Shown here one piece after another: positions 1 through 64,000 of a stretch of 64,000 nucleotides of DNA; within the stretch, counting starts at the first letter, position 1; every line of letters starts with the position of its first letter. The stretch is from NCBI GenBank assembly GCA_963741925.1, contig CAVUJU010000002.1, positions 595,978-659,977 on the forward strand. Reading direction: 5' to 3'. The notes beneath the pieces were generated by a model. That model was given only the letters and a program-made list of their open reading frames with translations, was not told where the DNA came from and searched no databases. The position numbers were made by a program, and so were the translations under genes. The DNA is from an uncultured Acidobacteriota bacterium (lineage in GTDB: Bacteria; Acidobacteriota; Thermoanaerobaculia; Multivoradales; DATKCC01).

Positions 1-297
1 CGCCCTCGGCGAGAATGTCCTGCATTCTTTCCACGCGAACACGATGGGGCTCAACCCGCTGGCGGGCCACTGCGACCATCTCCGATGCCGAGTCGATCCC
101 GTGGGCGTCGATGCCGGCCGCGATCGCCTTCTCCAGGAGCACACCCGTGCCGCAGCCGACGTCCAGCAGCCGACAGGAGTCCGGTGCGACGTCGAGCGCC
201 GCTTCGGTGACGAAGGCCTGATCGTCTCGGTAGTGGTCCGGCGGCGTGTGCAGGTCGTAGCGGTGCGCAAACTCGCCAAACAGCCTATAGGCCTCAC
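1..297 (-). CDS. class I SAM-dependent methyltransferase (5' part only; gene continues past window start)
   Basis: Reverse-strand translation VSEAYRLFGEFAHRYDLHTPPDHY...LLDVGCGTGVLLEKA (GxGxG motif I). The GTG start at 297 overlaps the upstream TGA (GTGA). Confidence 0.6.
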   Translation of the reverse strand, partial: MRPIGCLASLRTATTCTRRRTTTETIRPSSPKRRSTSHRTPVGCWTSAAARVCSWRRRSRPASTPTGSTRHRRWSQWPASGLSPIVFAWKECRTFSPRA

Positions 298-3200
298 TCA
301 CTGGCAGAGCCCTCCGCTCTTGCCGCGGGCATCGTGGTGAACGCCTTCACCGCCGCCTCGGTCACCTCCAGAGGTCGAGACCGGTTCGAAGAGGCAAGCG
401 GAGCGAGGCAGTCGAGAAGCCGCTCCAACGTGCGTTTCTGGCGCGGCGTCGCCGGCTTCAGCTTGCAGAGGCCGCCCAACTTCCGTTTCTCGTCCCGGAG
501 ACTGGCCCACTCCGCGAGGTTCGAGTCGGCAAGAGCCAGGAGCCGCGCGTAGCGTCGAAACCCGGTTGCCTCGCAGCGCGGGCAGGGCGTCTCCTTCGAG
601 CTCTCCTGGAGGCTGCGCGCCCACTCGTCGTCAGGGCTCCTCTGCGATTCATCCAGGAGGCGGCGAAAGAGGCCGTCCCAGCGCAGCCAGGAGGACACCT
701 GGGCCGGGTTCGAGCCGCGCTTCTTGAGAAACGAGCCTGGGCCCGGACGCGACCAGAAACCGTAGAGGATCAGTTCGCGGCCTCTGCCGTCGAGGCGTTC
801 GAAGGGGGTGCGGGCCGTCCAGAGACCCTCCCGGGCCATCCGGCTGAGGAACGGCTTGAGCTCGTTGCGGCGGACGCCCTTCATCACGGCATTGGCCTGC
901 GGCGTCAAGAACCCTTCCTCCTCCGGCGCCAACCGTCGATTCGCAACGACCAGCGCCTCGTCTAGCGTTCTGACCGTCCGGCGACCGCCGCACATGAGGC
1001 AGCGACCGGCGGGTTCGAGCCGCGAGAACTGAACCGGCACCGGCGCCATCGGCCCCACCAGGCCTCTCTCGAGGTCGAGTAGACGTTCCGAGCTGGCGGC
1101 GACCAGACGGCCGTGGGCGTCCCGAAGCTCCACGTAGCGGGAGCCGACGGCGAAGGCGTCTCGAAGCACCTCGGCCCTCTCCCTCCGCCCGCCGGTCTTC
1201 GGCACGAGGCGGTCCCCCGTCGCCCGAAGCCTCCGGACATCCAAGCTCGCTTTTCGAGACGCCCACGGCTCGCCCTTCTCGGTCACCAGCCGGAGGCCTT
1301 CCTTCGACAGATGATCCTCGGTGGTCTTGACCACCGATTGGGGGAGGTCCACTCCCCAGACCTGGAGATCCGTCAGGAAGGGATGGATTGCCAGCCATCC
1401 CCCGGGGACGATCTCCCATTCCGCGAGAAGGTCGTCGAACGCTTCGCCAGGCGGCTTGCGCAGGTCGAGCAGGAGCTTGGGGAGCTCAAGGTCCAGTCCG
1501 GCTACCTCCCAGGCCTCGGCGCCCGCCTCGGCTAGCTCGTAGAGGACCACCACGGGTTCAGCGAGGCCGTCTTCGGCCAAGGCCTGGGGAACTCCGTCTC
1601 CTTGGATGAGCGTTCGCAGGAGGGAGCGGGTCCTGGAAACCTGCTCCGGCACGGACAGCTTCTTCCCGCCGACTCGAGGTCGGGAACCGGCCGGCTTCTC
1701 GGGCTTCGGCAACTTGCCGGCGAGAGCGCGCCCTGTCGGCGTCGGAGCCTTCTCGAGCCGGCCAGGGGGACCGGAGAACACGATCTGCCCTCCATTTGGG
1801 CCACTGCCCGGCCCGAACTCGAGGACCCAGTCCGCGGCTCGAATCAAGCTGAGATCGTGCTCGACCATGACGATCGTGTTCGCCCCGTCCTCGAGGAGTC
1901 GCTCGAGCGCGCTGGCGAGGCGCCGAACATCCTCGCGATGAAGCCCGACCGCCGGCTCGTCGAGGAGGTAGATCGTGTGCTTCCCTACCGACCCACTCAG
2001 GTGCATCGCCAGGCGCAGGCGCTGGACTTCACCTCCGCTCAAGCTGTCCAGACGCCGGCCGAGCGCAACGTAGCCGATACCGAGGTCGCACATGCCGCTG
2101 ATCAAGGGCTCGGAGATGCCGAACGTGTCGACCAGGCGGCCGAGCCGATCGACTGGCATCTCGAGGAGCTCTTGCACGTTGGTGCCTGCCACGCGGACCG
2201 ACAGCACCTCATGCGTGTAGCGCGAGCCGCCACAGCGTGGGCAGACGGAGAACCGGCTACCGTCTTCCACCTCCCCCAGGCCGGCGCAGACCGGACACCG
2301 GCCGTTGCCGGCGTTGACACCGAAATCGCTCGGCGACAGTCGTTCCCGACGGGCGGCCGGCGAGGATCCGAAGGTCTTGCGAATGGCGTCGAAGTCGCTT
2401 GAAAAGGTGGCAACGAGACTTCTGCGGTTGGCTGGCGGTGTCGCCTGGTCAAGTGCGACGATCTCCTGAAGGGAGCTTAGCCCGGAGATCGACTTCCAGC
2501 GACCGCGGCGAAGCGAGAATTCCTCAGCGTCGTCCCCCACCTCCTGAAGCAAGGCCGGGGCGAGCACCCCCCTGAGGAAGCTCGACTTGCCTGAGCCGGA
2601 GACGCCACAGATGCAAGTGAGCCGGCCGAGGGGAATCTCACAGTCGACATCCTCCAGGTTGTAGATCGAAGCGCCGCAGACTTCGATCTTCGGATGGTCG
2701 CGGGCGATCTTCGAGGGCTGCCGCAGCCGATCCTCTCCTGAGGGCCGTGGCCAGTTGCGCCGTGGGCCGGCGTAGACGACCTCGCCGCCCTTCGAGGCCG
2801 CGCCAGGCCCTAGCTCGACGAGCCAATCCGCTGCCTCCCAAAGAGTCTCGCGATGCTCGTTGAGAATGACCGTATGGTCGTCGCGCAGCCGGTCGAAGGC
2901 GGCGGCTAGCGGAGCCAGGTCGGACTCGTGGAGCCCCCGGGCCGGTTCGTCGAGAAGCAGGCACAGGCCGCGTTCCCCGGCGTCGAGAACACGCGCGAGT
3001 CGGACTCTACGGCTTTCCCCCTTGCTCACCTCGATCATGCTTCGGTCTCCGGTGAGATAGCCGAGGCCGACCGAGATGAGAGACGAGGCATGCCTGCGGA
3101 GGTGTCGGACAAAAGGGACTCCTTCACGGGGGACAGCCTGTACGAGATCTCCCTGGTCCGCCGTCAGGTCGAGAACCTGGCGGAAGGTCATGGCGAGAAT

Positions 3201-4568
3201 CTCGGCGATGCCGTACCTACCGACACGTAGCGCTCTCGCCTGGAAGGACCAGCGCGTCCCGCCGCAGTAGCTGCACGGCCCGACCTCGACGAAGGCACCC
3301 AGGCGCTCGCCGGCCTTGGTCTTTCCCGCCACCTTCTCGAACACGATCTCTTCGAACCCGGCGAAGGGCCGTGGCCTGCCGATCTTGCGACCGGAGGCGT
3401 CGCGATCGAAGACGGGCTCGTCGCCGCTCCCGCCCAGTACGAGAGCTCGGGCGTCGTCGGAGAGCTTCGACCAGGGGATGTCCGGAGAGAAGCGGTGCAT
3501 GCCCCGCAGGCCTTCGATTGTCTCATGCTGAACATTCACATACTTGTAGTTCTTCTCCGTCCAGATCGCGAATGCGCCGTCTCGCATGGAACGTTCCGGG
3601 CGCGAAACGAGGCTCTCCTCGTCGAGTCGGTAGTCCACGCCTGTCCCATGACAGTTGGTGCAGGCCCCGCTCAGCTCATGATCCGGGGCGTTGAACGAGA
3701 GTAGATGCGGAGATGGCGGCGCGAACACTCCCGGAGTCTCTGGGTGGACCCAATGTTTCGTCGAATCGAGGCGAGCTCCGAAGGGCCCCATGAGGTCCGG
3801 GTTGGACGACTCGGGCAGCATGACGACCACCGAGCCCTTGGAGGCCGCGAAGGCGAGCTCCAACATCTTGCGCAACGCCTTCCTCTGGCCAGGGCCATTG
3901 ACTTCGATCTCCCCGATCGATGCCTCGATGGTGTGCCGCACGTTTGGGTTAAGTGGCTTGAACTCGGTCGTGGGGATCGAGCGGCCAGCCTCACGGATCG
4001 ACGCGGGGTCGGTCTCGCTGCGGACCACAAGCTGCTCGATACCCTTAGATGCCAGCCGCCGAACCGCGATGCGGCCGTCCGTTCGCTCGTTCCGGATGGG
4101 AGTGGCCCAGACCTCGGCGGTGCCCCGGTAGTGTTTGGCAATCCAGCGGGAGTATGTCTCCGCCGAGGGCGGTGGCACCTCGGCTCGGGCGCGCTCGGAG
4201 TACGGCTTGGAGGCGAGGACGAATAGCCGGCGAAGCACCGACAGGAAACCCGTGGCCGTGCCGACGGTTGTCCTGACGCTCGGCTGGAAGCCGCGCTGCC
4301 CTACCAGGACTGTCGGCGGCATCCTGCCGACAAAGGCCCGCACGTCGTCGCGTTCGAGGTCATCCTGCGTGGCTCCCAGGAACAGGCGGGTCCGGCGTGC
4401 TCCCTCGGCCGCCAGCGTGTCCGCAAGAAGGGAGCTCTTCCCTGATCCGGAGACTCCCGTAACGACAGAGATTCTTCCCAACGGGAAGGCGACATCGACG
4501 TTCTTCAGGTTGTTGGCGTCGCCACCGACGACTTCGATCGCTTCCGAGCTGCGAGGACGTGCCGTCAC
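294..4568 (-). CDS. UvrA-like double ABC ATPase (~975 aa core) fused to a ~450-aa C-terminal extension of unknown function
   Basis: N-terminus IEVVGGDANNLKNVDVAFPLGRISVVTGVSGSGKSSLL and second module IEVCGASIYNLEDVDCEIPLGRLTCICGVSGSGKSS match both UvrA ABC modules. It also has two LSGGE signatures, Walker B LLDEP, and zinc-finger Cys pairs (CTNCHGTG, CPVCAGLG..CPRCGGSRY). The track ORF 294..4649 is one continuous frame. The likely true start is GTG at 4568, overlapping the upstream stop (GTGA). Confidence 0.75.
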   Translation of the reverse strand: MTARPRSSEAIEVVGGDANNLKNVDVAFPLGRISVVTGVSGSGKSSLLADTLAAEGARRTRLFLGATQDDLERDDVRAFVGRMPPTVLVGQRGFQPSVRTTVGTATGFLSVLRRLFVLASKPYSERARAEVPPPSAETYSRWIAKHYRGTAEVWATPIRNERTDGRIAVRRLASKGIEQLVVRSETDPASIREAGRSIPTTEFKPLNPNVRHTIEASIGEIEVNGPGQRKALRKMLELAFAASKGSVVVMLPESSNPDLMGPFGARLDSTKHWVHPETPGVFAPPSPHLLSFNAPDHELSGACTNCHGTGVDYRLDEESLVSRPERSMRDGAFAIWTEKNYKYVNVQHETIEGLRGMHRFSPDIPWSKLSDDARALVLGGSGDEPVFDRDASGRKIGRPRPFAGFEEIVFEKVAGKTKAGERLGAFVEVGPCSYCGGTRWSFQARALRVGRYGIAEILAMTFRQVLDLTADQGDLVQAVPREGVPFVRHLRRHASSLISVGLGYLTGDRSMIEVSKGESRRVRLARVLDAGERGLCLLLDEPARGLHESDLAPLAAAFDRLRDDHTVILNEHRETLWEAADWLVELGPGAASKGGEVVYAGPRRNWPRPSGEDRLRQPSKIARDHPKIEVCGASIYNLEDVDCEIPLGRLTCICGVSGSGKSSFLRGVLAPALLQEVGDDAEEFSLRRGRWKSISGLSSLQEIVALDQATPPANRRSLVATFSSDFDAIRKTFGSSPAARRERLSPSDFGVNAGNGRCPVCAGLGEVEDGSRFSVCPRCGGSRYTHEVLSVRVAGTNVQELLEMPVDRLGRLVDTFGISEPLISGMCDLGIGYVALGRRLDSLSGGEVQRLRLAMHLSGSVGKHTIYLLDEPAVGLHREDVRRLASALERLLEDGANTIVMVEHDLSLIRAADWVLEFGPGSGPNGGQIVFSGPPGRLEKAPTPTGRALAGKLPKPEKPAGSRPRVGGKKLSVPEQVSRTRSLLRTLIQGDGVPQALAEDGLAEPVVVLYELAEAGAEAWEVAGLDLELPKLLLDLRKPPGEAFDDLLAEWEIVPGGWLAIHPFLTDLQVWGVDLPQSVVKTTEDHLSKEGLRLVTEKGEPWASRKASLDVRRLRATGDRLVPKTGGRRERAEVLRDAFAVGSRYVELRDAHGRLVAASSERLLDLERGLVGPMAPVPVQFSRLEPAGRCLMCGGRRTVRTLDEALVVANRRLAPEEEGFLTPQANAVMKGVRRNELKPFLSRMAREGLWTARTPFERLDGRGRELILYGFWSRPGPGSFLKKRGSNPAQVSSWLRWDGLFRRLLDESQRSPDDEWARSLQESSKETPCPRCEATGFRRYARLLALADSNLAEWASLRDEKRKLGGLCKLKPATPRQKRTLERLLDCLAPLASSNRSRPLEVTEAAVKAFTTMPAARAEGSASE

Positions 4569-5443
4569 GCCACAGGTTCCCCGAGGTGAAGGACGAGGAC
4601 GGACCGGGAGTCGAACTCGGTGGGAAATCGCGTGAACCGCACCGAGCAAGCGCCTCGGTAATGGAGTGCGGTGCGGTTCGACATGAGCACCGTATCGCCT
4701 GGGCGGGTGTGGAAAGGGACCGAGACATCCAGCGCAGCCCGGTGGATCGTGTCGATCATCGTCTCGAGGCCAGGTAGCGGAGCGTTAAGACGCTTGCAGG
4801 CGACGCGGAGGCTCGCTGGGTGATAGCGGATCGTCCGCTCGTTCACGAGCCGCCCTTGCCAGATCGCGGACGAGTGCTCTTGGGCCAAAGTGATCTCGGA
4901 TTCGGTCAGGAACGTCAGCGTGGCAACGTCTGCGGGGGCATCTCTCCTCAGCCGCGCGAGCAAGTCGGGCAGGAAGGCGACCCTCTGCTCCGCATACTCG
5001 GGGCCCCCCGGGTCTTCGATTTCGCATTGGAGCGCCGTGCAGCAGGGCGGCCTCGCAGAGACATTCGCATCAGTGTGGAACTCGCCAGCTTGCGTAGTAT
5101 GTGAAAGCTCCTTCGTCCATGGCGACATTCGGAAGCGCTTGACGATCCGGCCCGGGGGATAGGTCTCGAAAGAAGCGCCGAGCGCGCAGCTCGCAAGGAG
5201 CAGGGATCGCCCCCCATCCACCTGGAGGCTCCGGACCACGGCGTAGCCGCAATCGGCGATCGTTGTGCGTACGTGCTCGGAGAAGCCCTTCCAAGACTCC
5301 AAACGCTGGATGCGTGCCGCTAGGTGGCCTCCAAGTGCCTCTCGCTCTGCCTCCTCTAGGCAGTCGAAGCGCCCTGCCAGGTGGCAAATCTCGCACCTCA
5401 GATCCGCGCTGACCTGAATCTCAGGAAGTAGCCGCGCGGACAT
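4565..5443 (-). CDS. TauD/TfdA-family Fe(II)/2-oxoglutarate dioxygenase
   Basis: 292 aa with an HxD...H facial triad context (GEFHTDAN ... TALHYRG) typical of the TauD family. GC is lower and codons atypical (CTA, TTG, GCA). Confidence 0.55.
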   Translation of the reverse strand: MSARLLPEIQVSADLRCEICHLAGRFDCLEEAEREALGGHLAARIQRLESWKGFSEHVRTTIADCGYAVVRSLQVDGGRSLLLASCALGASFETYPPGRIVKRFRMSPWTKELSHTTQAGEFHTDANVSARPPCCTALQCEIEDPGGPEYAEQRVAFLPDLLARLRRDAPADVATLTFLTESEITLAQEHSSAIWQGRLVNERTIRYHPASLRVACKRLNAPLPGLETMIDTIHRAALDVSVPFHTRPGDTVLMSNRTALHYRGACSVRFTRFPTEFDSRSVLVLHLGEPVA

Positions 5444-6146
5444 CGGCCACCTGGAGACGGAAGATCAGTTTCTGCCGGTAGTGGTGCTCGAGCATGGTTC
5501 GCACGTCCGGGTAAGTGAACTCGGCGTTGAGCGGATCGTAGGTCACCCACCCCGATCGGCGCAGAGGTTGCACCGAAGGCAGAAGTCCCGCCTCAGACGC
5601 AGCCCTCATCACATCCAGCGGAGCGTGATCGTAGACCTGGTGGCCGGCGGCGACCAAGGTCTTTCTCCACTCCTGCCACAGTGGGTTCTCGGCGTGGGCA
5701 CCCAGCACGACATAGGCGACACCGCTTGGAGCCAAGACCCTGCGAATCCGCCCCATCGCCTCTCGAAGATCGTGCTCGAGGTACAGCTCCTCGTGGCTCG
5801 TAACTAGATCCACGACACCGTCGGGAATCTGGCCCCAGTCGCAGGAGTCGAGAAGCCTGACTCGCGCCGAGAGAGACGCGAGGCGTCGGCTGGCGCGACT
5901 GCGGGCGTCGCCCAGCGGCTCGACTCCGAAGATCTGGACCGGGCGAAAGCGGCGGGCCAGAGCCTCGAGAAGGCCTCCAGTATGGCAGCCGATGTCCAGG
6001 ATCACTCGCGGTTCAGCTTGGGAGTCCGTTTCGACATGCCTGATCACAGACGCCCAGAATGCCTCGTTGGCCCGAGGCAAGCCTTCATCGAGCGCAGGGT
6101 CGCCGAAGAAGGTCCGAGGTTCCGAGCCGGCGGCCTTCAAGGGCAT
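5421..6146 (-). CDS. class I SAM-dependent methyltransferase
   Basis: Motif I VILDIGCHTGGLLEALA. Internal start MPLKAAG at 6146 overlaps the upstream gene's stop (ATGCCCTTGA). Its stop overlaps the dioxygenase start. Confidence 0.6.
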   Translation of the reverse strand: MPLKAAGSEPRTFFGDPALDEGLPRANEAFWASVIRHVETDSQAEPRVILDIGCHTGGLLEALARRFRPVQIFGVEPLGDARSRASRRLASLSARVRLLDSCDWGQIPDGVVDLVTSHEELYLEHDLREAMGRIRRVLAPSGVAYVVLGAHAENPLWQEWRKTLVAAGHQVYDHAPLDVMRAASEAGLLPSVQPLRRSGWVTYDPLNAEFTYPDVRTMLEHHYRQKLIFRLQVADVRAATS

Positions 6147-6622
6147 CGCTGGGAGGAACAGCCTCGCGCCCTGGTGTCGCCGGCAGTGGGATCGATTCCG
6201 AAGTGGAGGATGAACTTCTCGACGGAGGCGCGAAAAGTGCGCTCCAATGCGGCTTCGTCCTCTGGGCCCCGCATCCCGAAATACGGGAAGTGATGAAGGA
6301 ACTCGCCGAAGACCTCGTCGCAATCGCGCGCATAGGCACGTGTATCGAGAATATGAGCGTGCCAGAAGGTGTCGATCGGCCCGGTGGGGCAGACCTTCTC
6401 GTCGCGATATCGGGCTGCTAGAGCGAGGAACTTTCTGTAGAGATCCTCGACCTCGTCGCAGAACTCGGGCGCCCAGCCTTTCTCCTCGTTCAATTTCCTC
6501 TTGAGCAGGCCGAAATCGAGCTTATCGACGCGATCGAGCGCCTGCTGGAGGGCCTCGTCGATGCCGACCATCGCCTGCGCGGCCTCGTAGGAGATCGGGC
6601 CATCTTGGTTGAACTCAGGCAT
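6137..6622 (-). CDS. DUF1399-like (glycine-rich-domain-protein-like) protein, possible metal-binding HxH/HH motifs
   Basis: 161 aa from ATG 6622, preceded by GGAGGAGG about 12 nt upstream. The motif CPTGPIDTFWHAHILDTRAYARDC resembles the DUF1399 signature. Confidence 0.4.
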   Translation of the reverse strand: MPEFNQDGPISYEAAQAMVGIDEALQQALDRVDKLDFGLLKRKLNEEKGWAPEFCDEVEDLYRKFLALAARYRDEKVCPTGPIDTFWHAHILDTRAYARDCDEVFGEFLHHFPYFGMRGPEDEAALERTFRASVEKFILHFGIDPTAGDTRARGCSSQRCP

Positions 6623-6856
6623 GTCGTGGGCTTCCCTCCTCCGGTGAATCGGTCGAGCGGGCTCACCAGCGTGCATCGCACGGAGCCGGCTTCTGACTCT
6701 GATGGGATGGCGTGGGTCTTCGTTCCAAAGCGAGTATAAGACAGGCCGCGGCCCGCACCAAACCGGCAGGCACCCAATCTACCGCACGGCGACCACCGAC
6801 CCTGCTGGCTTGACGGACGAGCCCGACGACGAGCTCCCGGGTGCTAGCATCCCACC

Positions 6857-7201
6857 ATGGTCGAGATCGAGGCCGTCTCTGCGCCGCTGGTGCTGTCCGT
6901 CGTGGGCGAGCTCGCCCGGGCGCTTCGGGAGCGGTTCGGCGGCTCGGTGGTCGACGTGCGGCTCTTCGGGTCGTTCGCGCGGGCCGAGGCCGACGAGGAG
7001 TCGGACGTGGATGTCGCGGTCGTGCTGGATCGGGTCGACTGGAAGACCCGCTGCCAGGTGATCGACCTCGCCACGGATACCGGCCTCCCCCACGACCTCC
7101 GGATCTCGCCGACGATCTTCGAGCGCGAGACCTTCGAGCGCTGGCGGGCGCAGGAGCGGCCCCTGGTCATGGACATCCTGCGCGACGGGGTGCCCCTGTG
7201 A
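6857..7201 (+). CDS. minimal nucleotidyltransferase (MNT) antitoxin-like protein
   Basis: Contains LFGSFARAEADEESDVDVAVVL (the GS..D.D nucleotidyltransferase fold motif), 114 aa. Confidence 0.7.
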   Translation: MVEIEAVSAPLVLSVVGELARALRERFGGSVVDVRLFGSFARAEADEESDVDVAVVLDRVDWKTRCQVIDLATDTGLPHDLRISPTIFERETFERWRAQERPLVMDILRDGVPL

Positions 7202-7588
7202 CCGGCGAGGGCCGGAGTCAATCGGCCGCCGCGGAGCTCGGTCTCGCGGACGAGGAGCTCCGCGCCGCCGGAGAAGCTCCTGGCCGCCGGCTTTCCCCGG
7301 ATCGCCCTCGCCCGCGCCTACTTCGCGCTCTTCCACGCCGTCCGGGCCCGACTCTACGCCGAGGGCCTCGAGCCCCGGACTCACGCCGGCGTGCAGCACC
7401 TGTGGAACGTCCACCTGGTGAGAACCGGGGTGTACGGCCCGGCGACCTCGCGCCTCCTGGCCCGGCTCCAGAAGTTCCGCGAGGAGGCCGACTACGCCCA
7501 GGCCTTCGTCGTCGACGAGGCGGGGGCGCGCGAGGAGATCGAGGCGGCCCGCGGGCTCGTGGAGAGAATCCGCGGCGACCTGGTCTGA
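7198..7588 (+). pseudogene. HEPN-domain toxin partner of the MNT, interrupted by a +1 frameshift near 7268
   Basis: The GTG at 7198 overlaps the MNT TGA (GTGA). Frame 1 gives VTGEGRSQSAAAELGLADEELRAAG. Frame 2 then gives EKLLAAGFPRIALARAYFALFHAVRARLYAEGLEPRTHAGVQHLWN...EEADYAQAF...VERIRGDLV, which is HEPN-like. Deleting one G in gccgccGgagaag restores a continuous HEPN ORF. Confidence 0.6.
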
Positions 7589-7598
7589 CCTCCCTCCC

Positions 7599-10022
<2,424 letters not shown>

Positions 10023-10097
10023 CGACGCGTCTCCTCCTCCCCTCTAACGCACGAGGCCGCGCGAGGTTGCGAAACGGGGGCGAACGCCGGGCGGCCA

Positions 10098-10260
10098 AGT
10101 GACCCGTCAACCGTCAAGTGACGTGTCCTGGCGGTCCCTCCCGCCGCTGGCGGCGTTGCTCCTCCTCGACGTAGGCACCGCTACGCCTGCGTCGGAGCGC
10201 CTGGCCAGCGACGAGAAATCCTCGCCAGATACCCTGTCACTTGACGGTTGACGGGTCACT
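10098..10260. repeat. perfect 25-bp inverted repeat pair (AGTGACCCGTCAACCGTCAAGTGAC) separated by 113 bp
   Basis: Positions 10098-10122 and 10236-10260 are exact reverse complements. Each arm contains a tandem GTCAAC/GTCAAG half-site. Confidence 0.85.
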
Positions 10261-10540
10261 AGCCGGCCGGCCCGTCGTTCTCGGGCTCGCCCGCGCCCGT
10301 CACCTCGGCGAGCAGGGCGCGGGCCTCCTCCTCGTCCTCCCGCGGCACCCGGAGGACCGCCCCGAGCCCCCGCTTGCCGAAGAAGCCGGGCGTCGTCAGG
10401 GGAAAGAGGCCGAGCGAGGACTCCCCCTCGACGACGAAGGGGATGTCGGCCGAGGCGAGCACCGACTTCGCGAGGCCGAGCTCGGCCATGTCGTGGGTCT
10501 GGAGCAGCTCGACCCAGGCTTCGCTCCCACCGCCGGCCAT
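10259..10540 (-). CDS. DUF2007-like small protein
   Basis: 93 aa (MAGGGSEAWVELLQTHDMAELGLAKSVLASADIPFVVEGE...). Its ATG lies 2 nt after the gdhA stop. Confidence 0.45.
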   Translation of the reverse strand: MAGGGSEAWVELLQTHDMAELGLAKSVLASADIPFVVEGESSLGLFPLTTPGFFGKRGLGAVLRVPREDEEEARALLAEVTGAGEPENDGPAG

Positions 10541-10542
10541 GG

Positions 10543-11880
10543 TCACATCACCCCGTAGGCGAGCATGGCGTCGGCCACCTTGACGAAGCCGGCGACGTTC
10601 GCCCCCTTGACGTAGTTGACCCGGCCGTTGTCGCGGCCGTACTCGACGCACTGCTCGTGGATGCGCCGCATGATCCGCTGCAGCCGCTCGTCGACCTGCT
10701 CGCGGGTCCAGTTGAGGCGGATCGAGTTCTGGGTCATCTCGAGCCCGGAGATCGCCACGCCGCCGGCGTTGGCCGCCTTGCCGGGGCCGTAGAGGATCCC
10801 CGCCTCCTCGAAGCGGTGGGCCGCCTGCCAGTTGGCGGGCATGTTGGCGCCCTCGGAGACCAGGCCGCAGCCGTTGGCCAGCAGCCGCCCGGCGGCCTCC
10901 TCGTCGATCTCGTTCTGGGTGGCGCACGGGAAGGCCATGTCGCACGGCACCTTCCAGGGGTGCTCGCCGGCGTGGAACTCGCAGCCGTACTCGTCGGCGA
11001 AGCTCTCGAGGCTCGAGCGGCGGGCGGTCTTGAGCTCGATGACGAAGTCGAGCATCTCGGGGGTCAGGCCGTCCGGGACGTAGATGAACCCGGAGCGGTC
11101 CGAGAGGGTCACCACCCGGCCGCCCAGCTCCATGAGCTTCTGGGCGGTGTACTGCGAGACGTTGCCCGAGCCCGAGATCACGCAGCGCTTGCCCTCGACG
11201 TCCTCGCCGTGCTGGCGCAGCATGCTCTGGGCGAAGTAGACGCAGCCGAAGCCGGTCGCCTCGGTGCGCACGAAGCTGCCGCCGTAGGAGACGCCCTTGC
11301 CGGTCATGGCGCCGGTCCACTCGTTCTGGAGGCGCCGGTACTGGCCGAACAGGTAGCCAATCTCCCGGCTGCCCACGTTGATGTCGCCCGCCGGCACGTC
11401 GACGTCCTTGCCGATGTGGCGGAAGAGCTCGCTCATGAAGGACTGGCAGAAGCGCATCACCTCCATGTCCGAGCGGCCGTGGGGATCGAAGTCCGAGCCC
11501 CCCTTGGCGCCCCCCAGCGGCAGGGTGGTGAGGCTGTTCTTGAAGGTCTGCTCGAAGGCGAGGAACTTGAGCACCGAGAGGTTGACCGAGCTGTCGAACC
11601 GAAGGCCCCCCTTGTAGGGACCGATGGCGCCGTTGAACTGCACCCGGTAGCCCCGGTTGACCTGCACCTCCCCCTGGTCGTCCTGCCAGCAGACCCGGAA
11701 GGAGAGGATCCGGTCGGCCTCGGTCATGCGCTCGAAGATCTTCTCCGCCTCGTAGCGCGGGTTCTGGTTGATGAAGGGGATCACCTTCTCGGCGACTTCG
11801 CGGACGGCCTGGTGGAACTCGGTCTCACCCGGGTTGCGCCGCATGAGGGACGCCATGAACGCATCGAGGTCCATCGCCAT
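10543..11880 (-). CDS. gdhA: NADP-specific glutamate dehydrogenase
   Basis: 445 aa with canonical GDH motifs (KGGLRF, GGAKGG, GSGNVSQY) and full-length similarity to GdhA. Confidence 0.95.
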   Translation of the reverse strand: MAMDLDAFMASLMRRNPGETEFHQAVREVAEKVIPFINQNPRYEAEKIFERMTEADRILSFRVCWQDDQGEVQVNRGYRVQFNGAIGPYKGGLRFDSSVNLSVLKFLAFEQTFKNSLTTLPLGGAKGGSDFDPHGRSDMEVMRFCQSFMSELFRHIGKDVDVPAGDINVGSREIGYLFGQYRRLQNEWTGAMTGKGVSYGGSFVRTEATGFGCVYFAQSMLRQHGEDVEGKRCVISGSGNVSQYTAQKLMELGGRVVTLSDRSGFIYVPDGLTPEMLDFVIELKTARRSSLESFADEYGCEFHAGEHPWKVPCDMAFPCATQNEIDEEAAGRLLANGCGLVSEGANMPANWQAAHRFEEAGILYGPGKAANAGGVAISGLEMTQNSIRLNWTREQVDERLQRIMRRIHEQCVEYGRDNGRVNYVKGANVAGFVKVADAMLAYGVM

Positions 11881-12059
11881 GGGATCGGGGTCCTCCGTCT
11901 GGGGTGTGAATCGGGATGACGCAGTGGCGATCGGAGGAGCCGACCGCCCATCGGCTGGGTGTCTCGGGGGTTTTTCCTAGTCTGCCACAGATCGATCCAC
12001 GGGGCGAGCCGCCCGCGCCGCCACCGCCGCCACCGCCGCCGCGACGAGGGCGAAGCCGT

Positions 12060-12938
12060 TCACTCCGGGGCCGTCGCCGGGTCGAGGATCCAGCCCTCGG
12101 CCGGGTCGGCCCCGGGGGGGATGCCGAAGCCGTCGTCGCGGCGGGCCCAGGCCCAGGCGGCCTGGACGGCTCCGAGGACCGCGTCGAGCAGGTCGCCACG
12201 GGGGTCGTCGATCGCCCCGGCGGCCAGGAAGTGGCCGATCTCGACCGTCACGCCGTAGCCCGCGGCGAGGCGCGGCGAGCGCAGGCCTTCGAGGAGCTTG
12301 CGGCGGGCGTCGCGGCGGGCCTGCGCCTGGCTCGGCTTGGCGTCCTTGTAGGGCCGCTTGCCGATCAGGTGGCGGGCGACCAGCGCCGGGTAGATCTCGA
12401 GGACGGTCCGCGGGTCGCCGGTCGGGCGGCAGGGGCGGACGTCGAGGGGAGCCTGGAGCAGCCGGGGCGCCCCTTCGTAGAACATCCGGGCGAGGGGTGG
12501 GCGGACCCACTTCATGGGGCTCTTGGCCCGGGCGAGCCGGTCCGTCGGCCGCAGGTGCTCCTTGTCCCCCGCGGGCCGAGAGGCCCGGTACATCTCGAGC
12601 AGCTCGCCCCACTCGACCTTGGTCATGGCGGCCACGCGCTGAACGCAGCCCTCCCAGCTCGCGGGCCACTCCAGGTCGCGCAGCAGGCGCCGCGGCTGGC
12701 CGAACGGGAAGTCCATGCCGGCCACCCAGGGGCCGGGCCGCTCGAGGCCGCGATCGAGCTGGGCGAAGCTCGTCAGGCGCAGCAGGTCGCGCACCCGGAG
12801 CCGGTCGCCCTCGAGCTCGCACTCGGCCACCGCGATCGGCTTCGAGCGGCTCGGCGCGGAGGTGAAGTCGACGCCGTAGACGCGCACGGGCGGCAGTGTA
12901 CCGGAGCCACCGCCGCGAGCCTGTAGACTCTCGCCCAT
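12060..12938 (-). CDS. DUF429-like (RNase H-fold) protein
   Basis: 292 aa, N-terminus VRVYGVDFTSAPSRSKPIAVAECE. Its start codon shares the CATG with the divergent znuC-like start at 12937. Confidence 0.4.
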   Translation of the reverse strand: MGESLQARGGGSGTLPPVRVYGVDFTSAPSRSKPIAVAECELEGDRLRVRDLLRLTSFAQLDRGLERPGPWVAGMDFPFGQPRRLLRDLEWPASWEGCVQRVAAMTKVEWGELLEMYRASRPAGDKEHLRPTDRLARAKSPMKWVRPPLARMFYEGAPRLLQAPLDVRPCRPTGDPRTVLEIYPALVARHLIGKRPYKDAKPSQAQARRDARRKLLEGLRSPRLAAGYGVTVEIGHFLAAGAIDDPRGDLLDAVLGAVQAAWAWARRDDGFGIPPGADPAEGWILDPATAPE

Positions 12939-13689
12939 GCCCGCCGCGCACGAGCCCCTGATCGTAGCCGAAGGGGTGACCTTCGGCTACGGCGACGAGG
13001 CCGTGCTCCGCGACGTCGACCTGACCGTCCACCGCGACGACTTCCTGGCCATCCTGGGGCCCAACGGGGGCGGCAAGACCACCCTGGTCAAGGTGCTCCT
13101 GGGGCTCCTCGAGCCGTGGGACGGCACCGTGCACCGTCACACCTCGGGCCGCCGTGGCGCGCTGGGCTACGTGCCGCAGCTCGCCGAGTTCGACCGGCGC
13201 TTCCCGCTCCGGGTCCTCGACCTGGTGCTCATGGGCCGCCTCGGCCTGCGCGGCGCCTTTCGGCGCTACACCGCGGAGGACCGGGCGGCGGCCGAGCGCG
13301 CGATCGAGACGTTCGGCCTCGGCCCGCTCGCCCGGCTCCCCATCGACCGGCTCTCGGGCGGCCAGCTCCAGCGCGCGCTCATCGCCCGGGCGCTCGCCGC
13401 CGAGCCGGAGCTCCTGATCCTCGACGAGCCCATGGCGTCGATCGACGCCGAGAGCCGCAAGGTGCTGCTCGAGACCCTCGAACGGCTCGGCCGCGAGATC
13501 CCGATCGTGGTGGTGACCCACGACCTGACACCGCTGGCCGGCGTGGTGCGCCAGATCGCCTGCGTCAACCGGCGCCTCTTCTACCACCCGGGGGGCGAGC
13601 TCGACCGGGAGATGCTCGAGGAGGTCTACGGCTGCCCGGTGGAGCTGATCGCCCACGGTGTGCCGCACCGGGTGCTGGTGGACCACTGA
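12937..13689 (+). CDS. metal (Zn/Mn-type) ABC transporter ATP-binding protein
   Basis: Walker A GPNGGGKTT, signature LSGGQLQR, Walker B LLILDEP, H-loop VVVTHD. Confidence 0.85.
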   Translation: MPAAHEPLIVAEGVTFGYGDEAVLRDVDLTVHRDDFLAILGPNGGGKTTLVKVLLGLLEPWDGTVHRHTSGRRGALGYVPQLAEFDRRFPLRVLDLVLMGRLGLRGAFRRYTAEDRAAAERAIETFGLGPLARLPIDRLSGGQLQRALIARALAAEPELLILDEPMASIDAESRKVLLETLERLGREIPIVVVTHDLTPLAGVVRQIACVNRRLFYHPGGELDREMLEEVYGCPVELIAHGVPHRVLVDH

Positions 13690-13750
13690 TGCCCAATCGG
13701 GAACGCTGCGCGGCGAACGATTCCCGCCTTGCGGCGGAGCGAGGCCGGGC

Positions 13751-13882
13751 GGCGGCGTCCCTCTCCCCCCGCGAGGGTGGGAGAGGGATCGAGGGTGAGG
13801 GGGGCGGTCCGATGGCGGCGGCGTCCCTCTCCCCCCGCGAGGGTGGGAGAGGGATCGAGGGTGAGGGGGGCGGTCCGGTCTG
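13751..13882. repeat. 2 x 66-bp tandem repeat with internal palindrome, member of the dispersed C/G-rich repeat family
   Basis: ggcggcgtccctctccccccgcgagggtgggagagggatcgagggtgaggggggcggtccg appears twice with period 66. It fills the znuC-znuB intercistronic gap and abuts the znuB-like ATG. Confidence 0.85.
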
Positions 13883-14713
13883 ATGCTCCACCTGCTCTCC
13901 TATGACTTCCTGCGCCATGCGGTCGTGGCCGGCCTGCTGGCCGCCGTGCTCTGCGGCGTCGTCGGCACCTTCGTGGTGGTCAAGCGCCTCGTCTTCCTGG
14001 CGGGCGGCGTCGCCCACGCCGCGTTCGGCGGCCTCGGGGTGTGCTACTTCCTCGGCGTCGACCCCCGCCTCGGGGCGGCGGCGGTGGCGGTGGTCTCGGC
14101 CCTGGCACTGGCCGGGCCGGGGCGCGAGCGCGGGCGCTCCCACGACGCGGTGATCGGCATCCTCTGGGCCGTGGGCATGGCCGTGGGCGTGGTCTTCCTC
14201 TACAAGACTCCGGGCTACGCCCCGAACCTGATGGCCTACCTGTTCGGCAACATCCTGACCGTCGGCGCCAGCGACGTCGCCCTGACGCTGGGCCTGGTGG
14301 TCGTGGTGGTGGCGCTCTTCGCCCTCTTCTTCAAGGAGAGCGTCGCGGTCGCCTTCGACGAGGAGTTCGCGGCGGTGCAGGGCGTGCCGGTGCGCTGGGC
14401 GATGGTCGTCCTGATGCTGCTCGCCGCCCTGTCGGTCGTCTTCCTGATCCAGCTCGTCGGGATCCTCCTGGTGATCGCCCTGCTCACCATCCCGCCGGTG
14501 ATCGGCCTGCGGATCGCCCGGAGCTTCCCGGCCGTGGTCGGCCTGTCGATCGGGATCGGGGTGCTCATGACCCAGACGGGCCTCGCCCTGTCGTACCTCT
14601 ACGACCTCCCCTCCGGCCCGGCCATCGTCCTCGTGGGCGCGGCCCTCCTGGTCGTGGTCGACGTGGCCCGGCGCGCCGGCGCCCGCGGCCGCCGCGTCAG
14701 CGACGTGGGCTGA
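13883..14713 (+). CDS. metal ABC transporter permease (ZnuB-like)
   Basis: 276 aa, eight hydrophobic segments, ABC-3 family architecture. Confidence 0.8.
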   Translation: MLHLLSYDFLRHAVVAGLLAAVLCGVVGTFVVVKRLVFLAGGVAHAAFGGLGVCYFLGVDPRLGAAAVAVVSALALAGPGRERGRSHDAVIGILWAVGMAVGVVFLYKTPGYAPNLMAYLFGNILTVGASDVALTLGLVVVVVALFALFFKESVAVAFDEEFAAVQGVPVRWAMVVLMLLAALSVVFLIQLVGILLVIALLTIPPVIGLRIARSFPAVVGLSIGIGVLMTQTGLALSYLYDLPSGPAIVLVGAALLVVVDVARRAGARGRRVSDVG

Positions 14714-14825
14714 AGAGCCCTCCCGCGGCCTCGGCGGCCCGCCGCGCGGCGCCGCGCCCTCGTCCGGCGCCCCGTGCAACACTTTTCCGGCGGCACCTGT
14801 ATACCCCGGTAGAGAGGAGAGCCGG

Positions 14826-15419
14826 GTGATCCCAGGGGACTGGACCGCAACCGCCGTCGAACGGGCGGCGAAGGAAGAGGAGGCCGGCGGCTTCGACGAG
14901 ATCGTCCGGCGCCACGAGCGGCAGGTGCTCGGCCTCGCGCGCTGGCTCCTCTCGCGGCCGGAGGACGCCGAGGACGCGGCGCAGGAGGCCTTCTTCCGCC
15001 TCTACCGGGCTCTGTCCCGGAGAGGGAGCCGGCTCGACCCGGAGCGGCCCCTCGCCCCGTACCTCTACCGCGTGACGGTCAACGTCTGCCGCGACCTCGG
15101 CCGCCGCCGCGGACGCTCCCGGGCGCTCTCGCTGGAAGACGTCCGCGAGGCCGACGCTCCGGCGGATCCGGGGCCGGACCCGGAGAGCGCCGCCGCCCTC
15201 GCCGAGGACCACCGGATCGCCGGCGTCGCCCTGGCCGAGCTGCCGGTCCGCCAGCGGGCGGCGCTGGTGCTCCGCGACGTCCACGGCCTGTCCACCCGCG
15301 AGGTGGCCGAGGCCCTGGGCATCCGGGAGGTCACGGTGCGCACCCAGATCTCCCGGGCGCGGCTCAAGGTCCGGGCGATCCGGGACCGCCTGCTGCGCCG
15401 GGAGGAGGACATGCCATGA
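14826..15419 (+). CDS. ECF (sigma-70 family) RNA polymerase sigma factor
   Basis: Region 2 (EDAAQEAFFRLYRAL) and region 4 HTH (STREVAEALGIREVTVRTQISRARLKVR). GTG start with GAGAGGAGAG SD. Confidence 0.8.
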   Translation: MIPGDWTATAVERAAKEEEAGGFDEIVRRHERQVLGLARWLLSRPEDAEDAAQEAFFRLYRALSRRGSRLDPERPLAPYLYRVTVNVCRDLGRRRGRSRALSLEDVREADAPADPGPDPESAAALAEDHRIAGVALAELPVRQRAALVLRDVHGLSTREVAEALGIREVTVRTQISRARLKVRAIRDRLLRREEDMP

Positions 15420-16132
15420 GAGGTCACCGCTCGCTTCACCCCCGGCGCGGGATCGCGCTCTACGTCGCGGGCGACTTGCCGGAGCGGCGGGCGGCCCGCC
15501 TCGCGCGCCACCTCGCCGGCTGCCCCGACTGCCGCGAGCTCGCCCGGCGCCTCGCGGAAGACCGCCTGGCGCTCGGGCGCCTGGCCGGACAGCCCGTCGA
15601 GGAGCGATCGCTCCGCCGCGTGCGAGCCGGGGTGGCCGCGCGCATCGGCGGGCTCGAGACGGCCCGCGAACGCCGGTCTCCAGGCGCCGCCCGGCGCCTC
15701 GCGGCGCTGGCCGCCGTCCTGCTCCTGGCGGCGCTCGGCCTGATGATCTGGTCCCCGCCCCGGACCCCTTCCCGGCCCGGCGGGCAGGCGGCCGGACCGC
15801 CCCTCGACCGAATCGCCTCCACGGCCCCGAGCCCGCCGGTTCCCGAGACGGCCGGCCCGGTTGCCGCGCAGCCTCCGCCATCCGCGGGCCACCCTGCGCC
15901 CGAGGCGAGACGGCCGGCCCCGGCGCCGGCGCCCGCCCCGCGCCCGGGCACCGCCGTGACGCCTGCGCCCTCCGGAGCCCACCGCCGCCCCCGCCGCCGC
16001 GCCGCCGCCGCGCCGCCCGCGTCTCGACCTTCGGAGCCCCTGGTGATCCAGGTGGTCTCCGATCATCCCGACATCGTCTACTACTGGCTCGCCGAGCCCG
16101 AGGAGACTCACCGTGAGAGCACGTCCAGGTAG
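15416..16132 (+). CDS. anti-sigma factor (ZAS-type HxxxCxxC, single TM)
   Basis: ATGA overlap with the sigma gene. HLAGCPDCRE motif, then a TM helix LAALAAVLLLAALGLMIW, then a Pro/Ala-rich region. Confidence 0.65.
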   Translation: MRGHRSLHPRRGIALYVAGDLPERRAARLARHLAGCPDCRELARRLAEDRLALGRLAGQPVEERSLRRVRAGVAARIGGLETARERRSPGAARRLAALAAVLLLAALGLMIWSPPRTPSRPGGQAAGPPLDRIASTAPSPPVPETAGPVAAQPPPSAGHPAPEARRPAPAPAPAPRPGTAVTPAPSGAHRRPRRRAAAAPPASRPSEPLVIQVVSDHPDIVYYWLAEPEETHRESTSR

Positions 16133-16985
16133 GACCGTCATCGTCGCCGTCGCCGCCATCGCCGCCGCAGCCTTCGCCCTCGCGCCGGGCACGCGGGCGG
16201 CCGCAGCGCAGGAGAACCCGAAGCCCGACGCCCGGAGCGCCGCCCCCGAGGCCGGTCAGGAGGCCGGTCAGGAGCCCGGTCAGAAGGCGGGAGAGCCCGT
16301 CGGCCAGGAGATCGTCCGGATCGAGCACGCCAACGTCGAGGAGCTGCCGCCGGTGCTGCGGATCTTCCACGTCCACGCCCAGGCGCACCCGAGCCTGGGC
16401 ATCCTCACCCTCGACGGGCCGGCGGACCAGGTCGCGGCCGCCGCGGCCGCCGCCCGCGAGCTCGACGTCGCCCCGGCCCCGACCCCCAGCCTGGAGGTCA
16501 CGGTCTTCGTCCTCGGGGCGTCGAAGACCCGGCCGCTCTCCGGCCAGGTCCCACCGGCGCTCGAGGAGGTCGCCCACCAGCTCAAGGACGTCTTCGGCTT
16601 TCGCGGCGTCGACCTGATCGACAGCATGTCGGTGCGGGTCCTCGACAGGGGAAGGGGGGGCATCCAGGGCATCCTCTCCGCCGCCGACGGCGTGCCGGCG
16701 CTGCCCTACCGGTTCGGTTTCAACCGCGCGACGCTGGTCGAGCGCGAGGGAACGGAGCCTTCGGTCCGTCTGGCCGGCTTCCAGTTCGAGGCCGCGACTC
16801 CGCACCTGCTCGCCAGTCTGCCGTCGAACCTCGCGCACTCGGAGACCCCGGCGGCCGACTTCCAGACCGAGCTCGCGACCGACCTCGAGCTCCGCGCCGG
16901 CCAGACCGCGGTCGTCGGACGGGCGGCCACCGCCGGCGGCCGCGACGGCCTGATCCTGGTGGTCCGGGCGCAGGTCGTGGAGTGA
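16113..16985 (+). CDS. secreted hypothetical protein in the sigma/anti-sigma operon
   Basis: Signal peptide MRARPGRTVIVAVAAIAAAAFALAPGTRAAAAQ. Confidence 0.4.
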   Translation: MRARPGRTVIVAVAAIAAAAFALAPGTRAAAAQENPKPDARSAAPEAGQEAGQEPGQKAGEPVGQEIVRIEHANVEELPPVLRIFHVHAQAHPSLGILTLDGPADQVAAAAAAARELDVAPAPTPSLEVTVFVLGASKTRPLSGQVPPALEEVAHQLKDVFGFRGVDLIDSMSVRVLDRGRGGIQGILSAADGVPALPYRFGFNRATLVEREGTEPSVRLAGFQFEAATPHLLASLPSNLAHSETPAADFQTELATDLELRAGQTAVVGRAATAGGRDGLILVVRAQVVE

Positions 16986-16988
16986 GCG

Positions 16989-18053
16989 TCAGACGAGGCC
17001 GAGGAGATCGGAGAGGACCCCGTAGGCGGTGGTCGTGAGGTCGGGGTCCTCCTCGACCAGGGTGATCGTGCCCAGGAGGTCGGCGGTGATCGTGAGGGCC
17101 GAGCTCGTGCCGTCGAGCCGGGCGAAGGGGTGTCGCGCGGGGAGCTCCCGGGCGGCCACCCCGGCCCGCACCGCGCCGCCCTCCCTGGCCGCCTCGCAGA
17201 CCATCTTGAGCCGCCGGCCGGAGGCGCGCACGCTCCGCGCCCGCTCGCCCAGGGCGGCGTCGACCACCTCCCGCGCCACCGCCTCCGGCCGGAGCTCCGG
17301 CTCGCCGTCCTCGACCAGCAGAACGTTGGCCAGGGCGGCGAGCTTGACCGCCCCGTCCCAGCCCTCGAGGTCCGCGGACGGGTCCGCCTCGGCGATCCCC
17401 AGCGCCCGCGCCCGCTCGAGCGCCGCCTCGAGGCCGAGGCCCTCCTCCATCGCGCCCAGCACCACGTTGGTCGTCGAGTTGAGGACCCCGGCGAGGCGCT
17501 CGACGGCCGCTCCCCGGAGGCCCGACCGCGCGAGGTCGAAGACCGGGGCGCCGTCCATCACGGTCGCCTCGAAACGGAAGAGGACGCCACGCTCGCGGGC
17601 GAGGTCGCGGAGGCTCCGGTAAGCCCACGCCACCGGCCCCTTGTTCGCCGAGACCACGTGCCGGCCGCGCTCGAGGGCCGAGCGCACCCGGCCGATCGCC
17701 GCCGCGCCGCGGCCGGCGACGTCGAGCGGGGTCATCTCCACCAGGACGTCGTAGTCGCCCTCGGCGACCGCGCGCTCGCCGTCGAGCTCCGAGAACGCCG
17801 GATGCGCCGGCGTGAAGCCGCCGGCCTCGTAGGCGGCGAGGGCCGCCGCCAGGTCGAGCCCCGCCGGGTCGGCCAGGGCGCCGTGGGCGCCGGTCGCGAT
17901 CCCCACCACCCACAAGTCGAGGCCCGCGAGGGCCGGATGCTCGCCCCGGTGGACGAGGAGACGGGCCACCTCCCGGCCGACGTGGCCGAAGCCCAGGAAG
18001 AGCGCGCGGAGCGGGCGGGCGGGAGCGGCGCTCGAACCCGGAGGCGGGCTCAC
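16989..18053 (-). CDS. hom: homoserine dehydrogenase
   Basis: NAD-binding LRALFLGFGHVGREVARLL, plus SANKGPVA and GVLNSTTNVVLG motifs. GTG start overlaps the upstream stop. The track ORF extends further but its N-terminus is low-complexity. Confidence 0.8.
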   Translation of the reverse strand: MSPPPGSSAAPARPLRALFLGFGHVGREVARLLVHRGEHPALAGLDLWVVGIATGAHGALADPAGLDLAAALAAYEAGGFTPAHPAFSELDGERAVAEGDYDVLVEMTPLDVAGRGAAAIGRVRSALERGRHVVSANKGPVAWAYRSLRDLARERGVLFRFEATVMDGAPVFDLARSGLRGAAVERLAGVLNSTTNVVLGAMEEGLGLEAALERARALGIAEADPSADLEGWDGAVKLAALANVLLVEDGEPELRPEAVAREVVDAALGERARSVRASGRRLKMVCEAAREGGAVRAGVAARELPARHPFARLDGTSSALTITADLLGTITLVEEDPDLTTTAYGVLSDLLGLV

Positions 18054-19332
18054 CGGCCGGCCCGCTCCAGCGCGCCGGAGGCGCTCGCCGCCGCGCCCAC
18101 CGTCCCGGCGATCTCGGCCACCCCCGCGACCAGGCGGTCCACCTCCTCGCGGGTCGTGTAGAGGGAGATCCCGGCGCGCAGCACGCCGCCCCGCTCGGCC
18201 AGGCCCAGGGCCTCGATCGGCCGGGGGGCGTAGAAGTCGCCGTCCCAGACCAGGACCCCGCGCTCTCCCAGCCGCCGGGCCGCATCGAGGGGCGTCACGC
18301 CGTCGATCGTGATCGAGACCGTCGGCGCTCTCCTCCCGGCACCGAACCCCGGCCCGTGGACGGTGACGCCCCGGATCCGCCCGACCCGGCCGGCGTAGTC
18401 GCGGGCCAGGCCGTGCTCGTACTCCGAGATGGCCGCTACGCTCGAGACGATCCGGGCGCGGAGCGACTCCCCCTCGCCCCAGGACGCGAGGTACTCCACC
18501 GCCGCGGCCACGCCGCAGAGCGCCGCGTGGTTCAGGGTGCCGGTCTCGATCCGGTACGGGGCCTCGGCGTCGTGGACGCGGAGGCGGTCGCAGGCGAGCT
18601 CCTCGAGGAACCCCGGCCGGGTGTACAGGATGCCGACGTGAGGGCCGTAGAACTTGTAGGCCGAGCACAGGAGGAAGTCCGGGGCGAGCGCCGCCACGTC
18701 GAGGGGGAAGTGGGGCGCGTAGTGGACCGCGTCGACTACGAGCCGGGCGCCCACCGACCGGCAGAGGTCGGCGACGGGGGCGAGGTCGGTGACCGTGCCC
18801 AGGGCGTTCGAGGCGAGGCCGGCCGCCACCAGCCGGGTGCGCGGGCCGACGCTCGCGGCGAAGCCTTCGGGATCGAGCGTGCCGTCGGGCCGGAGCGCCA
18901 CCTCGCGCACCGCGACACCCCGCTCCTCGAGCCCGAGCCACGGGCCCCGGTTGGCCTCGTGGTCGAGCGCGGTGACCACCACCTCGTCGCCCTGCGCCAT
19001 CCGCCGGCCCAGGGCGTGGGCCAGGGAGTACGCGAGGCTGGTCATGTTCTGGCCGAAGGAGATCTCTCGCCAGGAAGGCGCCCCGAGGAAGGCGGCCATG
19101 GCCCGGCGGGCCTCGAGGATCCGCTCGTCGGACTCCCGGGAGGTCGCGAACTGGCCATGGGTGTTGGCGTTCGAGCGCCGGTAGTAGCCCGAGACCGCCT
19201 CGATCACCGCGGTCGGCACCTGCGTGCCGGCGGGGCCGTCGAGGAAGGCCAGGGGGCGTCCGGCGAGGGTGCGGGAGAGCGCCGGGAAGTCCTCCCGGGC
19301 GCGGAGCGCGTCGCGTTCGGTGAAGGCCATGA
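18050..19332 (-). CDS. class V aminotransferase, cysteine desulfurase (SufS/CsdA-like) family
   Basis: Starts MAFTERDALRAREDFPAL and carries the PLP-lysine context SAYKFYGPHVGILY. The real start ATG at 19332 lies downstream of the repeat-encoded N-terminal extension. Confidence 0.75.
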
Positions 19333-19337
19333 CGGGC

Positions 19338-19344
19338 GATTGTA
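19338..19344 (-). promoter_or_regulatory. -10-like GGTACAATCG upstream of the desulfurase-family gene
   Basis: ggTACAATcgcccgtc ATG, with no SD in between. Confidence 0.35.
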
Positions 19345-19430
19345 CCGATCGGATCGCCCCCTCACCCTCGGTCCCTCTCCTCCCCGTGAGGGTGAGGAGA
19401 GGGTCGGGGTGAGGAGGGGTGGTCTGAGGC
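19338..19430. repeat. copy of dispersed C/G-rich palindromic repeat family
   Basis: ggatcgccccctcaccctcggtccctctcctccccgtgagggtgaggagagggtcggggtgaggagg sits immediately upstream of the desulfurase start. Confidence 0.7.
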
Positions 19431-19439
19431 GAAGCCTCG

Positions 19440-20750
19440 CTAGACATCTAGCTTTCGCAGCCAGCGGCCGAAGCCGGCGTCGAGCTCGGCCCAGTCCCGG
19501 CCAAGGCTCGCCCGCAGCGCCGCCGGCCCGCCGTCGCCGCCGGCGGCGATCGCGGCGAGGTAGCTCCGGAAGCCTCGGGCCAGCGCCTCGTCCCCGCCGT
19601 CGAGGAGGTAGCGGACGAAAAAGGCGCTCTCGGCGTAGGCATCCTCCCGCAGGCCGGGATCGACGATCTCTCGCCAAGAGAGGCCGGTGAGCTCCGCGAG
19701 CGGCGGCAGCCGCCCGCGGTTCAGGAGCCTGGTCAGCCGACCGAGGGCGGCGTAGGCCCCCTCCGTGGTCACGGTGATCTCGATCCGGTCCCGTCCCGCG
19801 GCGCTCGAGGCCTTGCGCTCGCTCACCGACTCCTCGCCTCCGAGGCTCCCCGGGAGGAGCCGCCCCGCGGCGTCCACCCGCGAGTCGCCCAGGTCGTCGG
19901 CCAGGCCCTCTTCGAGCCAGGGCGGCGTTCGCGGGCCCAGGGCGCGGCCGTTGATCAGGTGGGTGAGCTCGTGGACGAGGAGGGCGCTCACCTGCCAGTC
20001 CTTCTTGCCCTCGGCGAAGAGCGCCGCCACCCCGAAGCCCGCGTGCCCGCCCTCCTCGAGGCCGGCGTAGGCCAGGTCGCCGGAGGCGAAGGCCCGGTAG
20101 TCGGCCTCGCGGGAGAAGAGGACCACCGCCTGGCCGGCCGCCGAGCCCGAATCGAGCCCGTAGCGGCTCCGGTACGTCGCCTCGAGGCCCGCGGCGACCG
20201 CCTCCAGACGCCCGAGGAGCTTGGAATCCCCGACGTCGGTATAGACGGCGTACGGACCGAGCTCGCGGCGGGTGTCCTCTCCGGGCAGGGCGGCGAGGGC
20301 CCGCGCCAGGATCTCGCGGTCCGCCGCCCGCGCCGGCAGGGCGCCGGCCGGGCCCGCGCCGCCCGCCTCCCGCGCCAGCGGCACCCACCCCTTGAACGCT
20401 CCGTACCGGACCAGCGCCCACCCGCCGCGGCGCTCGACGAGAGGCAGCTCGGACGGGGCGTCGACCACCGCCAGGGCCGCCGCCCGGGCGTCGGGGAGCT
20501 CGTGGAGGGCGGTGCCTTGCGCCACCTCGATCCGGGGCTCCGCGAGGTCGGCGGAGCCGAAGGCCGCGGGGGCGCCCAGAATCTCCGACGGGCTCTCCGG
20601 CGGGCTTGCCGGGGACGGCGCGGCCGACGGGGCGGGCCGCGGCGCCGGGGGCTCGGCCGACGCCGCCGTCTGCGGCGCGAGCGACGCCGACGCGGCGACG
20701 ACGAAGGCCAGTACGGAGCGCCCGGCCCGGCGCCGGCCCCGGCCGGTCAC
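19440..20750 (-). CDS. secreted HExxH zincin-like protein (DUF1570-like putative metallopeptidase)
   Basis: Signal peptide, motif LLVHELTHLINGRAL. The GTG start overlaps the upstream TGA. Confidence 0.5.
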   Translation of the reverse strand: MTGRGRRRAGRSVLAFVVAASASLAPQTAASAEPPAPRPAPSAAPSPASPPESPSEILGAPAAFGSADLAEPRIEVAQGTALHELPDARAAALAVVDAPSELPLVERRGGWALVRYGAFKGWVPLAREAGGAGPAGALPARAADREILARALAALPGEDTRRELGPYAVYTDVGDSKLLGRLEAVAAGLEATYRSRYGLDSGSAAGQAVVLFSREADYRAFASGDLAYAGLEEGGHAGFGVAALFAEGKKDWQVSALLVHELTHLINGRALGPRTPPWLEEGLADDLGDSRVDAAGRLLPGSLGGEESVSERKASSAAGRDRIEITVTTEGAYAALGRLTRLLNRGRLPPLAELTGLSWREIVDPGLREDAYAESAFFVRYLLDGGDEALARGFRSYLAAIAAGGDGGPAALRASLGRDWAELDAGFGRWLRKLDV

Positions 20751-22087
20751 CGCACCATCCGGACGTCGCCGGCCGCCGGCCCGGTCTCGATCGTCTGCGG
20801 CAGGTGCAGGCCCCGGAACCAGACGATGCGCTGGCGCTCGAGGGTCCGCGACAGCTCGTCGACCGCCCGCTTGAACCCGCGGCGCGAGTAGACGCTGTCG
20901 ACCTCGCCCCAGGTGGCCGTGACCGGCGGGCTCACCGACTTCTCCACCGACCAGACGAAGAGGGGCACCCCGAGGTCGGTCAGGTAGCGCCGGACCGCCC
21001 GAGGGGTCATGCGGCTCGCGTCGGCGGGCTGGGCGCTCAGGACCAGGACCACGGCGCGCCGCCGGTCCCGGGCCGCCGCGCTCATGCCGGCCACGGCCAC
21101 GGCGTCGGCCAGGCGCTGGCGGCGGAGATCGAACGGCGGCTGCTGGGCCGCCGAGAGCAGGTAGTAGACGCCACCGTCCGACGGCAGATGCTCCTCGGAG
21201 CGGGCGAACAGGTCGTAGCCGACGCGGCCGTTCTCGCGGTGCAGCGAGAACGGCCAGAGGAACCGCAGGCTCTGATCCCGGTCCAGGCGCATGGCGGAGC
21301 GGAGCAGCTCGCGGGCTCGCGGGCCGGTTCCCACCGACGGGAAGGCCCGGCCGTTGGAAGGCACCCAGCGGGGGGCGAGGGCCCACAGGCCTTTTTGGGC
21401 CGCGCGGTCCATCACCACCACGACCTCGGCCGGCCCTGTCTCCGCCGCCACCGGCTCCAGCGGTTGACCCTGGGCCCGGAACCACCCGGCGAGCTCGGCC
21501 GGCGCCGGCAGCTCCTTGCGACCCTCGAGCTCGACGGCGGCGGCGCTCAGCTCGGTCTCGGTCGCCTGGTGGTAGGCGCCCCCGAACGCCGTCTCGACCA
21601 CCGCGGAGAGGTGGGACGGGAAGTCGAGCTCGGCGTGCAGGAAATGCAGCTGGTCCGGGTCGTGGGGCGGCAGCTCGATCCGGTGCGGATCGGAGACCGC
21701 GAGCGGCCGGCCGTCGAAGCTCACCGTCACCTTGCGGGGCGCGTCGCCCGAGACGCTCTCCCAGGTGAGCCGGGCGACGACGCCCCGGCCGCCCTCGCCG
21801 CCCTCGAAGATCACGTGGCCCTCGGCCTCGGGCCGGGGCAGGTTGATCCACTGGCGCGCCCGGCCCAGCTCCCGGCCGTCGGCGGCGCGGGCGATCGCCT
21901 CGAGCCGGTGGGGCTCGAGGGCGGAGCCGAAGTCGCAGGGCAGGGTCCAGGGAGCGCCCCCCATCTGCCCCACGCTGCGCCCGTCCAGCACCAGCTCGAC
22001 GGAGGCCACCCCCTGCCCCACGGCGAGCTCCACCGGCTGGACACCCAGGACCAGGCCGAGGAACAGGCTGGCGAACGCGACGATCAC
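20747..22087 (-). CDS. hypothetical exported protein
   Basis: 446 aa with N-terminal hydrophobic signal MIVAFASLFLGLVLG. RBS GAAGGAG is 6 nt upstream, and GCTACAAT sits about 37 nt upstream. Confidence 0.45.
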   Translation of the reverse strand: MIVAFASLFLGLVLGVQPVELAVGQGVASVELVLDGRSVGQMGGAPWTLPCDFGSALEPHRLEAIARAADGRELGRARQWINLPRPEAEGHVIFEGGEGGRGVVARLTWESVSGDAPRKVTVSFDGRPLAVSDPHRIELPPHDPDQLHFLHAELDFPSHLSAVVETAFGGAYHQATETELSAAAVELEGRKELPAPAELAGWFRAQGQPLEPVAAETGPAEVVVVMDRAAQKGLWALAPRWVPSNGRAFPSVGTGPRARELLRSAMRLDRDQSLRFLWPFSLHRENGRVGYDLFARSEEHLPSDGGVYYLLSAAQQPPFDLRRQRLADAVAVAGMSAAARDRRRAVVLVLSAQPADASRMTPRAVRRYLTDLGVPLFVWSVEKSVSPPVTATWGEVDSVYSRRGFKRAVDELSRTLERQRIVWFRGLHLPQTIETGPAAGDVRMVR

Positions 22088-22141
22088 GACGAGCTCCTTC
22101 GAACGTCCCCCTGATTGTAGCGCCCGGCCAGCAGGGTGTGC

Positions 22142-23725
22142 TCAGAGGATCAGCCGGTCGATCAGCCGGAGCACGGCGCCGGCGAAGAGGGCCGACGCGC
22201 CGGCGGCGAAGAGCAGGATGGCCCCCATCGCCAGGGTCAGGAGGTAGAGCCCGAGCAACAGGAGCGGCCCCATGACCAGGGTGAAGACGATCATCTCCAC
22301 GACGCCGCGCCGCCCGTCGCGGCGGAGCCGCTCCCGAAACCCCGGCCGCTTCGCCGTCGCTGCCGCGAGCGCCGGGTCCGAGGGGTCTGCGCCCAGGGCG
22401 GCCAGGCGGCGCAGGCGGCGCTCGAGCTTGGGATGGGAGCCGACCGGGACCGGGTGCTCGCCTCTCCCCGCGCTGGGCTCCGGCGCCGCCACGAACAGGT
22501 GCTCGAGCCAGGCGCCGCCAGGGGACGCCACTGCCCCGCCCCCCAGGGCCGCCAGCCCCCGGGCGACCTCGGTGGGGTCGCGGGTGAGCTGGACCGCGGT
22601 GGCGTCGGCGAGGTAGCGGCGGGCGCGGAGCATGCCGCCCACGAGCGGGCCGACGACCACCAGCCGCAGCATCTGGACCTCCAGGCGCACCAGGTGGACG
22701 ACCAGGTAGACGAGGAGGAACGGCAGGAGGAAGAGCTTGAGGACGGGGAACCGCTTGAGGAGGCGCCCGCCGCGGCTCCGGGGCTCGGCCTCGTCGGCGT
22801 CGCTCGCGAGCCCCAGCAGGCCGTCGAAGCGCTCGGGGGCGAGGCGCCCCTCGAGGCTCCCGGCCACCGCCTCCGCGGTCGCCGGCGAGCGCCGCCCCCG
22901 GAGCATCCAGCCGAGGGCCCTGACCATCTCGCGCCAGGCCGCGGGGCTCCAGCCCATGAGGGCGTCGAGGAGGGTGAACACGAAGCCCATGGCCTGGAAG
23001 ACCGCGGTCACGGCGAGGGCGAGGCGAGGATCGCCGTTGGCCGCCGAGGCGACGAGCAGGGCGGCGACGCCCTGGGTCTCGCCCCGGTCGCAGCGCTCGA
23101 GCACCCCGCGGGTCACCACCACCACCGCGCGCTCCGGGGACGGCCCGACCAGGGCGGCGTTCGGCGCCTCCTGATCGATCAGGAGGACCCGCGGCGCCGG
23201 CACGCCCGCGGCGATCGCCATCTCCTGGACCACGTCGACGAGCTGGTGCTCCTCGAGGTCGCCCGCGCGGGGCTCGCGCGCCCCGAGGCGGGCCAGCACG
23301 GCGCCCGGCACGACCTCGCTCGCGAGGCGCCGGAAGCCCGCCCAGACGGCGACCATGGCCGCCACCCCGGGCACCAGGAGGACGGCGAGCGCCGCCGCCA
23401 GGTCGAGGCGGCCGAGCGCACCGGCCGGCGCGCTCCCGGTCCACGCGTCCAGGGCCGCCGGCACCAGCCCCGCCAGGTGGTGCAAGGCCGCCCACACCGC
23501 AACCGGCACCGGCGTGACCAGGCCGACCAGGCGCACGCCCACCGCCACGACACCGAAGACCAGGGGGGTGAGGACCGCCGTGAGGGGCAGCCCCATGACC
23601 AGGATCGCGACCCCGCACAGGGCCGCCCACCAGCGCGCGTGGCGCCGCCGGCTCGCCTGCTCGTCGTAGAAGCTCCGACGGCGGGATGGACCGGCGGCGG
23701 AGTCACCAGGCGCTTCGCGCAGCAC
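22142..23725 (-). CDS. M48 (HtpX-like) peptidase-fold membrane protein lacking the HExxH motif (probable pseudo-protease)
   Basis: The region VDVVQEMAIAAGVPAPRVLLIDQEAPNAALVGPSPERAVVVVTRGVLERCDRGETQGVAALLVASAANGD aligns to HtpX ...VYIIDSPQPNAFATG...GVLAHELSHIRNGD, but has ALLVAS where HELSH is expected. Multiple TM helices. Confidence 0.5.
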   Translation of the reverse strand: MLREAPGDSAAGPSRRRSFYDEQASRRRHARWWAALCGVAILVMGLPLTAVLTPLVFGVVAVGVRLVGLVTPVPVAVWAALHHLAGLVPAALDAWTGSAPAGALGRLDLAAALAVLLVPGVAAMVAVWAGFRRLASEVVPGAVLARLGAREPRAGDLEEHQLVDVVQEMAIAAGVPAPRVLLIDQEAPNAALVGPSPERAVVVVTRGVLERCDRGETQGVAALLVASAANGDPRLALAVTAVFQAMGFVFTLLDALMGWSPAAWREMVRALGWMLRGRRSPATAEAVAGSLEGRLAPERFDGLLGLASDADEAEPRSRGGRLLKRFPVLKLFLLPFLLVYLVVHLVRLEVQMLRLVVVGPLVGGMLRARRYLADATAVQLTRDPTEVARGLAALGGGAVASPGGAWLEHLFVAAPEPSAGRGEHPVPVGSHPKLERRLRRLAALGADPSDPALAAATAKRPGFRERLRRDGRRGVVEMIVFTLVMGPLLLLGLYLLTLAMGAILLFAAGASALFAGAVLRLIDRLIL

Positions 23726-23728
23726 GGC

Positions 23729-25237
23729 TCAGGCCAGGAAGACCCAGTAGCTGCCGGAGGCCGACCGTCTCTCCGACAGGCCGAAGCGCTCGCCGGCCGA
23801 CTTGCCGTCCCGCAGCAGGTAGTACACGTCGGAAAGAACCGATCGATTGTCGCCGTAGTAGAAATGCCCGACGAGGTCCGTGTCCACCGCCGAGGCGTCG
23901 ATCGTTTCCACCTCCGGGACCACCACGATGTTCGCTCCGGCGTCTCCCGCCCGCGGGTAGCCGTGAAACTTCCGGGACGCCTCGAGGGCCCGGTCCTTGT
24001 CGGAGGCGTAAAGGGTCACCCGGCGAGCCGCCCTTCGCAAGGCGGACGCCATCTGGCGGAAGACGTCGGCGTCGATGTCGGGAGCGGTGAGCACGACCTC
24101 GCTGAAGGCCGGCGTGCCGGGCGCGGCCATGGTTGCGGCGATCTCCCCGAGGGCCCGGGTCAGTGCGCGGTTGCCCATGCTGTGGGCGATCAGGTGGATC
24201 GCCCGCGCTCCCGAGCCCGACGCCAGGTCGACCAGGAACGACTTCAGGTGGGGCACCGTCCACTCCACGTTGGTCTCGTCGTGGGCGTACCCGGTGAGGG
24301 AGAGCTTCCCTTTCGACGGCCAGCTATAGAAGACCGGCGCGCCCTCGAGCTTCAGGTCGTAGGCGAGCTGCGCGGTGCGCCTGGCGGCGTCCTCGAAGGA
24401 GACGTTGAAGCCGTGGAGGAAGAGCAGGATCTCACCGCGAACAGAGGCCTCGAGGCATGCCGAGAGCTCGGCGAAGAAGCCGGCCGCTTCGGCTTTCCGG
24501 AGAGACAGGAGGACGACGTGCTCCCGCGGGTCCCTCCGCAGCTCGAGGCGCCGCCAGGAGGGTCCCTCCAGGGCGCCCATCCGGTGGTCCCTTGGAATGC
24601 TCACCTCGCAGACCCCGTACTCCAGGGAGCCGTCGCCCCGGGTCGAGCCGAAATGGCGGGCGGCCGGGCGCGATCCGCCGGGCTTGCGGTCCGTGGCGTA
24701 GAAGACCTCGACCCGGTGGTAGGGGACTCGGGGAGGCGCCTCGTAGGCCTCGTCTGGGGCGCCGCCCCCCGACGTGTCATGCCCGAGCCCCGTATCGGTG
24801 TCGTAGGCTCCTTCCACCTCGACACCCAGGTCTCTCCCGGCGGTTCCCCGGCTCGGAGCCCGCGGGGCGCCGCCCGCTCTCTCCCCGCGCCGCCTCGTCT
24901 CGTCGGGCCGACGCCGGCTGGGCCGCCGCCCGGTTCCAATCCTCTCGGTGCCCTGGCTCGGCCGCGCCGGTCCAAGCAGGTCGTCAGGGGGCCGGAAGCG
25001 CACGGCGAAGCTCTCCCGGATCCGGATCGGCGCTCCCGTCGCGGGACTGCGCCCGGGTCTCGCCGGCCGCCGGTGGACCGAGAACGCACCGAAGCGAGGG
25101 ACGGTGACCCGCTCACCGCGGGCCAGGGCCGCCCGGATCGCCGCGAGCACCGCGTCGAGGATCTCGGCGGCCTGGCCCTTGGTGAGCCCGTCGACGCTCT
25201 CCCAGAGGTCCTCCACCAGGTTCGCCCTGCCCGCCAT
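23729..25237 (-). CDS. fusion of N-terminal HU/IHF-like DNA-binding domain and C-terminal DUF900-type alpha/beta hydrolase
   Basis: The N-terminus LTKGQAAEILDAVLAAIRAALARGERVTVPRFGAFSVHRRPARPGRSPATGAPIRIRESFAVRFRP fits the HU pattern (FG.F.V..R.AR.GRNP.TG..I.I). The C-terminus has a GxSxG nucleophile (IAHSMGNRAL) in a DUF900-like context. Confidence 0.55.
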   Translation of the reverse strand: MAGRANLVEDLWESVDGLTKGQAAEILDAVLAAIRAALARGERVTVPRFGAFSVHRRPARPGRSPATGAPIRIRESFAVRFRPPDDLLGPARPSQGTERIGTGRRPSRRRPDETRRRGERAGGAPRAPSRGTAGRDLGVEVEGAYDTDTGLGHDTSGGGAPDEAYEAPPRVPYHRVEVFYATDRKPGGSRPAARHFGSTRGDGSLEYGVCEVSIPRDHRMGALEGPSWRRLELRRDPREHVVLLSLRKAEAAGFFAELSACLEASVRGEILLFLHGFNVSFEDAARRTAQLAYDLKLEGAPVFYSWPSKGKLSLTGYAHDETNVEWTVPHLKSFLVDLASGSGARAIHLIAHSMGNRALTRALGEIAATMAAPGTPAFSEVVLTAPDIDADVFRQMASALRRAARRVTLYASDKDRALEASRKFHGYPRAGDAGANIVVVPEVETIDASAVDTDLVGHFYYGDNRSVLSDVYYLLRDGKSAGERFGLSERRSASGSYWVFLA

Positions 25238-25327
25238 CGTCCGTCTCCTGGAATCGTCTTGAGGATGCGCAAGGGATCTTATACCTCGCCCCTCCGGCCG
25301 CTCCCCGGGCGCGCAGCCCGGGAGGGC

Positions 25328-25717
25328 TCACCAGCGCACCACCCGGTCCGCTTCGGCGATCATGCGGGTGAACCGGGACCAGCCGCAGATCAGGTCGACC
25401 TTGCCCTGGACGCGGGCCGTGTCGAGGTCGAGCAGGCGCACCGAGGCGCTGCACGCGAAGAGGCGGAGACGACCGCTCGTGCGCGCGCCGGCGATCAGGT
25501 CCGAGAGGGGTGGGAATCCCAGCTGCTCGATTCGCTCGGCGGCCAGCGGCGGCGCCGGGTCGAGGCGGTCCCAGCCGTCCCGGACCCAGGCGTCGAGGGC
25601 GGCGAAGAAGAGGGCGAGGTCCACCCGGTCGCCCTGGCCCGCGGCGCTCGCCGCCAGCGAGCTCACCTGGAAGCGCGTGTCCCAGGTGCCGTCGTGGGCG
25701 AGGACGAGGAGCTTCAC
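25328..25717 (-). CDS. DsrE/DsrF-like family protein
   Basis: 129 aa starting MKLLVLAHDGTWD, with a C-terminal Cys (FACSASVRLL) typical of DsrE-fold proteins. Confidence 0.4.
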   Translation of the reverse strand: MKLLVLAHDGTWDTRFQVSSLAASAAGQGDRVDLALFFAALDAWVRDGWDRLDPAPPLAAERIEQLGFPPLSDLIAGARTSGRLRLFACSASVRLLDLDTARVQGKVDLICGWSRFTRMIAEADRVVRW

Positions 25718-25730
25718 GCCGCGCGGGAGG

Positions 25731-26759
25731 TCACGAGACGGTCCAGGTGTCTCCGCTGTAGAGCAGGTCCTCGAGGCGGGTCTGGCCGGCGCGCTCCACC
25801 TCGTGCTCGACCTGGGCGACGACCTCGGCGTCGTAGGCGGGCTCGTCGACGGCGCGGAAGACCCCGAGCGGCGTCGGGAAGTCCGGGGGCAGGAGCTGGG
25901 CCGCCATGAAGGCGAGGGCCGGGTTCGGCCGCCGCTCGTCCCAGACCAGGCAGTCCTCCTCGGAGACCCCCCCTCCGGATGGATCCAGGGTCACGATCTC
26001 GGGCTCCATGCCGTCGAGGCGCAGGCCGCGCTTCGTCTCGCCGCCCCAGACCACGGGCTTTCCGTGCTCGAGGTAGAGGGTGCGCTCGACCCGGCCCTCC
26101 TTGTCGGTCATGTACTCGAAGGCCTTGTCGTTGAAGATGTTGCAGTTCTGGTAGATCTCGACGAAGGCGGAGCCGCGGTGCTCGGCGGCGCGCTTCAAGA
26201 CCGCCTTCAGGTGGGGCTGGAAGATGTCCACCGTCCGGGCGACGAAGGTGGCGCCGGCGCCCAGGGCCAGGGCCGCCGGGTTGAACGGCCGGTCGATGGA
26301 GCCGAAGGGGGTCGACTTGGTGCGCTTGCCGACCTCGCTGGTGGGCGAGTACTGCCCCTTGGTCAGGCCGTAGATCCGGTTGTTGAACATCAGGATCTTG
26401 ACCCCGACGTTGCGCCGCAGGACGTGGATCAGGTGGTTGCCGCCGATCGACATGGCGTCGCCGTCGCCGGTGGCGATCCAGACCTCGAGGTCCGGCCGGG
26501 TGACCTTGAGCCCCGTGGCGATCGCCGGCGCCCGGCCGTGGATCGAGTGGAAGCCGTAGGTGTTCATGTAGTAGGGGAAGCGGCTCGAGCAGCCGATCCC
26601 CGAGACCACCACCAGCTTCTCCTTCGGGATCCCGAGCTCCGGGAAGACCGACTGGACGGCGGCCAGGATGGCGTAGTCCCCGCAGCCGGGGCACCAGCGC
26701 ACCTCCTGGTCGCTCTGGAAGTCCTTCTTGGTGAGGGTGGGGGCTTCGATCTCCGGCAT
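25731..26759 (-). CDS. korB: 2-oxoglutarate:ferredoxin oxidoreductase beta subunit (TPP-binding)
   Basis: WCPGCGDY and the TPP motif GDGD...GGNH..H, full-length. Confidence 0.9.
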   Translation of the reverse strand: MPEIEAPTLTKKDFQSDQEVRWCPGCGDYAILAAVQSVFPELGIPKEKLVVVSGIGCSSRFPYYMNTYGFHSIHGRAPAIATGLKVTRPDLEVWIATGDGDAMSIGGNHLIHVLRRNVGVKILMFNNRIYGLTKGQYSPTSEVGKRTKSTPFGSIDRPFNPAALALGAGATFVARTVDIFQPHLKAVLKRAAEHRGSAFVEIYQNCNIFNDKAFEYMTDKEGRVERTLYLEHGKPVVWGGETKRGLRLDGMEPEIVTLDPSGGGVSEEDCLVWDERRPNPALAFMAAQLLPPDFPTPLGVFRAVDEPAYDAEVVAQVEHEVERAGQTRLEDLLYSGDTWTVS

Positions 26760-26766
26760 CGCTCGT

Positions 26767-28644
<1,878 letters not shown>

Positions 28645-28917
28645 CGGTCTCGGTCTCGGCTCCGATCGGGTCGGAAGGGTCGGCGGCGCGTCTCGCCCGG
28701 TCTCGGGCTAACCGCCCGAGCGGGTGCCTCCCTCGGTGGGTAGGGTCATCCGAGGGATCATAGCAAGAGGGGTAACCGCCACCCGGCCGGGGCCATTCCT
28801 CCGGCGTCGGGGCCGGCGGCGGCCGCCTCACGCCCGGAGCCGGGCCCGCGCCGGTGCTGGTATAGAGTCGCGGGACACCCCACGCCGACGACCCCCGCGC
28901 CCTCTCCCCCGCCTGCG

Positions 28918-30255
28918 ATGAGAATCCGGTCCTTCGACGAGCTCATGCCCCTGCCGGAGCACCTCGCCGTCGAGCGGCACTTCGACGGCATCAACTGGCT
29001 GCGGGCCCGGTGGCTCTTCGCCGGCTACCTGGTCGCCTGCCTCGTGACGCTGGCGGTCTTCCTCTCCGCGCGAGACGTCCCGCGCGCCTGGGTCTCGATC
29101 GCGGACCTGGCGCTCCTCGCGGCCCTCTTCCTCACCCGCAACGGCGCCTGGGCCGAGGGCGGTTTCCGGCCCCTCCTGATCGCGCTCCTCGTCGTCCAGC
29201 TCGTGGTGACCGGGCTCTGGGCGAGCGAGCTGGCCCTCGTCCTGGTGTTCGCGGCCGGCGTCTTCCCGGCGCTCCTGGTCGTGCTGCGCTTCCGGACCGG
29301 CGACCTGGCGCTCCTCGCCGGTTGCTTCGTCGCGGTGGCGGCGGGGTGGGAGATCCTCCAGGGAGTCTCCTTCGCCACGGTGCTGCGCCACGCGGCGGCC
29401 GTCGCCGTGCCCAACGGCCTGGCCGCCTTCGCCGGCGCTCGCCTGACCCGCGCCGCGCGCTCCGAGTTCCTCGACCGCTGGCGCCGGGCGGTGAGCCGGG
29501 AGCGCGACCGCCAGCGGATGCGCGGCGAGCTCGCCGATGCCCGGAAGATCCAGCTCAGCATGCTGCCGGCCGGCGACCCGGTCCGCGACTGGATCGAGGT
29601 GTCGGGGGCCTGCATCCCGGCGGCGGAGGTGGGCGGCGACTACTACGACTACATCTCCCTGGGCGAGGACGCCTTGGCCATCGTGGTGGCCGACGTCGCG
29701 GGCCACGGGGTGGCGAGCGGCCTGCTGATCGCGGGGCTCCGGAGCTCGCTCTACGTGCTCCAGGACGAGCTCTTCTCCCCCGCCGGGGTGCTCGAGAAGC
29801 TGAACCTCATGGTGCGCGCCTCGGTGCGCGCCCGGACCTTCGTCACCGTGACCATCGCCGTCGTCGAGCGCGCCACGAGCCGCCTGCGGGTGGCGAGCGC
29901 CGGCCATCCGCCGGTCTTCCTGCGGCGCGGAGACGGCTCGGTGGCGGAGCTCGGGGCGCCGGCCCCGCCGCTCGGCACCCGCCTGCCGAGCCGCTACTCC
30001 GAGGAGAGCGCGCTCCTCGAGCCGGGCGACCTGTTCCTGCTCTACACCGACGGGCTGGTCGAGGCCATCGACTTCCGGGAGGACTGCTACGGCTTCGAGC
30101 GCCTGCGCCAGGCCCTCTCCCGCTCCGCCGCCGGCGGCCCGGCCCGCGACGTCCGCAACGACCTGCTGGACGACATCTCCCGCTTCAAGGGCCAGGCCCT
30201 CCAGACCGACGACCTGAGCCTGGTCGTCGGCCGGTGGCGGGCGACGGCGGGGTGA
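28918..30255 (+). CDS. membrane-anchored PP2C/SpoIIE-type serine phosphatase
   Basis: Multiple N-terminal TM helices. The PP2C catalytic motifs are GGDYYDY, VADVAGHG and LYTDGLVEA. Confidence 0.8.
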   Translation: MRIRSFDELMPLPEHLAVERHFDGINWLRARWLFAGYLVACLVTLAVFLSARDVPRAWVSIADLALLAALFLTRNGAWAEGGFRPLLIALLVVQLVVTGLWASELALVLVFAAGVFPALLVVLRFRTGDLALLAGCFVAVAAGWEILQGVSFATVLRHAAAVAVPNGLAAFAGARLTRAARSEFLDRWRRAVSRERDRQRMRGELADARKIQLSMLPAGDPVRDWIEVSGACIPAAEVGGDYYDYISLGEDALAIVVADVAGHGVASGLLIAGLRSSLYVLQDELFSPAGVLEKLNLMVRASVRARTFVTVTIAVVERATSRLRVASAGHPPVFLRRGDGSVAELGAPAPPLGTRLPSRYSEESALLEPGDLFLLYTDGLVEAIDFREDCYGFERLRQALSRSAAGGPARDVRNDLLDDISRFKGQALQTDDLSLVVGRWRATAG

Positions 30256-30330
30256 GGCGCGGGAAGCCGAGCGAAAGCGGCTCGGTCCGTCGGCCTCGTC
30301 CGGCGTAGTAGCCATGATCTCCTCCTGAGA

Positions 30331-31035
30331 TCACGAGCAGTCGGTCAGAAGCCGGCCCGCGCCTTCGAGGACAGCCTGCGGGGTCGTCAGCGACAGTCCT
30401 TCGAAGCACCGTCGCTGGAAGGTGGGGTCGCCGAGGAGGGCCTCGATGGCCTTCTGGAGGTCACGGCGAACCGGCGCGCCGTAGGCGGCCTCGGCCTTGG
30501 ACCAGGCTTCGTCCGGGATCGGGCCGACCTGGGTACGGAGCAGCGCGAGGTCGATCAGGTCGCGGGCCAGGAGCTGGCGGTCGGGCCAGCGATCGGAGTT
30601 GGCGAGGAGCTTCTCGGCGTACGCATCGGCCACGGTGAGGCACACCACAGGGGACCACGCGGGGCGCGACCCGGCGTCGAGCGCGATACGTCCCTCGTGG
30701 ATGATCTCGAACTTGATCGGCAAGCCGTCGAGGACCAGGGGAAACCGGATCCCATACTGATCGGTCCGGACCTCCCGCGGAAGCCCGAAGCCTTCGGGAA
30801 GATGTTTGTCTCGGAAGAGTCCCTCGGCCCCTCGTTGTCGGGCGAGACTTCTCAGCTCGGCGAAGGCGGGCGCGTCGGAGCTCAGGAAGTCGATGTCCTG
30901 GGAGATGCGGTACTCGCCGAGCTCGAGGACGAGCCGGGTGCCGCCTCCGAAAAGCGTGTGGTGCGTCGCCAGGAGGTCGGCGTCGAGCGCCTCGAGAACC
31001 CGCAGGACCGCCCGATGCTCCTCACGCCGGAACAT
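30331..31035 (-). CDS. AbiEii/AbiGii-family (DUF1814) nucleotidyltransferase toxin-like protein
   Basis: Starts MFRREEHRAVLRVLEALDADLLATHHTLFGGGTRLVLELGEYRISQDIDFL (GGT..L...R.S.DIDF). The start overlaps the upstream gene by 11 nt. Confidence 0.6.
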   Translation of the reverse strand: MFRREEHRAVLRVLEALDADLLATHHTLFGGGTRLVLELGEYRISQDIDFLSSDAPAFAELRSLARQRGAEGLFRDKHLPEGFGLPREVRTDQYGIRFPLVLDGLPIKFEIIHEGRIALDAGSRPAWSPVVCLTVADAYAEKLLANSDRWPDRQLLARDLIDLALLRTQVGPIPDEAWSKAEAAYGAPVRRDLQKAIEALLGDPTFQRRCFEGLSLTTPQAVLEGAGRLLTDCS

Positions 31036-31276
31036 CGATCGTGCTGCCGTAGTCTGCGACGAGGCGGCGGATGAAGCGCCACTCCTCGGGGCTCGGTTCG
31101 GCGAGGACGTGGAGGTGGCGCCAGCCGGATTCGTAGCGCCGGAGCATGTCGAGGGGCGAGAGGGACCTGTAGTCGCGGTCGAACCAGGAGATGCTGGCGA
31201 GGAACGGGAGGTCGCCCGGAGGCTTGAGATCCGCCTCGTCTCGAGGGTCACGCCGGGGCTCTGCCGTCCTCTCCAT
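31022..31276 (-). CDS. 84-aa hypothetical protein, translationally coupled to the AbiEii-like gene (candidate antitoxin)
   Basis: MERTAEPRRD...LSPLDMLRRYESGWRHLHVL... with ATG at 31276. GTACAATCG lies 8 nt upstream. Confidence 0.4.
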   Translation of the reverse strand: MERTAEPRRDPRDEADLKPPGDLPFLASISWFDRDYRSLSPLDMLRRYESGWRHLHVLAEPSPEEWRFIRRLVADYGSTIDVPA

Positions 31277-31286
31277 GGTGAGTCCG

Positions 31287-31293
31287 ATTGTAC
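31287..31293 (-). promoter_or_regulatory. -10-like GTACAATCG upstream of the 84-aa gene
   Basis: cgaagTACAATcggactcacc ATG. Confidence 0.35.
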
Positions 31294-31326
31294 TTCGGGC
31301 CCGAGAGTCGGCTCGATCCTTCCCTC

Positions 31327-31743
31327 CTACGGCTCGTTCTCAATGCCGTCCGCCTGCACGACCCGCCGGATCAGGCGTTCCTCGATGGGGCGCCGCATGA
31401 TGAGGACGTCCTCGCGTCGGCCCGGGAGAGTCGCCGTGAAACGGTACCGACGGGAAGGGTCTCGATCCACCACCAGGCATCCGTGCTTGAGGACCTGGAA
31501 GGCGAGGATCGGCGAGGCCTGGTCCAGATCGACAAGGTCCACGGCGCGGCCCAGGAGCGCCTCGGCGTCGGCCCGGAGGTCGGCGAGCTTCGCCGCCGAC
31601 AGCCGCTTGCGCGCCAGCACCGCGACGTCGAGATCCGAGTCGGAGCGGGCACGACCCGCGGCCACGGACCCGTAGACCCACAAGCAGTCCACGCCGAGGC
31701 GCTGGTCGAGGAGGTCGAGCAGCTCGCGGGGAAAGGCGTCCAT
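31327..31743 (-). CDS. MNT-type nucleotidyltransferase domain protein
   Basis: LWVYGSVAAGRARSDSDLDVAVL. Start MDAFPREL at 31743 with GTACAATCG directly upstream. Confidence 0.6.
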   Translation of the reverse strand: MDAFPRELLDLLDQRLGVDCLWVYGSVAAGRARSDSDLDVAVLARKRLSAAKLADLRADAEALLGRAVDLVDLDQASPILAFQVLKHGCLVVDRDPSRRYRFTATLPGRREDVLIMRRPIEERLIRRVVQADGIENEP

Positions 31744-31751
31744 GGCGAGTC

Positions 31752-31758
31752 GATTGTA
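31752..31758 (-). promoter_or_regulatory. -10-like TACAATC (context GTACAATCG) 8-9 nt upstream of ATG; candidate leaderless promoter
   Basis: The same 9-mer context recurs at 31287-31293 and 19338-19344. GCTACAATC at 22112-22118 and GCTACATAT at 61914-61920 sit upstream of other minus-strand gene starts. Confidence 0.35.
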
Positions 31759-31879
31759 CTTCCAGCACCCGCCGGGGTTTTCCCCCGCCCGGGCTCCCCT
31801 GCTTCGGCGCACTCTTCGAGCGCGCCGTCGGTCGGAACGACCAGGAGAGAGGAGGACGACGCGCGGAGCGCGATCGGCC

Positions 31880-32562
31880 TCAGCTCGCCGGCGGGGCCGG
31901 CTGGGCGGCCTTCTGCTTGGCGGCGCCGACCAGGTCGAAGGCCTCGCGGCGCATCTTGGCGCGCTGGACGTCCTCTTCGGGGAAGCTGGGGCGGTAGCCC
32001 AGGCGGTCCTCGTCGAAGGTGAAGGGCTTCATCAGGTCCACCTTGCCGACGATCGACTGCTCGCGCGTGAAGTAGGCCATGTCGTAGTTGTTCGACATGA
32101 TGATCGCCTCCTCCGGACAGGCGTCCACGCAGTAGCCGCAGAAGACGCAGCGCAGCATGTCGATCTCGTAGACCTCGGGGAACTTCTCGATGTTCTCGTC
32201 CGGCTGCTCGCCGGCCTCGATGTGGATGCACTCGGCCGGGCAGTTGGTGGCGCACAGGAAGCAGGCCACGCAGCGCACCGACCCGTCGGGCCGCGTGGTG
32301 AGAATGTGGTGGCCGCGGTAGCGGTGCGAGTACTGGCGCCGCTCCTCCGGGTAGTTGATCGTGTACTCGGGGCCGTGGAACAGATTCCGGAAGAAGTGGC
32401 GCAGGGTCACCATCATGCCGGCCACGAGCGGCAGGTAGAGCCGCTCGCCGAGGCTCGGCCGGTAGGGCTCGACCTCGGTCGGATGGTAAACCGGGGGCGG
32501 CAGCGGACGGCCGGAAGCGCCGCCTTGCGGGTGGGCGTGGAGCGGCGGCGAGGGTTGGCTCA
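31880..32562 (-). CDS. nuoI: NADH-quinone oxidoreductase subunit I (2x[4Fe-4S])
   Basis: CVACFLCATNCP and CVFCGYCVDACP motifs. Start MSQPSPP overlaps the nuoCD stop. Confidence 0.85.
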
Positions 32563-34266
32563 TCGTTCGAGCTCTCCGGCGATGACGTTCAGCCCGCCGA
32601 GGGTCACGATGACGTCGGAGACGCTCGCGCCCTCGATCAGGTCGGAGAAGGTGGAGAAGATCGGGAAGCAGGGCGGCCGGACCTTGATCCGGTAGGGGTG
32701 CGACGAGCCGTCCGAGACGATGTAGAAGCCGAGCTCGCCGTTCGCCCCCTCGACCATGTCGTAGCGCTCGCCGGGCGGCACCTGGATGCCGTCCATGATC
32801 AGCTTGAAGTGGTAGATCATGGACTCCATCTGGTTGTAGCACGCCTCCTTCGGCGGCAGCGCCACGTGCGGATCGGAGACGATGTGCCCGCCCTCCGGGA
32901 TGCCCCGGTCGAGGAGCTGGCGGATGATCGAGAGGCTCTGGCGGATCTCGGCGTTTCGCACCCGGTAGCGGTCGTAGACGTCGCCGCCGTGGTAGACCGG
33001 CACCTCCCACTCGACGGTGTCGTAGAGGTCGTAGGGGGCGGCCTTGCGCACGTCGTAGCCCACGCCCGAGGCCCTGAGGCAGGGGCCCGTCCAGCCCCAG
33101 TTGACCGCGTCCTCGGCCGAGATCGCCGCCGTGCCCACCGCGCGCTTCTGCCAGATGCCGTTCTTGTCGACCAGCTTCTCCACGTCGTCGATGAAGGGCG
33201 GGATGATCTCGAGCAGCTTGCGAGCCCGCGCCATGAAGTCGGGCGGCAGGTCCTGGGCGAGGCCGCCGATCCGGCCGTAGGAGACCGTCAGGCGCGCCCC
33301 GGAGCAGGCCTCGAGCAGGCCGTAGATCTCCTCGCGCGGCTGGAAGTAGTACCAGAAGTTGGTCAGGGCTCCGGCGTCGACCAGGGTCGAGCCGTTGCAC
33401 ACGCAGTGGTCCATGATCCGCGAGAGCTCGGAGAGGATCGTGCGCGCCCAGACCGCCTTGGGCGGCGGCTCGATGCCGAGCATCTTCTCTACCGTCCGGC
33501 AGTAGCCGACGTTGTTGATGAACGAGGAGCAGTAGTTCAGGCGGTCGGTGTACGGGATGACGTGCTGCCAGGTGTGCGTTTCGCACATCTTCTCGAAGCA
33601 GCGGTGGAGGTAGCCGATCTCGACCTCGCTCGCGACGATCGTCTCGCCGTCGAGCTCGGCCACCACCCGGAAGGTGCCGTGCATCGCCGGGTGCGAGGGG
33701 CCGATGTTGATGGTCATCCGCTCGAACATGTCGTCGGCGACGCCCTCGGGCACCTTGAGCTTCGGGCGGTAGATCTTGTCCTCGGTCAAGATCCAGCGCC
33801 GGGTGGCGTCGTAGTCCTTCCTCAGCGGATGCCCCTGGAAGGCGTCGTGGGTGAGGATGCGGCGCAGGTTCGGGTGGCCCTCGAAGCGGAAGCCGAACAT
33901 GTCGTAGGCCTCGCGCTCGAACCAGTCCGCCGCCTTCCAGACCGGGATCAACGAGGGCAGCGTCGGGTCGGCCTCGGTGAGGGGCACCTTGAGGCGGAGG
34001 CGCTCGTTCCTGGGCAGCGAGTAGAGGTGGTAGACCGCCTCGAAGCGTTCCTCGCGGTCCGGGTAGTCGACGCCGCAGACGTCGAGGAGCATGTCGAGCT
34101 GGGTCGAGGGGTCGTCGCGCAGGTCGCGCGCGAGCTCGGCCAGCACGTCCCGGCTCACCACCCAGGTCGGCTGGTCCCTGATCTCATCAGGGCCCTCCTG
34201 GGGCAGGATGCTCCCGGCCGGGTACTTGTCGAGCAGAGACGGCGTCTCGATCGCCGTGGGACTCAT
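32560..34266 (-). CDS. nuoCD: NADH-quinone oxidoreductase fused subunits C/D
   Basis: 568 aa. The NuoC part has PNLRRILT..., and the NuoD part has INIGPSHPAMHGTFRV. There are no NiFe Cys motifs. Confidence 0.9.
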   Translation of the reverse strand: MSPTAIETPSLLDKYPAGSILPQEGPDEIRDQPTWVVSRDVLAELARDLRDDPSTQLDMLLDVCGVDYPDREERFEAVYHLYSLPRNERLRLKVPLTEADPTLPSLIPVWKAADWFEREAYDMFGFRFEGHPNLRRILTHDAFQGHPLRKDYDATRRWILTEDKIYRPKLKVPEGVADDMFERMTINIGPSHPAMHGTFRVVAELDGETIVASEVEIGYLHRCFEKMCETHTWQHVIPYTDRLNYCSSFINNVGYCRTVEKMLGIEPPPKAVWARTILSELSRIMDHCVCNGSTLVDAGALTNFWYYFQPREEIYGLLEACSGARLTVSYGRIGGLAQDLPPDFMARARKLLEIIPPFIDDVEKLVDKNGIWQKRAVGTAAISAEDAVNWGWTGPCLRASGVGYDVRKAAPYDLYDTVEWEVPVYHGGDVYDRYRVRNAEIRQSLSIIRQLLDRGIPEGGHIVSDPHVALPPKEACYNQMESMIYHFKLIMDGIQVPPGERYDMVEGANGELGFYIVSDGSSHPYRIKVRPPCFPIFSTFSDLIEGASVSDVIVTLGGLNVIAGELER

Positions 34267-34279
34267 CGGATCACCCTCC

Positions 34280-34610
34280 TCATCCTCGTTCCCTCTCCCG
34301 CTCGCGTCCTACAAACTTGACTCATCTGTCCAGATCTCGGTGGGCCTGGTGGGCTAACGAGGCTCCGCCTCAGACCACAAAGCGGCAAAAGCATCCGAGG
34401 CTTCGTGACCGGTAGCTCCCCCGCCCACGCCGACTGGTTGAGCCTAGCTTCGCCCAAACGGCTACTCCAGAACGTTGGATCCATCGGATCGCCCCCCTCT
34501 CCCTCGATCCCTCTCCCACCCTCCGGGGGGAGAGGGACGCCCCCTCCCGCTCGCGTCCTACAAACTTGACTCATCTGTCCAGATCTCGGTGGGCCTGGTG
34601 GACGAGCATG
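34280..34610. repeat. composite copy of dispersed repeat family (with internal ~55-bp direct duplication) between nuoB and nuoCD
   Basis: The core ggatcgcccccctctccctcgatccctctcccaccctccggggggagagggacgccccctccc and flanks are ~85% identical to 43395-43578. The 3' module ...cgtcctacaaacttgactcatctgtccagatctcggtgggcctggtgg occurs twice (34296-34350, 34546-34602). Confidence 0.8.
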
Positions 34611-34621
34611 GTCCATTCGGT

Positions 34622-35182
34622 TCAGCCGGCGGCGGCCGCCGGCTCCTCCTGGACGCGGGTCTGGGACTCTCGGGCGTACCGCTTGCGGTCCCGGACCACC
34701 TTCTCCTTGAGCTGCAGGATGCCGTACATCAGCCCTTCCGGGTTCGGCGGGCAGCCGGGGACGTAGACGTCGACCGGGATGATCTCGTCGATGCCCTGCA
34801 TCACGTGGTAGGCGCGATAGAACCCGCCGGAGCACGCGCAGGCGCCCATCGAGACCACCCACTTGGGTTCGGCCATCTGGTCGTAGATCTTCTTGAGCAC
34901 CGGCGCCATCTTGTCGTTGATCGTGCCGGCGACGATCAGCAGGTCGCTCTGACGCGGCGAGAAGCGCACCACCTCGGAGCCGAAGCGAGCCATGTCGTAG
35001 TGGCTCGAGACGGTCGACATGAACTCGATGGCGCAGCAGGCGGTGCCGAACGGGAAGGGCCAGAAGGAGTGGCGCTGGGCCCAGTCCTCCACCTTGTCGA
35101 AGGTGGTGGTCAACCAGCTCTCGCCGGTGTGGGCGACCGGGCCGCCGCGGGTCTCTTCCTGGTCCAGGACTTTGAGGCTCAT
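34622..35182 (-). CDS. nuoB: NADH-quinone oxidoreductase subunit B
   Basis: CCAIEF...GACACSGG...VPGCPP motifs for cluster N2. Confidence 0.9.
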
Positions 35183-35212
35183 GGTTCCTCCACGCCGTGG
35201 AGTCTAGCGAAT

Positions 35213-35229
35213 GTGACCGATGGTCACAA
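35213..35229. promoter_or_regulatory. perfect 7-3-7 palindrome TGTGACC-GAT-GGTCACA, 30 bp upstream of nuoB, next to a TAGACT -10-like hexamer and a GGAGG SD
   Basis: Read directly from the sequence; a candidate operator for a dimeric regulator. Confidence 0.4.
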
Positions 35230-35391
35230 GCTCACGAGAGCTCGGTTCGGCGGGTGTTTCGACCGCCGGGGCGGCGGCACGGGCACGGCCGTGGCGCCCG
35301 GGGTCGTAGTATCGTCAACCTCCGGCCGGGAGCAGGGATTCCGCCCCCGCCACCCCGCGGCCGGCCCCGCGCCGCCGCTCTGGAGCCACCG

Positions 35392-35670
35392 ATGGAGATC
35401 ACCCTCACCCCCGCCGCCCGCGAGGCCGCCCGCCGCGACCTCGGTCCCGGCGAGCACCTGCGGATCGCCTTCGCCGGCGGCTGCGGCGCCATGGGGTTCC
35501 GCCTCGGGGCCACCCGGCTCGTCGCCGAGGGCGACCTGCGCCTGGAGTGGGACGGCGTCACCTTGGCCCTCGACCGGATGGCGGCGCGCGAGCTCGACGG
35601 CGCGATCCTCGACCACGACGAGGAGGATGGGTTCGTCCTCGACCACCCGGCGTGGGGGCGAAGCTGTTGA
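35392..35670 (+). CDS. HesB/IscA-like Fe-S cluster insertion domain protein (atypical Cys complement)
   Basis: MEITLTPAAREAARRDL...LRIAFAGGCGAMGFRLG... resembles IscA/ErpA, but the C-terminal CGCG motif is absent. GGAG SD is 8 nt upstream. Confidence 0.5.
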   Translation: MEITLTPAAREAARRDLGPGEHLRIAFAGGCGAMGFRLGATRLVAEGDLRLEWDGVTLALDRMAARELDGAILDHDEEDGFVLDHPAWGRSC

Positions 35671-35677
35671 GGGGCGG

Positions 35678-36196
35678 TCACCGAGAGGTGCCTTCCGCAC
35701 CGATCGGCCGGGCCAGCACCGAGACCGGCACCGAACGCAACGCGTGAGGCGATCTCCGCCTCAGCCCACCGCCACCGGCTCGGCCATCTCCGCGGGCGCG
35801 GGCACGTCGCCCTCGGACGACTCGAGGGCCCGCCAGAAGCTCCTCCAGCCGCCGCAGGTGGTCCTTCTGGACCTCGATCACGCGCTGGAACAGGCCCACC
35901 ACCTCGTCCGGCCCGGACAGGCCGATGAGCTTCGGGTAGAGCACGTCGTTCTCGTAGCGCTCCTCGGCGATCTCGGCCCGGAGGTCGAGGGCGCGGCCGC
36001 GGACCTTGCCCGCCGCCTCGAGCTGCAGGCGCGCCAGCTCGTCCTTGCCCTCGGCGAGCCGGAGCCAGTGCTCGGCCAGATGGGGCAGGCCGTCCTTGCG
36101 GGCGCGATGGGCGTAGGCCCGGTACTTGGCGGCCGACGCCGCTTCGGAGGTGAAGCCGGTTTTCAGGTGCTCCTGGACGCGGGGGATCCTCGACAC
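35678..36196 (-). CDS. rubrerythrin/ferritin-like domain protein
   Basis: EAASAAKYRAYAHRARKDG...EERYENDVLYPKL. Its ~45-aa basic C-terminal tail is unusual. Confidence 0.55.
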   Translation of the reverse strand: MSRIPRVQEHLKTGFTSEAASAAKYRAYAHRARKDGLPHLAEHWLRLAEGKDELARLQLEAAGKVRGRALDLRAEIAEERYENDVLYPKLIGLSGPDEVVGLFQRVIEVQKDHLRRLEELLAGPRVVRGRRARARGDGRAGGGGLRRRSPHALRSVPVSVLARPIGAEGTSR

Positions 36197-36394
36197 GGTC
36201 TCTCCTCGTTGTGGAAGCTAAGATGATCCCCGGCGTCCTCCTCGGAGAGGGCGCGGGGCGGCCCGATTCTACGCCAGCCCCGCCCGGGGTCAACCGGGCC
36301 GCCGGGGCGGAACATCCGCCCGCCCGCTGCGTAGTGAAGCACCAGACACCTGCAAGGGCGCCCTTCGTGACTCGCGAGTCAACCTCCCCCCCCG

Positions 36395-36470
36395 AACCCG
36401 AGCCTCGGGGAGGGGGCTTCGCCTTTCCCCTCCGGGGGTGGGAAGGGGATCGCCGGGTTGCGGGGGGGAT
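36395..36470. repeat. copy (inverted orientation, degenerate) of dispersed C/G-rich repeat family
   Basis: cggggagggggcttcgcctttcccctccgggggtgggaaggggatcgcc, directly upstream of the HAMP-PP2C gene. Confidence 0.6.
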
Positions 36471-36473
36471 CCG

Positions 36474-38412
36474 ATGAAGCACCGCGCCAGGCGCCTCGTC
36501 TGGCTCGCCGTGATCCTCGCCGCGACCGGCGCCCTCGGCTACCTGGTGGCGATCCCGGTCGCCGGCGCCATCGCCCGCGTCGTCTTCTGGGTGGTCCTCT
36601 GCCTGAGCGCCGCCTTCCTGCTCTTCCGCGCCTACCAGCGACTTCTCTGGCACGTCAGCGGCCGCCTCGCCTTCTCCTACTTCCTGATCGGGGTGGTGCC
36701 GATCCCGCTGGCGGCCGTCCTGTTCGTCCTCGTCTGCTACTTCGTCGCCGGCTTCTTCCTCGGCCACCTCTACCGCGACACCCTCCAGGGGCTCGAACGC
36801 CAGGTCGAAGCGGCGGCGGCCCACGCCGGGAGCGGCGGCGAGGGCGAGTCCGCCACCCCGGAGACCGTCGCCTGGGCCGTCTACCGGGACGGGCGCCGGG
36901 TGGCGGGCGATCGGCGGGCGCCGGAGGCCTGGCCGGCGTGGCTCGACACGCTCCCGGCGGACGCGCCGCCGCCCTTCGTCGCCCTCCCCGACGGCTCGAC
37001 GACGCTCGTCGCGACCGCCGCGCAGCCGGGGGGGCGGCGGGCCCTCGCCTTCGTTCCGGGCGACCTGTCGCAGGTGCTCCGCGAGCGTTCCGGGGTCTGG
37101 GTGAGCCTGCTGAGCAACGCCGGGGGAGCCAAGAGCGCCCAGGTGTCGGTGGGCAGCGCCGGCCTCCACGTCCGCCTGGCCCCGGTGAGCGCCGGCGAGC
37201 GGGCCGAGCTCGAAGCCGCCAAGGCCCGCTTCTTCCAGCAGCACCAGGTCTCCGGCGGCTGGCGCGACCGGCCGGTGCTCAGCTGGGTGGAGCTCGGCGA
37301 GCCGGAGCACGACCTGGCGACCGGCGAGGCCGCGGCCGGCGACACCGCCGTGATCCTCACCGCGACGCCGCGGACCCTCGCCGAGCGCCTGTTCTCTCCG
37401 AGCGCGGAGGTGGGCAAGGCGTTCTGGGTGGCCCTGTTCGTCGTCTCGCTCCTCCTGCTCTCGATCTACGCCGTCGCCGAGCTGCTGGCGGTGACCCTGA
37501 TCGTCGGGCTCTCGCGCGCCGTCTCGCGCCTCTACGACGCCACCTCGCGGGTCGCCGCCGGCGACTTCGCGGTGCGCATCCCGGTGCGCCGGCGCGACCA
37601 GGTGGGCGCGCTGCAGCGCTCGTTCAACTCGATGGCCGAGAACCTCCAGGACCTGGTCGCCACCGCCGCCCAGGCCGAGCTCCTCGAGAAGGAGCTCGAC
37701 GATCGCCCGCCAGGTGCAGCAGAGCCTGATCCCCAAGAACCTCCCCGAGGGCGAGGCGGTCGAGTTCTCCACCCTGTTCGAGCCGAGCGCGGCGATCGGC
37801 GGCGACTACTTCGACGTCCTGCGGCTCTCGGACCACGAGCTGGCCGTGGTGGTCGCCGACGTCTCGGGGCACGGCCTGCCGACGGGGCTGCGGATGGCGA
37901 TGGTCAAGGCCGCCCTGGGCATCCTGGTGGTCGAGACCCAGGAGGCGGACGAGATCCTGCGCCGCCTCGACGGGACGGTCCGCTCCGGCGACCCGGGCGG
38001 CGGGGAGTCGCGCTTCTTCGTCACCGCCACCTTCGCCAAGGTCGACTTCCGCGCCGGCCGGGTGGAGCTGACCAACGCCGGGCACCCCCCCACCTATCAC
38101 CTGCGCGACGGCCGGGCCGAGGAGATCCTGCTCCCCGGCTCGCCCTTGGGCGGCCTGGGAACGTCGTACGGCCACCGGACGATCGAGATCGAGGCCGGGG
38201 ATGCGCTCGTCTGGCTCTCCGACGGGCTGATCGAGGCCGCCGACGGGGACGACGAGCCGTTCGGCTACGACGCGGTCCGCGCCGCCCTGGCCGGGCCGTG
38301 CGAGTCGGCGGTCCAGGTGCGCGACCGGTTGCTCGCGGCGGTCGAGGCCCACACGGGCGGCCGCCCGGCCCTCGACGACCGGACGCTGGTGGTCATGCGG
38401 TACCGCAATTGA
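36474..38412 (+). pseudogene. membrane sensor-HAMP-PP2C (SpoIIE-like) phosphatase gene split by a +1 frameshift near 37700
   Basis: Frame A gives TM helices, a periplasmic region and HAMP (...RDQVGALQRSFNSMAENLQDLVATAAQAELLEKELDD) up to 37700. Frame B from 37714 gives the PP2C domain (QQSLIPKNLP...GGDYFDV...ADVSGHG...WLSDGLIEA). Deleting one nt in gacGatcgcc yields the canonical junction EKELDIARQVQQSLIP. Confidence 0.6.
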
Positions 38413-38419
38413 CAGGTCC

Positions 38420-38510
38420 CCCCGCATCCCCTCGGATCGCCCCTCGATCCCCTCGATCCCCTTCCCTCCCTCGCGGGGAGAGAAGGGGACGCCCGCCGCC
38501 CGATCCTTCC
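38420..38510. repeat. degenerate copy of dispersed C/G-rich repeat family
   Basis: ggatcgcccctcgatcccctcgatccccttccctccctcgcggggagagaaggggacgcc, between convergent genes. Confidence 0.6.
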
Positions 38511-38543
38511 GGGCGGCGGGCGGGACGCGGGGGCGGCGGGGCG

Positions 38544-41500
38544 CTACTTCTGCACCTGCGGGGTGGCGGCGGTCCAGACGGTCACCGGCTGGAGGCCGAC
38601 GTTGACCACCTGGACCAGGTAGAGGCCGGGCACCGTGACCGGCACCTCGAGGCTCGCGAGGCCGTCGGTCGAGGAGTCGACCGCGTCGAGCACCTGGCCC
38701 GAGGGGTCGAGCACCAGCAGGCGGAACGGCACGTCGCCGTCGGCCTCGGCCACCACCGCGACGGAGAGCGCGTCGGTGGGCACGGTGAGCCCCGCGGCGA
38801 GCTGCTGGCCGGCGGAGACCTGCCGGGTGTCCGAGGTCGTCTCGCCCGGACCCGACGTCGCCCGGGCGCTCGCGCTGCCGCCCGAGACGCAGAGCTCGTC
38901 CACGTAGGCCCCGCCGGTCACGTTGCGTAGCTCGAAGGTGTGGCTCCCCGCGCCGGCGACGGCGAAGGTCGCCGTGGCGCCGAGCTGGGGATCGCGCAGG
39001 CTTCCGGAGCCGCCCTGGTAGCTGACCGTGCCGGCGAGCTCGCCGTCCAGGTAGACGTCGGCGCTGCCTCCCTTGGTGCTGGTTGCGAACGCGTAGTCGA
39101 GCTCGCCCTGGTCGCTCGCCGAGTCGAAGGCAAAGCTCATCCCGTGTTGCCCGCCCCGGGCGCTCAGCAGCCGGAAGTGCCCGCCGGAGGCGCCGGCGTC
39201 GTTCACCGTGTGCCAGCCGCCGTCGTAGGCCAGGTGCGGGTCGTCGTCCTCGAAGCAGGTGGGCGGCGACGGCTCGACCGTGATGGTCGCCGTGGCGGCG
39301 TTCTGACTCCGGGCGTCGTGGGAGTCGGTGACCGTCAGGCTGGCCCGGAAGGTCCCTTCCTCCTGGTAGGTGTGGGAGACCGTGGGCGTCGCCTGGGTCA
39401 CCGGGGCGCTCTCGTCGCCGAAGTCGAAGGTGTAGCTCGCGACCGAGTCGCCCGGGTCCGGATCGCTCGAGCCGGAGGCGTCGAAGTCGACCGTCAGCGG
39501 GACGGAACCGGCCGTCGGCGAGGCGGCGAGCGCCGCCAGCGGCGGGGTGTTCGGGGCGCAGCTCGCGTTGTCCTGGACCGTCAGGGAGCCCTGGTACACG
39601 AGCCCGTCGGGCATCTCGTCGACCGTCGCCGCAGCGCCGCCCACCGGCGTGTTCGCCGCTTGCACCGCGGCCGCGTTGAAGCCGGTGATCGTGTCGCCGG
39701 GCGCCAGCCCGAGGTCGGCGATCGGCACCACGATGACGACGGCGCCGTGGGCCGCGTCGTAGAAGCTCGCCGGATCGGCCGGCTTCTCGCTGCCGCTCGC
39801 GACGAAGCGGCCGTCGACGCCGCCCGAGGTGTTCGGCGAGGCGACGTAGGACTGGAAGGCCGGGGCGAGCGGCGACGTCGCCTCGAACACCATGCGCACG
39901 CCGTGGACCTGGCCGTCGGGCTCCTTGAACGAGACGTACCAGTACGAATCCGGCGGCTGCGGGACCTGGCCCGGATCGGTGTCGAGCTGGAAGCGCAAGG
40001 CGATCCGGCCGTCGGCGGCGAAGGGCTGGGCCACCTGGAGCGACTTGAGGTCGGTTCCCGGCGTGGCGGTGAGGCTGTCGCCGCCGGCGTCGGTGAGGAG
40101 GGTCGGGCCCGGCGGGTCGCAGACGCTCACCGTCTGGCCGCCGGCGACCTCGAGGACCGCCTCGTTGCTGGCGGCTCCCTCGCCCTGGGCGTTGACCGCG
40201 ACCACCTGGTAGTAATAAGCCGGCTCCGACGGGTCGACGGCGGCGTCCTGGTAGCCGGTCTTGTCGCCGCCGACGGTGGCGAGCAGGCTTTCGGCGCCCG
40301 AGGCGGTGCCGCGGTAGACCTCGTAGGCTGCGATGTCTGCGCCGCCGTCGTCCGGAGCGTTCCAGGCGAGGTCGGCCTTGGCGGCCGTGCGCGTGCCGGC
40401 GAGGTACGGAGCGCCGGGCACCGCCGGTTCGACCGGGTCGAAGCGGGCGAAGAGCGGCTTGCCGCCGGTCTGGCGCGCCACGCGCTGGTACGCGACGAAG
40501 TCGTTCGCCGCGCCGCCGCTCTCGATGCAGGTGTCGCTCACGCAGCCGTCGTCGTAGCCGAAGAGCACGCGGCCGTGGTCGTCGATCGTCACCTCGTTGA
40601 AGTCGAGGAGGTTGCGGTTCGGGTTGCCGCCGCCGCTGTTCCAGATGCCGCCCGCGCCCTGCACCGGATCGCCCGGCGTGGCGTTGACCGTGGTCCAGGT
40701 GCGGCCGCCGTCGTAGGTGGTGGCGATGAACAGGTACCAGCTCCCGGGGAAGTCCAGCGACTCGTGGTTACCCGCCGCGTCGGTACCCAGGAAGCCGCAC
40801 GCGGCGCGGCCCGCGTCGCCGGCCACCGCCTCGGGGAAGACGGCGTTGATCACGCCCACCGCGGCGCCGAGGTCGGTGTCGTCGCTCCACGTGGCGCCGT
40901 GGTCGTGGCTCACCGCCACGTGCACGTGGTGCTCCGGCCCCTGGCCGTCGACGTAGCACTCGTAGACGGTGTCGTCGGCGTCGATGGCGATCGACGGGTC
41001 GGTCGAGCCGCCGGCGAAGGACTGGCTCTCCGGGATCAGGAACTGGCTCCAGGTGAGCCCGGCGTCGAGGCTGACCACGCCGCCCTGATGATCGCCGCAC
41101 TGGGGCACCGGGACGTAGACCGCGCCGTCGGGGCCGACCTTGACGTGGCCGTGGAGGCCGCCGCAGTCGGTGACGGCGATGCCGTCGTAGATCGGCACGC
41201 CCGGCTCGAAGCTGGCGCCGCCGTCGTCGCTCCGCTGGCAGAAGGCGGGGCCGACGGCGTCCTGCGAGCAGTAGTACAGGGCGTTCGGGTAGGCCGGGTT
41301 GGGCACCGGGACGAGGGCCGGGTACGGCCCGGTCCCGAGGGTCTGGTGATCCGCGCCGCCGTTGGGCGGCGCCGCCGAGGCCTGGATCCAGCTCGCGCCG
41401 TCGTCGTCGCTGTAGGCGAAGAGCGCCTCGGCGCCGGTGGTCTGCATGGACTCGAAGGTGCGGCCGGTCACCTGGTCGGTGTGGAGGATCGGATCGAGGG

Positions 41501-42353
41501 TGGTGGTGCCGACGATCGACGGCGAGACGTTGGTCCACTCGGCCGGCCCGGCCGCGGGCAGCGGCGGCGTGCGCAGCTCGGGCGGCGTCACGCGGAAGGT
41601 GTCGAGCGACGAGAGCGTCAGGACGTTGCCGGTCGCGGGGTTGAACCCGATGCTGAGCTCGCCGGAGCCGCCGTTCGCCGCCGAGCCCTCCGGCGGGAAG
41701 AAGTTCTGGTAGCGCGGCACGCCCGGCGCGGTGGGCGTCGCCTGGCCGAACGAGCTGTCGCCGGCGACGGCCACGCCGGCGACCAGCTCGGCGGTGACGC
41801 TCACCGTCTCGCCGCTGGGCGTGTACGGCACGACCTTGACGGTGAACGTCCGGGTGCCGCCCGACGTCCGGAGACTCGTCTTCTCCGGGTTCGCGGTGCT
41901 GGCGCTCTGGCTCCGCGCGGCCTGCGAGCCGTCGGTGCCGGTCACCGTCCCGTCGTAGACGTAGAGGTCGTAGTCCGAAGCGCCGGTGCCGGTGTCGCCC
42001 CAGCTCAGCGTGATCTGGACGAGCTCGCCCGGATGGGTGTCCGCGAAGTCGCTCGGCAGGGCGACGGTCAAGGCGAAATCGTCGCACGGCTGGACCGGGT
42101 TCGAGCACTCGGGCCCGCTGTCGAGGAGGGGGACCGGGGTCGGGTTGGCGAGCGGGAACGGCCCGGCGGTGTACGTCACGGGGCCGGAGGTGTCGGTCAG
42201 GGTGCCGCTCGCGGGGGTGGCCGCGCGGGCCGCCGGCGCGAGCAGGAGGCAGGCGAGCACCGGGGTGGCGAGCCACCCGGGGATCGCGGATCGGTGAAGG
42301 CGACGAGCCGGTCGAGACGGCGGTCGTTGGCAGGTGTGCGTCATGTGCGTCAT
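38544..42353 (-). CDS. large secreted multidomain protein: BNR/Asp-box repeats plus FN3 and PKD domains
   Basis: Signal peptide. Asp-box SxDxGxTW motifs (SDDDGASW, SDDGGASF, SLDAGLTW, SHDHGATW, YDGGRTW). An FN3-like segment (AWNAPDDGGADIAAYEVYRG...YYYQVVAVN) and a PKD-like segment (VDFDASGSSDPDPGDSVASYTFDFGD). Confidence 0.6.
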   Translation of the reverse strand: MTHMTHTCQRPPSRPARRLHRSAIPGWLATPVLACLLLAPAARAATPASGTLTDTSGPVTYTAGPFPLANPTPVPLLDSGPECSNPVQPCDDFALTVALPSDFADTHPGELVQITLSWGDTGTGASDYDLYVYDGTVTGTDGSQAARSQSASTANPEKTSLRTSGGTRTFTVKVVPYTPSGETVSVTAELVAGVAVAGDSSFGQATPTAPGVPRYQNFFPPEGSAANGGSGELSIGFNPATGNVLTLSSLDTFRVTPPELRTPPLPAAGPAEWTNVSPSIVGTTTLDPILHTDQVTGRTFESMQTTGAEALFAYSDDDGASWIQASAAPPNGGADHQTLGTGPYPALVPVPNPAYPNALYYCSQDAVGPAFCQRSDDGGASFEPGVPIYDGIAVTDCGGLHGHVKVGPDGAVYVPVPQCGDHQGGVVSLDAGLTWSQFLIPESQSFAGGSTDPSIAIDADDTVYECYVDGQGPEHHVHVAVSHDHGATWSDDTDLGAAVGVINAVFPEAVAGDAGRAACGFLGTDAAGNHESLDFPGSWYLFIATTYDGGRTWTTVNATPGDPVQGAGGIWNSGGGNPNRNLLDFNEVTIDDHGRVLFGYDDGCVSDTCIESGGAANDFVAYQRVARQTGGKPLFARFDPVEPAVPGAPYLAGTRTAAKADLAWNAPDDGGADIAAYEVYRGTASGAESLLATVGGDKTGYQDAAVDPSEPAYYYQVVAVNAQGEGAASNEAVLEVAGGQTVSVCDPPGPTLLTDAGGDSLTATPGTDLKSLQVAQPFAADGRIALRFQLDTDPGQVPQPPDSYWYVSFKEPDGQVHGVRMVFEATSPLAPAFQSYVASPNTSGGVDGRFVASGSEKPADPASFYDAAHGAVVIVVPIADLGLAPGDTITGFNAAAVQAANTPVGGAAATVDEMPDGLVYQGSLTVQDNASCAPNTPPLAALAASPTAGSVPLTVDFDASGSSDPDPGDSVASYTFDFGDESAPVTQATPTVSHTYQEEGTFRASLTVTDSHDARSQNAATATITVEPSPPTCFEDDDPHLAYDGGWHTVNDAGASGGHFRLLSARGGQHGMSFAFDSASDQGELDYAFATSTKGGSADVYLDGELAGTVSYQGGSGSLRDPQLGATATFAVAGAGSHTFELRNVTGGAYVDELCVSGGSASARATSGPGETTSDTRQVSAGQQLAAGLTVPTDALSVAVVAEADGDVPFRLLVLDPSGQVLDAVDSSTDGLASLEVPVTVPGLYLVQVVNVGLQPVTVWTAATPQVQK

Positions 42354-42566
42354 GGCGGAGTCTCCTGGTCGGTGCTGGAGTCTTCTTGCGTCCCGGCGAG
42401 CGGGGGGCACCGGCTCACACGGCCGAAGCCCCGCCGCCGCGGCGGGCGGATCTCACACCACGAGCTTCGAGCCTTCCGTCGCTCCGGACCATCCGGAGCT
42501 TCTCCTCAGAGAGGATGGGGAGATTCCCCCAGGGGCCGCCCCGTCGGCCTGCCGGACGGCGGCGTC

Positions 42567-43295
42567 CTACAGGGTCGTGGCGATGCGGGTGGGCTGGGCG
42601 ATGCCCAGGGTCGTGAAGATGTGGCGGATGTAGGTGCGGGTCTCGCGGAAGGGAGGGACGCCCCGGTAGCGCTCCACCGTGCCCTCGCCGGCGTTGTAGG
42701 CGGCGAGGGCCAGGGAGAGGTCGCCGTCGAAGCGGTCGAGCAGCCACCCCAGGTAGCTCGCCCCGGCGTCGACGTTGGCCGCCGCATCGAAGACGTCGGC
42801 CGCGCCCAGGCCGAAGCGCCGGGCGGTGGCGGGCATGAGCTGCATCAGGCCGCGGGCGCCCTTGGCCGAGAGCGCCCGCACGTCGAACGCGGACTCGGCC
42901 CGCACCACGGCGGCCACCAGCTCGGGGTCGAGGCCGTGCCGGCGCGCCGCCTGGTAGATCTCACGGCCGTAGGGGACCTGGGGCACGGGCAGCCCGTCGG
43001 AGAAGCGCCAGCTCCGGTCCGGCGCGGCGGCGGACGGCTCCGGCGGATCGGGCGGCACCCACTCGTCGTCGACGACGTTGGCGACCCGGTCGAGGGGCAG
43101 GGTGATCCGGCCGCCCGCGCGCAAGGTGAGGCGGGCCGAGTCCCCGCGCGTCTCGTAGGAGGTGACCTTGTAGAAGCGGCCGTCGTCGAGCACCACGAGC
43201 TCGGCCCGGAGCGCCGGGGCGAACAGACACAGGGCGAGGCCCGCGCTCAGCACGCGGGTCACCCACCGTCCCCTTCGCCTCGTCGCTTCGCTCAT
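42567..43295 (-). CDS. lytic transglycosylase (SLT domain) with signal peptide
   Basis: ESAFDVRALSAKGARGLMQLMPATA...AYNAG matches the Slt catalytic motif ES...S..GA.GLMQ. Confidence 0.75.
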   Translation of the reverse strand: MSEATRRRGRWVTRVLSAGLALCLFAPALRAELVVLDDGRFYKVTSYETRGDSARLTLRAGGRITLPLDRVANVVDDEWVPPDPPEPSAAAPDRSWRFSDGLPVPQVPYGREIYQAARRHGLDPELVAAVVRAESAFDVRALSAKGARGLMQLMPATARRFGLGAADVFDAAANVDAGASYLGWLLDRFDGDLSLALAAYNAGEGTVERYRGVPPFRETRTYIRHIFTTLGIAQPTRIATTL

Positions 43296-43382
43296 CGCTC
43301 GCTGCTTGTAACTCGGTTCGGCCTCGCTCTTATTCTACCTAGGAAGCTTCGCCTCGAGCCGACGCGGCGTCTGCAACACCTC

Positions 43383-43590
43383 CGGCTTTGTCGATCGCTG
43401 CTCCCCCGCCCACGTCCAGCGATCGAGCTTGCACGCAACCCAACGGCTACTCCAGACCGCTGGATTCATCGGATCGCCCCCCTCACCCTCGGTCCCTCTC
43501 CCACCCTCCGGGGGGCGAGGGACGCCCCCTCCCGGGTCTCAACTCCGCTCGAAAACTTGACTCGCCTGTCACGAAGTGCGGCTTTGTCGA
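43383..43590. repeat. ~184-bp copy of the composite dispersed repeat flanked by a 12-bp direct repeat (C/G)GGCTTTGTCGA (MITE-like)
   Basis: Direct repeats at 43383-43394 and 43579-43590. The interior is ~85% identical to 34412-34600. Confidence 0.6.
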
Positions 43591-43609
43591 CGTCCACGCA
43601 GGTCGCGGC

Positions 43610-45241
43610 TCAGCGGTTCCTGACGAGGAGCACGTCGCGCCCGGCGAGGTGGGTCTCGTCGATCACCCGGGCCCGCGCGCGCGCCGGCGCCGGCATGTCG
43701 TCGAAGCCGGCGCGGCTCGCGACCGCCCAGACCTCGGCGGGCTGGGCGAGGTGCTCGGCGAGGCGCTCGGGATCCTCGGTCTCGACCGTGTAGACGCCGT
43801 CGCCGTAGAAGGCGAAGGCCTCGGGCAGGTTGCTGAGATCGAGGGCCAGCACCCGGTGGCCGGCGGCCCGGGAGTCGGCGGTGGCGGCGGCCATCCGCTC
43901 GGCGAAAGGGCGCGCCGACTTGATCGGCTCGAGAGCCGGATAGAGGAAGGTCACGGCGAAGAGCAGGCCCGCCGCCAGGCCCGCCGCCGGGGCGAGGGCC
44001 GCCCGGAGCGCGAGCCCGCGGCCGCTGGCCCAGAGGGCGGCCGCGCCGGCTGCGAAGAGGACGCCCGCGATCACCAGCGCCATCCAGTAGGGCGCCTCCT
44101 CCCGCCCCCGGGCGACGAAAGGCAGGGCGAGGCCGACGAGGACGAACAGCGAGCCCACGGCGATCTGGCCGGCGAAGAGCCAGCGCCGGTCGATGGGCGC
44201 GTCGGCATGGCGCCCGCCGCGACGCAGCGAGACGACGGCGTCGACCAGCCCCGCCACCAGCAGGGCGAAGGCGGGCACCGCGGGCAGGGCATAGAGCTCG
44301 CGCTTCTCGGGCGAGATCGAGAAGAAGACCACCACGAAGAGGGCGGCCACGAGCAGGAACCGGTCGCTCGGCCGGCGCCGGCGCCAGGCGAGGACCAGGG
44401 CGCCGGGCACCAGGCCGGACCAGGGCAGGAGCTGCACCGGCAGGACCTCGAGGAAGTACCAGGGCGGCTGCTTGTGGTGCATGCCGTGGAGCGCCCTCCC
44501 GATGAAGTGCTTCTGGAGTGCGCCCCAGACCGAGTACTCGCCGTGGCCGCCGACGGTGGCCGCCACCATCCAGGCCGCCACCACGGCGAGGAACAGGAGC
44601 GGCCCGACGACCGGCGCGAAGCGCTTCCACTCCTTGAGGCGGCGGTCGAAGGCGAGGGTGACCAGGGCGATGCCCAGGGGCAGGAGGAACCCCACCGGCC
44701 CCTTGGCCAGGACGGCGAGGGCCGCGGCGAGCCAGAAGAGCAGCCCCGCCCGGCGGCCCCGGACGTCGCCGGCACGCCACGCCTCGAAGGCCGAAAGGGA
44801 GATCCAGATCAGGAAGCACAGGAGCGAGTCGATCTGGCTCCAGCGCGCCTTGTCCCAAAACATCAGGGTGGTGGCGAGGACGAGGCCCGAGAGCCAGGCG
44901 AGGCGCTCGCCTCGCTCGCCTCCGAAGCGCCGCGCCAGGCGCATCGCCAGCAGGAGCGTCCCGAGGGCGGCGAGGACCGACGGCAGGCGCGCGGTCCAGG
45001 GGGTCACCCGGCCCACCGCGAGCGAGCCCAGGGCGATCAGCCAGAAGAAGAGCGGCGGCTTGTCGGTGGTCACGACGCCGTTGACGTGGGGCACCCACCA
45101 CTGGCCGTCGACCACCATCTCCCGGGCACCCTCGGCGAAGTAGGGCTCGTCCGGGGCCCAGAGGTCGTGCCCTCCCAGGTGCCAGAGGAAGAGAAGCGCC
45201 GCCCCGGCCAGGACCAGGCGGCTGGCGTTCCGCCCGGTCAT
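43610..45241 (-). CDS. ArnT/PMT-like (GT39/GT83 family) membrane glycosyltransferase
   Basis: 543 aa, about 12 TM helices. N-terminal HDLWAPDEPYFAEGAREM and the VTTDKPPLFFW motif are typical of ArnT-like transferases. ATGA overlap with the asnB stop. Confidence 0.65.
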   Translation of the reverse strand: MTGRNASRLVLAGAALLFLWHLGGHDLWAPDEPYFAEGAREMVVDGQWWVPHVNGVVTTDKPPLFFWLIALGSLAVGRVTPWTARLPSVLAALGTLLLAMRLARRFGGERGERLAWLSGLVLATTLMFWDKARWSQIDSLLCFLIWISLSAFEAWRAGDVRGRRAGLLFWLAAALAVLAKGPVGFLLPLGIALVTLAFDRRLKEWKRFAPVVGPLLFLAVVAAWMVAATVGGHGEYSVWGALQKHFIGRALHGMHHKQPPWYFLEVLPVQLLPWSGLVPGALVLAWRRRRPSDRFLLVAALFVVVFFSISPEKRELYALPAVPAFALLVAGLVDAVVSLRRGGRHADAPIDRRWLFAGQIAVGSLFVLVGLALPFVARGREEAPYWMALVIAGVLFAAGAAALWASGRGLALRAALAPAAGLAAGLLFAVTFLYPALEPIKSARPFAERMAAATADSRAAGHRVLALDLSNLPEAFAFYGDGVYTVETEDPERLAEHLAQPAEVWAVASRAGFDDMPAPARARARVIDETHLAGRDVLLVRNR

Positions 45242-47215
45242 GAGGCCGCGGCGCGGACGGCCCGGTCGGTGAGAGCGGGCTCGCGCCCCGCCTCCTCGTA
45301 CGGCACGGCGGCGCCCTCGCCGAACGTCCGGTCGCACCAGAGGTCGAGGGCGAGGAGCGTGAAGAGGGGCTTCCGGTGATCCGCCACCCGCGCCTGGTGC
45401 TCGCCGATCAGGCGGTCGACCGCCTCGAAGGTGAAGAGCCCCCGCGCTGCCACCCGCTCGCGCGAGAAGCGCTGCCGCAGCGTCTCGCCGAGGCCGTGGA
45501 GCACCCAGCGGGAGAACGGGATGTTGAAGCCGCGCTTCCGCCGCTCGAGGACCGCTGCCGGCAGCCGCCCGCGCACCGTGCGGCGGAGGATCGCCTTGGT
45601 GGTCAGGCGCCGCACCTTCCAGCGCGACGGCATGCCCGCCACGAGCTGGGCGAGCTCGTGATCGAGGAAGGGCGCCCGGGCCTCGAGCGAAGCGAGCATG
45701 CTGGCGCGATCGACCTTGGTCAGGAGGTCGTCCTGGAGGTAGAGGGTGAAGTCGGTGTAGAGGAGCTCGGCCAGCGGGTCGGCGAGGGGGTGCGGCGCCC
45801 CGCCCACCGCGAACGGCAGCGCCAGCTCCGCCTCCCCCACCGTCTCGGCGAGCCCGGGCGCGAGGAGGGTGCGCAGGCGGTCCGGGTGGATGCTCCCGAA
45901 CCAGGCCTGGTGGCGCTCGAGGCGCGGGCGGTCGAGGCCGCCGGCGAAGCACTGGACCAGGTAGTCCATGGCCACGTTGCCCATGGAGACCGGCGTGAGG
46001 CGGCGCAGGCCGCGGACGGCGCCGTTCCGGAGGCCGGCGGGGACCCGCGCCAGGACGTCGGCGAGGCGGTGGCCGAGGTAGGTCGGGTAGCCGCCGAAAA
46101 GCTCGTCGGCCCCCTCGCCCGAGAGCACCACCTTGACCCGCTCGCGGGCGAAGCGCGAGAGCAGGTAGGTGGGGATCGTCGAGGCGTCGCCCAAGGGCTC
46201 GTCCATCTCGGCCCCGATGTGGCGGAGCCCCTCCTCGAGGTCGCTCTCGCCGAGCACCAGCTCGTGGAAGTCGGCCCCGAAGGCGCGGGCGGTCTCGCGG
46301 GCGAAGCCGGACTCGTCGAAAGCCGTGTCGGCGTGGCCGATCGAGAAGGCCGGCACCCCCGAGCCGTGGATCTCGGCGAGGTAGGCGAGGACGGTCGAAG
46401 AGTCGAGGCCGCCCGAGAGGAAGACGCCGTAGGGCACGTCGCTCCGCGAGCGGCGGCGGACCGCCCGGACCAGGTGGTCGTCGAGCTGGGCGACGAGCTC
46501 TCCGGCCGAGCGCCGATCCCGGGCGCCCGGGGCGGCGTACCAGTCGGCCAGGTCCCAGTAGCGGGAGACCTCGACCTTCCCCTCTCGGGAGAGCAGGACG
46601 TGGCCGGCGGGTAGCTTGTGGACGCCCTGGAGCGGCGAGCGCGGCGCCGGGATGTAGCCGTGGGCGAGGTAGCGCACCAGGGCCACCGGGTCGAGGCGCG
46701 CCGGAACCCGCGGGTGGGCGAGGAGCGCGCGGACCTCCGAGGCGAAGAGCAGGTGGCTGCCGTCGCTCCAGTAGAAGAGCGGCTTCTCGCCGGCGCGGTC
46801 GCGGCCGAGCATCAGGGTCCGGCTCCCCGAGTCCCAGACCGCGAAGGCGAACATCCCGTTGAGCCGGTCGACCAGCGCCGGGCCGTGCTCCTCCCAGAGG
46901 TGGAGCACGACCTCGGTGTCGACCGCGGTCCGGAAGCGGTGGCCTTGGGCCTCGAGCTTCTCGGCGCAGCTCGTCGCTGTTGTAGATCTGGCCGTTACAC
47001 ACGCACAGGACCGTGCCGGTTTCGTTCCGGAACGGGCCGGAGGCGGCCGGCAGGTCGACGATCGCCAGGCGGGCGAGGCCGATGACGCAGTCGCCCTCGG
47101 CGGCGAGCCCGGAGCCGTCCGGGCCGCGGTGCGCCAGCGTCTCGAGCATTCGCTGGGCGGGCTCGGTGCCGCGCTCGCGGACCTCCGGTCCGAGGATGCC
47201 GATGATGCCGCACAT
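45238..47215 (-). pseudogene. asnB: asparagine synthase (glutamine-hydrolysing) with a +1 frameshift near 46957
   Basis: The N-terminal glutaminase domain MCGIIGILG...HRGPDGSG...[18 protein letters not shown] lies in one frame. The remainder ([26 protein letters not shown]...SGGLDSS...) lies in the adjacent frame. Removing one C in ctcgagCttctcgg joins them. Confidence 0.65.
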
Positions 47216-47293
47216 GGTGAGGTCGTCGAGGTCGGGGGCGCGGGCCGGGTTCGGGCGTGAGTGCCCGGCTACTATACGCGATCGGAGCGGCCG

Positions 47294-48205
<912 letters not shown>

Positions 48206-48235
48206 CGGCCGGGATGCTACCGCGCCGGCGGCGGC

Positions 48236-48475
48236 CTACGAGCTCTCTTCTCGCGCCTGGTCGATCAGCCGGACGAGGGCTTCCGCCGCATCCTTCTGGG
48301 AGGACGGCAGAGTTTCCCACAAGCTCCAGAAGGCCTCCTCCATGAGCTCGTAGGCCGGGTCCCCCTTGATCTGCGCCAACGCCATCAGGCGGCGCTTGGC
48401 GTCGGGTGTCAGTCGGGCCGTGAACGGCTCGAGGTCCCGGACCCGTCCGGCGCTTCCTGCTTTCTTCGCCGCCAT
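48236..48475 (-). CDS. 79-aa hypothetical protein (first ~37 codons duplicated at 61984-62092)
   Basis: MAAKKAGSAGRVRDLEPFTARLTPDAKRRLMALAQIKGD... Confidence 0.4.
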   Translation of the reverse strand: MAAKKAGSAGRVRDLEPFTARLTPDAKRRLMALAQIKGDPAYELMEEAFWSLWETLPSSQKDAAEALVRLIDQAREESS

Positions 48476-48599
48476 GGGCTAGAGCTTGGAAGAGAAGAGA
48501 CCTCGTTGTCAAGACAGTCGCCTGGTTGGATTCTTGGCGCTTTGATTCCTGTCCTGCGGCTCGGCCGGTTGACCCTTCCTGCTCGAGACCGCGAGATCC

Positions 48600-49280
48600 G
48601 GTTTCGCCGCCTTCGCTCCGAGAGGAGGAAGCCCCGGGAGTCGTAGTTGAAGAGCCGGGTCTGGGTGAACGAGGTCCCGGCGGCGTTCTTCGCCGTCTGG
48701 CTGACCCGCGCGAGGCGCGAACCCACGTCATAGGAATAGGTCGTCGTCGAGTCGCTGCCGTTCGGGTTCGCCGGCTCGAAGACCTGGTAGAGCCGCCCCT
48801 GGCGGTCGTAGATCTCGGTCGTGGTCGCCGAGGACTCGGTGACCGCCGTGCCGTTCCAGGCGGTGCCGACCTTCACCGTGCGATCGACCTGCCGGACGCC
48901 GTGGTAGGTCAGGGTCACGTCGTGGGCCGAGCCGTCGGGCGGCTGGATCAGCGTCGGGCGGCCGAAGGGGTCGAAGTTTCGATAGATCGTCGCGGAATTC
49001 GTCGCCCACCCGGTCTTCGACCTCACCCAGCCCGCCGCGTTGTAGTTGGTCGCCCGGCTCGAGATCGTGCCGTCGGCCATCGTCCGGCGCTCGAGGGAGA
49101 CCCGGCCCAGGCCGTCGAAGTCGAGCTCCCGGGTCGAGAGGGGCGAGCCGCCGCCGTGGGGCTTGCGGTAGATCCAGACCTTGGGCGGGTCGGTCGGGGC
49201 GCTGTAGAGGAACTGGGTCCGCCCTTCCTGGGCCGGCAGGACCAGGGTCGGCCGCCCGAGGACGTGTCCGGTTGGCAATC
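48600..49280 (-). pseudogene. truncated RHS/YD-repeat gene fragment (no start, no toxin tip)
   Basis: Encodes ...VLGRPTLVLPAQEGRTQFLYSAPTDPPKVWIYRKPHGGGSPL...FNYDSRGFLLSER, near-identical to the internal parts of 56199-61102 and 52259-55135, then diverges into non-coding read-through. Confidence 0.7.
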
Positions 49281-51315
49281 GGGATAGGCCCGGGCGAGCA
49301 AGCCCGCCCGGGTCCCCCCACAGATCCGGACGTGCGGATTTCCCGCATCCGGCTCCTCGTGACACGGGTTCGCTGCACGACGTCAAGCGGCGTGGACGAT
49401 CTTCGGCCGCGGCAAGGGGTAGGCGCCGAGGAGGCGGACGAACCGCTCCCAAGGCATCGACCTCTTGCCCGACCGCCGGTCGAGCCACTTGCGCCACTCG
49501 CGCGTGACCTGGCGGTAGAAGTTGTCGAGTGCGTGGAAGTTGCCGGTAATGCCGTAGTAACCGTAGTGGCCCTGCAGCGCTCGCGACAGCCGTCGCTGCT
49601 GCGTCGCCACGGGGTCGTGACGGCCCTGCCGACACCGTTCCCGCATCCGACTCATCGACCGAGCAAACCGACTCGCGGCCGTCGTGCGCTTGACCACCCA
49701 CGACCCTCGCTGGCGCCCACCCTTGCCCCAGAAGTGCGTGAACCCGAGGAAGACGAAGGTGCCCGGACCCTCGGGCCCGGACCCGTCGCTCCCCCACCGT
49801 GGCCGGCGGAAGCGCACCCGTCGCGTCTTCTCCGGGTGCAGGCGCAGACCGAAGCGGGCGAGCCGCTTCGGCAGCACCTCTTCCACCCGACGGGCGTCGT
49901 GCTCGTCGGCGAAGACGATCACCAGATCGTCCGCATACCGCACCAGCACAGCGCGCCCACGAAGCCGCGGTTGGACCTCTTCCTCCCACCACCGGTCCAC
50001 CACCTCGTGAAGGTAGACGTTGGCCAGCAAGGGCGAGATGACGCCTCCCTGCGGAGTCCCCGCCTCGGGGTGACGTACACGCCCCTCTTCCATCACACCC
50101 GCCTGCAGCCACTTGCCAATTGCCCTCCGGATCACGCCGTCGCGCACCCGGCGGTCGAGAAAAGACCTCAAGTGGTCCCGATCCAGCTCGTCGAAGAAGC
50201 TCTGGATGTCGACCTCCAGTACCCACCCACCCCCGAGCTCGGAGAGCTCCTTGCGCAGAACGCGCAGCGCATCGTGCGCCGAGCGACCGGGCCGAAAGCC
50301 GTACGAGCAGTCCAAGAAGTCCTCCTCGTAGATGGCCTCCAGCACCATCGTCACCGCACGCTGCAGCACCTTGTCTTCGAAGGTGGGGATCCCGATCGCA
50401 CGGGTCTCCGACCCGGTGCCTTTCGGAATGTGAGCCCGCTGGACCGGCGGCGCTCGGTAGAGGCCTGACTTGAAGCGGTCGAGAAGCGACCGGAGGTTGC
50501 CCCCGAGGTTCTCCTCGTACTGCTTCGCCGTCCGGCCGTCGATGCCTGGCGCTCCGTCCTTGCGGGTCCGGGAGTAGGCCTCCCAGAGCCAGTGCTCGTC
50601 GATGTAGTGAGCCAGACTGAGAAACGACCGCTCGTGGTCCTCCCTCGCCAGCCTCGCTATCCGACGAAGTCGCGTTGAGATGCTCCCGAGATTCGGCGAT
50701 CCCGACATCGTTCCCCTCGTTCGGTTCCGTGTCCCGGAGCCCCCCTTCCCTCCACCGGGTCCCTTGGGTCGGTTCCCCGGCTTCCACGGTACTACGGGGG
50801 CTCTCTGACTCCCCACCACCCTTCCCGCCGGGCTCGGTTTCCTTCGCCGGGCGGTACCGCCTGTGCGACCGCTCCTTCGCTCCCGGGGTGCGCGGTCGGC
50901 CTCGACCACGGGCCTGGATCTTGGGTCAGCCGGGACCCTCACCGGCACGTTCTTCGGCGGAGATGGAAGGGCCTCCCAGGTTCCTGGAGGGACCCTTGGA
51001 CGTATGCCGTGCTCTCTGACCCCGGCCGAGCCCTTGCGCCAGGCCATTGCGGCGCTCGGGTGCTGTCGCCCGTTCCACTACAAGGACGACCTCAGCGAGA
51101 CGTGCATTTCGAGGCTCCATCACACGGCCTCCGCCCTCGCTGTCTACGCTTCGCAGGTGCCCTTGCGGTGCCGCCCACGCAAGACTCGCTTCTGGCTGGT
51201 GGCCAACCTTTGCCAGGCGGGGCTCACACCCGCCGGGTCCCATCTGGAAAGTTTCCGGCTCTGTTGACCCGCGTCTACATCACCTTCCTCCTTCCCCAGG
51301 CTTTGCCTGGCGCAC
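49280..51315 (-). mobile_element. group II intron (~2.0 kb) with intron-encoded RT/maturase
   Basis: The reverse-strand 5' end is GTGCGCCAGGCAAAGCC (51315 downward). The domain V hairpin GAGCCGGATGCGGGAAATCCGCACGTCCGGATCT lies at 49302-49338, followed by a domain VI-like helix. The IEP ORF lies in the domain IV position. Confidence 0.75.
49383..50708 (-). CDS. group II intron-encoded reverse transcriptase/maturase (no En domain evident)
   Basis: RT motifs RAIGIPTFEDKVLQ, PQGGVISPLLANVYL, RYADDLVIVF and the maturase/X region WLQAG...FLGFTHFW. SD GAGGGGAA precedes the ATG at 50708. Confidence 0.85.
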   Translation of the reverse strand: MSGSPNLGSISTRLRRIARLAREDHERSFLSLAHYIDEHWLWEAYSRTRKDGAPGIDGRTAKQYEENLGGNLRSLLDRFKSGLYRAPPVQRAHIPKGTGSETRAIGIPTFEDKVLQRAVTMVLEAIYEEDFLDCSYGFRPGRSAHDALRVLRKELSELGGGWVLEVDIQSFFDELDRDHLRSFLDRRVRDGVIRRAIGKWLQAGVMEEGRVRHPEAGTPQGGVISPLLANVYLHEVVDRWWEEEVQPRLRGRAVLVRYADDLVIVFADEHDARRVEEVLPKRLARFGLRLHPEKTRRVRFRRPRWGSDGSGPEGPGTFVFLGFTHFWGKGGRQRGSWVVKRTTAASRFARSMSRMRERCRQGRHDPVATQQRRLSRALQGHYGYYGITGNFHALDNFYRQVTREWRKWLDRRSGKRSMPWERFVRLLGAYPLPRPKIVHAA

Positions 51316-51401
51316 AGTGGCTGGCACCTCTCCGCCGGCACCAGGGTCGGCCGCCCGCGAGGACGTCACCGGTTGAAAGGCGGCTGGCACCTCTCTACAG
51401 C

Positions 51402-52262
51402 TTACCACCCCTCTTTAGCAGCGGTCACTCGTATGAGCAACGGGAGCTGGAGCTCGATCCGCGCGTTCGCGCTAGAACCGGTAGGTCTCTGTTCCAAGTG
51501 ATAGACGAAGGTGGTCGTCAAGGTCTTGCTCGTTTCGGGGCGAAACTGCCATGTTTCGATGTTGGCGGCGGCCTCGGCGCCGAGAAGGCGTTCTCCCGAG
51601 AGCAGCTTCGTGGAAATCACCTTTCCTGCCTGCACTACGACTTTCAAGACCACTTCGCCCGAAATTCCGGCTCGCCGAGCCATCTCAGGATACTTAGGTA
51701 CTTCCGCCGCAACGACTAGAGGCGGCTTTTCCTCCGTTCGAAATCGGATTACCCTGGCAGCGATCTCGCGCGGCGCGGGATGCGCTTCGAGAACCTCGTT
51801 CACGACAAGCTTGGTGCGGAAGCCGTCAAGATGCCCATATCGCCTTCCAGAAACCCGATTCGCATACGCCACAATGGGATTCACTGACAAGTCCTCGGGA
51901 CCCAAAGGCTTCGGGCCGTAGAGTTCGCCGCGAATTGTGACCGAGGCAGAGTGGGACGCCTCGAGAATTCGATCTAAAACGTTACGCCCTGGAGCCTGCG
52001 AACTGACTTCGACCCACGTCGAGGGCTGGACGTCCCATGGGCACAGTGGGTAGTCCGGATCAAAAAAGACCTGTTGCTCCATGCCACTCAGGATTACTCC
52101 AGAGAGGCGAACAGGGATCCGTTGTCCCGCGTTCGCCCTTACCAATGCGGAGCAGAGGTAGAGAACTTCTTCCTGGTTCCTCGCAGTTTGAGCCGGCTGG
52201 CCGCCCAGCACGGTCAGAAGAATTGCTGCTCCTACGCTCAGAGTGATGCTCTTCATAGTCAT
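51402..52262 (-). CDS. exported protein with C-terminal TonB_C-like domain; candidate immunity protein of the orphan RHS toxin
   Basis: Signal peptide MTMKSITLSVGAAILLTVLG and a C-terminal PKYPEMARRAGISGEVVLKVVV. GC is ~50%. It lies immediately downstream of the RHS C-terminal tip. Confidence 0.45.
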   Translation of the reverse strand: MTMKSITLSVGAAILLTVLGGQPAQTARNQEEVLYLCSALVRANAGQRIPVRLSGVILSGMEQQVFFDPDYPLCPWDVQPSTWVEVSSQAPGRNVLDRILEASHSASVTIRGELYGPKPLGPEDLSVNPIVAYANRVSGRRYGHLDGFRTKLVVNEVLEAHPAPREIAARVIRFRTEEKPPLVVAAEVPKYPEMARRAGISGEVVLKVVVQAGKVISTKLLSGERLLGAEAAANIETWQFRPETSKTLTTTFVYHLEQRPTGSSANARIELQLPLLIRVTAAKEGW

Positions 52263-55135
52263 TGCCAGTCTGGAAGCTGGCGTGGCCCTTGGTCCTCGGG
52301 ATTTACGTGGTAATCGCCACTAGGGTTTGCCAAAATTCTCTTGATGGCCATGTTCACTTCTGCGTCCGTCTTCAATCCACCACCGAGAACGCACCCGCTG
52401 CAGCCGGTCGAGTATCGTTCGCCGGCCTGTCTGTACACGGAGTTAGTCAAGTGGAAGGCATTGGTCTCGGTCTGATAGACAGTCAGGTTCTTAGATATGT
52501 CATATGTAACCCACGGCGCGGACGGCAAATTCTGGAAAGTGCTGACAAACGCGCCAGCATCAAGGAGATGTTGTCCTTCGTGAGCGACAGCCGCTCTCAG
52601 CTCGGTCCCATTGAGACCTGGTTTTAGAGTGACGATTCCGCCCAATAGCCAGCTGCCATCGGCGTTGTTCTGCGCGTATGCCTTGGTCGTGCCGCTAGCT
52701 TCTTTGGTATCGCCGAAAGCCACCGTGATGCCGTTGCTCTCGCCAGGCTCGCCGTAAGAGAGAGCTGCATTTCGGACTGCTTCGTCCTTGCTCTTGAGGT
52801 CCTCTTGACGTGCGTTCTCGAAGGAGGCGGAATCTTTCTTGCACTGCCCTTCGTCGTCGATGGAGCAATTCACAACATAGTTGCCGGTCGGATCTGTGTA
52901 TTTGAGAGGATTGTCCTCGGTGTACGCATAGCGATTCCACGACTGCGGCTGGCGAGCGTTTCCGAGAACTGGGTCCACCCGTAGGAACCGCCCGAGCTGG
53001 GGGTTGCAGAACCTCGCATGCATGTAGTCCAAGTCGTCGGCCGCCGAGCTCGTATTGGCGAGATCTCTCTCGTGGCCGGCGAATTTCATGCGCTCGGTGT
53101 CCTGGGTGGGGTTCGTCGCCTCTTCGCCGAAGGGGAAGTAGGCGTGGTAGGCGAGGCCCTGGCCCGAAGCGTTGGTGATGAACCGGACCGAGCCCAGGTG
53201 GTCGAGGTGGAAGTGCTGGACCCCCGAGGGGGTGACCGCCGCCAGGAGCTGGCCGCCCCGGTAGACGTAGTCCCGGTCGACCGACCAGCCGCCGCCCAGG
53301 TTCTTGTAGTCGCGCAGGACCTTGCCGTCCAGGTCCCGGACTGTCCAGTGTGAGGTGTTCGCCGCCAGGTCGTAGGACCAGATCCGCTCGCCGTCGGCCG
53401 TGTAGAGGTAGAGCCAGTCCTTCGAGCCGGGGTTGAAGTCCCACATCTGATCGAGGGCATCGTACTGGTAGGCGTTGCCGTTCCAGGACGTGAGGTTGCC
53501 CGCGGCGTCGTAGGAGACCGCGCCGGTCAGCCGGTTCGTGGTCGAAGAGGTGGGCGTCGAGCGGCCGGTCTTCGTGGTCATGGCCTGGAGGTTTCCGAAG
53601 CCGTCGTACGTGTGGCTGAAGGCGTAGCCCCCCGCGGCCGTGCCGCCGCCCTGGCCGACGTACTGGACGCCCGAGAGCACTCGGTTCACCTTGTCGTAGA
53701 GATAGTACGAGCTCCCCATCTTGGTCACGTCGCCGGCGCCGTCGAAGGTGTAGAGCCCGGTCTGGTAGAGGAGCGTCGTGCCGCGCCTGGCCTCGATCTT
53801 CTGCGGCCGGGGGAGGTTGTAGGGGTCCTTCGCGTAGGTGTCGGTCACCCAGGTCGCGGCGTTGCCCGGCGTGTTGACGTGGGTCACCTGGTTCACCTGG
53901 CCGTTCGGGTGGTAGGTGATCGAGCTCGAGTAGCCCGGCACCGCGGTCAGGAAGCCGTTGGTGTAGGTGGGGCTCACAGTCCGAACCGTCCCGGCAGAGC
54001 AGCCCGCCTGCGTGCACCGCGGGTAGGTCACCGACGCCGGATCCCCCAGGTCGTTCCAGACCCAGCTCTGGGTGAAGCTCTCGGCAGCCGAGCCGTTGAC
54101 CACGTTGACCGTGTTGCGATTCGAGACCCGTCCCTCCTTGCCCCCGTAGGCGTAGGTCTCATCGATCTCGACGGTGTAATTCGTCGCTCCGATCACCGGG
54201 TAATTGTACCCCCGGGCCACCTGGAGCTTGCCCAGGCGGTAATCGCCCGCGCCGTTGGCCGTGGCGAAGGTGAAGCTCTTCAAGGGGCGGTAGAGGCCGA
54301 AGCCCTGCGACTCCTCGACCTTGGTCAGTCGCTCGGCCCCGTCGTAGGTGAAGCGGAGGGTATTCGGCCCGTCCGTCATCTGCCCCGCGTGGCCCCGGGC
54401 GTCGTAGCTCCCGTAGGTGACGTAGCCGTTGCCAGAGGACCCCGTCTCCGGATGGCGCTCCGAGAGGAGGAAGCCCCGGGAGTCGTAGTTGAAGAGCCGG
54501 GTCTGGGTGAACGAGGTCCCGGCGGCGTTCTTCGCCGTCTGGCTGACCCGCGCGAGACGCGAACCCACGTCATAGGAATAGGTCGTCGTCGAGTCGCTGC
54601 CGTTCGGGTTCGCCGGCTCGAAGACCTGGTAGAGCCGCCCCTGGCGGTCGTAGATCTCGGTCGTGGTCGCCGCGGACTCGGTGACCGCCGTGCCGTTCCA
54701 GGCGGTGCCGACCTTCACCGTGCGATCGACCTGCCGGACGCCGTGGTAGGTCAGGGTCACGTCGTGGGCCGAGCCGTCGGGCGGCTGGATCAGCGTCGGG
54801 CGGCCGAAGGGGTCGAAGTTTCGATAGATCGTCGCGGAATTCGTCGCCCACCCGGTCTTCGACCTCACCCAGCCCGCCGCGTTGTAGTTGGTCGCCCGGC
54901 TCGAGATCGTGCCGTCGGCCATCGTCCGGCGCTCGAGGGAGACCCGGCCCAGGCCGTCGAAGTCGAGCTCCCGGGTCGAGAGGGGCGAGCCGCCGCCGTG
55001 GGGCTTGCGGTAGATCCAGACCTTGGGCTCTCGTCGCTTCCTCGGATTGACGTGATCAAATTTAAAGTTCGCTCTCCGGCCGAAGAAGCCACTTGGCGTT
55101 GCTATGTAAGACGCTCGGCGTGGTCTCTTGCGCAA
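52259..55135 (-). CDS. orphan (5'-truncated) RHS repeat cassette with alternative C-terminal toxin domain
   Basis: From KVWIYRKPHGGGSPL through ...CNPQLGRFL it is ~95% identical to the main RHS gene. After the YTDPTGNY boundary it continues into a unique ~250-aa C-terminus. A unique 37-aa N-terminus provides the start. Confidence 0.7.
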   Translation of the reverse strand: MRKRPRRASYIATPSGFFGRRANFKFDHVNPRKRREPKVWIYRKPHGGGSPLSTRELDFDGLGRVSLERRTMADGTISSRATNYNAAGWVRSKTGWATNSATIYRNFDPFGRPTLIQPPDGSAHDVTLTYHGVRQVDRTVKVGTAWNGTAVTESAATTTEIYDRQGRLYQVFEPANPNGSDSTTTYSYDVGSRLARVSQTAKNAAGTSFTQTRLFNYDSRGFLLSERHPETGSSGNGYVTYGSYDARGHAGQMTDGPNTLRFTYDGAERLTKVEESQGFGLYRPLKSFTFATANGAGDYRLGKLQVARGYNYPVIGATNYTVEIDETYAYGGKEGRVSNRNTVNVVNGSAAESFTQSWVWNDLGDPASVTYPRCTQAGCSAGTVRTVSPTYTNGFLTAVPGYSSSITYHPNGQVNQVTHVNTPGNAATWVTDTYAKDPYNLPRPQKIEARRGTTLLYQTGLYTFDGAGDVTKMGSSYYLYDKVNRVLSGVQYVGQGGGTAAGGYAFSHTYDGFGNLQAMTTKTGRSTPTSSTTNRLTGAVSYDAAGNLTSWNGNAYQYDALDQMWDFNPGSKDWLYLYTADGERIWSYDLAANTSHWTVRDLDGKVLRDYKNLGGGWSVDRDYVYRGGQLLAAVTPSGVQHFHLDHLGSVRFITNASGQGLAYHAYFPFGEEATNPTQDTERMKFAGHERDLANTSSAADDLDYMHARFCNPQLGRFLRVDPVLGNARQPQSWNRYAYTEDNPLKYTDPTGNYVVNCSIDDEGQCKKDSASFENARQEDLKSKDEAVRNAALSYGEPGESNGITVAFGDTKEASGTTKAYAQNNADGSWLLGGIVTLKPGLNGTELRAAVAHEGQHLLDAGAFVSTFQNLPSAPWVTYDISKNLTVYQTETNAFHLTNSVYRQAGERYSTGCSGCVLGGGLKTDAEVNMAIKRILANPSGDYHVNPEDQGPRQLPDWQ

Positions 55136-55156
55136 GCCAACAGCAATAGGCCCAAC

Positions 55157-56179
55157 TTACTGCGCGTGATGCAGTGATTGTCTCCAAACTGTCTCAGACT
55201 GGGGTCTGGGTCCAGTGGTCGTGACAAAGACAAGCTCCCTCTCCTCTGCGTTGGAGGCGTCGACGAGCAGCCGATCCGCTCCCGCTCGACGCACAGTCGT
55301 TGGTGACAAGCTTTCGGAGCGCCAGACTTCCCACTTGCTCAGCTCTTCGTCGATCGTCTCGATGTGGCAGTTCTTGGGGTGCGTGGGGCTGACCACCTCG
55401 CAGCTTGCGACGTAGGCTTGCTCTCCTTGTCCGTAAATCCACAAGACGTTCTTTATCTTGAGCTGATCGAGACTAAAATCCTTCCAGATGTACACTCGAT
55501 CGCCTTTCCTAAGCAGTAAGCTTGCTCCGACACGGACAACATCATCTGGCAACCAAGACCAAGGGAAAGTATGATCGACGAACCGCCCGAGCGGGTCGAC
55601 CTCGCGGAGAGCTACGCCTCCGTCAAGCCGCCGGAAGCAGGTCGCTCTTCCGTCTTCTCCGAACCGGGGGAAAAGGCAATCGAGCGGCAAGAGAAGCGAC
55701 CTCCGTAAAGGCCCTCGTGCTGACATAGGTGGGATTTCGATGTCGCACATATCAATATCTATTGTTGCGTTACAAAGAATGACGTCGCCAGCTGCGTCCT
55801 CGGCAGACACGGCTGAGAGACCAAGAGCCATGTCGAGGTATCTCGAGGTCATAGGGGAACCTCCCTCGTCGAGTACGAGAACCCTGCCTTCTTCCTGGTG
55901 TCCCCGGAGAAGCACCACGGTTGACCCCGATGAGGTCTGCCAGAAGGAGCTGATTAACCGAGCATTCTGGCCCTTCAGAAGCGGCTCCCATCCGCGCTCA
56001 ATACTCCACGAACATATGCCATCATCTTGTGGGCATAAAAGAGCAAAGCCCACAGGACTCTTCGACGTCGGTGAACTCTCAGCGCTTAGTGAGAAGCCAA
56101 GTCTCATGGCCAGTGCTCCGAGGACTATCAAGGAGCGTGAGACGTGAGAAAGCTTAGCGGTCAGGCGGTATCTTCTCAT
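55157..56179 (-). CDS. low-GC hypothetical protein; candidate immunity protein for the main RHS toxin
   Basis: Possible start MRRYRLTAKLSHVSRSLIVLGALAM (signal-like); the track ORF alternatively starts at 56218. GC is ~52%. It sits directly downstream of the RHS toxin tip. Confidence 0.4.
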   Translation of the reverse strand: MRRYRLTAKLSHVSRSLIVLGALAMRLGFSLSAESSPTSKSPVGFALLCPQDDGICSWSIERGWEPLLKGQNARLISSFWQTSSGSTVVLLRGHQEEGRVLVLDEGGSPMTSRYLDMALGLSAVSAEDAAGDVILCNATIDIDMCDIEIPPMSARGPLRRSLLLPLDCLFPRFGEDGRATCFRRLDGGVALREVDPLGRFVDHTFPWSWLPDDVVRVGASLLLRKGDRVYIWKDFSLDQLKIKNVLWIYGQGEQAYVASCEVVSPTHPKNCHIETIDEELSKWEVWRSESLSPTTVRRAGADRLLVDASNAEERELVFVTTTGPRPQSETVWRQSLHHAQ

Positions 56180-56198
56180 GGACGGTTTCTCTGTATCT

Positions 56199-59100
56199 TC
56201 AATAGTCTTGGTGCACAAGCCTGTCGAGCAGATCCCGGCCAGCTCTCAAAGAACCTAGACCTGAAATTGCGTTTAGCTGTTGCTGTCTCTCCCTTCTGTT
56301 CCTTGGTTTCTTTGCTTCTTTCAAATCTTTGGCGATTTGCTTCTGAGCCTTGAGCGCCGCGTCCGACTCGTAGCCGGTGTATGATAGCCGAACTCCCGTT
56401 TCATTTTTTTTGAAACGCGCCTTAAGTGTCATTCCTGTTTCGCGCAGCTCCAAAACGTGGAACAACTCGTGACCGACGCGGGCAGCTCCGTAGTCGCCGA
56501 CTCGTAAGTGGATGACTACGCTCACTGCCCCGTCCTTGTAGAGAGTTTGGTCTTGGACGGCGTCGCTGCCCGGCGGCGACGTTGCCTGGGGAGCTCCAAA
56601 GTCCACGAGTACTTCGCTGGCTGGAAGGTTGTCTAGGGCTGTAAAGATTCTTTCGAACTCAGCGCTGTGAGAACGTCCGCTTGTGACGCTTTCCTGTAGC
56701 CAGTCGGGAACACGTACTTCTTGACCGTCGGGATCAGTCAAAGTTAGTGGGTTGGCTCTTGAATAGAGATAACGGTTCCAGCTCTGTGGCTCGGCTGGCA
56801 CAGCTGCCTCGGTAACATCAGTCGAGAGAAACCGCCCAAGCTGCGGATTGCAGAACCTGGCATGCATGTAGTCGAGGTCATCCGCAGCCGAGCTCGTATT
56901 GGCGAGGTCGCGCTCGTGCCCGGCGAATTTCATGCGCTCGGTGTCCTTGGTGGGGTTCGTCGCCTCTTCGCCGAAGGGGAAGTAGGCGTGGTAGGCGAGG
57001 CCCTGGCCCGAAGCGTTGGTGATGAAGCGGACCGAGCCCAGGTGGTCGAGGTGGAAGTGCTGGACCCCTGTGGGCGTGACGGCCGCCAGGAGCTGGCTGC
57101 CGCGGTAGACGTAGTCGCGATCGACCGACCAGCCACCGGGGCCGTTCTTGTAGTCGCGCAGGACCTTCCCGTCCAGGTCCCGGACCGTCCAGTGGGAGGT
57201 GTTCGCCGCCAGGTCGTAGGACCAGATCCGCTCGCCGTCGGCCGTGTAGAGGTAGAGCCAGTCTTTCGAGCCGGGGTTGAAGTCCCACATCTGGTCGAGG
57301 GCATCGTACTGGTAGGCGTTGCCGTTCCAGGCCGTGAGGTTGCCCGCGGCGTCGTAGGAGACCGCGCCGGTCAGCCGGTTCGTGGTCGAAGAGGTGGGCG
57401 TCGAGCGGCCGGTCTTCGTGGTCATGGCCTGGAGGTTTCCGAAGCCGTCGTACGTGTGGCTGAAGGCGTAGCCCCCCGCGGCCGTGCCGCCGCCCTGGCC
57501 GACGTACTGGACGCCCGAGAGCACTCGGTTCACCTTGTCGTAGAGATAGTACGAGCTCCCCATCTTGGTCACGTCGCCGGCGCCGTCGAAGGTGTAGAGC
57601 CCGGTCTGGTAGAGGAGCGTCGTGCCGCGCCTGGCCTCGATCTTCTGCGGCCGGGGGAGGCCGTTCGGGTCCTCGAAGTAGGTGTCGGTCACGCCGTTCG
57701 TCCGGACGACCTGGTCGACCTGGCCGTTCGGATGGTAGGTGATCGAGTTGCTGTAGCCCGGCACCGCGGTCAGGAACCCGTTGGTGTAGGTGGGCGTCAC
57801 GGTGCGGATCGTCCCGGCCGCACAGCCCGCCTGGGTGCACCGCGGGTAGGTCACCGACGCCGGATCCCCCAGGTCGTTCCAGACCCAGCTCTGGGTGAAG
57901 CTCTCGGCAGCCGAGCCGTTGATCACGTTGACCGTGGCGCGATTCGAGACCCGTCCCTCCTTGCCCCCGTAGGCGTAGGTCTCATCGATCTCGACGGTGT
58001 AGTTCGTCGCTCCGATCACCGGGTAATTGTACCCCCGGGCCACCTGGAGCTTGCCCAGGCGGTAATCGCCCGCGCCGTTGGCCGTGGCGAAGGTGAAGCT
58101 CTTCAAGGGGCGGTAGAGGCCGAAGCCCTGCGACTCCTCGACCTTGGTCAGTCGCTCGGCCCCGTCGTAGGTGAAGCGGAGGGTATTCGGCCCGTCCGTC
58201 ATCGTCCCCGCGTGGCCACGGGCGTCGTAGCTCCCGTAGGTGACGTAGCCGTTGCCAGAGGACCCCGTCTCCGGATGGCGCTCCGAGAGGAGGAAGCCCC
58301 GGGAGTCGTAGTTGAAGAGCCGGGTCTGGGTGAACGAGGTCCCGGCGGCGTTCTTCGCCGTCTGGCTGACCCGCGCGAGACGCGAACCCACGTCATAGGA
58401 ATAGGTCGTCGTCGAGTCGCTGCCGTTCGGGTTCGCCGGCTCGAAGACCTGGTAGAGCCGCCCCTGGCGGTCGTAGATCTCGGTCGTGGTCGCCGAGGAC
58501 TCGGTGACCGCCGTGCCGTTCCAGGCGGTGCCGACCTTCACCGTGCGATCGACCTGCCGGACGCCGTGGTAGGTCAGGGTCAAGTCGTGGGCCGAGCCGT
58601 CGGGCGGCTGGATCAGCGTCGGGCGGCCGAAGGGGTCGAAGTTTCGATAGATCGTCGCGGAATTCGTCGCCCACCCGGTCTTCGACTTCACCCAGCCCGC
58701 CGCGTTGTAGTTGGTCGCCCGGCTCGAGATCGTGCCGTCGGCCATCGTCCGGCGCTCGAGGGAGACCCGGCCCAGGCCGTCGAAGTCGAGCTCCCGGGTC
58801 GAAAGGGGCGAGCCGCCGCCGTGGGGCTTGCGGTAGATCCAGACCTTGGGCGGGTCGGTCGGGGCGCTGTAGACGAACTGGGTCCGCCCTTCCTGGGCCG
58901 GCAGGACCAGGGTCGGCCGGCCGAGGACGTCGTACTGGTAGGTGGTGGCGAGCCCCGAGACGTCGCGGCTCGTCTTGACCAGGCCGCTCCCGAGGTCGAT
59001 CACCCGATCCAGGGACTTGAACGGCTGGCCCGAGTACTGCGAGCTCGCCAGCACGCCGGCCTGGTAGCTGTGGTCGATCTGGTACCTCGCGGCCGGCAGG

Positions 59101-61102
59101 GCGAGCCCGCAGAGGCCCCCGGTCCCGAGGCCCTGCGTGTCGCCGCCGAAGAACTTCTCGCTCGTGACGTTGCCCACGCCGTCGCGGACGTAGACCGTGA
59201 CGAGGTCGGTCGAGCTCCGGGTCGTCCCGCTCCGAAGCGTCCGGGTACTCGTGAGAGCGCCCGTCGTGCCGTCGAAACAGGCCTCGGTTTTGGCCGTCAC
59301 GCCCCCCTCGGTGACCGTTTGGTAGGTGTAGGTGCCGAGCAACCAGGCCGCGCCTGTCGCCGGCGTGCAGGTGGCGCAGGAGCCCGGGTTGTAGTTGGTG
59401 AAGGTGGTGCGCACGTTGCCGGCGGCGAAGTTGCCGCCCGTCGCGACCTGGCGGTAGTGGCCCAGGCCGTCGAAGCTCGAAGAGTTTGTGTCGGCAAAGG
59501 TCCCGCCGTCGTCCACGTAGACCGTCCGCTCCGAGGCGACCCGCGGGTTGAAGTCCTGGCCGCTCGACTCGTAGCGCACGTAGATCCGCCGCTTGACCGC
59601 GCTCGCCCCCTGGCGGATCTCGCTCGAGAGGAACCGAGTGCCGCTCGCGTCCTTGGCGTTGCGGGTGAAGGGCAGGCCGTAGTCGTGGTACGACCAGCCG
59701 CCCGGGTCCGGGTCCTGGGTGGAGCAACCGCTGATCCCAGGCTGGCAGGCGTAGACGCTGAAGTAGTGGGTCGTCTGGTTGCCGAGGGGGTCGGTCACGG
59801 TCGTCGTCGACGCGCGCCCGATGCCGGAAGAATCGGAGGTGAACCCCTCCTGGTAGGTCCACGTCCCCTCGACCGTGCCGTCGGCCTGGACCGTCTGGCG
59901 CTGGACGACCCCCACCGAGCGGCTGAAGGGCCGCAGGCCGAAGCCACCGCTGGGCCCCTGCTTCAACACCCCGCCCAGAGTCTCGGACCTCTTGGGGAAG
60001 AGGTAGTAGTTCCAGCTCCACCGGAGCGTGCCGTGGGTCGGGAGCGTCATCGAGAGCAGGTGGGCCGACCGGCTGTCGGTCTGGGCGAGGTCGCAGGCGC
60101 CGTGGTACGGGCCGGGGTCGTAGGTGAAGTCATAGGCCGGCACCTGGCTCTGCGGCGTCCGCGGGTCGCTCCGCGTGATGCTCGTCAGCAGCGGGACGAC
60201 CACCGTGGTCGAGGCGTAGGCGCACGAGAGGGCCGGATCGGTCATCCCTCGCGTCACCTCGGTCCCCGAGTAGTGGAAGGTGTAGGTGAGCGTCTGGCCG
60301 CCGAAGGCGGTCACGACCACCCGGTCCACGACGCCCTCCTTGTACACCTTCGCGAGCGCCGGCGCCGGCTTGAAGTAGATCATCTGGACCCGGTGGAGTG
60401 AGTCGGTGAGCCTCCAGTTCTCGAGGCCCGGGTAGGTTGCCGAGGCGAGGTACTCGATGTTCAGGAAGTTGCCGAACCGGTCTTCGATCCGGGTGGGCCG
60501 TTCATTCCCCGTCTTCGAATCCTTCACCAGATCACGCCGGGTGCCGTCGGGGAACTCGAGAACGTGGGGCGCGACGCTGGTGTTGTAGCGCAGGTAGGTG
60601 CTGTCCTTCGTGTACTTGAAGCCGGTGGCGGTCGACCCTCCGAGGTGGAGGCTGACGGCGAGGGGGTGTTCGGCTCCGTCGGGGCTCCGGTAGCCGCCCG
60701 GGTTGGTGTTGGTGGTCGGCTCGACGGTCCCGAAGGAGAGGTGCCAGCCGAGCCCCGAATTGTCTGAGGCCCGAGGCACGGCCATCAGGTAGTAGCCGCC
60801 GGTGGCGAGGTTCTCGTCGAGCTCGTAGTCCCAGACATTGCCTGTATACGTCAAGACGAGGGGTACAGAGAAGCCGCCGTTGACCGGGTACGAGGCGAGC
60901 GGAATCTGTACCGTGAGGTTTCCGTTGAACTCGTTGATGCTGTCGAGGTCCCCGAGCTGGTAGAGGTGCTCGGGCTGGAAGCCCTGGGCGTGATTCGGGT
61001 GCTGGAGGCCCGCGGCCGGCAGGGCGGCCAGGGCGAGGAGTAGGGCGAGCCCGGCGGCCGGGCGAAGGGTGGAAGGGCGGGGCGAGGCGGAAGGGCTCAT
61101 GG
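56199..61102 (-). CDS. full-length RHS/YD-repeat protein with signal peptide and C-terminal HExxH toxin-like domain
   Basis: Start ATG 61102 with GGAGAG SD, then signal MSPSASPRPSTLRPAAGLALLLALAALPAAG. Many YD repeats, an RHS core ending ...TDPDGQ, and a C-terminal ~215 aa containing GHELFHVLE. Confidence 0.8.
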
Positions 61103-61126
61103 TCGTCTCTCCGGGGCGGGGTCGGT

Positions 61127-61900
61127 TCAGGGCTCTTGGCCCGGCGGCACCAGCCGGGCGGCGAAGTAGTCGAGGGTGTCCAGGTTGACCGCCATCACCA
61201 CGTCGCCGACGGCGAGCTCGGCCGGCGGTGCCGGGGCGGCCTCGATCGGAAGGGCCGAGGCGAGGTCGACCTCGGCGCCGGCAGCCGTCGGGCTGCCTTG
61301 CGCCCCGCGCGACGCCGCCCCGCGCCAGGCCCCCACCCCGGGCCGGACGAAGAGGACCTCCGCCCGCTCCCAGGAGGTGTGGAGCCGCCTCACCACGCCC
61401 CCCGGCGCCTGGGCGAGACCGTCGGCCGGGAAGGCGACCTCGTGGGCGATCGACCCCTCCGGGCTCGCGAGGCCGAGCTCGCCGGTGCCCGTGTCGATCG
61501 CCGCCCAGACCGAGAACGGGGCGACGCCGTCCGGCACTTCGTAGCGGAGGGTGCCCGTCGCGTCCGCCGTCAGGACCTCGTCGGTCGGTACCAGCGCCCA
61601 GTAGTAGACATCGTGGTAGCGGCTCACCCCGTGGAGGATCACCTCCGCCGCCGGCCCGAGGCCGCTCACCACCACCGCGTCCGGCTCGAATGCGATCTCC
61701 GGCGGCGAGCTCGCCGCCGGCTTCAAGGGGATCGGTGCCATCGCCCCCGCGGCGACCGACCCCGCGAGGAACGAGGTGAGGACCAGGAAGCCGACCCGCC
61801 AGGAGGCACGAAGCGGCCTCGCGACCCGGCAACCAGGAGACCAACGTCCGTAACCCCGCGAAGGATCTGTCGCGGTCGAGTCCTTCGGTCTTCTTGTCAT
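61127..61900 (-). CDS. hypothetical membrane-anchored/exported protein upstream of RHS
   Basis: MTRRPKDST...RVGFLVLTSFLAGSVAAGAMA, about 255 aa. The track ORF 61127..62110 extends 5' into the duplicated small-gene fragment. Confidence 0.4.
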   Translation of the reverse strand: MTRRPKDSTATDPSRGYGRWSPGCRVARPLRASWRVGFLVLTSFLAGSVAAGAMAPIPLKPAASSPPEIAFEPDAVVVSGLGPAAEVILHGVSRYHDVYYWALVPTDEVLTADATGTLRYEVPDGVAPFSVWAAIDTGTGELGLASPEGSIAHEVAFPADGLAQAPGGVVRRLHTSWERAEVLFVRPGVGAWRGAASRGAQGSPTAAGAEVDLASALPIEAAPAPPAELAVGDVVMAVNLDTLDYFAARLVPPGQEP

Positions 61901-61983
61901 GAGCATTCTCCCAATATGTAGCGAAGCGTCGGGCCCTGTCCGAGCGGCCACCGCGCCGGGCTGCGGGACCACCTGGCCGCCCT

Positions 61984-62092
61984 CGATCTGCACCAGTGCC
62001 CTCAGACGACGCCCGGCGTCGTGCATCAGGCGAGCCGTGAAGGGCTCGAGATCCCGGACCCGCCCATCTGCTTTGGCTTTCTTGCTGACCAT
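61984..62092 (-). pseudogene. 5' fragment (about 37 codons) duplicating the small gene at 48236-48475
   Basis: MVSKKAKADGRVRDLEPFTARLMHDAGRRLRALVQIEG versus MAAKKAGSAGRVRDLEPFTARLTPDAKRRLMALAQIKG. The nucleotide similarity extends a few bp upstream of both ATGs. Confidence 0.6.
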
Positions 62093-62294
62093 GGGCTTGA
62101 GCTTATACACGGAGATGTACGCATGTCAAGAACTTTCTGCATTGAGATTCCTGGCGCCCAGATTCACGCCGGCGGGCTGGCGGAGAGCTTCCGGGGCCTT
62201 CCGGGTGGCCGGCCTCGGGTGACACAGGGTTCAGGTAGAGCGAGGATGACCTGGCGGGCCACCGACCGGCGAGCGGGCGATTGTCGGACCTGGC

Positions 62295-63581
62295 CTATCG
62301 CCAGGTCGCGGCCCGCCGGCGCAGGGCCTCGGCCTCGGCCACCTTGGTCGGCAACTCGAGCCGGCGGAAGACGGGGAGGGCTTCCTCCGTCAGGCGTTCG
62401 ACCTCGTGGCGTTCATGCTGGTCGGCTTGGAGCTCGGCCAGATCGAGTGCCACATGCGCCGCGTCGTAGAAGAGACCGACCGCAGCGAACTCGCTGCGGA
62501 CTCCGGTGAGCCCCGCGAGAGCGTCTTCCCGGTCGCCGCCTCGCCGGGAAATCTTCGCCATGACCCATCTCTGTCGAAGTCGGCTGATGGCATCGCTCTG
62601 GCGCTCGAAGAGCTCCTCGCTTTCGCGGGCCACTCGGATCGCCTGCTCCAGATTGCCGGCGTCGCATTGGTAGTTCACGAAATGCTCGCGCGCGAAGCGC
62701 AGCAGGCGCGCGTCCGGTGCCGCCTGCAGCACCCTTTCAACTTCGCCAACAGTTGCCAGGGCAGGTTCAAACTGACCCTGCCTGCTCTGTGCCCGACCCA
62801 GGTTGAGGAGCGTCGAAGCGGCCAATCGTGGCCTGCTCTCCAGGCGGTACACCATCAATGCGCGCAGTAGGCGCGAGATTGCCAGGTGAGGGCGCCACTG
62901 GTCAGTCCGGAGACTCCCTTCGAGACCATCCAGCTCCGCCCGGAGAAGGCGGTCGCCGCAGCCGAGGGTGCGGAAGAAGTACCGGGCGTCGCCCAGGATT
63001 TGATCGGCCCGCGGCAGGTCGCCGATGACCCGGATCGCGTTGGCCAGGTAGGCGAGGGCGCGGACGTAGAGCTCGCAGGCGTAGGCGGAGAGTGGAGTGT
63101 GGTGGAGGACGAGGCGGGCGAGGCGGGCGTGGGTGGCCGCTTCCTTCGGACGCTCCGGGGCCTTCTTCCGGCTGTCCTCGATGAGCATCTCGGCCAGGAG
63201 GAGGCCCGCGAAGCGCTCCGGCTCGCGGCGGACCCGCTCCGCCTGTTCGGCGGGCGAGAGGCGAAGGAGCTCCTCGGCCCCGGAGCGGGCCTCACGCTCT
63301 TCGGCCGCGGCCCTGGCTTCCTGGGCGCCCGGCACGTCGTTCGAGTTGGCGGGCTTGGGCGCCACCCTGGCCCGGAACCGATCGAGGACCGCCTCGTAAT
63401 CCTCGGGGCCGGTCGCGGGGACGCCCTCGCCCAGCTCCCGGCGCCAGGACTGAAACTCCCTACGGCACCGCGGGCAGAGCTCGAAGAGGTGAGCCAGGGC
63501 GATGGCGGCCAGGTCGCCGGGGTTGCGCCAGCCGCCGGAGATCGCCCGGAAGAGGTCGCGGGTGACGTGCTCGTCGGTCAC
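62295..63581 (-). CDS. hypothetical alpha-helical/TPR-like protein
   Basis: 428 aa with no catalytic motifs. A partial paralog lies downstream of 63837. Confidence 0.4.
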   Translation of the reverse strand: MTDEHVTRDLFRAISGGWRNPGDLAAIALAHLFELCPRCRREFQSWRRELGEGVPATGPEDYEAVLDRFRARVAPKPANSNDVPGAQEARAAAEEREARSGAEELLRLSPAEQAERVRREPERFAGLLLAEMLIEDSRKKAPERPKEAATHARLARLVLHHTPLSAYACELYVRALAYLANAIRVIGDLPRADQILGDARYFFRTLGCGDRLLRAELDGLEGSLRTDQWRPHLAISRLLRALMVYRLESRPRLAASTLLNLGRAQSRQGQFEPALATVGEVERVLQAAPDARLLRFAREHFVNYQCDAGNLEQAIRVARESEELFERQSDAISRLRQRWVMAKISRRGGDREDALAGLTGVRSEFAAVGLFYDAAHVALDLAELQADQHERHEVERLTEEALPVFRRLELPTKVAEAEALRRRAATWR

Positions 63582-63836
63582 CTGCGCAGAGTAGCACTCC
63601 TCGGCGCGCCGATCGAGCTACGGCAACCCGTTTCGAGTCACCTGGAATTGGGCCGACGAGAGGTGTTCTCGCCCCACTTGCGGGCGGGCCCGGGACTCGC
63701 CCGCGATCTTCCGGGGCTCGGCCTCGACCTGGAGACCGATCGGCTCGGACAGTCGCGGCTGGACGTCGAAGGCCGCGGCCCGTCGCTATTCACGACGTCG
63801 ACCAGATTCAAGGTTGCTGTGCTGCGGTCGGCGTGC

Positions 63837-64000
63837 TCGATCTTACGCGCTGGCGGCTCGCCGAACCAAGCTCTCGGCCTCGACCACCTTCGTGGGAAGC
63901 TCCAGCCGTCGGAAGACAGGGATCGAGTCCGCCATCAAGCGCTCCACCTCGTGGCGATCTCCCTGGTCAGCGTAAAGGCGAGCGAGGTTTAGTGAAGCCA
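63837..64000 (-). CDS. 3' end of a paralog of the 62295-63581 gene (continues past window end)
   Basis: Nucleotides 63850-64000 are ~75% identical to 62295-62450, with the same C-terminal coding end. Confidence 0.4.

Follow-up and report, generated by a model that had tools for sequence, protein, structure and literature searches.

The gene at positions 22142..23725 (minus strand) of the window, i.e., the entire 64-kb stretch of DNA analyzed here, specifies a protein of 527 amino acids (GTG start, TGA stop) which is likely to represent an integral-membrane pseudopeptidase with an M48 fold, maintained by selection and acting through binding rather than cleavage. Judged from its sequence, the protein is a pseudopeptidase, as it combines homology to peptidases and purifying selection with replaced catalytic residues and an altered site which is itself conserved.

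Homology to M48 peptidases and replacement of the zinc site

The preliminary description of this gene had viewed its product as an M48/HtpX-like membrane protein, a similarity which proved to be significant. The Pfam model Peptidase_M48 (PF01435) matched with 37.2 bits (E = 3.4e-9), above its gathering score of 20.3 bits, while the NCBIfam HtpX models (NF003425 and others) returned at best 104 bits (E = 9e-30) against an equivalog cut-off of 355, which places the protein outside HtpX proper. In the HMMER alignment to 3cqb, the HtpX domain from Vibrio, which covers residues 156-233, "AALLVASAANGD" of the query lies opposite AHEVSHIANGD, and a profile of the zinc-less family to which the protein belongs (see below) matched the same domain with an E value of 1.1e-14. 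The M48 fold of the catalytic domain is kept, and an AF2 model built from the family alignment was of high confidence.

In three independent alignments (phmmer to 3cqb, MAFFT, and hmmalign), the HExxH motif is opposite LLVAS (residues 223-227; 23045..23059, minus strand), such that the first His is replaced by L223, the catalytic Glu by L224, and the second His by S227; the string ALLVAS, originally reported in place of HELSH, includes the preceding Ala. Zinc in M48 peptidases is contacted by two His residues, one Glu residue, and the plug His within HPx4R, the Glu (equivalent to E201 of BepA) being located within the motif R-E-[FY]-x-A-D (PMC7950410). This third ligand corresponds to Arg370 of the window protein (codon 22616..22618), positioned within RARRYLAD (residues 367-374; 22604..22627, minus strand), the counterpart of the canonical SRxREYLAD; the adjoining R369 is also conserved in active relatives, and the Glu-to-Arg change sits at position 370. 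The plug His, H431, is the only one of the four zinc-contacting residues to be retained. Because HExxH is replaced, canonical zinc binding and catalysis are predicted not to be possible, in agreement with the earlier proposal that zinc coordination is precluded, and the loss of the third ligand Glu points in the same direction.

An intact HExxH elsewhere in the protein, named at the outset as the finding that would speak against this assignment, was looked for, and none is present in the query. More broadly, the motifs HExxH (as H[ED]xxH), HxxEH, and HxH are absent from the whole 527-residue protein, which contains eight His residues in total, and HExxH is likewise absent from all 84 + 141 members of the zinc-less family. 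Since the three alignments are also in agreement and nothing was found in its favor, the notion that a misalignment has concealed an intact HExxH or another zincin motif is refuted by the sequence and can effectively be discarded.

Integrity of the reading frame and selection

Given that all catalytic residues have been lost, and that long spurious open reading frames are common in high-GC genomes and were observed here on both strands, the gene could be regarded as a functionless, decaying protease relic or as a miscalled open reading frame. This explanation is already largely refuted and is considered extremely unlikely: the frame is intact over 527 codons, with a GC3 of 96% versus a GC2 of 52%; dN/dS is 0.25 to 0.33 in comparisons with the related loci L001 and L009, degenerate core included (dS, approximately 0.45 to 0.5 for both); the AF2 model is a confident one; and the same substitutions recur in at least 225 clusters across phyla, in which the remaining core has been kept. 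Homologues of the window protein number in the hundreds. The corresponding public annotation, P0001, comprises 484 amino acids and begins downstream of a conserved N-terminal basic motif, and is therefore probably truncated. A scan of the 19- to 26-kb region of the window identified no promoter or terminator exceeding shuffled expectation. A role in antiphage defense was rejected, as a PADLOC search of the pseudopeptidase and four neighboring genes produced no match.

Retained core and predicted membrane topology

Beyond the degenerate site, elements of the M48 core are retained (all coordinates in this section refer to the minus strand). The strand motif N-A-x-x-x-G, which precedes the active-site helix and reads NAFATG in HtpX, is present as NAALVG (residues 189-194; 23144..23161; AF2 strand 190-193); N189, A190, and G194 are conserved in 96%, 92%, and 96% of the zinc-less family, respectively, and are shared by active relatives. 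The HPx4R plug motif, as defined previously (PMC7950410), is present as HPKLERR (residues 431-437; 22415..22435), its His, Pro, and Arg being conserved in 66%, 92%, and 98% of the zinc-less family versus 100% in active relatives.

A Kyte-Doolittle scan, viewed alongside the AF2 model, defined five hydrophobic regions. The first, residues 32-81 (23483..23632; AF2 helices 19-70 and 75-95), forms one long or two membrane helices, with a conserved Pro54 in midsegment and, across the zinc-less family, no charges at residues 52-58. It is preceded by the basic motif RRSFYDEQASRRR (residues 16-28; 23642..23680), in which R16, F19, Q23, R25, R27, and R28 are conserved in 80 to 89% of the zinc-less family and which is absent from active relatives; the first AF2 helix begins at residue 19, and the motif is probably cytoplasmic, at the start of this first long helix. 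The second region, residues 103-132 (23330..23419), constitutes a membrane helix preceding the M48 domain, with positive charge flanking its C-terminal end. Residues 234-257 (22955..23026) immediately follow the degenerate active-site helix and correspond to the third hydrophobic stretch in HtpX, while residues 324-359 (22649..22756; AF2 helix 334-381) run into the helix bearing the former third zinc ligand; both of these segments carry positive charge on either flank. The C-terminal region, residues 473-523 (22157..22309), represents either a single, very long membrane helix or a pair of them. The positive-inside pattern favors a cytoplasmic location of the N-terminal tail and the M48 domain; residues 32-81 may cross the membrane once or twice, and the side on which the M48 domain resides flips with this count.

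Based on this charge pattern and on what is known of HtpX, the protein is proposed to reside in the cytoplasmic membrane with its M48-like domain on the cytoplasmic side, as in HtpX. The M48 fold common to HtpX, Ste24, and BepA would have been kept while the catalytic centre was lost, such that neither canonical zinc binding nor water activation would occur. The retained strand and plug motifs suggest that the former substrate groove may bind an extended polypeptide segment without cleaving it.

The zinc-less family and its active relatives

The preliminary description had recommended that conservation of the substituted motif in orthologs be assessed, and the same replacements were found to define an entire family, which is monophyletic in a neighbor-joining tree, suggestive of a single loss. 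This zinc-less family comprises at least 225 sequences or clusters (84 database homologues and 141 representatives of clusters at 50% identity), exceeds 150 clusters when grouped at 50% identity, and its consensus reads H-L-x-x-S ... W-R-x-R-R-Y-L-A-D, with R or K at the former Glu ligand. L224, S227, and R370 are present in 84%, 86%, and 83% of the 225 members, respectively; position 370 is otherwise K, Q, or C, and neither Glu at position 224 nor His at position 227 was encountered in any of the 84 + 141 sequences. In contrast, the 71 active relatives all possess the H/E/H/E residues, each with Glu at position 370. Among conserved core positions, the family and its active relatives differ only at 191, 224, 227, 366, 370, and 394, with approximately 45 others being identical.

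The first His, at position 223, is kept in approximately 80% of the family and is otherwise D, Q, N, R, Y, S, or A, with Leu in the window clade; a substantial minority of the family has A, L, G, M, V, or T instead of Ser227. These residues bear on the question of whether the protein is still a hydrolase with a rebuilt active site, consisting either, for most of the family, of Ser227-His223-Asp232 located on and beyond the former active-site helix, or of a metal site formed by other residues, for example, the plug His431 with Asp232 and Asp374. The prevalence of Ser227 and His223, which are one helical turn apart, the invariance of Asp232 and Asp374, and the presence of the plug His in the query would be compatible with such a site. 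However, Leu at position 223 leaves the window clade without a Ser-His dyad, and the variable replacement of positions 223 and 227 would be intolerable for a catalytic nucleophile or base. Moreover, active relatives show the same invariance of Asp232 and Asp374, which therefore look structural, and the plug His has been relaxed to the 66% noted above, so that renewed hydrolytic activity is deemed very unlikely. Members other than the window protein may, judging by the frequency of the first His and the plug His, display residual metal or ligand binding.

The zinc-less family occurs in at least seven phyla, including Rokubacteria, and predominantly in Acidobacteriota, Chloroflexota, Gemmatimonadota, Actinomycetota, and Proteobacteria that live in soil; cultured carriers include Dankookia rubra, Steroidobacter gossypii, and Peristeroidobacter soli. 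Literature searches retrieved neither an M48 or HtpX pseudopeptidase nor experiments on any zinc-less family member, and M48 and HtpX have zero occurrences in a 2024 review of inactive metallopeptidase homologues (PMC11266112). It would appear, then, that a large and conserved family of "dead" M48 proteases in soil bacteria has previously gone undescribed.

Genomic context

Directly upstream of the pseudopeptidase gene lies a gene encoding a fusion of an HU/IHF domain and a DUF900 alpha/beta-hydrolase (23729..25237, minus strand; Pfam matches). The preliminary description had proposed a regulatory or scaffolding pseudoenzyme which is co-operonic with this HU-DUF900 gene. The pseudoenzyme component of that proposal stands, in view of the dN/dS values given above, and a regulatory or scaffolding role is conceivable, yet a general association with HU-DUF900 does not hold. 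A specific partnership, in which the pseudoprotease would serve the HU-DUF900 protein as, for example, a membrane anchor or regulator, is suggested by the short intergenic distance (3 nucleotides between the HU-DUF900 stop and the pseudopeptidase GTG start in the window, and 4 nucleotides in L001/L002). However, HU-DUF900 is directly upstream only in these loci, being absent from the remaining 40 zinc-less family loci and from L009, where the M48-like protein is 80% identical, the flanks are as in the window (p129, p446, and an MA-like peptidase), and a 129-amino-acid gene directly abuts the M48-like gene. This arrangement is therefore of recent origin and can be dispensed with, and a partnership specific to HU-DUF900 is unlikely; as a conserved partner it was ruled out, and it is a lineage-specific neighbor rather than a partner of the family.

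Downstream of the pseudopeptidase gene, a gene for a 446-amino-acid protein with no Pfam match (20747..22087, minus strand) and a gene for a secreted SH3b and MA-clan peptidase with an intact HELTH motif (19440..20750, minus strand) form a two-gene module (19440..22087) with a GTGA start/stop overlap. The 446-amino-acid protein belongs to a separate large family with at least 477 matches. It was also rejected as a conserved partner, as it displays no similarity to the 508-amino-acid protein encoded downstream in L006, a Thermoanaerobaculia member, and as its pair with the SH3b/MA peptidase is present without the M48-like gene in L089, the one relative checked.

Linkage to LemA

LemA was the only recurrent neighbor identified over 43 zinc-less family loci. 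The function of LemA is still obscure. In the minimal cell JCVI-syn3, one LemA member is reported to be required for cells to divide normally (PMC9483919). Among the active relatives, LemA is encoded directly upstream of the M48 gene in 39 of 40 loci, a very consistent gene pair which is brought to light by this analysis; in the zinc-less family, a LemA gene (PF04011) is directly adjacent on the same strand in 22 of the 43 loci, and is directly downstream, often overlapping, in 21. No LemA-like sequence was detected in the 64-kb window, in L001, or in L009, and no neighbors are common to the window clade and the wider family; kinase-like neighbor clusters look like lineage background. A fused LemA-like region offsetting the missing gene was excluded, as phmmer found none, and the insertion at residues 258-323 is of equal length in LemA-linked and LemA-less members.

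The zinc-less family would, by this account, be an old one, derived from LemA-linked M48 proteases, whose members may act as receptors, holdases, or regulators in membrane-protein homeostasis rather than as proteases. Roughly half of the family would probably be partnered by the LemA encoded directly downstream, a link which would have been lost in the window clade. A more specific and only tentative possibility is that these phylum-spanning membrane pseudoproteases are non-degradative receptors or regulators of a LemA-M48 membrane module, and that Arg370 occupies the space vacated by zinc.

Comparison with known systems

HtpX, an inner-membrane zinc endoprotease of MEROPS M48B involved in membrane-protein quality control, represents the best sequence match (approximately 30% identity to 3cqb). 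The order of elements is HtpX-like, encompassing membrane helices, the strand region and active-site helix, two hydrophobic segments, the R-x-[FY]-x-A-D helix, and the HPx4R plug. Unlike HtpX, the window protein carries LLVAS and R370 in place of HExxH and the Glu ligand, and it is approximately 230 residues longer, its additions being the N-terminal basic motif and helices, an insertion of approximately 65 residues between the central hydrophobic segments, and a hydrophobic stretch which extends the C terminus. The nearest active relatives are the LemA-linked M48 peptidases, uncharacterized proteins of approximately 330 or 634 amino acids annotated as "M48 family metallopeptidase", with E values of 1e-14 to 1e-22, 30 to 50% core identity, and most core positions shared. 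These peptidases keep H/E/H/E and have LemA upstream, whereas in the zinc-less family LemA is downstream or absent. Ste24/ZMPSTE24 (M48A), BepA (M48), and BlaR1 (M56) differ in having kept zinc and HExxH, and in possessing other membrane architectures and accessory domains (a 7-TM chamber, a TPR domain, and a sensor domain).

Functional parallels are found outside the M48 family. iRhom and Derlin are rhomboid membrane pseudoproteases. Chloroplast FtsHi (M41) is among the pseudopeptidases covered by the aforementioned review (PMC11266112). These proteins follow the same principle, namely, a membrane protease fold without catalytic residues that is conserved for non-proteolytic work, but their folds and families are unrelated to M48, and they are eukaryotic or organellar. 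By analogy with other pseudopeptidases, function through binding seems plausible for the window protein, and we infer that this selected, non-catalytic M48 pseudopeptidase binds its target.

Implications

Zinc-less family members are currently annotated as "M48 family metalloprotease" or "Zn-dependent protease with chaperone function", and none has the catalytic residues. The window gene should accordingly not be counted as a protease, although the practical consequence for the window itself is modest. That a protease of membrane quality control has a conserved, dead copy implies that the M48 fold also serves a purpose other than proteolysis, and a natural, non-cleaving M48 protein which pairs with LemA could offer a useful way into the study of both. 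If these pseudoproteases do act as receptors or regulators of a LemA-M48 module, they would constitute a bacterial counterpart of iRhom, Derlin, and FtsHi, and such a natural "substrate trap" could reveal what is recognized by HtpX-type proteases and LemA.

M48/HtpX-like fold and lost catalytic center

The gene at positions 22142 to 23725 (minus strand) encodes a protein with an M48 fold which lacks the canonical zinc ligands and catalytic base, is conserved under purifying selection, and retains the noncatalytic core motifs. The open reading frame comprises 527 codons with a GTG start and represents a real gene, as its GC content at codon positions 1, 2, and 3 (0.82, 0.53, and 0.96, respectively) is a coding signature in a genome of approximately 75% GC. 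Public assemblies contain a 100%-identical protein as well as relatives at 77 to 82% identity. The identical protein, P0001, is annotated as 484 amino acids with its start at Met44, 43 codons later than the GTG (dropping 23597 to 23725, minus strand), and this gene call cuts into the first membrane helix and omits an N-terminal motif. Because this motif is conserved throughout the family (F19, 89%; Q23, 88%; R27, 88%), the GTG at 23725, which agrees with the database homologs P0002 to P0004, is the better start.

Similarity to M48/HtpX proteins is beyond chance. The Pfam Peptidase_M48 profile aligns with 37.2 bits (E = 3.4e-9; gathering score, 20.3), and eight NCBIfam HtpX models match, the top one with 104 bits (E = 9e-30), all far under their equivalog cutoffs. 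Among solved structures, sequence searching recovered only 3cqb, the HtpX domain of Vibrio parahaemolyticus (E = 1.5e-5 with the single sequence and 1.1e-14 with the family profile), and an AlphaFold2 model built from a 61-sequence family alignment was confident (mean pLDDT, 90.4; pTM, 0.87). The resemblance to HtpX around the active site, on which the preliminary description was based, is therefore substantiated.

According to hydropathy and the AlphaFold2 model, a basic N-terminal tail bearing the family-specific motif RRSFYDEQASRRR is followed by a 50-residue hydrophobic stretch (residues 32 to 81) and a further membrane helix (103 to 132). Residues 140 to 232, which make up the N-terminal half of the M48 domain, comprise a helix, three strands, and the degenerate active-site helix. 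A helical insertion of approximately 65 residues is then bordered by two hydrophobic segments (234 to 257 and 324 to 359), after which the second half of the domain (360 to 446) and a hydrophobic extension (473 to 523) complete the protein. Family-wide, positive charge is highest in the N-terminal tail and after the helices at 103 to 132, 234 to 257, and 324 to 359, and the 82-to-104 loop is net negative. This charge pattern, coupled with knowledge of HtpX, favors a cytoplasm-facing M48-like domain; this predicted topology depends on whether residues 32 to 81 cross the membrane once or twice.

HMMER pairs 'AALLVASAANGD' of the window protein with 'AHEVSHIANGD' of HtpX, and MAFFT and hmmalign alignments with HExxH-bearing M48 proteins (here termed active relatives) give the same register, in which LLVAS (L223-L224-V-A-S227; 23045 to 23059, minus strand) replaces H-E-x-x-H. 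M48 proteases contact zinc through four residues, namely two His residues, a Glu, and the "plug" His of HPx4R, the third ligand being the Glu of S-R-x-R-E-Y-L-A-D, equivalent to BepA E201 (PMC7950410). This Glu position is Arg370 in the window protein (motif RARRYLAD), and only the plug His is left (H431 in HPKLERR). A misalignment hiding an intact zincin motif is excluded, since none of HExxH, HxxEH, or HxH occurs anywhere in the protein, which contains eight His residues in total. The replacement of HExxH by ALLVAS and the predicted loss of zinc coordination, both proposed previously, hold for the canonical ligands and, as judged from sequence, the catalytic center is gone to a greater extent than was then seen.

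A conserved zinc-less family

The first 84 database matches (E values to approximately 1e-24) all lack HExxH, and HExxH-bearing matches start only below these. When the family profile was run with HMMER against 1.84 billion representatives, 3,083 proteins were retrieved at an E value of ≤1e-30; among the best 150 of these (each ≥393 bits), 141 were new, none of which contains HExxH. Across the resulting 225 sequences (84 plus 141), the substituted motif proved to be conserved: the catalytic Glu position, 224, is Glu in 0/225 and Leu in approximately 84%; the second His position, 227, is His in 0/225 and Ser in approximately 86%; and position 370 is Arg in approximately 83%, the other residues there being chiefly Lys, Gln, or Cys and, in 2/225, Glu. 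His is retained at position 223 in approximately 80%, although the window's own clade (≥75% identity) has lost this residue too. Among active relatives, H/E/H/E is present in 71/71.

When positions conserved at ≥80% in the zinc-less family were compared with active relatives, approximately 45 core positions carried an identical residue, including the N-A-x-x-x-G strand motif, R214, the N-G-D after the helix, R-x-R, L-A-D-A-x-A-V-Q-x-T-R-x-P, and the plug Pro and Arg; conserved differences were confined to positions 191, 224, 227, 366, 370, and 394. The alignments thus indicate that the catalytic residues are swapped and the scaffold retained. Conservation of the plug His drops to 66%, as is expected without zinc to cap. 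A neighbor-joining tree of the core places the family cleanly apart from active relatives, a topology which, as a neighbor-joining result rather than a supported maximum-likelihood one, is consistent with one ancient loss of the catalytic residues.

The dN/dS ratio of the gene against its two closest full-length relatives (loci L001 and L009) is 0.25 to 0.33 (dS, approximately 0.45 to 0.5), with similar values in the degenerate catalytic core; such purifying selection, together with conservation, excludes a decaying relic. Hosts, counted as one genome per species, include Acidobacteriota (Terriglobia, Thermoanaerobaculia, and Vicinamibacterales), Chloroflexota/Thermomicrobiales, Gemmatimonadota, Acidimicrobiales, Rokubacteria, Alphaproteobacteria, Burkholderiales, and Steroidobacteraceae, and cultured examples include Dankookia rubra, Steroidobacter gossypii, and Peristeroidobacter soli.

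Gene neighborhood

The gene is part of a tightly packed, codirectional minus-strand run. 2-Oxoacid:ferredoxin oxidoreductase genes (25731 to 28644) are directly followed by a gene for a 129-amino-acid protein, p129 (25328 to 25717), without a Pfam, NCBIfam, or PADLOC match, which is found at 78 to 85% identity in the same position in L001 and L009. Next is the HU-DUF900 fusion gene (23729 to 25237), whose product combines, in an unusual architecture, an HU/IHF-type DNA-binding domain (amino acids 4 to 87), a Pro/Arg/Gly-rich linker, and a DUF900 alpha/beta hydrolase (256 to 426). Downstream of the pseudopeptidase gene, a 54-nt gap with an AAGGAG ribosome-binding site precedes the GTG of p446 (20747 to 22087), a 446-amino-acid protein which matches no Pfam family and carries a hydrophobic segment at its N terminus; its stop overlaps, in GTGA, the start of a secreted SH3b and MA-clan peptidase with an intact HELTH (within 19440 to 22087), and an aminotransferase gene follows.

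The 3-nt gap between HU-DUF900 and the pseudopeptidase gene is real and recurs as a tight junction in L001 and L002. A specific partnership is possible in this lineage only and is evidently dispensable: L009 encodes an 80%-identical M48-like protein beside the same p129, p446, and MA-clan peptidase neighbors and lacks HU-DUF900. Because it is missing from this otherwise syntenic locus, HU-DUF900 seems to have been inserted or lost recently. Of the previously suggested regulatory or scaffolding pseudoenzyme co-operonic with HU-DUF900, the pseudoprotease reading stands (catalytic residues replaced; dN/dS, 0.25 to 0.33), but the partnership is not a general feature. L089 (6001 to 8690) also carries the conserved pair of p446 and MA-clan peptidase genes but has no M48-like gene beside them, and p446 belongs to a separate, large family (at least 477 members, most of them from Thermoanaerobaculia/Acidobacteriota).

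In L003 (6078 to 7112, minus strand) and L004, the gene for P0008, a zinc-less M48 homolog of the Acidobacteriota type, is preceded divergently by a Pfam-less 129-amino-acid gene and a TIR_2-domain gene; the equal length appears to be coincidental, as tblastn detected no similarity to p129 (E ≤ 1e-4). Within the window, GC content dips to 0.61 to 0.64 at 50001 to 58000 and to 0.65 to 0.68 at 1 to 6000 (0.70 to 0.77 elsewhere); these stretches may have been gained by horizontal transfer or be atypical for some other reason.

Linkage to LemA

Across 43 zinc-less-family loci, the sole widely recurring neighbor is a LemA-family gene (PF04011; E = 1e-49 to 1e-56), which is immediately downstream and codirectional in 21, upstream in 1, and absent in 20, with too little flank in 1. 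LemA is directly upstream of active relatives in 39/40 loci from many phyla (L045 to L088), as exemplified by L047 (LemA, 7189 to 7671; M48 gene from 8001). As LemA thus adjoins 39/40 active and 22/43 zinc-less loci, the zinc-less family derives from a very consistent LemA-M48 module, of which the literature searched on LemA with M48 or HtpX yielded no published description. The function of LemA is still obscure in the literature. The window's clade is among the branches without an adjacent LemA gene, and none is present in the 64-kb window.

Proposed function

We propose a membrane pseudopeptidase which would hold a ligand in the former substrate groove without cleavage. It would then take part in membrane-protein homeostasis as a holdase, receptor, or regulator, and the partner of LemA-linked members would probably be LemA. 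The near-universal Arg/Lys at the old Glu-ligand position, with its preceding Trp, suggests that side chains may now fill the former metal site. A hydrolytic site rebuilt from Ser227, His223, and Asp232 is unlikely, as these residues vary within the family and position 223 is Leu in the window protein.

By sequence and fold, the window protein is a divergent M48 protein nearest to HtpX. It retains the profile match, fold, and HPx4R but not the defining HExxH and Glu ligand and is therefore best classified as a non-peptidase homolog of M48, not as HtpX. The nearest functional analogies are with membrane pseudoproteases such as chloroplast FtsHi, which is listed in a pseudopeptidase review (PMC11266112) that makes no mention of M48 or HtpX. 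Searches for literature on M48 pseudoproteases, LemA with M48/HtpX, and inactive HtpX homologs returned nothing relevant, and the family appears to be undescribed within the literature searched. The membrane pseudoproteases iRhom and Derlin are likewise among the nearest functional analogies. Pseudopeptidases are well known as a general phenomenon, and this window contributes only one more LemA-less member; the significance lies in a large, cleanly defined, and misannotated family which is tied to the enigmatic LemA and for which we infer a noncatalytic mechanism.

Follow-up and report, generated by a model that had tools for sequence, protein, structure and literature searches.

The segment at 30331-31276 of the window (the whole 64,000-nt stretch of DNA analyzed) is probably a self-contained two-gene module of the AbiE/MenAT kind, that is, a toxin–antitoxin or abortive-infection-type system, and the nucleotidyltransferase gene upstream of it is probably an orphan mntA. 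The arrangement of the genes, the predicted fold of the toxin, the recurrent pairing of its family with a short partner, and the comparison of the mntA region with related genomes all pointed to this reading.

Locus layout and the predicted toxin

Three open reading frames had been described by a sequence-only reading of this DNA, and all three were confirmed on the minus strand: a 234-aa AbiEii/DUF1814-family nucleotidyltransferase, the predicted toxin (30331-31035), an 84-aa protein, the predicted short antitoxin (31022-31276), and a 138-aa MNT-type nucleotidyltransferase (31327-31743). Searches returned 960, 120, and 35 homologues of these proteins, respectively, indicating that they are encoded by real genes and not by chance open reading frames. 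The stop codon of the 84-aa gene (31022-31024) fell inside the start region of the AbiEii gene, whose ATG is at 31033-31035. The 14-nt overlap read from the sequence (ATGTTCCGGCGTGA, 31022-31035, minus strand) indicates translational coupling of the two genes, as the sequence-only reading had supposed, and overlapping arrangements were also observed in related loci. Shifting the frame by one base would be enough to join the two proteins, and such fusions do occur in nature. The MNT gene had been placed just upstream, and its stop codon was separated from the 84-aa gene by a gap of 50 nt. The flanks were occupied by nuoI (31880-32563, minus strand) and a SpoIIE-type phosphatase gene (28918-30255, plus strand), with no canonical AbiEi adjoining the pair, a possibility that the sequence-only reading had allowed for. 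Base composition gave no GC anomaly for the AbiE-like cassette, and scans for promoters, terminators, and repeats detected no operator-like inverted repeat around the locus.

The predicted toxin matched Pfam PF08843 at 1.9e-19 (71 bits against a cutoff of 22.5) and PADLOC model PDLC02298 at E=3e-70 over residues 1-218, and its 960 homologues carried the annotation "nucleotidyl transferase AbiEii/AbiGii toxin family protein". The pol-beta nucleotidyltransferase motif set (PMC3985639) consists of G-G/S, D-x-D together with an Arg specific to the family, a third motif that is acidic, and a Lys motif at the C-terminal side. All of the motifs expected of AbiE toxins were present in the window toxin, as G30-G32, R43-x-S45-x-D47-x-D49, E110/E114, and K142-LLANSDR149; R43, S45, D49, E114, and K142 were invariant in the toxin alignment (A2), and D47 and E110 were nearly so. 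The AF2 model of the toxin had a pLDDT of 95.8, and its best Foldseek matches in the PDB were JHP933 (2e-6) and TglT/MenT3 (Rv1045; 6e-5), with a probability of 1.0; MenT1 was not among the top 50 matches. Sequence searches of the PDB with the toxin and with profiles A2 and A1 returned no relevant match, not even MenT or AbiEii, because the subfamily profiles were too narrow, and the fold comparison alone tied the toxin to MenT3 and JHP933. Judged from its full length, retained catalytic motifs, and predicted fold, the window toxin is intact.

Pairing of the toxin with a short partner

The small domain was encoded directly upstream of the toxin in 75 of the 77 assessable loci seeded with the toxin, which belong to one AbiEii subfamily, and of the 53 assessable loci for which the small gene was the seed, 38 had a full-length toxin gene that overlapped it on the downstream side. 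Together with the 120 homologues, these counts dispose of the possibility, raised by the sequence-only reading, that the 84-aa frame is not conserved. Losses were distributed unequally, as an intact toxin was missing (lost or truncated) in 15 of the 53 small-gene loci and the small domain in 2 of the 77 toxin loci (Fisher p=2e-5). The small gene outlives the toxin more often than the reverse, which is the pattern expected of an antitoxin.

The small domain was also encountered in tethered formats. Fusions of the small domain and the nucleotidyltransferase in a single polypeptide occur in nature (P0292, P0298, and Anabaena pANA01, the fused Anabaena protein being WP_015081607.1). Their linkers measured ca. 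0-3 aa, and they turned up in one RefSeq plasmid gene and at least 7 representative clusters. In L135 and on a Rhodococcus plasmid, the domain formed the C-terminal part of an XRE-HTH protein, and in L104 an in-frame deletion had removed it from a toxin that was otherwise intact. As read from these sequences, the near-linkerless fusions and the L104 deletion do not fit a simple model of an inhibitor that must be present. The ca. 65-aa domain could be a structurally new antitoxin or switch for DUF1814 nucleotidyltransferases, used in three interchangeable formats (on its own, attached to an XRE HTH, or attached to the enzyme), although we consider this unlikely. On that reading, the enzyme-attached domain would not be a simple stoichiometric inhibitor, and a trigger-released (e.g., phage-sensing) control, not yet described for AbiE/MenAT toxins, would be implied.

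It is quite unlikely that the small domain is a regulatory or sensor module, under which the nucleotidyltransferase would stay inactive until released by a trigger, for instance a phage protein, in cis in the fusions and in trans in the window. The recurrent fusions, likened to fused toxin–antitoxin defence proteins, would agree with such a module, and homologous pairs were carried by 8 viral contigs of IMG/VR and by plasmids of the conjugative or mobilisable type, next to other defence-like genes, while PADLOC places the pair under the defence system AbiE. However, an ordinary antitoxin explains the gene order, the overlap, and the asymmetry of decay equally well, and a sensor with no known trigger extends the two-gene antitoxin explanation more than it replaces it.

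The core of the 84-aa family comprised ca. 65 aa, roughly residues 20-82 (LPFLxSISWFDRxYRxLxPLDMLRRYExGWRxLxVLxxPSPEEWxFIRxLVxxYGSxxDV), and was preceded by ca. 19 variable N-terminal residues. PADLOC carries two short "AbiEi" models for this family, PDLC02281, which matched the 84-aa protein at E=1.3e-13, and its sister PDLC02278, which was matched by plasmid and viral relatives at 1e-20 to 1e-30; among the PADLOC models, the 84-aa protein hit these two and no others. The short partner is not modelled in Pfam or NCBIfam, neither of which gave a match to the 84-aa protein at E≤1, including AbiEi_1/3/4 and HTH, in agreement with the sequence-only reading, which had seen no obvious HTH and had proposed the profile search. 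Relatives in RefSeq were labelled "hypothetical protein". Members of the family were encountered in Acidobacteriota, Myxococcota, Cyanobacteria, and Actinomycetota, as well as on plasmids of enterobacteria, among them an IncX7 plasmid of E. coli that carries the pair WP_032736819.1 with WP_050296629.1; two long multi-stretch matches from the representative search (P0249 and P0335) were repeat proteins and were discarded as false positives. A literature search found no published description of the short partner family, which is already catalogued in PADLOC and appears to be unstudied. The sequence-only reading had spoken of a minimal or novel antitoxin. "Minimal" was borne out by a conserved partner family with no detectable HTH, but the partner is not strictly novel because PADLOC models it and because MenA1 is a precedent for a short, HTH-less antitoxin of a DUF1814 toxin (PMC10435456).

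The name "AbiEi" given by PADLOC to both short models invites the reading that the 84-aa protein is a truncated canonical two-domain AbiEi (COG5340), namely its antitoxic C-terminal domain, left over once the wHTH had been lost, as canonical AbiEi is bipartite and is neutralising through its C-terminal domain (PMC10435456). We regard this as very unlikely. The 84-aa protein does not have the two-domain build of a COG5340-type antitoxin with an N-terminal winged HTH, and its predicted model, which was helical, yielded nothing below E=7 in Foldseek against the whole PDB, with no match to AbiEi or MenA4. No MenA1 chain was among the hits when the sequences of all PDB chains were searched with profile A1 at E≤10.

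Decay of the AbiE-like pair into a non-functional remnant is highly improbable. The toxin losses among related loci and the degraded HepT-MntA module next to the pair would be consistent with decay, but both window frames were full length for their families, with the overlap and promoter context kept; the invariant residues of A1 and A2 were all present, though by construction of the invariant lists; and two additional, independent sequencing runs (L056 and L057) each yielded the identical pair on assembly. The suggestion of a degraded toxin–antitoxin locus thus fails for the AbiE-like pair, with its full-length frames and invariant motifs, and applies to the MNT, an MntA that lacks its HepT.

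The upstream mntA gene and promoter-like elements

The MNT matched Pfam Polbeta at 7.4e-18 and NCBIfam MntA_antitoxin (NF047752) at 8.2e-25 (86.8 bits against a cutoff of 60), and its translation showed an intact GSx10DxD motif (G25-S26...D37-L-D39). In 4 of 4 close homologues inspected (63-89% identity), the next gene after mntA was an overlapping HepT-like gene. No credible hepT was found in the 64-kb window by tblastn with four HepT partners (best E 0.014). The closely related locus L148 has the order nuoI-mntA-hepT, with nuoI-mntA DNA ca. 92% identical to that of the window, and the dN/dS between the two mntA genes was 0.23. A hepT acting in trans would account for the retention of the orphan mntA. 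Pairwise DNA alignment (A3) revealed a sharp break in homology ca. 30 nt before the mntA stop, which placed an approximate recombination junction at 31350-31362, in the 3' end of mntA. Past the break, hepT followed in L148 and the AbiE-like pair, with its promoter, in the window, and the MntA C-termini diverged after ...ERLI(R/Q)RV, ending in VQADGIENEP in the window and in MGRAAGG in L148, each followed by a stop.

An MNT was present in 0 of the 145 other AbiE-like loci (E≤0.1), and in the syntenic relative L058, nuoI was followed directly by the pair. These absences, along with the break against L148, indicate that the window MNT is an orphaned MntA, its HepT having been replaced, and that it does not belong to the AbiE-like module; by the same comparison, the HepT-MntA module in this genome is degraded. 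The three-gene cluster proposed by the sequence-only reading therefore did not hold as a unit, and no conservation of the triad was observed.

A TACAAT box was located 10 nt before the ATG of the 84-aa gene (31287-31292, minus strand), with no Shine-Dalgarno sequence in between, and of the 110 non-redundant loci of the family, 87 had TANNNT at a distance of 5-10 nt (mode 6-7) from an in-frame start codon downstream, where shuffled sequences gave an expectation of 2.4. A canonical -35/-10 consensus scan returned no promoter at the locus. The box is the predicted promoter of a bicistronic mRNA with no leader or almost none, which would start at ca. 31276-31280. A second TACAAT box preceded the ATG of mntA by 9 nt (31753-31758, minus strand); matching sequence, GGAAGTACAATCGA..CGCCATGG, was found upstream of mntA in L148, and on sequence grounds this box is the native mntA promoter.

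The string GAAGTACAATCG(G)ACTC(A/G)CCATGGA preceded both mntA and the 84-aa gene, and a third GTACAATCG, followed by 8 nt and an ATG, was found at 19337-19345. The shared string was considered as an insertion scar or a common operator, and this was rejected: the mntA copy is native and occurs in L148, the small-gene copy resembles that of the closest relative, L001, a third GTACAATCG with an ATG lies at 19337, and a -10-like box near the start is found family-wide. A three-component system, in which MntA might modify or regulate the toxin or the small protein, has next to no likelihood and is largely refuted by the comparative data, as the common strand, the 50-nt gap, and the similar -10/start contexts (the GAAGTACAATCG string) are outweighed by the absence of the MNT from the related loci and L058, the pairing of all of its closest homologues with HepT, the junction in the mntA 3' end, and a promoter-like string that is native to each lineage (mntA in L148, the small gene in L001), with its third core copy at 19337-19345.

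Proposed mechanism and known systems

In the proposed two-gene module, the DUF1814 (AbiEii/MenT-like) toxin would add nucleotides to the 3' acceptor ends of tRNA, thereby halting translation, by analogy with MenT1, MenT3, MenT4, and AbiEii. The coupled 84-aa protein would be its cognate neutralising partner, a stand-alone domain of ca. 65 aa with no DNA-binding part, and would most likely act by binding the toxin directly, as the analogy with MenA1 and AbiEi suggests. It may also induce autophosphorylation of the toxin, as the unrelated MenA1, MenA3, and AbiEi do, with Ser45 in the loop R43-x-S45-x-D47-x-D49 as the predicted phospho-acceptor. MenA1, a 68-aa antitoxin with no HTH, is a binding partner of MenT1 and triggers its phosphorylation at T39, which lies two positions ahead of the catalytic D41 (PMC10435456, PMC11375011), and T65 is used in AbiEii (bioRxiv 10.64898/2026.01.19.700257). 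Ser45 would be equivalent to S78 of MenT3 (R76/S78/D82 in its own residues), an assignment based on motif spacing and not on residue-level structural alignment. Judging from conservation, the pair probably has a promoter of its own, with a -10 element alone, that yields a leaderless mRNA, and the orphan mntA would have been left at a toxin–antitoxin hotspot downstream of nuoI after the AbiE-like cassette replaced HepT.

For annotation, the 84-aa "hypothetical protein" would become the cognate short partner of an AbiEii-family toxin, and the MNT an orphan MntA instead of a member of a triad. The free, HTH-fused, and toxin-fused formats offer a convenient system for studying how unrelated antitoxins control DUF1814 toxins, a question now being worked out for MenAT and AbiE.

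The window pair is a member of the short-partner AbiE subtype modelled in PADLOC (PDLC02281/PDLC02278 + PDLC02298), from which it did not detectably differ, as its proteins matched nearly end to end in the same two-gene order and on the same strand; the same pairing was found in plasmid, viral, and metagenome relatives. This subtype is a database model for which no published functional study was found. The window mntA scores above the equivalog cutoff of NCBIfam for MntA and has an intact GSx10DxD, as in the type VII system HepT-MntA. Unlike that system, it is followed by no hepT and its 3' end is recombined, leaving an orphan antitoxin and not a system.

MenA1-MenT1 (Rv0078B-Rv0078A) of Mycobacterium tuberculosis has a DUF1814-superfamily toxin encoded after a 68-aa helical antitoxin with no DNA-binding domain. 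The window shares the short, HTH-less partner, a likeness that is an analogy of architecture only, as the 84-aa family had no detectable homology to MenA1. Where MenT1 has T39-x-D41, the window toxin has S45-x-D47, with the Ser two residues before the first catalytic Asp, whereas its fold was nearest to JHP933 and MenT3, and MenT1 is assigned to COG4849, not COG2253. MosAT of SXT was considered as a characterised member of the short-partner subtype and is an unlikely one, as MosT is a DUF1814 protein but MosA was classed as COG5340 by Dy et al. Canonical AbiEi-AbiEii (Streptococcus agalactiae), MenA3-MenT3, and MenA4-MenT4 are COG5340-COG2253 pairs. Although the canonical antitoxin has ca. 200-300 aa and an N-terminal wHTH that autoregulates the operon, and the window partner has 84 aa, no HTH, and no similarity to AbiEi, the window module shares with these systems the PF08843 toxin, the antitoxin-first overlapping bicistron, and the nucleotidyltransferase motifs, including the Arg of the D-x-D motif.

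Locus layout and the gene downstream of nuoI

Three open reading frames were found on the minus strand downstream of nuoI (31880-32563): an MNT (mntA-type) gene of 138 aa (31327-31743), a small gene of 84 aa (31022-31276) after a 50-nt gap, and an AbiEii/DUF1814 nucleotidyltransferase gene of 234 aa (30331-31035), the toxin, whose start overlapped the small-gene end by 14 nt (ATGTTCCGGCGTGA). A SpoIIE-type phosphatase gene (28918-30255) came next, on the opposite strand. The 138-aa protein matched Pfam Polbeta (7.4e-18) and the NCBIfam equivalog "MntA family adenylyltransferase antitoxin" (86.8 bits, cutoff 60), the 234-aa protein matched PF08843 (1.9e-19), and the 84-aa protein had no match in Pfam or NCBIfam at E<=1. 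The sequence-only reading had therefore described these ORFs accurately, in both coordinates and domains.

Its grouping of them as a three-gene cluster was not borne out. By tblastn, MNT was found only in two contigs with the identical locus, both from further sequencing runs (L056, L057); none of the remaining 145 loci had it, also with the threshold relaxed to E<=0.1. In L058, a relative syntenic at nuoI, nuoD-nuoI was followed 35 nt past the nuoI stop by the small gene (74% identical) and then AbiEii, with no MNT between nuoI and the pair. A second syntenic relative, L148, carried nuoB-nuoCD-nuoI-mntA-hepT-transposase, with MntA 89% identical, and an overlapping HepT-like gene also followed three further MntA homologues (63-82% identity); no HepT was encoded within the 64-kb window. 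At the DNA level, the window and L148 shared ~92% identity from a point upstream of mntA up to ~30 nt before the window mntA stop, where similarity collapsed, and the MntA C-termini differed (VQADGIENEP in the window, MGRAAGG in L148). Judged from these alignments, MNT is an orphan MntA and not a third component, and hepT was evidently replaced in this genome by an AbiE-like cassette with its own promoter. This marks the site 3' of nuoI as a hotspot for toxin-antitoxin genes. The window mntA kept GSx10DxD, with a dN/dS of 0.23 against L148, and may have retained a use, such as counteracting a HepT from another place in the genome.

Other features of these neighborhoods were also recorded. The L148 HepT (3461-3913) read RNVAVDEY where homologues read RN(V/I)AVHEY, and its C-terminus was aberrant beside a Transposase_29 gene (4014-6413), so that this HepT appears to be decaying. 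In L058, the AbiE-like pair was followed at 2847-3524 by two genes, one FitA-like (RHH) and one of the HTH_3 type, which are further toxin-antitoxin-like cargo of the same nuoI hotspot. On the minus strand of the window (31880-35182), nuoB and a fused nuoCD (568 aa; Complex1_30kDa + 49kDa) led directly to nuoI, nuoE/F/G/H being absent between nuoCD and nuoI, and L148 and L058 had the same gene order. Around the nuoCD/nuoB gap, and reaching into the nuoCD 5' end, lay a 62-nt direct repeat (98% identical; 34291-34352 and 34540-34601) and a 45-nt repeat (82%; 34255-34299 and 34473-34517); together (34255-34601) these may represent either a regulatory segment that was duplicated or a repeat element of small size.

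Conservation of the short partner and its pairing with the toxin

Two short PADLOC-DB models, 72 and 66 positions long and both called AbiEi, were matched by the 84-aa protein at 1.3e-13 (residues 19-81) and 3e-06, while the toxin matched the AbiEii model PDLC02298 at 3e-70. A homology search with the 84-aa protein returned 120 clusters (59-96 aa, 57-100% identity), in which the source-named members were from Thermoanaerobaculia and every named one was "hypothetical". Their alignment had a variable N-terminus and a ~62-aa core with 16 invariant positions (consensus ...LPFLxSISWFDRxYRxLxPLDMLRRYExGWR...PSPEE...), and searching 1.84 billion representatives with a profile recovered 145 clusters, mostly of 60-130 aa. 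The ORF was thus conserved, and the suggestion of a minimal or novel antitoxin held for a minimal, conserved partner and failed for novelty: by its profile matches, the protein is a partner already catalogued in PADLOC. We found no paper describing the family in the literature, and no name for it in Pfam, NCBIfam or RefSeq.

The toxin gene is not degraded, contrary to the proposal of a decayed toxin-antitoxin locus. Among 31 aligned toxins, F29, G31, T33, R34, R43, S45, D49, E114, K142, N146, D148, R149 and others were invariant; D47 and E110 were near-invariant. The AF2 model (pLDDT 95.8, pTM 0.90) had as its best PDB neighbors the DUF1814-like JHP933 (E 2e-6) and TglT/MenT3 Rv1045 (E 6e-5), with probability 1.0 each.

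Pairing was assessed from both sides. Small-protein seeds gave 55 loci from Acidobacteriota, Myxococcota (including Sorangium) and one cyanobacterium; of 53 assessable, 38 had a full-length overlapping toxin immediately 3' of the small gene, seven had a truncated or frameshifted toxin, and eight had none. Toxin seeds gave 80 metagenome loci (77 assessable), with the small gene present by HMM in 71 and a divergent copy of its domain in four more: L135 and L136 matched the short AbiEi model PDLC02278 (3e-22 and 3e-24), and L137 and L139 were assigned by eye from likeness to L136. The only exceptions were L126, where the 125 nt preceding the toxin contained no small gene, and L104, where the small domain was deleted in frame, joining the first 15 small-gene codons to an otherwise intact toxin. 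Partner loss was therefore asymmetric (15/53 without an intact toxin vs 2/77 without the small domain; Fisher p=2e-5, with the caveat that two different collections were sampled), as expected if the small protein is an antitoxin.

The L104 metagenome allele (1-300, against L030 3830-4290) retained the small-gene promoter before a full-length AbiEii, apparently an intact toxin without a cis antitoxin. In several Thermoanaerobaculia genomes (L022, L026, L035, L039), the small gene stood alone, as an antitoxin-like orphan whose chromosomal site is conserved. A conserved gene of ~130-138 aa lay upstream in L022, L026 and L035. Another, of 135 aa (152 aa in L026), lay 3' of the small gene; in L022, L035 and L039 it came directly after it, in the toxin's place.

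Architectures of the small domain

The small domain occurred free, C-terminal to an XRE-type HTH, or fused N-terminally to the nucleotidyltransferase. The free form was a 67-68-aa "hypothetical protein" on Xanthomonas citri, E. coli IncX7 conjugative and Proteus plasmids, and was also present on eight IMG/VR viral contigs. HTH fusions were found in L135 (HTH_31, 1.5e-9) and on a Rhodococcus plasmid (a 164-aa "helix-turn-helix transcriptional regulator"), and these indicate that the ~65-aa domain is the toxin-directed module and not the DNA-binding one. The fusions to the enzyme had almost no linker; examples were a gene of Anabaena sp. 90 pANA01 (317 aa) and at least seven representative clusters of ~310-330 aa carrying PF08843. 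They speak for the domain and the toxin touching each other directly, and a switch or sensor role would be compatible with the tethered forms and with L104. On the X. citri plasmid (L153, 2564-3627), a second AbiEii-family gene lay ~350 nt beyond the first pair. The gene before it encodes a hypothetical protein of 101 aa, unrelated and with no small-domain HMM match, perhaps a further type of short partner.

Expression, proposed mechanism and known systems

TACAAT stood 9-10 nt before the ATG of both mntA and the small gene, with no Shine-Dalgarno. In 87 of 110 non-redundant family loci, TANNNT occurred 5-10 nt (mode 6-7) before the in-frame start, where shuffles expect 2.4. The transcript of the pair is therefore probably bicistronic, with no leader or almost none. 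Neither a canonical promoter or terminator nor an operator-like repeat turned up in scans around the locus. A third GTACAATCG was followed by ATG 8 nt on (GGTACAATCGCCCGTCATGG; 19330-19345, minus strand); taken with the copies at 31285-31293 and at 31751-31759, it suggests that this organism often uses -10-proximal starts of the leaderless type. A longer string shared by mntA and the small gene was considered as a duplication scar and rejected: both copies are native, one to the mntA lineage and one to that of the small gene, and the core is present once more at 19337-19345.

Beyond the observed toxin family membership, intact motifs, obligate pairing, fusions and decay asymmetry, the proposed mechanism draws on characterized relatives. 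What is known of these comes from PMC7450476, PMC10435456, PMC11375011 and a preprint (bioRxiv 10.64898/2026.01.19.700257). The DUF1814 toxins MenT1, MenT3 and MenT4 extend tRNA acceptor ends, and a translation block by S. agalactiae AbiEii was reported in the preprint. MenA1 (68 aa, no HTH) is bound across two molecules of MenT1 and brings about phosphorylation of T39, beside catalytic D41 (PMC10435456, PMC11375011); MenA3 has this effect on MenT3 S78, and AbiEi on AbiEii T65 (the preprint). The window toxin has R43-x-S45-x-D47-x-D49, spaced as in MenT3 R76/S78/D82 and MenT1 T39/D41. Given this spacing, the small protein would probably neutralize the toxin by binding near this loop, possibly including phosphorylation of Ser45. 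Having no HTH, it is unlikely to autoregulate, in line with what has been reported for MenA1.

For the window, the value of these findings is mainly annotation; the short partner represents a widespread putative antitoxin module family. The small protein matched no known fold or relative and had no detectable relation to MenA1, AbiEi or MenA4, the structural negative being limited by moderate model confidence. The pair lacks the COG5340 wHTH antitoxin of canonical AbiE and belongs to the PADLOC AbiE subtype with a short partner; by analogy, it would work like MenAT1 (MenA1-MenT1), although its small protein is not homologous to MenA1.

What the first reader, a model, noticed from the sequence alone, without database searches (positions are those of the whole stretch)
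48236..62092. RHS island is bracketed by a direct duplication of the 5' ~110 bp of a small gene next to xerD
The first ~37 codons of the 79-aa gene (48366-48475) recur at 61984-62092 in the same orientation, ~13.6 kb away, exactly enclosing the low-GC RHS/intron region. These could be att-like direct repeats of an integrated island (integration into the 5' end of the small gene with target reconstitution), or substrates for excision.
Basis: seen in the sequence. Interest (0 to 1): 0.55.

Follow-up and report, generated by a model that had tools for sequence, protein, structure and literature searches.

The report
Diverged gene-fragment repeat flanking RHS toxins
A 13.6-kb RHS toxin gene cluster lies between an intact small regulator-like gene and a decayed copy of that gene's promoter and first 37 codons, and the pair looks like scars of homologous recombination in a rearrangement-prone toxin locus, not attachment sites of a mobile island.

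Summary
The repeat is real: 48355-48487 matches 61972-62104 at 78% (E 7e-21), and weaker similarity runs about 75 nt further into a shared promoter. It is not att-like. The longest identical run is 11 nt, the enclosed segment encodes no recombinase, and the neighbouring gene is housekeeping XerD.

In every relative the small gene (S) follows a TPR gene. In the five closest relatives a full-length S directly precedes p245-RHS. So the truncated right copy sits at the ancestral position. The intact left copy sits on the variable side of a synteny break at the 5' end of xerD. The closest xerD relative has no S, TPR or RHS there, and no empty site was found.

The two copies are reciprocal mosaics. 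The right copy resembles relatives up to about codon 22 (pN/pS 0.12), then looks neutral (0.89). The left copy is divergent in its promoter and codons 1-11, then strongly conserved (0.04). The breakpoint test gives p=0.0025.

My best reading (~0.45) is a homologous crossover between an intact S and an old S relic carried with the RHS segment. The main rival is old paralogues joined by a deletion. This is ordinary RHS-locus plasticity and of modest interest.

The parts
47294..48205 (-). xerD, the housekeeping chromosome-dimer resolvase. The true start is possibly 48163. Synteny with close relative L015 begins at about 48183-48190.
   Evidence: Pfam Phage_integrase plus SAM_1. NCBIfam TIGR02225 recomb_XerD scores 375 bits against a cutoff of 329.6. 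7,421 homologues at E<1e-60. L015 synteny 37044-48183 at 84-93% nt.
48236..48475 (-). S_L, the only intact copy of the small gene S (79 aa). It has a disordered N-terminal tail followed by three helices and may have a ribbon-helix-helix-like fold.
   Evidence: Translation. 24 homologues, 52-91% identical. pN/pS is 0.04 for codons 12-37 and 0.23 for codons 38-79. AlphaFold2 pLDDT 80. The top Foldseek hits are all RHH antitoxins or regulators, but none is significant (E>1). No Pfam or NCBIfam hit.
48476..48548 (-). Left-copy promoter/operator: GAATC-N10-GAATC, a TTGACA -35 box and a degraded -10 box (TCCAAG). It is strongly diverged from relatives (27 of 63 sites).
   Evidence: Alignments A4 and A5, mismatch counts, promoter comparison. 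The strict sigma-70 scan finds nothing.
48549..48613 (-). Filler of about 65 nt with no detectable homologue, between the RHS breakpoint and the left promoter.
   Evidence: Sharp loss of identity to the main and orphan RHS at 48614/48613. No blastn match anywhere in the window or in the 27 loci.
48614..49277 (-). Internal RHS core fragment with no C-terminal toxin (orphan 2, the 3' exon side of the intron). It is 99% identical to main RHS 58279-58930.
   Evidence: blastn self-comparison, alignments.
49278..51315 (-). Group II intron (5' GTGCG at 51315) with a reverse-transcriptase ORF at 51047-49383.
   Evidence: Rfam RF02005 128 bits and RF00029 47 bits. Pfam RVT_1 E 1.5e-32. Sequence.
51316..51392 (-). 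5' flank of the intron. A 62-nt unit is tandemly duplicated here, and the intron sits in the second copy.
51402..52262 (-). 286-aa protein with a TonB_C domain. It is the putative immunity or accessory gene of orphan 1 (inferred from position only).
   Evidence: Pfam PF03544 E 1.8e-9. TIGR01352. GC 57.7%.
52259..55135 (-). Orphan RHS 1. Its core (52983-55028) is 95% identical to main 56827-58851, and it carries its own C-terminal domain with an HEGQH motif.
55157..56218 (-). 353-aa ORF downstream of the main RHS, the putative immunity gene (inferred from position only). No family hit.
   Evidence: GC 55.6%.
56199..61100 (-). Main RHS/YD-repeat toxin (1,633 aa from MSPSASP..., with a signal peptide). 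Its C-terminal domain carries an HELFH motif.
   Evidence: Pfam RHS_repeat, TIGR03696, GC3 frame analysis, start and C-terminal domain. 70% aa identity to the L010 RHS.
61127..61906 (-). p245', the conserved partner gene upstream of RHS. Its C-terminal 200 aa are 71-82% identical to relatives, but its N-terminus differs from theirs.
   Evidence: tblastn against L009, L010, L013, L014 and L017. GC3 0.9-1.0 from about 61800 to 61127.
61755..61981 (-). Replacement segment of about 227 nt with no homologue. It stands where relatives have the 3' half of S, the intergenic spacer and the 5' end of p245. It supplies a new RBS, start codon and N-terminus for p245'.
   Evidence: Alignments A4 and A5. 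No blastn match.
61982..62092 (-). S_R, the relic of S codons 1-37. Codons 1-22 resemble relatives (pN/pS 0.12); codons 23-37 look neutrally decayed (pN/pS 0.89, 76-78% nt identity to all relatives).
62093..62165 (-). Right-copy promoter/operator: GAATC-N10-GAATC, TTGACA and TATAAG. It is contiguous with the TPR gene, as in all relatives.
   Evidence: L010 9923-10113 matches 62171-61980 at 79%.
62295..63581 (-). TPR gene, the conserved upstream neighbour of S in every related locus. The 3' end of a second TPR paralogue lies at 63864-64000.
   Evidence: Pfam TPR_12. Synteny. Paralogues P0146 and P0148 are on the same source contig.

Best explanation
The repeat consists of two copies of the promoter and 5' end of S. 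S is a small, probably DNA-binding gene that normally sits between a TPR gene and an RHS polymorphic-toxin operon.

Shown:
- The right copy is a 37-codon relic at the conserved TPR-S-p245-RHS position. Its 3' half and the start of p245 have been replaced by about 227 nt of unrelated sequence.
- The left copy is the only intact S. It abuts a sharply truncated RHS core fragment on one side and the 5' end of housekeeping xerD on the other, on the variable side of a synteny break.
- The four sub-segments have contrasting histories. R promoter/codons 1-22 and L codons 12-79 look like one continuously functional gene, with similar synonymous distance to relatives (pS 0.34 and 0.39) and low pN/pS. 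L promoter/codons 1-11 and R codons 23-37 look like one long-decayed relic.

Inferred:
- One reciprocal homologous crossover, in the best-conserved block (codons ~8-23), joined an intact chromosomal S to an old S relic lying at the head of the RHS segment. The partner was either a circular or tandem 13.6-kb form of the cluster, or a donor allele introduced by flanking homology.
- This left a hybrid relic in front of the toxin operon, still providing its promoter, and a hybrid but intact S behind it.
- The process is general (RecA-type) recombination of the kind that continually reshuffles RHS main and orphan modules. It is not integrase-mediated att recombination, and xerD is a bystander.
- Today the two copies are too diverged to be efficient excision substrates. 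The near-identical RHS cores are the active recombination substrates.
For: - Homology of the copies.
- TPR -> S adjacency in all related loci.
- Full-length S -> p245 -> RHS in L009, L010, L013, L014 and L017.
- Replacement segment and filler have no homologue.
- Sharp RHS breakpoint at 48614.
- Mismatches to the relatives' consensus: promoter L 27/63 vs R 17/63; codons 1-11 L 10/30 vs R 1/30; codons 23-37 L 2/44 vs R 9/44.
- Single-breakpoint test on 50 informative sites: chi2 13.4, permutation p=0.0025. The chi2 maximum lies at nt +23/+24 and the R-to-L switch spans roughly +24 to +68.
- Pairwise identities: R tail 88-91% to L010/L013/L014/L017, L tail 58-61% to everything; R codons 23-37 76-78% where even distant family members keep 82-98%.
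- Nei-Gojobori pN/pS: R 1-22 0.12, R 23-37 0.89, L 1-11 0.51, L 12-37 0.04.
- Both copies share a derived operator change (GAATC-N10 with GCGCCA, against GAATC-AA-GAATC-TA-GAATC in L010/L013/L014). This places the origin of the relic within this lineage.
- No recombinase in the segment, XerD is housekeeping, and there is no dif site.
- RHS loci are documented to rearrange by duplication plus homologous recombination between main and orphan cores: PMC3967940.
Against: - The mosaic rests on few sites (50 informative; 2 vs 7.5 nonsynonymous differences).
- Uneven selective constraint could mimic it. The N-terminal tail is disordered and variable across the family, and the right promoter may be conserved because it drives the toxin operon.
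- A crossover needs homology, yet the copies now share only 11 nt of perfect identity, so the relic must have been more similar at the time.
- No circular form, tandem form or empty site was observed.
- The predicted pre-insertion state (TPR-S-xerD) is seen in no relative. The five closest relatives instead carry RHS directly after a full-length S, so extra steps are needed to explain how the relic first arose.
- The RHS-fragment/filler/promoter junction is an illegitimate join that the crossover model does not itself explain.
Confidence: 0.45

Rival explanations
1. Old paralogues juxtaposed by deletion. TPR-S modules are tandemly duplicated in this group. An RHS cluster lay between two modules (TPR-S1-RHS...-TPRd-S2). 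In this lineage one illegitimate deletion, from inside an RHS core fragment to about 140 nt upstream of S2, removed the second TPR gene. Independently, the 3' half of S1 was overwritten when a new p245 N-terminus or RHS allele was acquired. On this view the mosaic reflects uneven constraint, not a crossover.
For: - S paralogues flank the TPR gene in L001, L003 and L018.
- There are three TPR paralogues in L010 and three on the source contig.
- In L010 the RHS cluster also ends in an internal core fragment with no toxin domain, fused directly to a paralogous TPR gene. TPRc and TPRd are 92% identical over 691 nt.
- One deletion explains the sharp RHS/filler junction.
- 78% identity between the copies fits the 72-92% identity between the TPR paralogues.
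- The S N-terminal tail is disordered and variable across the family.
Against: - If S_R had been a pseudogene long enough for codons 23-37 to reach pN/pS 0.89 and 22% divergence, codons 1-22 should not retain pN/pS 0.12 and 88-91% identity to L010-type alleles.
- The derived operator change shared by both copies needs gene conversion or parallel change.
- No S2-type orthologue exists among 24 database homologues or 15 loci.
- In L010 TPRd has no S partner.
- It needs two independent events.
Confidence: 0.3
2. The 13.6 kb is a site-specific integrative island whose attL and attR are the two copies of the S 5' end. It was inserted by a tyrosine recombinase (for example the neighbouring XerD-like enzyme), the target gene was reconstituted, and the island can still excise.
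For: Direct repeats bracket a segment of lower GC. A tyrosine recombinase gene lies next to the left repeat. The reciprocal hybrid pattern is formally what attL and attR would show.
Against: - There is no identical core: the longest shared run is 11 nt, with 78% identity overall.
- The recombinase is the housekeeping XerD, conserved in synteny with its downstream genes in relatives that lack S and RHS upstream.
- The segment has no integrase or excisionase, and the window has no dif-like site.
- Five relatives carry the homologous p245-RHS genes after a full-length S, i.e. not inserted at this site.
- The apparent second case of truncation at the same codon (P0023/L005) is Illumina adapter read-through.
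- The left end of the segment is a broken RHS core plus filler, not a defined element terminus.
Confidence: 0.05
3. Assembly artefact. The contig is mis-joined across repeated RHS cores, so the two S copies are not really 13.6 kb apart on one molecule.
For: The locus contains 573-652 bp repeats at 99-100% identity and a 2-kb repeat at 95%. The source appears to be a metagenome-derived contig.
Against: - The S copies are only 78% identical and cannot themselves cause a collapse.
- Gene order (TPR, S relic, p245', main RHS, orphan) is collinear with L010 over more than 5 kb.
- The left junction (RHS fragment / filler / S_L / xerD) is unique sequence.
- The source contig is 1.49 Mb, which suggests long-read data.
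Confidence: 0.03

Closest known systems
Rhs/YD-repeat polymorphic toxin loci with main and orphan modules (e.g. Salmonella Typhimurium rhs; Koskiniemi et al. 2014, PMC3967940)
   Same: There is a full-length RHS gene with a variable C-terminal toxin and a downstream small gene. It is followed by orphan core fragments sharing 95-100% identity with the main core. The C-terminal/immunity modules have lower GC. The locus is documented to rearrange by duplication and homologous recombination between cores.
   Different: Here the cluster also carries a core fragment with no toxin domain that is interrupted by a group II intron. The whole cluster is bracketed by a diverged partial copy of its upstream neighbour gene. 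The host is a Thermoanaerobaculia-type acidobacterium. There is no T6SS context in the window, and the RHS protein has a signal peptide.
Integrase-mobilised genomic islands that insert into a gene end (classically tRNA/tmRNA 3' ends) and reconstitute it, leaving att direct repeats
   Same: A direct repeat of one end of a target gene brackets a compositionally distinct segment. One end retains an intact gene and the other a displaced fragment. The copies show a reciprocal hybrid pattern.
   Different: There is no island-encoded integrase and no identical core. The repeat is about 180 nt at 56-78% identity, not a short exact att site. It includes the promoter and the 5' end rather than the 3' end. 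The cargo is ancestrally linked to the 'target' gene in relatives.
Campbell-type (single-crossover) integration, or flanking-homology allelic exchange by general recombination
   Same: It predicts exactly two direct, reciprocally hybrid copies of the shared homology flanking the inserted DNA, with the breakpoint in the best-conserved block.
   Different: No circular or donor form was observed. Present-day homology is too low for efficient RecA recombination, so the event must pre-date part of the divergence, or the relic has decayed since.
Ribbon-helix-helix (CopG/Arc/MetJ-type) regulators and antitoxins
   Same: The size is similar. A conserved LEPFTARL segment is followed by two helices. Direct GAATC repeats lie next to its own -35 box. 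The top structural neighbours are all RHH DNA-binding domains.
   Different: There is no Pfam or NCBIfam membership, and the Foldseek matches are not significant (E>1). The monomer model shows a short helix where an RHH has its beta-strand. There is an extra C-terminal helix. DNA binding is untested.

Membership tests
Site-specific integrative genomic island (att-flanked) | Element-encoded integrase or recombinase | tested here: not met
   Pfam and NCBIfam scans of all large ORFs between the repeats find only RHS, RT (group II intron) and TonB_C. The adjacent recombinase lies outside the repeats and is housekeeping XerD.
Site-specific integrative genomic island (att-flanked) | Direct repeats with an identical core at both junctions | tested here: not met
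   78% identity, with a longest identical run of 11 nt.
Site-specific integrative genomic island (att-flanked) | Empty site in related genomes (uninterrupted target with the same flanks) | tested here: not met
   About 25 related loci were examined. TPR-S is followed either by RHS or by unrelated genes, never by xerD. Close xerD relatives L015 and L016 have no S upstream. Sampling of same-species genomes was not possible because look-ups of the source contig returned nothing.
Site-specific integrative genomic island (att-flanked) | Compositional difference from the host chromosome | tested here: met
   65.3% GC against 72% for the rest. The drop is confined to the toxin-tip and immunity modules (54-58%), as is usual for RHS loci. 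The cores are 68-70%.
Rhs/YD polymorphic toxin locus with orphans | YD/RHS repeats and an RHS-associated core domain preceding a variable C-terminal domain | tested here: met
   PF05593 hits in the main, orphan and fragment copies. TIGR03696 Rhs_assc_core scores 43.8 and 34.3 bits against a cutoff of 32.5. The C-terminal domains diverge after ...NPL.(L/Y)TDP.G.
Rhs/YD polymorphic toxin locus with orphans | Orphan fragments sharing near-identical core sequence with the main gene | tested here: met
   2,046 bp at 95%, and 573-652 bp at 99-100%.
Rhs/YD polymorphic toxin locus with orphans | Cognate immunity gene immediately downstream of each toxin tip | not testable with these tools
   ORFs 55157-56218 and 51402-52262 are in the right position but match no immunity family.
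Ribbon-helix-helix DNA-binding proteins (for gene S) | Beta-alpha-alpha fold, or membership of an RHH sequence family | tested here: inconclusive
   No Pfam or NCBIfam hit. A PDB profile search gives only spurious armadillo-repeat matches. The AlphaFold2 model has pLDDT 80 with helices 24-37, 41-55 and 58-78. Foldseek top hits are RHH antitoxins and PutA (rmsd 0.6-1.2 A over 34-36 residues), but E is 1.1 or worse.
XerD chromosome-dimer resolvase | Score above the equivalog cutoff, and conserved chromosomal synteny | tested here: met
   TIGR02225 scores 375 bits against a cutoff of 329.6. More than 11 kb of downstream synteny with L015 at 84-93% nt.
IMEX (Xer-exploiting element integrated at dif) | dif-like XerC/XerD site at the junctions | tested here: not met
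   No ATAA-N6-TTAT-type site, and no 28-mer within 11 mismatches of E. coli dif, anywhere in the window. The true dif consensus of this phylum is unknown.
Bacterial group II intron | Domain I-IV and domain V/VI RNA structure plus an intron-encoded RT | tested here: met
   RF02005 128 bits and RF00029 47 bits. RVT_1 E 1.5e-32. 5' GTGCG at 51315.

The most novel reading that the evidence does not exclude
The RHS cluster behaves as a recombination-borne cassette that carries a relic of the promoter and 5' end of its conserved upstream neighbour (S) as a portable homology arm. It can enter or leave genomes that possess S by a single homologous crossover. It keeps S intact while capturing the resident S promoter for the toxin operon. 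This would be an integrase-free way of moving a polymorphic-toxin island between related acidobacteria.
Probability: 0.15. Interest if true: 0.5.

Novelty: new member of a known kind. Interest (0 to 1): 0.27.

Why it matters
If the crossover reading is right, this locus is a clean natural example of a toxin cluster gained or shuffled by homologous recombination through a short shared gene segment. One hybrid copy keeps a regulator intact and the other donates its promoter to the toxin operon. That is useful for understanding how RHS arsenals turn over in uncultured Acidobacteriota. It also cautions against calling att sites from direct repeats alone. Otherwise this is ordinary RHS-locus plasticity. 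It does not reveal a new mobility mechanism or enzyme.

Tried and rejected
- Recurrent truncation of S at the same codon. P0023 (46 aa, ending ...IKGGQ) looked like an independent insertion at the same site, but its contig L005 runs into the Illumina adapter AGATCGGAAGAGCACACGTCTGAACTCCAGTCA. Rejected as an artefact.
- XerD as an island integrase. Rejected.
- dif/IMEX integration. No dif-like site.
- Retro-copy of S made by the nearby group II intron RT. Rejected because the left copy includes its own -35 box and operator, which an mRNA would lack.
- Simple tandem duplication of [S-p245-RHS up to the breakpoint]. This predicts the truncated RHS before a second complete S-p245-RHS unit, whereas here S_L is followed by xerD. 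Considered and set aside as needing extra precise deletions.
- Non-reciprocal gene conversion between the copies. This would make one tract identical in both copies, and none is.
- Origin of the 227-nt replacement segment and the 65-nt filler. No homologue in the window or in the 27 fetched loci.
- Retrieving the source contig or its right-hand continuation. Exact look-ups of S_L, P0016 and P0145 returned nothing, so the right boundary of the non-syntenic region and same-species variants could not be examined.
- Sigma-70 consensus scans found no site at either copy. The promoter call therefore rests on conservation of TTGACA and T(A/C)TAAGCT across the family.
- A PDB sequence-profile search for S gave only spurious designed-armadillo matches.

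Full report
**1. The observation**

The minus strand carries, in order of transcription:
- a TPR gene (63581-62295);
- the right copy of the repeat;
- a p245-like gene (61906-61127);
- a 1,633-aa RHS toxin (61100-56199);
- a 353-aa ORF;
- an orphan RHS (55135-52259);
- a TonB_C protein (52262-51402);
- a group II intron (51315-49278) inside an RHS core fragment that has no C-terminal toxin domain (ending at 48614);
- the left copy, which is an intact 79-aa gene (48475-48236; here called S);
- xerD (48205-47294).

A blastn self-comparison aligns 48355-48487 with 61972-62104 at 77.8% identity (E 7e-21). Alignment with relatives shows that the similarity continues about 75 nt upstream of the ATG. 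This upstream stretch is a shared promoter with two GAATC repeats, a TTGACA -35 box and an AAGCT-type -10 box about 9 nt before the ATG.

**2. What S is and where it normally lives**

S has only 24 homologues among 5.8 billion proteins, all from metagenomes or MAGs of Thermoanaerobaculia/Acidobacteriota. It matches no Pfam or NCBIfam family. An AlphaFold2 model (pLDDT 80) has a disordered tail (residues 1-14) and three helices. Its nearest solved structures are all ribbon-helix-helix antitoxins or regulators, but none is significant. The regulator label is therefore a lead only.

In every related locus recovered, S lies directly downstream of a TPR gene (L001, L003, L004, L006-L008, L009-L011, L013, L014, L017-L027). 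In the five closest relatives (S 81-91% identical: L009, L010, L013, L014, L017) a full-length S is followed within 40-65 nt by the p245 homologue and the RHS gene. More distant relatives have TPR-S followed by unrelated genes. None has xerD after S. The truncated right copy therefore occupies the conserved position. Relative to these genomes it has lost the 3' half of S, the spacer and the start of p245. These are replaced by about 227 nt with no detectable homologue, which provides a new RBS, start codon and N-terminus for p245'.

**3. The xerD side**

The recombinase is a bona fide XerD. It scores 375 bits against the TIGR02225 equivalog (cutoff 329.6) and has 7,421 homologues at E<1e-60. 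In the close relative L015 (XerD 94% identical) the window is syntenic from 37044 to 48183 at 84-93% nt identity. Homology stops at the very 5' end of xerD. Upstream, L015 has DUF4386, glyoxalases, a toxin-antitoxin gene and IS elements, but no S, TPR or RHS. L016 gives the same picture.

S_L therefore belongs to the variable side of a synteny break and is not a resident neighbour of xerD. Immediately upstream of S_L's promoter lie 65 nt of orphan sequence. Beyond that is an RHS core fragment whose identity to the main and orphan genes ends abruptly at 48614. This is an illegitimate junction. The window has no dif-like site.

**4. Is it an att pair?**

No feature of site-specific integration was met:
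- there is no recombinase between the repeats;
- there is no identical core;
- no empty site was found;
- the homologous RHS genes in relatives are not inserted within S.

One apparent second case of truncation at the same codon (P0023) is adapter read-through in a public assembly. As recombination substrates the S copies are poor. The RHS cores inside the cluster (573-652 bp at 99-100%, 2,046 bp at 95%) are the kind of repeats shown experimentally to drive rhs rearrangements (PMC3967940).

**5. The mosaic**

I compared each copy with the consensus of L009, L010, L013 and L014:

| Segment | Left copy mismatches | Right copy mismatches |
|---|---|---|
| Promoter (-75 to -1) | 27/63 | 17/63 |
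| Codons 1-11 | 10/30 | 1/30 |
| Codons 12-22 | 2/32 | 2/32 |
| Codons 23-37 | 2/44 | 9/44 |

Of 50 informative sites, those 5' of about nt +24..+68 mostly agree with the right copy and those 3' of it with the left copy (max chi2 13.4, permutation p=0.0025).

Pairwise identities:
- The right tail is 88-91% identical to the L010-type alleles, whereas the left tail is 58-61% identical to everything.
- Right codons 23-37 are 76-78% identical to all family members, although even distant members keep 82-98% there.

Nei-Gojobori counts:

| Segment | pN/pS | pS |
|---|---|---|
| Right codons 1-22 | 0.12 | 0.34 |
| Right codons 23-37 | 0.89 | 0.25 |
| Left codons 1-11 | 0.51 | 0.63 |
| Left codons 12-37 | 0.04 | 0.29 |
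| Left codons 12-79 | 0.18 | 0.39 |

R(promoter to codon 22) and L(codons 12-79) thus look like pieces of one continuously selected gene, at the same synonymous distance from relatives. L(promoter to codon 11) and R(codons 23-37) look like pieces of one long-neutral relic. Both copies also share a derived operator state, GAATC-N10(GCGCCA)-GAATC, against GAATC-AA-GAATC-TA-GAATC in L010/L013/L014. This argues that the relic arose within this lineage.

**6. Best explanation and rivals**

The simplest event that yields two direct, reciprocally hybrid copies flanking a segment is a single homologous crossover. The partners would be an intact S and an S relic at the head of the RHS segment. The segment would have been in circular or tandem form, or introduced as a donor allele through flanking homology. 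I put this at about 0.45.

It replaces att/integrase chemistry with general recombination. It leaves two things unexplained: how the relic and the RHS-fragment/filler junction first formed, and why the predicted TPR-S-xerD state is not seen.

The main rival (about 0.30) is that the two copies are old paralogues from tandem TPR-S modules, brought together by one deletion, with the mosaic due to uneven constraint. Several findings support it: S and TPR paralogues occur in relatives. In L010 the RHS cluster likewise ends in a core fragment fused to a paralogous copy of the upstream flank (TPRc/TPRd 92% over 691 nt). Against it, the right copy's codons 1-22 are well preserved next to decayed codons 23-37.

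Strict att-island integration (about 0.05) and misassembly (about 0.03) are unlikely.

**7. Novelty**

The content is a typical RHS main/orphan locus, here in an acidobacterium, with a group II intron as passenger. The flanking partial gene duplicate is a rearrangement scar of a known general kind. It is a new member of a known kind and of modest interest. The most novel reading not excluded is an integrase-free RHS cassette that uses a relic of its neighbour gene as a portable homology arm (probability about 0.15).

Noticed in passing
window 49278-51392 (- strand): A group II intron (5' GTGCG at 51315, 3' end at 49278, RT ORF 51047-49383) is inserted in an RHS core fragment that has no toxin domain. 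The insertion point lies in the second copy of a 62-nt tandem duplication (51392-51331 vs 51330-51316 plus 49277-49232), so about 45 nt of RHS-like sequence occur on both sides of the intron.
   Followed up: partly
window 48476-48548 and 62093-62165; L010 9923-10000, L013, L014, L017, L007: S-family promoters share TTGACA, an 18-19 nt spacer and T(A/C)TAAGCT ending about 9 nt before the ATG, so the mRNA is nearly leaderless. They are preceded by 2-3 direct GAATC repeats, a candidate operator. Both window copies have the middle repeat replaced by GCGCCA with one extra nt. The -10 box of the intact left copy is degraded (TCCAAG).
   Followed up: partly
window 61127-62110 (- strand): The 37-codon S relic is in frame with p245', giving a 327-aa ORF. 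GC3 indicates genuine coding only from about 61800, and an internal ATG with a GGGAG RBS lies at 61906. Whether a fusion protein is made is unknown.
   Followed up: partly
L010 17880-18869 and 8388-9078: In the relative L010 the RHS cluster also ends with an internal core fragment lacking a toxin domain (93% identical to its own main RHS 14069-14331). That fragment is fused directly to a paralogous TPR gene whose first 691 nt are 92% identical to the TPR gene upstream of S, and a pyruvate-kinase-like gene follows on the other strand. The same architecture (cluster bracketed by a copy of its upstream flank) therefore recurs with a different repeated gene.
   Followed up: partly
L005 (ena:ERZ27259738:k141_4548) 440-526; protein P0023: This public metagenome contig ends in the Illumina adapter AGATCGGAAGAGCACACGTCTGAACTCCAGTCA followed by poly-A. 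This creates a false 46-aa 'truncated' S protein in the protein database.
   Followed up: yes
window 56199-56826 and 52259-52982: Both RHS C-terminal domains carry HExxH motifs (HELFH in the main gene, HEGQH in the orphan), which suggests metallopeptidase-type toxins. The downstream ORFs (353 aa with no family; 286 aa with a TonB_C domain) are unusual candidates for immunity proteins. GC is 54-58%.
   Followed up: no
window 48163-48235: Homology with L015 starts only at about 48183-48190, so the annotated xerD ATG at 48205, its RBS and any promoter are supplied by sequence unique to this genome, 30 nt after the S_L stop codon. The true start may be 48163, and xerD may be co-transcribed with S_L.
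   Followed up: partly
window 62308-62449 vs 63853-63994; proteins P0145, P0146, P0148: TPR genes form a tandem paralogue family. The window ends inside a second TPR gene (P0148; its C-terminus is 100% identical to 63864-63998). A third paralogue (P0146, 71% identical) lies elsewhere on the same 1.49-Mb source contig.
   Followed up: partly
L001 965-1097, L003 1812-2057, L018 1620-1814: More distant relatives carry a second, diverged S paralogue (52-62% identical) upstream of the TPR gene, in the order S-paralogue / 96-aa gene / TPR / S. S duplication is therefore recurrent in this gene neighbourhood.
   Followed up: no
L006 1323-1514 (protein P0024): Another S homologue diverges from the family after ...NAY (codon ~42) and ends at 63 aa. 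This could be a frameshift or a genuine disruption. It was not examined.
   Followed up: no

Follow-up and report, generated by a model that had tools for sequence, protein, structure and literature searches.

A probable Sec-dependent RHS (YD-repeat) polymorphic-toxin locus with a displaced orphan tip in an uncultured Acidobacteriota bacterium

The array of RHS genes described here, carried by a window of 64,000 nucleotides (the whole stretch of DNA analyzed) from an uncultured Acidobacteriota bacterium, raises the question of which class of polymorphic toxin it encodes and by which route that toxin would leave the cell. An earlier note had seen in the region two toxin-immunity pairs, one belonging to a main rhs gene and the other to a displaced orphan tip, together with a group II intron and a third fragment of rhs. 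All the elements listed were found on the minus strand, close to where the note had placed them, so that the observation was confirmed almost item by item (Table 1). The core reading was also supported, and the pairings of tips with downstream genes recurred in unrelated contigs. The exported protein was present and, counted from the best ATG that has an RBS, is 257 aa long instead of the 255 aa proposed, and the HExxH motif ascribed to the main tip was found there and also in the orphan tip (HEGQH). The array is a real but fairly ordinary bacterial polymorphic-toxin locus, a new member of a familiar RHS class, and we consider it probable from its sequence features that it is a Sec-dependent RHS (YD-repeat) locus.

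Table 1. Features of the RHS array and its borders, in order along the minus strand (positions in the window)
Feature	Position	Strand	Remarks
3' end of further TPR paralogue	63849-64000		
TPR protein gene	62295-63581	minus	428 aa; Pfam TPR_12
Promoter-like sequence and truncated RHH-like gene	61970-62150	minus	first ~41 codons, ATG at 62092
Exported partner gene	61127-61900	minus	257 aa from best ATG with RBS; hydrophobic N terminus
Main RHS toxin gene	56199-61100	minus	1633 aa; PF05593, TIGR01643, TIGR03696
Tip 1, zincin-like toxin domain (predicted)	56199-56735	minus	HELFH; 54% GC
Immunity candidate 1 (imm1)	55157-56179	minus	340 aa; signal-peptide-like N terminus; 56% GC
Orphan RHS cassette	52259-55135	minus	5'-truncated; without signal peptide
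Tip 2, different HExxH toxin domain (predicted)	52259-52882	minus	AHEGQH; 55% GC
Immunity candidate 2 (imm2)	51402-52262	minus	286 aa; C-terminal TonB_C
Junction "unit A", uninterrupted copy of ~62-nt sequence	51334-51395	minus	read from sequence, aligned
Group II intron	49278-51315	minus	2038 nt; RF02005 and RF00029
RT/maturase ORF inside intron	49383-50708	minus	RVT_1, TIGR04416
Tip-less RHS fragment (fragment 3)	48614-49265	minus	652 nt of shell; without core, tip or start
Small RHH-like gene, full length	48236-48475	minus	79 aa; distal border of array

The module opens with the gene of a TPR protein that carries an H-x3-C-x2-C motif at its N terminus, and its order, TPR–RHH–partner–RHS, is shared with one related Acidobacteriota MAG and one metagenome contig. 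Among the loci compared, L001 has a TPR gene ahead of RHH-partner-RHS, the arrays of L001 and L002 carry a further copy at their far end, and the RHH gene is full length at this position in L001 and L004. In the window this RHH gene is truncated, the copy being 79% identical over 127 nt to positions 48363-48487; its full-length paralogue at the distal border gave only a weak match to RHH_4 (0.088). The exported partner, for its part, showed no known domain in Pfam, NCBIfam or PADLOC searches. Its homologues include P0016-18, at 59 to 82% identity, and a relative at >90% (P0019), and in L001 and L004 its gene immediately precedes one for an RHS protein. The conserved part of the partner starts at 61741, and its N terminus is hydrophobic. 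The signal region differs from that of four relatives, with a 226-nt stretch (61754-61980) unrelated to the homologous locus replacing the usual signal peptide, and the public annotation gives a 204-aa product without that region. Rearrangement seems to have affected the head of the locus in this genome, and given the truncated RHH gene and the divergent signal region the system could be impaired.

Carried further, these features could mean that the array has lost its function and is decaying, with neither expression nor export remaining, in line with the truncation and the unrelated 226-nt stretch at the head and with the tip-less fragment and the selfish intron farther down. We regard such decay as unlikely, however, since the ORFs of the 1633-codon RHS gene, both immunity genes, the orphan and the intron RT are intact, and the GC3 of the long RHS ORFs (0.83 to 0.85) is typical of coding sequence, that of imm1 being lower (0.61). 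In addition, the replacement N terminus of the partner keeps a hydrophobic segment, and a promoter-like TTGACA-16 nt-TATAAG sequence persists at the head.

The case for a Sec-dependent RHS toxin starts from the main gene. Profile searches matched RHS_repeat, YD_repeat_2x and the Rhs-associated core TIGR03696 in its product (8.7e-14 for the core), and the core model was above its cut-off in the orphan as well (3.7e-14). PF05593 was found in the main gene, the orphan and fragment 3, and TIGR01643 in the first two. In both proteins the core ends just before the tip, in accordance with the DPxG rule (...NPLTLTDPDG in the main gene and ...NPLKYTDPTG in the orphan). The main gene starts at an ATG with a GGAGAG RBS, and its product has an N-terminal hydrophobic segment (aa 18-32; Kyte-Doolittle maximum, 2.36) that resembles a signal peptide and runs directly into the YD-repeat shell. 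Hydrophobic N termini were likewise seen in the partner and in both immunity candidates, whereas the orphan ORF and the controls lacked them; signal-like N termini were also present in the RHS protein of L001 and in P0010. Signal peptides are here predicted from hydrophobicity alone. No PAAR, VgrG or other N-terminal domain was matched in the main RHS protein by profile search, and none of the ~38 ORFs scanned in the window, which covers 64 kb of a source contig of ~1.49 Mb, corresponded to a T6SS, VgrG, Hcp, PAAR or EagR gene. The signal-peptide-like start, the lack of PAAR and VgrG, the apparently exported partner and immunity candidates and the lack of T6SS genes in the window fit the Sec-dependent RHS class. 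The "T6SS-type" label of the earlier note was not borne out, and export apparently follows the general Sec pathway, by means of a signal peptide, rather than a T6SS.

Arrays that combine main and orphan rhs genes are most familiar from enterobacteria (Salmonella, E. coli and Dickeya), at loci that are associated with T6SS and have T6SS-delivered products. As in those arrays, a main gene and its immunity gene lie here ahead of an orphan that lacks its 5' part and carries a separate tip and immunity gene, the shared core permits recombinational tip switching, and the tips are lower in GC. A T6SS-delivered Rhs effector would be encoded here if T6SS, VgrG and chaperone genes lay elsewhere in the genome, and the source contig extends well beyond the window. 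However, T6SS Rhs effectors have a PAAR or VgrG-binding region at the N terminus and are not Sec substrates, whereas this protein has a signal-peptide-like start followed by shell; and the conserved upstream genes of the relatives encode the TPR, RHH and exported proteins, and neither VgrG nor a chaperone. Unlike the enterobacterial arrays, the locus has no PAAR, VgrG or T6SS context in the window, encodes a predicted Sec substrate and predicted exported immunity proteins, and has TPR and RHH genes and that of an exported partner at its head. T6SS delivery is therefore highly unlikely.

For an RHS protein exported by Sec, the upstream partner is an obvious candidate helper for crossing the outer membrane. 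We give only a small chance to the broader proposal that the TPR–RHH–partner–Sec-RHS set represents T6SS-independent delivery in a diderm; if it is true, the exported partner (236 to 257 aa) would assist the cocoon in traversing the outer membrane or settling on it.

A Sec-dependent class of RHS toxins with metallopeptidase tips (Tox-MPTase1-5 and Tox-HopH1) was described by Zhang et al. 2012 (PMC3482391). Like the members of that "T2SS/Sec" class, this locus combines a predicted signal peptide, RHS repeats, an Rhs core and a C-terminal HExxH, and both have standalone 5'-truncated downstream cassettes able to recombine with the full gene. It differs in that both tips have recurrent exported partners and match no Pfam toxin model; the PMC3482391 catalogue holds no immunity family for MPTase toxins and never names TonB. 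WapA of Bacillus subtilis and Streptococcus suis, a Sec-exported YD-repeat toxin (PMC12704120), shares with this locus the predicted Sec signal peptide, the YD shell, a polymorphic C-terminal toxin, a downstream immunity gene and independence from T6SS. However, WapA is a wall-anchored toxin of monoderms with nuclease tips and cytoplasmic immunity, whereas the phylum here is diderm and the envelope is the predicted site of action of both the tips and the immunity proteins. A C-terminal, periplasm-acting metallopeptidase toxin with periplasmic immunity is known for VgrG2b of Pseudomonas aeruginosa (PMC6899460), but there the toxin is fused to VgrG and fired by the T6SS, with no RHS shell and no sequence similarity to this locus.

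Tip 1 comprises the C-terminal ~175 residues, immediately past the DPDG that ends the Rhs core. It carries an invariant G-H-E-x-x-H-x-x-E motif, followed 30 residues downstream by E-S-x-x-A; G94, H95, E96, H99, E102, E129 and S130 were invariant across 12 sequences, and in the predicted model the HExxH sits in helix 90-106. The HExxH and the Glu that follows it downstream make tip 1 a predicted zincin-type domain of small size. In tip 2, AHEGQH and E149 were invariant in four sequences, with a conserved Glu in QTExNA. Only three homologues of tip 2 were found among 5.8 billion proteins, two of them with RHS-core residues upstream and both of these short, orphan-sized products; it had no Pfam or PDB match, and its AF2 model (pLDDT 36) was unusable. 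The two tips showed no BLAST-level similarity to each other, and their profile-profile match, via the HExxH helix, was weak (probability of 80%). Neither matched any Pfam family, Tox-MPTase or other toxins included, at E<=10, save for a spurious DapB_N hit (0.14). The activity that we infer for the tip is zinc-dependent hydrolysis, most likely of peptide bonds.

Directly behind each tip lies a candidate cognate immunity gene, and the same association was seen in one or two other loci per pairing. For imm1, Pfam, NCBIfam and PADLOC searches gave no family match. In L003 the closest homologue of tip 1, P0004, is followed by a gene with which imm1 shares 45% identity over aa 18-349. The TonB_C-like immunity candidate of the earlier note was present as imm2, whose product consists of a signal-peptide-like N terminus, an uncharacterized domain of ~160 aa and a C-terminal TonB_C (aa 189-253; PF03544 at 1.8e-9 and TIGR01352 at 5e-9). 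A TonB_C protein also comes after the tip-2 homologues P0001 and P0002, in L002 and a JGI contig, the L002 copy being 62% identical to imm2. A role for imm2 as a bona fide TonB energy transducer was rejected, as no Pro-rich spacer was visible and the unrelated ~160-aa domain was found instead. Separately, and with a similarly small chance of being right, the TonB_C immunity protein may mimic the substrate of the toxin; if so, the tip-2 metallopeptidase would kill by cutting the TonB C-terminal domain in the target periplasm.

The least probable alternative, an anti-eukaryotic or insecticidal Tc-like BC toxin whose downstream genes would be accessory factors and not immunity genes, could draw on the RHS cocoons of Tc toxins and teneurins and on the best structural neighbors of tip 1 (botulinum-type light chains and the host-directed effectors GtgA and NleC), but no TcA-like or SpvB/TcdB_mid domain was found in the RHS protein or the 64-kb window, and the downstream genes share the low GC of the tips and recur with them in orphan cassettes, a signature of interbacterial self-protection (PMC3482391). 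Under the favored Sec-dependent interbacterial reading, the RHS protein would be exported by Sec and would encapsulate its tip, which Rhs aspartyl autoproteolysis of the usual kind would then free. The tip would act on an envelope or periplasmic target in neighboring bacteria, and the exported downstream proteins would neutralize it in the periplasm of the producer.

The orphan cassette, in which 2 kb of shell and core lead to another HExxH tip and then to a TonB_C protein with a predicted signal peptide, is in all appearance older or spare. Its positions 52983-55028 aligned with 56827-58851 of the main gene over 2047 nt at 95.36% identity (72 mismatches and 9 gaps), in agreement with the ~2 kb at ~95% noted earlier, and the tips were unrelated by BLAST. 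The identity stops inside the core, at 56827/52983, and the sequences beyond are unrelated; the C-terminal domains of the two copies thus differ, and their shell and core are conserved. The tip-less fragment (48614-49265) was 99.08% identical to 58279-58930 in the main gene and 99.65% identical to 54456-55028 in the orphan. A simple assembly duplication, a reservation raised in the earlier note, is an unlikely source of these repeats, because the main and orphan copies are not identical, their differences, indels included, are distributed in a mosaic pattern, and orphan arrays of the same style occur in the independent assemblies L001, L002 and L003. A new tip/immunity pair may have entered by homologous recombination in the conserved shell and core, displacing the old pair downstream, and the direct repeats of 2 kb (95%) and 0.65 kb (99%) would still permit tip switching or deletion.

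The contrast in GC content (~50% versus ~70%) described earlier was approximately right for the tips (0.54 to 0.55) and the immunity genes (0.56 to 0.58), with the RHS shell at 0.68 and the background at 0.73, but it did not extend to the region overall (65%). The term "low-GC island" was not upheld, as low GC was confined to the two tips and the immunity genes and the head of the module is conserved in relatives. An integrase-bounded island was likewise rejected: the adjacent tyrosine recombinase is the housekeeping XerD (375 bits against an equivalog cut-off of 329.6). The border repeats were discarded as att sites, being 79%-identical copies of a promoter plus the 5' part of a small RHH gene that is multicopy in this lineage.

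The group II intron proposed earlier was verified both as RNA and as protein. RF02005 (D1-D4) scored 128.3 bits against a gathering threshold of 49 and RF00029 (D5/D6) 47.1 bits against 40, and the RT/maturase matched TIGR04416 at 339.6 bits (cut-off, 300) and RVT_1 at 1.5e-32. The intron starts with GUGCG at 51315 and ends with ...CCCGAU at 49278, and its EBS1 loop AGUGG pairs with the 5'-exon CCACU (5 bp, read by eye). It shares all the hallmark RNA domains and an intact RT/maturase with bacterial group II introns of the RF02005 D1-D4-6 type whose RT/maturase has no endonuclease domain. It lies in the orientation of the operon in the spacer between imm2 and fragment 3, an intergenic, sense-oriented location that is usual for such introns. 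It is an intact selfish insertion in a non-coding spacer, with no part in the toxin system. The homology of the tip-less fragment starts 12 nt past the intron 3' end. The sole oddity of the intron is its target: a 62-nt sequence is duplicated in tandem where the RHS fragment begins, and the intron sits in the second copy, which it splits into 51316-51333 and 49235-49277.

The ORFs of the RHS region all lie on the minus strand, and their reading, together with family searches and self-BLAST, bore out the architecture proposed in the earlier note: an exported partner protein, a full-length RHS gene (main RHS) ending in a first tip (tip 1, HELFH), a candidate immunity gene (imm1), a 5'-truncated orphan RHS cassette with a second, displaced tip (tip 2, HEGQH), a second candidate immunity gene (imm2), a group II intron, and a tip-less RHS piece (fragment 3). 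The observation is genuine and its reading of the architecture right, start codons and GC figures being slightly corrected. RHS_repeat, YD_repeat_2x, and the Rhs-associated core domain were matched in the main RHS and the orphan alike. Measured GC was 0.73 in the background and 0.68 in the RHS shell, with values of 0.54-0.55 in the two tips and 0.56-0.58 in imm1 and imm2.

Positions of the features discussed (window numbering except for loci L001, a related Acidobacteriota MAG, and L002, a comparison locus)
Feature	Locus	Position	Strand	Remarks
TPR gene	window	62295-63581	-	first in reading order
TPR, further copy	window	63849-64000		
TPR copies	L001	201-1493, 9992-11281		
TPR copies	L002	4107-5384, 5421-5613		
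Promoter-like sequence and first ~41 codons of small RHH-like (ribbon-helix-helix-like) gene	window	ATG at 62092	-	truncated copy
Exported partner, 257 aa	window	61127-61900	-	ATG with GGGAGA ribosome-binding site
Main RHS gene, 1633 aa	window	56199-61100	-	GGAGAG before ATG
imm1 ORF, 340 aa	window	55157-56179	-	
Orphan RHS ORF, 958 codons	window	52259-55135	-	5'-truncated
imm2 ORF, 286 aa	window	51402-52262	-	TonB_C domain, 1.8e-9
Group II intron	window	49278-51315	-	Rfam and RT/maturase matches
Fragment 3, RHS, 652 nt	window	48614-49265	-	
Full-length small RHH gene, 79 aa	window	48236-48475	-	directly upstream of xerD
xerD	window	47294-48205	-	after full-length RHH gene
UvrA-like ABC ATPase paralogue, 1496 aa	window	294-4784		
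TauD-family dioxygenase	window	4565-5464		

Each tip starts directly behind the DPxG that closes the core, and each carries an HExxH motif. No match was obtained for either tip, imm1, or the partner with Pfam models (E<=10) or PDB sequences, and searches of NCBIfam and PADLOC gave no family for any of the four. Relatives of tip 1 were absent from the results of a word-index search (5.8 billion proteins) and numbered 11 in an exhaustive scan with HMMER (1.84 billion cluster representatives), most of them with RHS-core residues ahead of the tip. In their alignment, G-H-E-x-x-H-x-x-E was invariant, as was E-S-x-x-A 30 residues downstream. The AlphaFold model built from this alignment was confident (pLDDT 85) and displayed a three-stranded sheet followed by the HExxH helix, Foldseek finding nothing significant in the PDB; judging from this model, a zincin fold is likely, not proven. 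For its part, tip 2 had only 3 homologues among 5.8 billion proteins, 2 of which are short products of orphan size that keep N-terminal RHS-core residues. The tip 2 sequences were invariant at AHEGQH and at a Glu further downstream, and the AlphaFold model, built from an alignment of only 4 sequences, was unusable (pLDDT 36).

The two tips were unrelated by BLAST, and a profile-profile comparison (hhalign) gave an alignment that begins at the end of the core and takes in the HExxH helix (probability 80%, E 1.4e-5). Thus, the C-terminal regions are distinct domains, as the earlier note had supposed: by sequence the tips are separate families joined by a weak profile match only, and they probably belong to one superfamily, possibly as divergent zincin toxins.

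The candidate immunity genes recur with their tips. A TonB_C-domain protein follows each of the tip 2 homologues P0001 and P0002 (285 and 268 aa, respectively), and imm2 is 62% identical to the copy in L002, the corresponding tips being 70% identical. Similarly, the gene after P0004, the closest tip 1 homologue (52% identical), encodes a product 45% identical to imm1 over residues 18-349, signal-like N-terminus included. Since this linkage recurs and the low GC of both genes matches that of the tips, the standard genomic signature of toxin/immunity pairs, imm1 and imm2 are regarded as immunity candidates. Strongly hydrophobic N-terminal segments were found in imm1, imm2, the RHS protein, and the partner, and were absent from the orphan ORF, the RHH protein, and XerD. 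The immunity candidates thus appear to be exported, and the toxins would therefore be expected to act in the envelope or periplasm. A precedent for such envelope-acting toxins is the VgrG2b metallopeptidase toxin (PMC6899460). HExxH tips have already been catalogued for the Sec-dependent class of RHS polymorphic toxins, the catalogue giving no immunity family for Tox-MPTase tips and making no mention of TonB (PMC3482391). As families, both tips and their immunity partners are new, the type of system being a textbook one, and the RHS repertoire gains two rare, uncatalogued HExxH tip families, each with a recurrent exported immunity candidate.

With regard to secretion, the earlier note had assigned the locus to the T6SS type, an assignment that proved wrong or unsupported. 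The N-terminus of the main RHS consists of a signal-like segment followed directly by the first shell strands, and family searches detected no PAAR or other trafficking domain in the protein. None of the about 38 ORFs covering the 64-kb window encodes a T6SS, VgrG, Hcp, PAAR, or TcA component; besides housekeeping genes (asparagine synthase, NADH dehydrogenase subunits, 2-oxoacid:ferredoxin oxidoreductase, a MacB-type transporter, and glutamate dehydrogenase), they include two small nucleotidyltransferase-based toxin-antitoxin or defence-type pairs. These features place the locus in the Sec-dependent RHS polymorphic-toxin class.

From established knowledge of Rhs proteins, we infer the following mechanism. 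The RHS protein would be exported by Sec, its YD shell encapsulating the tip and autoproteolysis at the core releasing it; acting as a zinc-dependent hydrolase, the tip would then cleave an envelope target of neighbouring cells, while the exported downstream proteins would neutralise the toxin in the producer. The orphan may date from an event in which an incoming tip/immunity cassette recombined homologously with the conserved core. An exchange between the 2-kb repeats could switch the gene to tip 2, tip 1 and imm1 then being lost, and an exchange with the 652-nt fragment would leave it inactive.

The repeats themselves appear to be real. Self-BLAST aligned main RHS positions 56827-58851 with orphan positions 52983-55028 over 2047 nt at 95.36% identity, main RHS positions 58279-58930 with fragment 3 at 99.08%, and the orphan with fragment 3 over 573 nt at 99.65%. 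The main RHS and the orphan differ at 72 positions plus 9 gaps, distributed as a mosaic: identity is about 99% over the first ~950 nt, returns to about 99% after a hypervariable patch (57600-57800 in the main RHS, 53760-53990 in the orphan) that concentrates 57 differences with indels, and then falls to about 92% up to the end of similarity inside the core. The orphan's allele in the patch is that of P0004, from locus L003, and points to RHS shells that are allelic mosaics or have undergone gene conversion. A diversity-generating retroelement can be dismissed as its source, given that the reverse transcriptase is part of a complete group II intron and that the patch has indels and an allele in common with P0004. 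Independent assemblies carry arrays in the same style: in L001 the RHS gene is followed by two RHS core/shell pieces, L002 holds three orphan tip/immunity pairs in succession, and L003 shows an RHS gene, an imm1 homologue, and a further core fragment. Because the copies differ as a mosaic and this style recurs independently, the arrangement is taken to be biological.

The earlier note had also described positions 48480-62100 as a low-GC island, which was overstated: low GC is confined to the tips and immunity genes, and the head and body of the locus are no foreign insertion. L001 contains the TPR gene, a full-length RHH gene, the exported partner, and the RHS gene in the window's order, its DNA being 76% identical to the partner and RHS genes up to the end of the RHS core, and L004, a metagenome contig, contains the RHH, partner, and RHS genes. 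Since both keep the same order, this part of the locus is lineage conserved, and an imported look is limited to the tips and immunity genes. Direct repeats of 127 nt (61980-62104 and 48363-48487, 79% identical, extending to about 62150 and 48533) coincide with the borders of the region and could be taken for att-like sites. However, they consist of a TTGACA promoter-like sequence and the 5' coding part of the small RHH-like gene, which lies at the head of the RHS module in relatives and is found elsewhere in the absence of RHS, so site-specific integration is unsupported. An island, integron, or shufflon recombinase is dismissed, the candidate gene matching the XerD equivalog instead. TPR-RHH pairs without RHS occur in L005-L007, and the distal RHH copy therefore need not be the remnant of a second module. 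In the small RHH gene, the ATG lies only ~9 nt after a -10-like TATAAG, and its mRNA could be leaderless.

A 226-nt stretch (61754-61980) unrelated to L001 stands where the RHH gene would have its 3' half and the partner its usual signal-peptide region, and looks like a possible rearrangement scar. The signal region of the window's partner is unlike that of four relatives, the homologues P0016, P0017, and P0019 have a different, shorter partner N-terminus, and the public annotation of the genome gives the partner only 204 aa, starting at 61741. TPR genes whose products have an H-x3-C-x2-C (anti-sigma-like) motif at the N-terminus were found in tandem or at both ends of RHS arrays, and in L001 an RHS shell fragment runs straight into the second TPR copy.

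The TPR, RHH, exported partner, and Sec-type RHS genes constitute a recurrent module in soil Acidobacteriota, a phylum in which, to our knowledge, there is almost no experimental work on interbacterial antagonism. The module offers a concrete candidate helper gene for the exit of a Sec-exported RHS cocoon from a diderm cell. A bolder proposal, which we consider improbable, is that the partner defines a T6SS-independent route of RHS-cocoon export in diderms and that the TonB_C immunity protein is a substrate decoy, TonB being the toxin's target.

The group II intron is complete, with 5' GUGCG, D1-D6, and an intact RT/maturase of 441 aa (equivalog, 339.6 bits), and lies in sense orientation; Rfam scored D1-D4 at 128 bits and D5/D6 at 47 bits. 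Its 5' end lies 86 nt past the TonB_C stop codon, and 12 nt separate its 3' end from the RHS homology of fragment 3. As read from the printed sequence, the D1 loop AGUGG can base-pair with CCACU, the five bases at the end of the exon. Ligated exons would rebuild a second copy of a ~62-nt sequence (GAGAGGTGCCAGCC...CAACCGG..ACGTCCTCGGGCGGCCGACCCTGGT..GCCGGC), of which an intact copy lies immediately upstream (51334-51395 versus 51316-51333 plus 49235-49277, the second split by the intron). Within this sequence, non-RHS DNA gives way to the start of fragment 3; the two copies diverge near the insertion site (GCCTTT versus ACT|TGC), and the motif is absent from the related loci compared. We regard this arrangement as a putative local tandem duplication, one copy of which carries the intron. 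A hairpin, attC site, or terminator as the intron target was rejected: the 5' flank showed no significant secondary structure, folding no better than shuffled sequences (z-score +1.47), and D5 has the usual 34 nt. No role of the intron in the toxin system could be demonstrated.

Elsewhere in the window, an NTP_transf_2 nucleotidyltransferase and a HEPN gene form a pair typical of toxin-antitoxin or defence modules (6848-7588, plus strand), and an AbiEii-type nucleotidyltransferase toxin adjoins a Pol-beta-type nucleotidyltransferase gene (30331-32028, minus strand), with a GC3 of ~0.80, below that of neighbouring genes. GC3 in positions 1-6800, where the UvrA-like and TauD-family genes lie, is 0.73-0.78 compared with >0.9 elsewhere, and this stretch may be another acquired segment.
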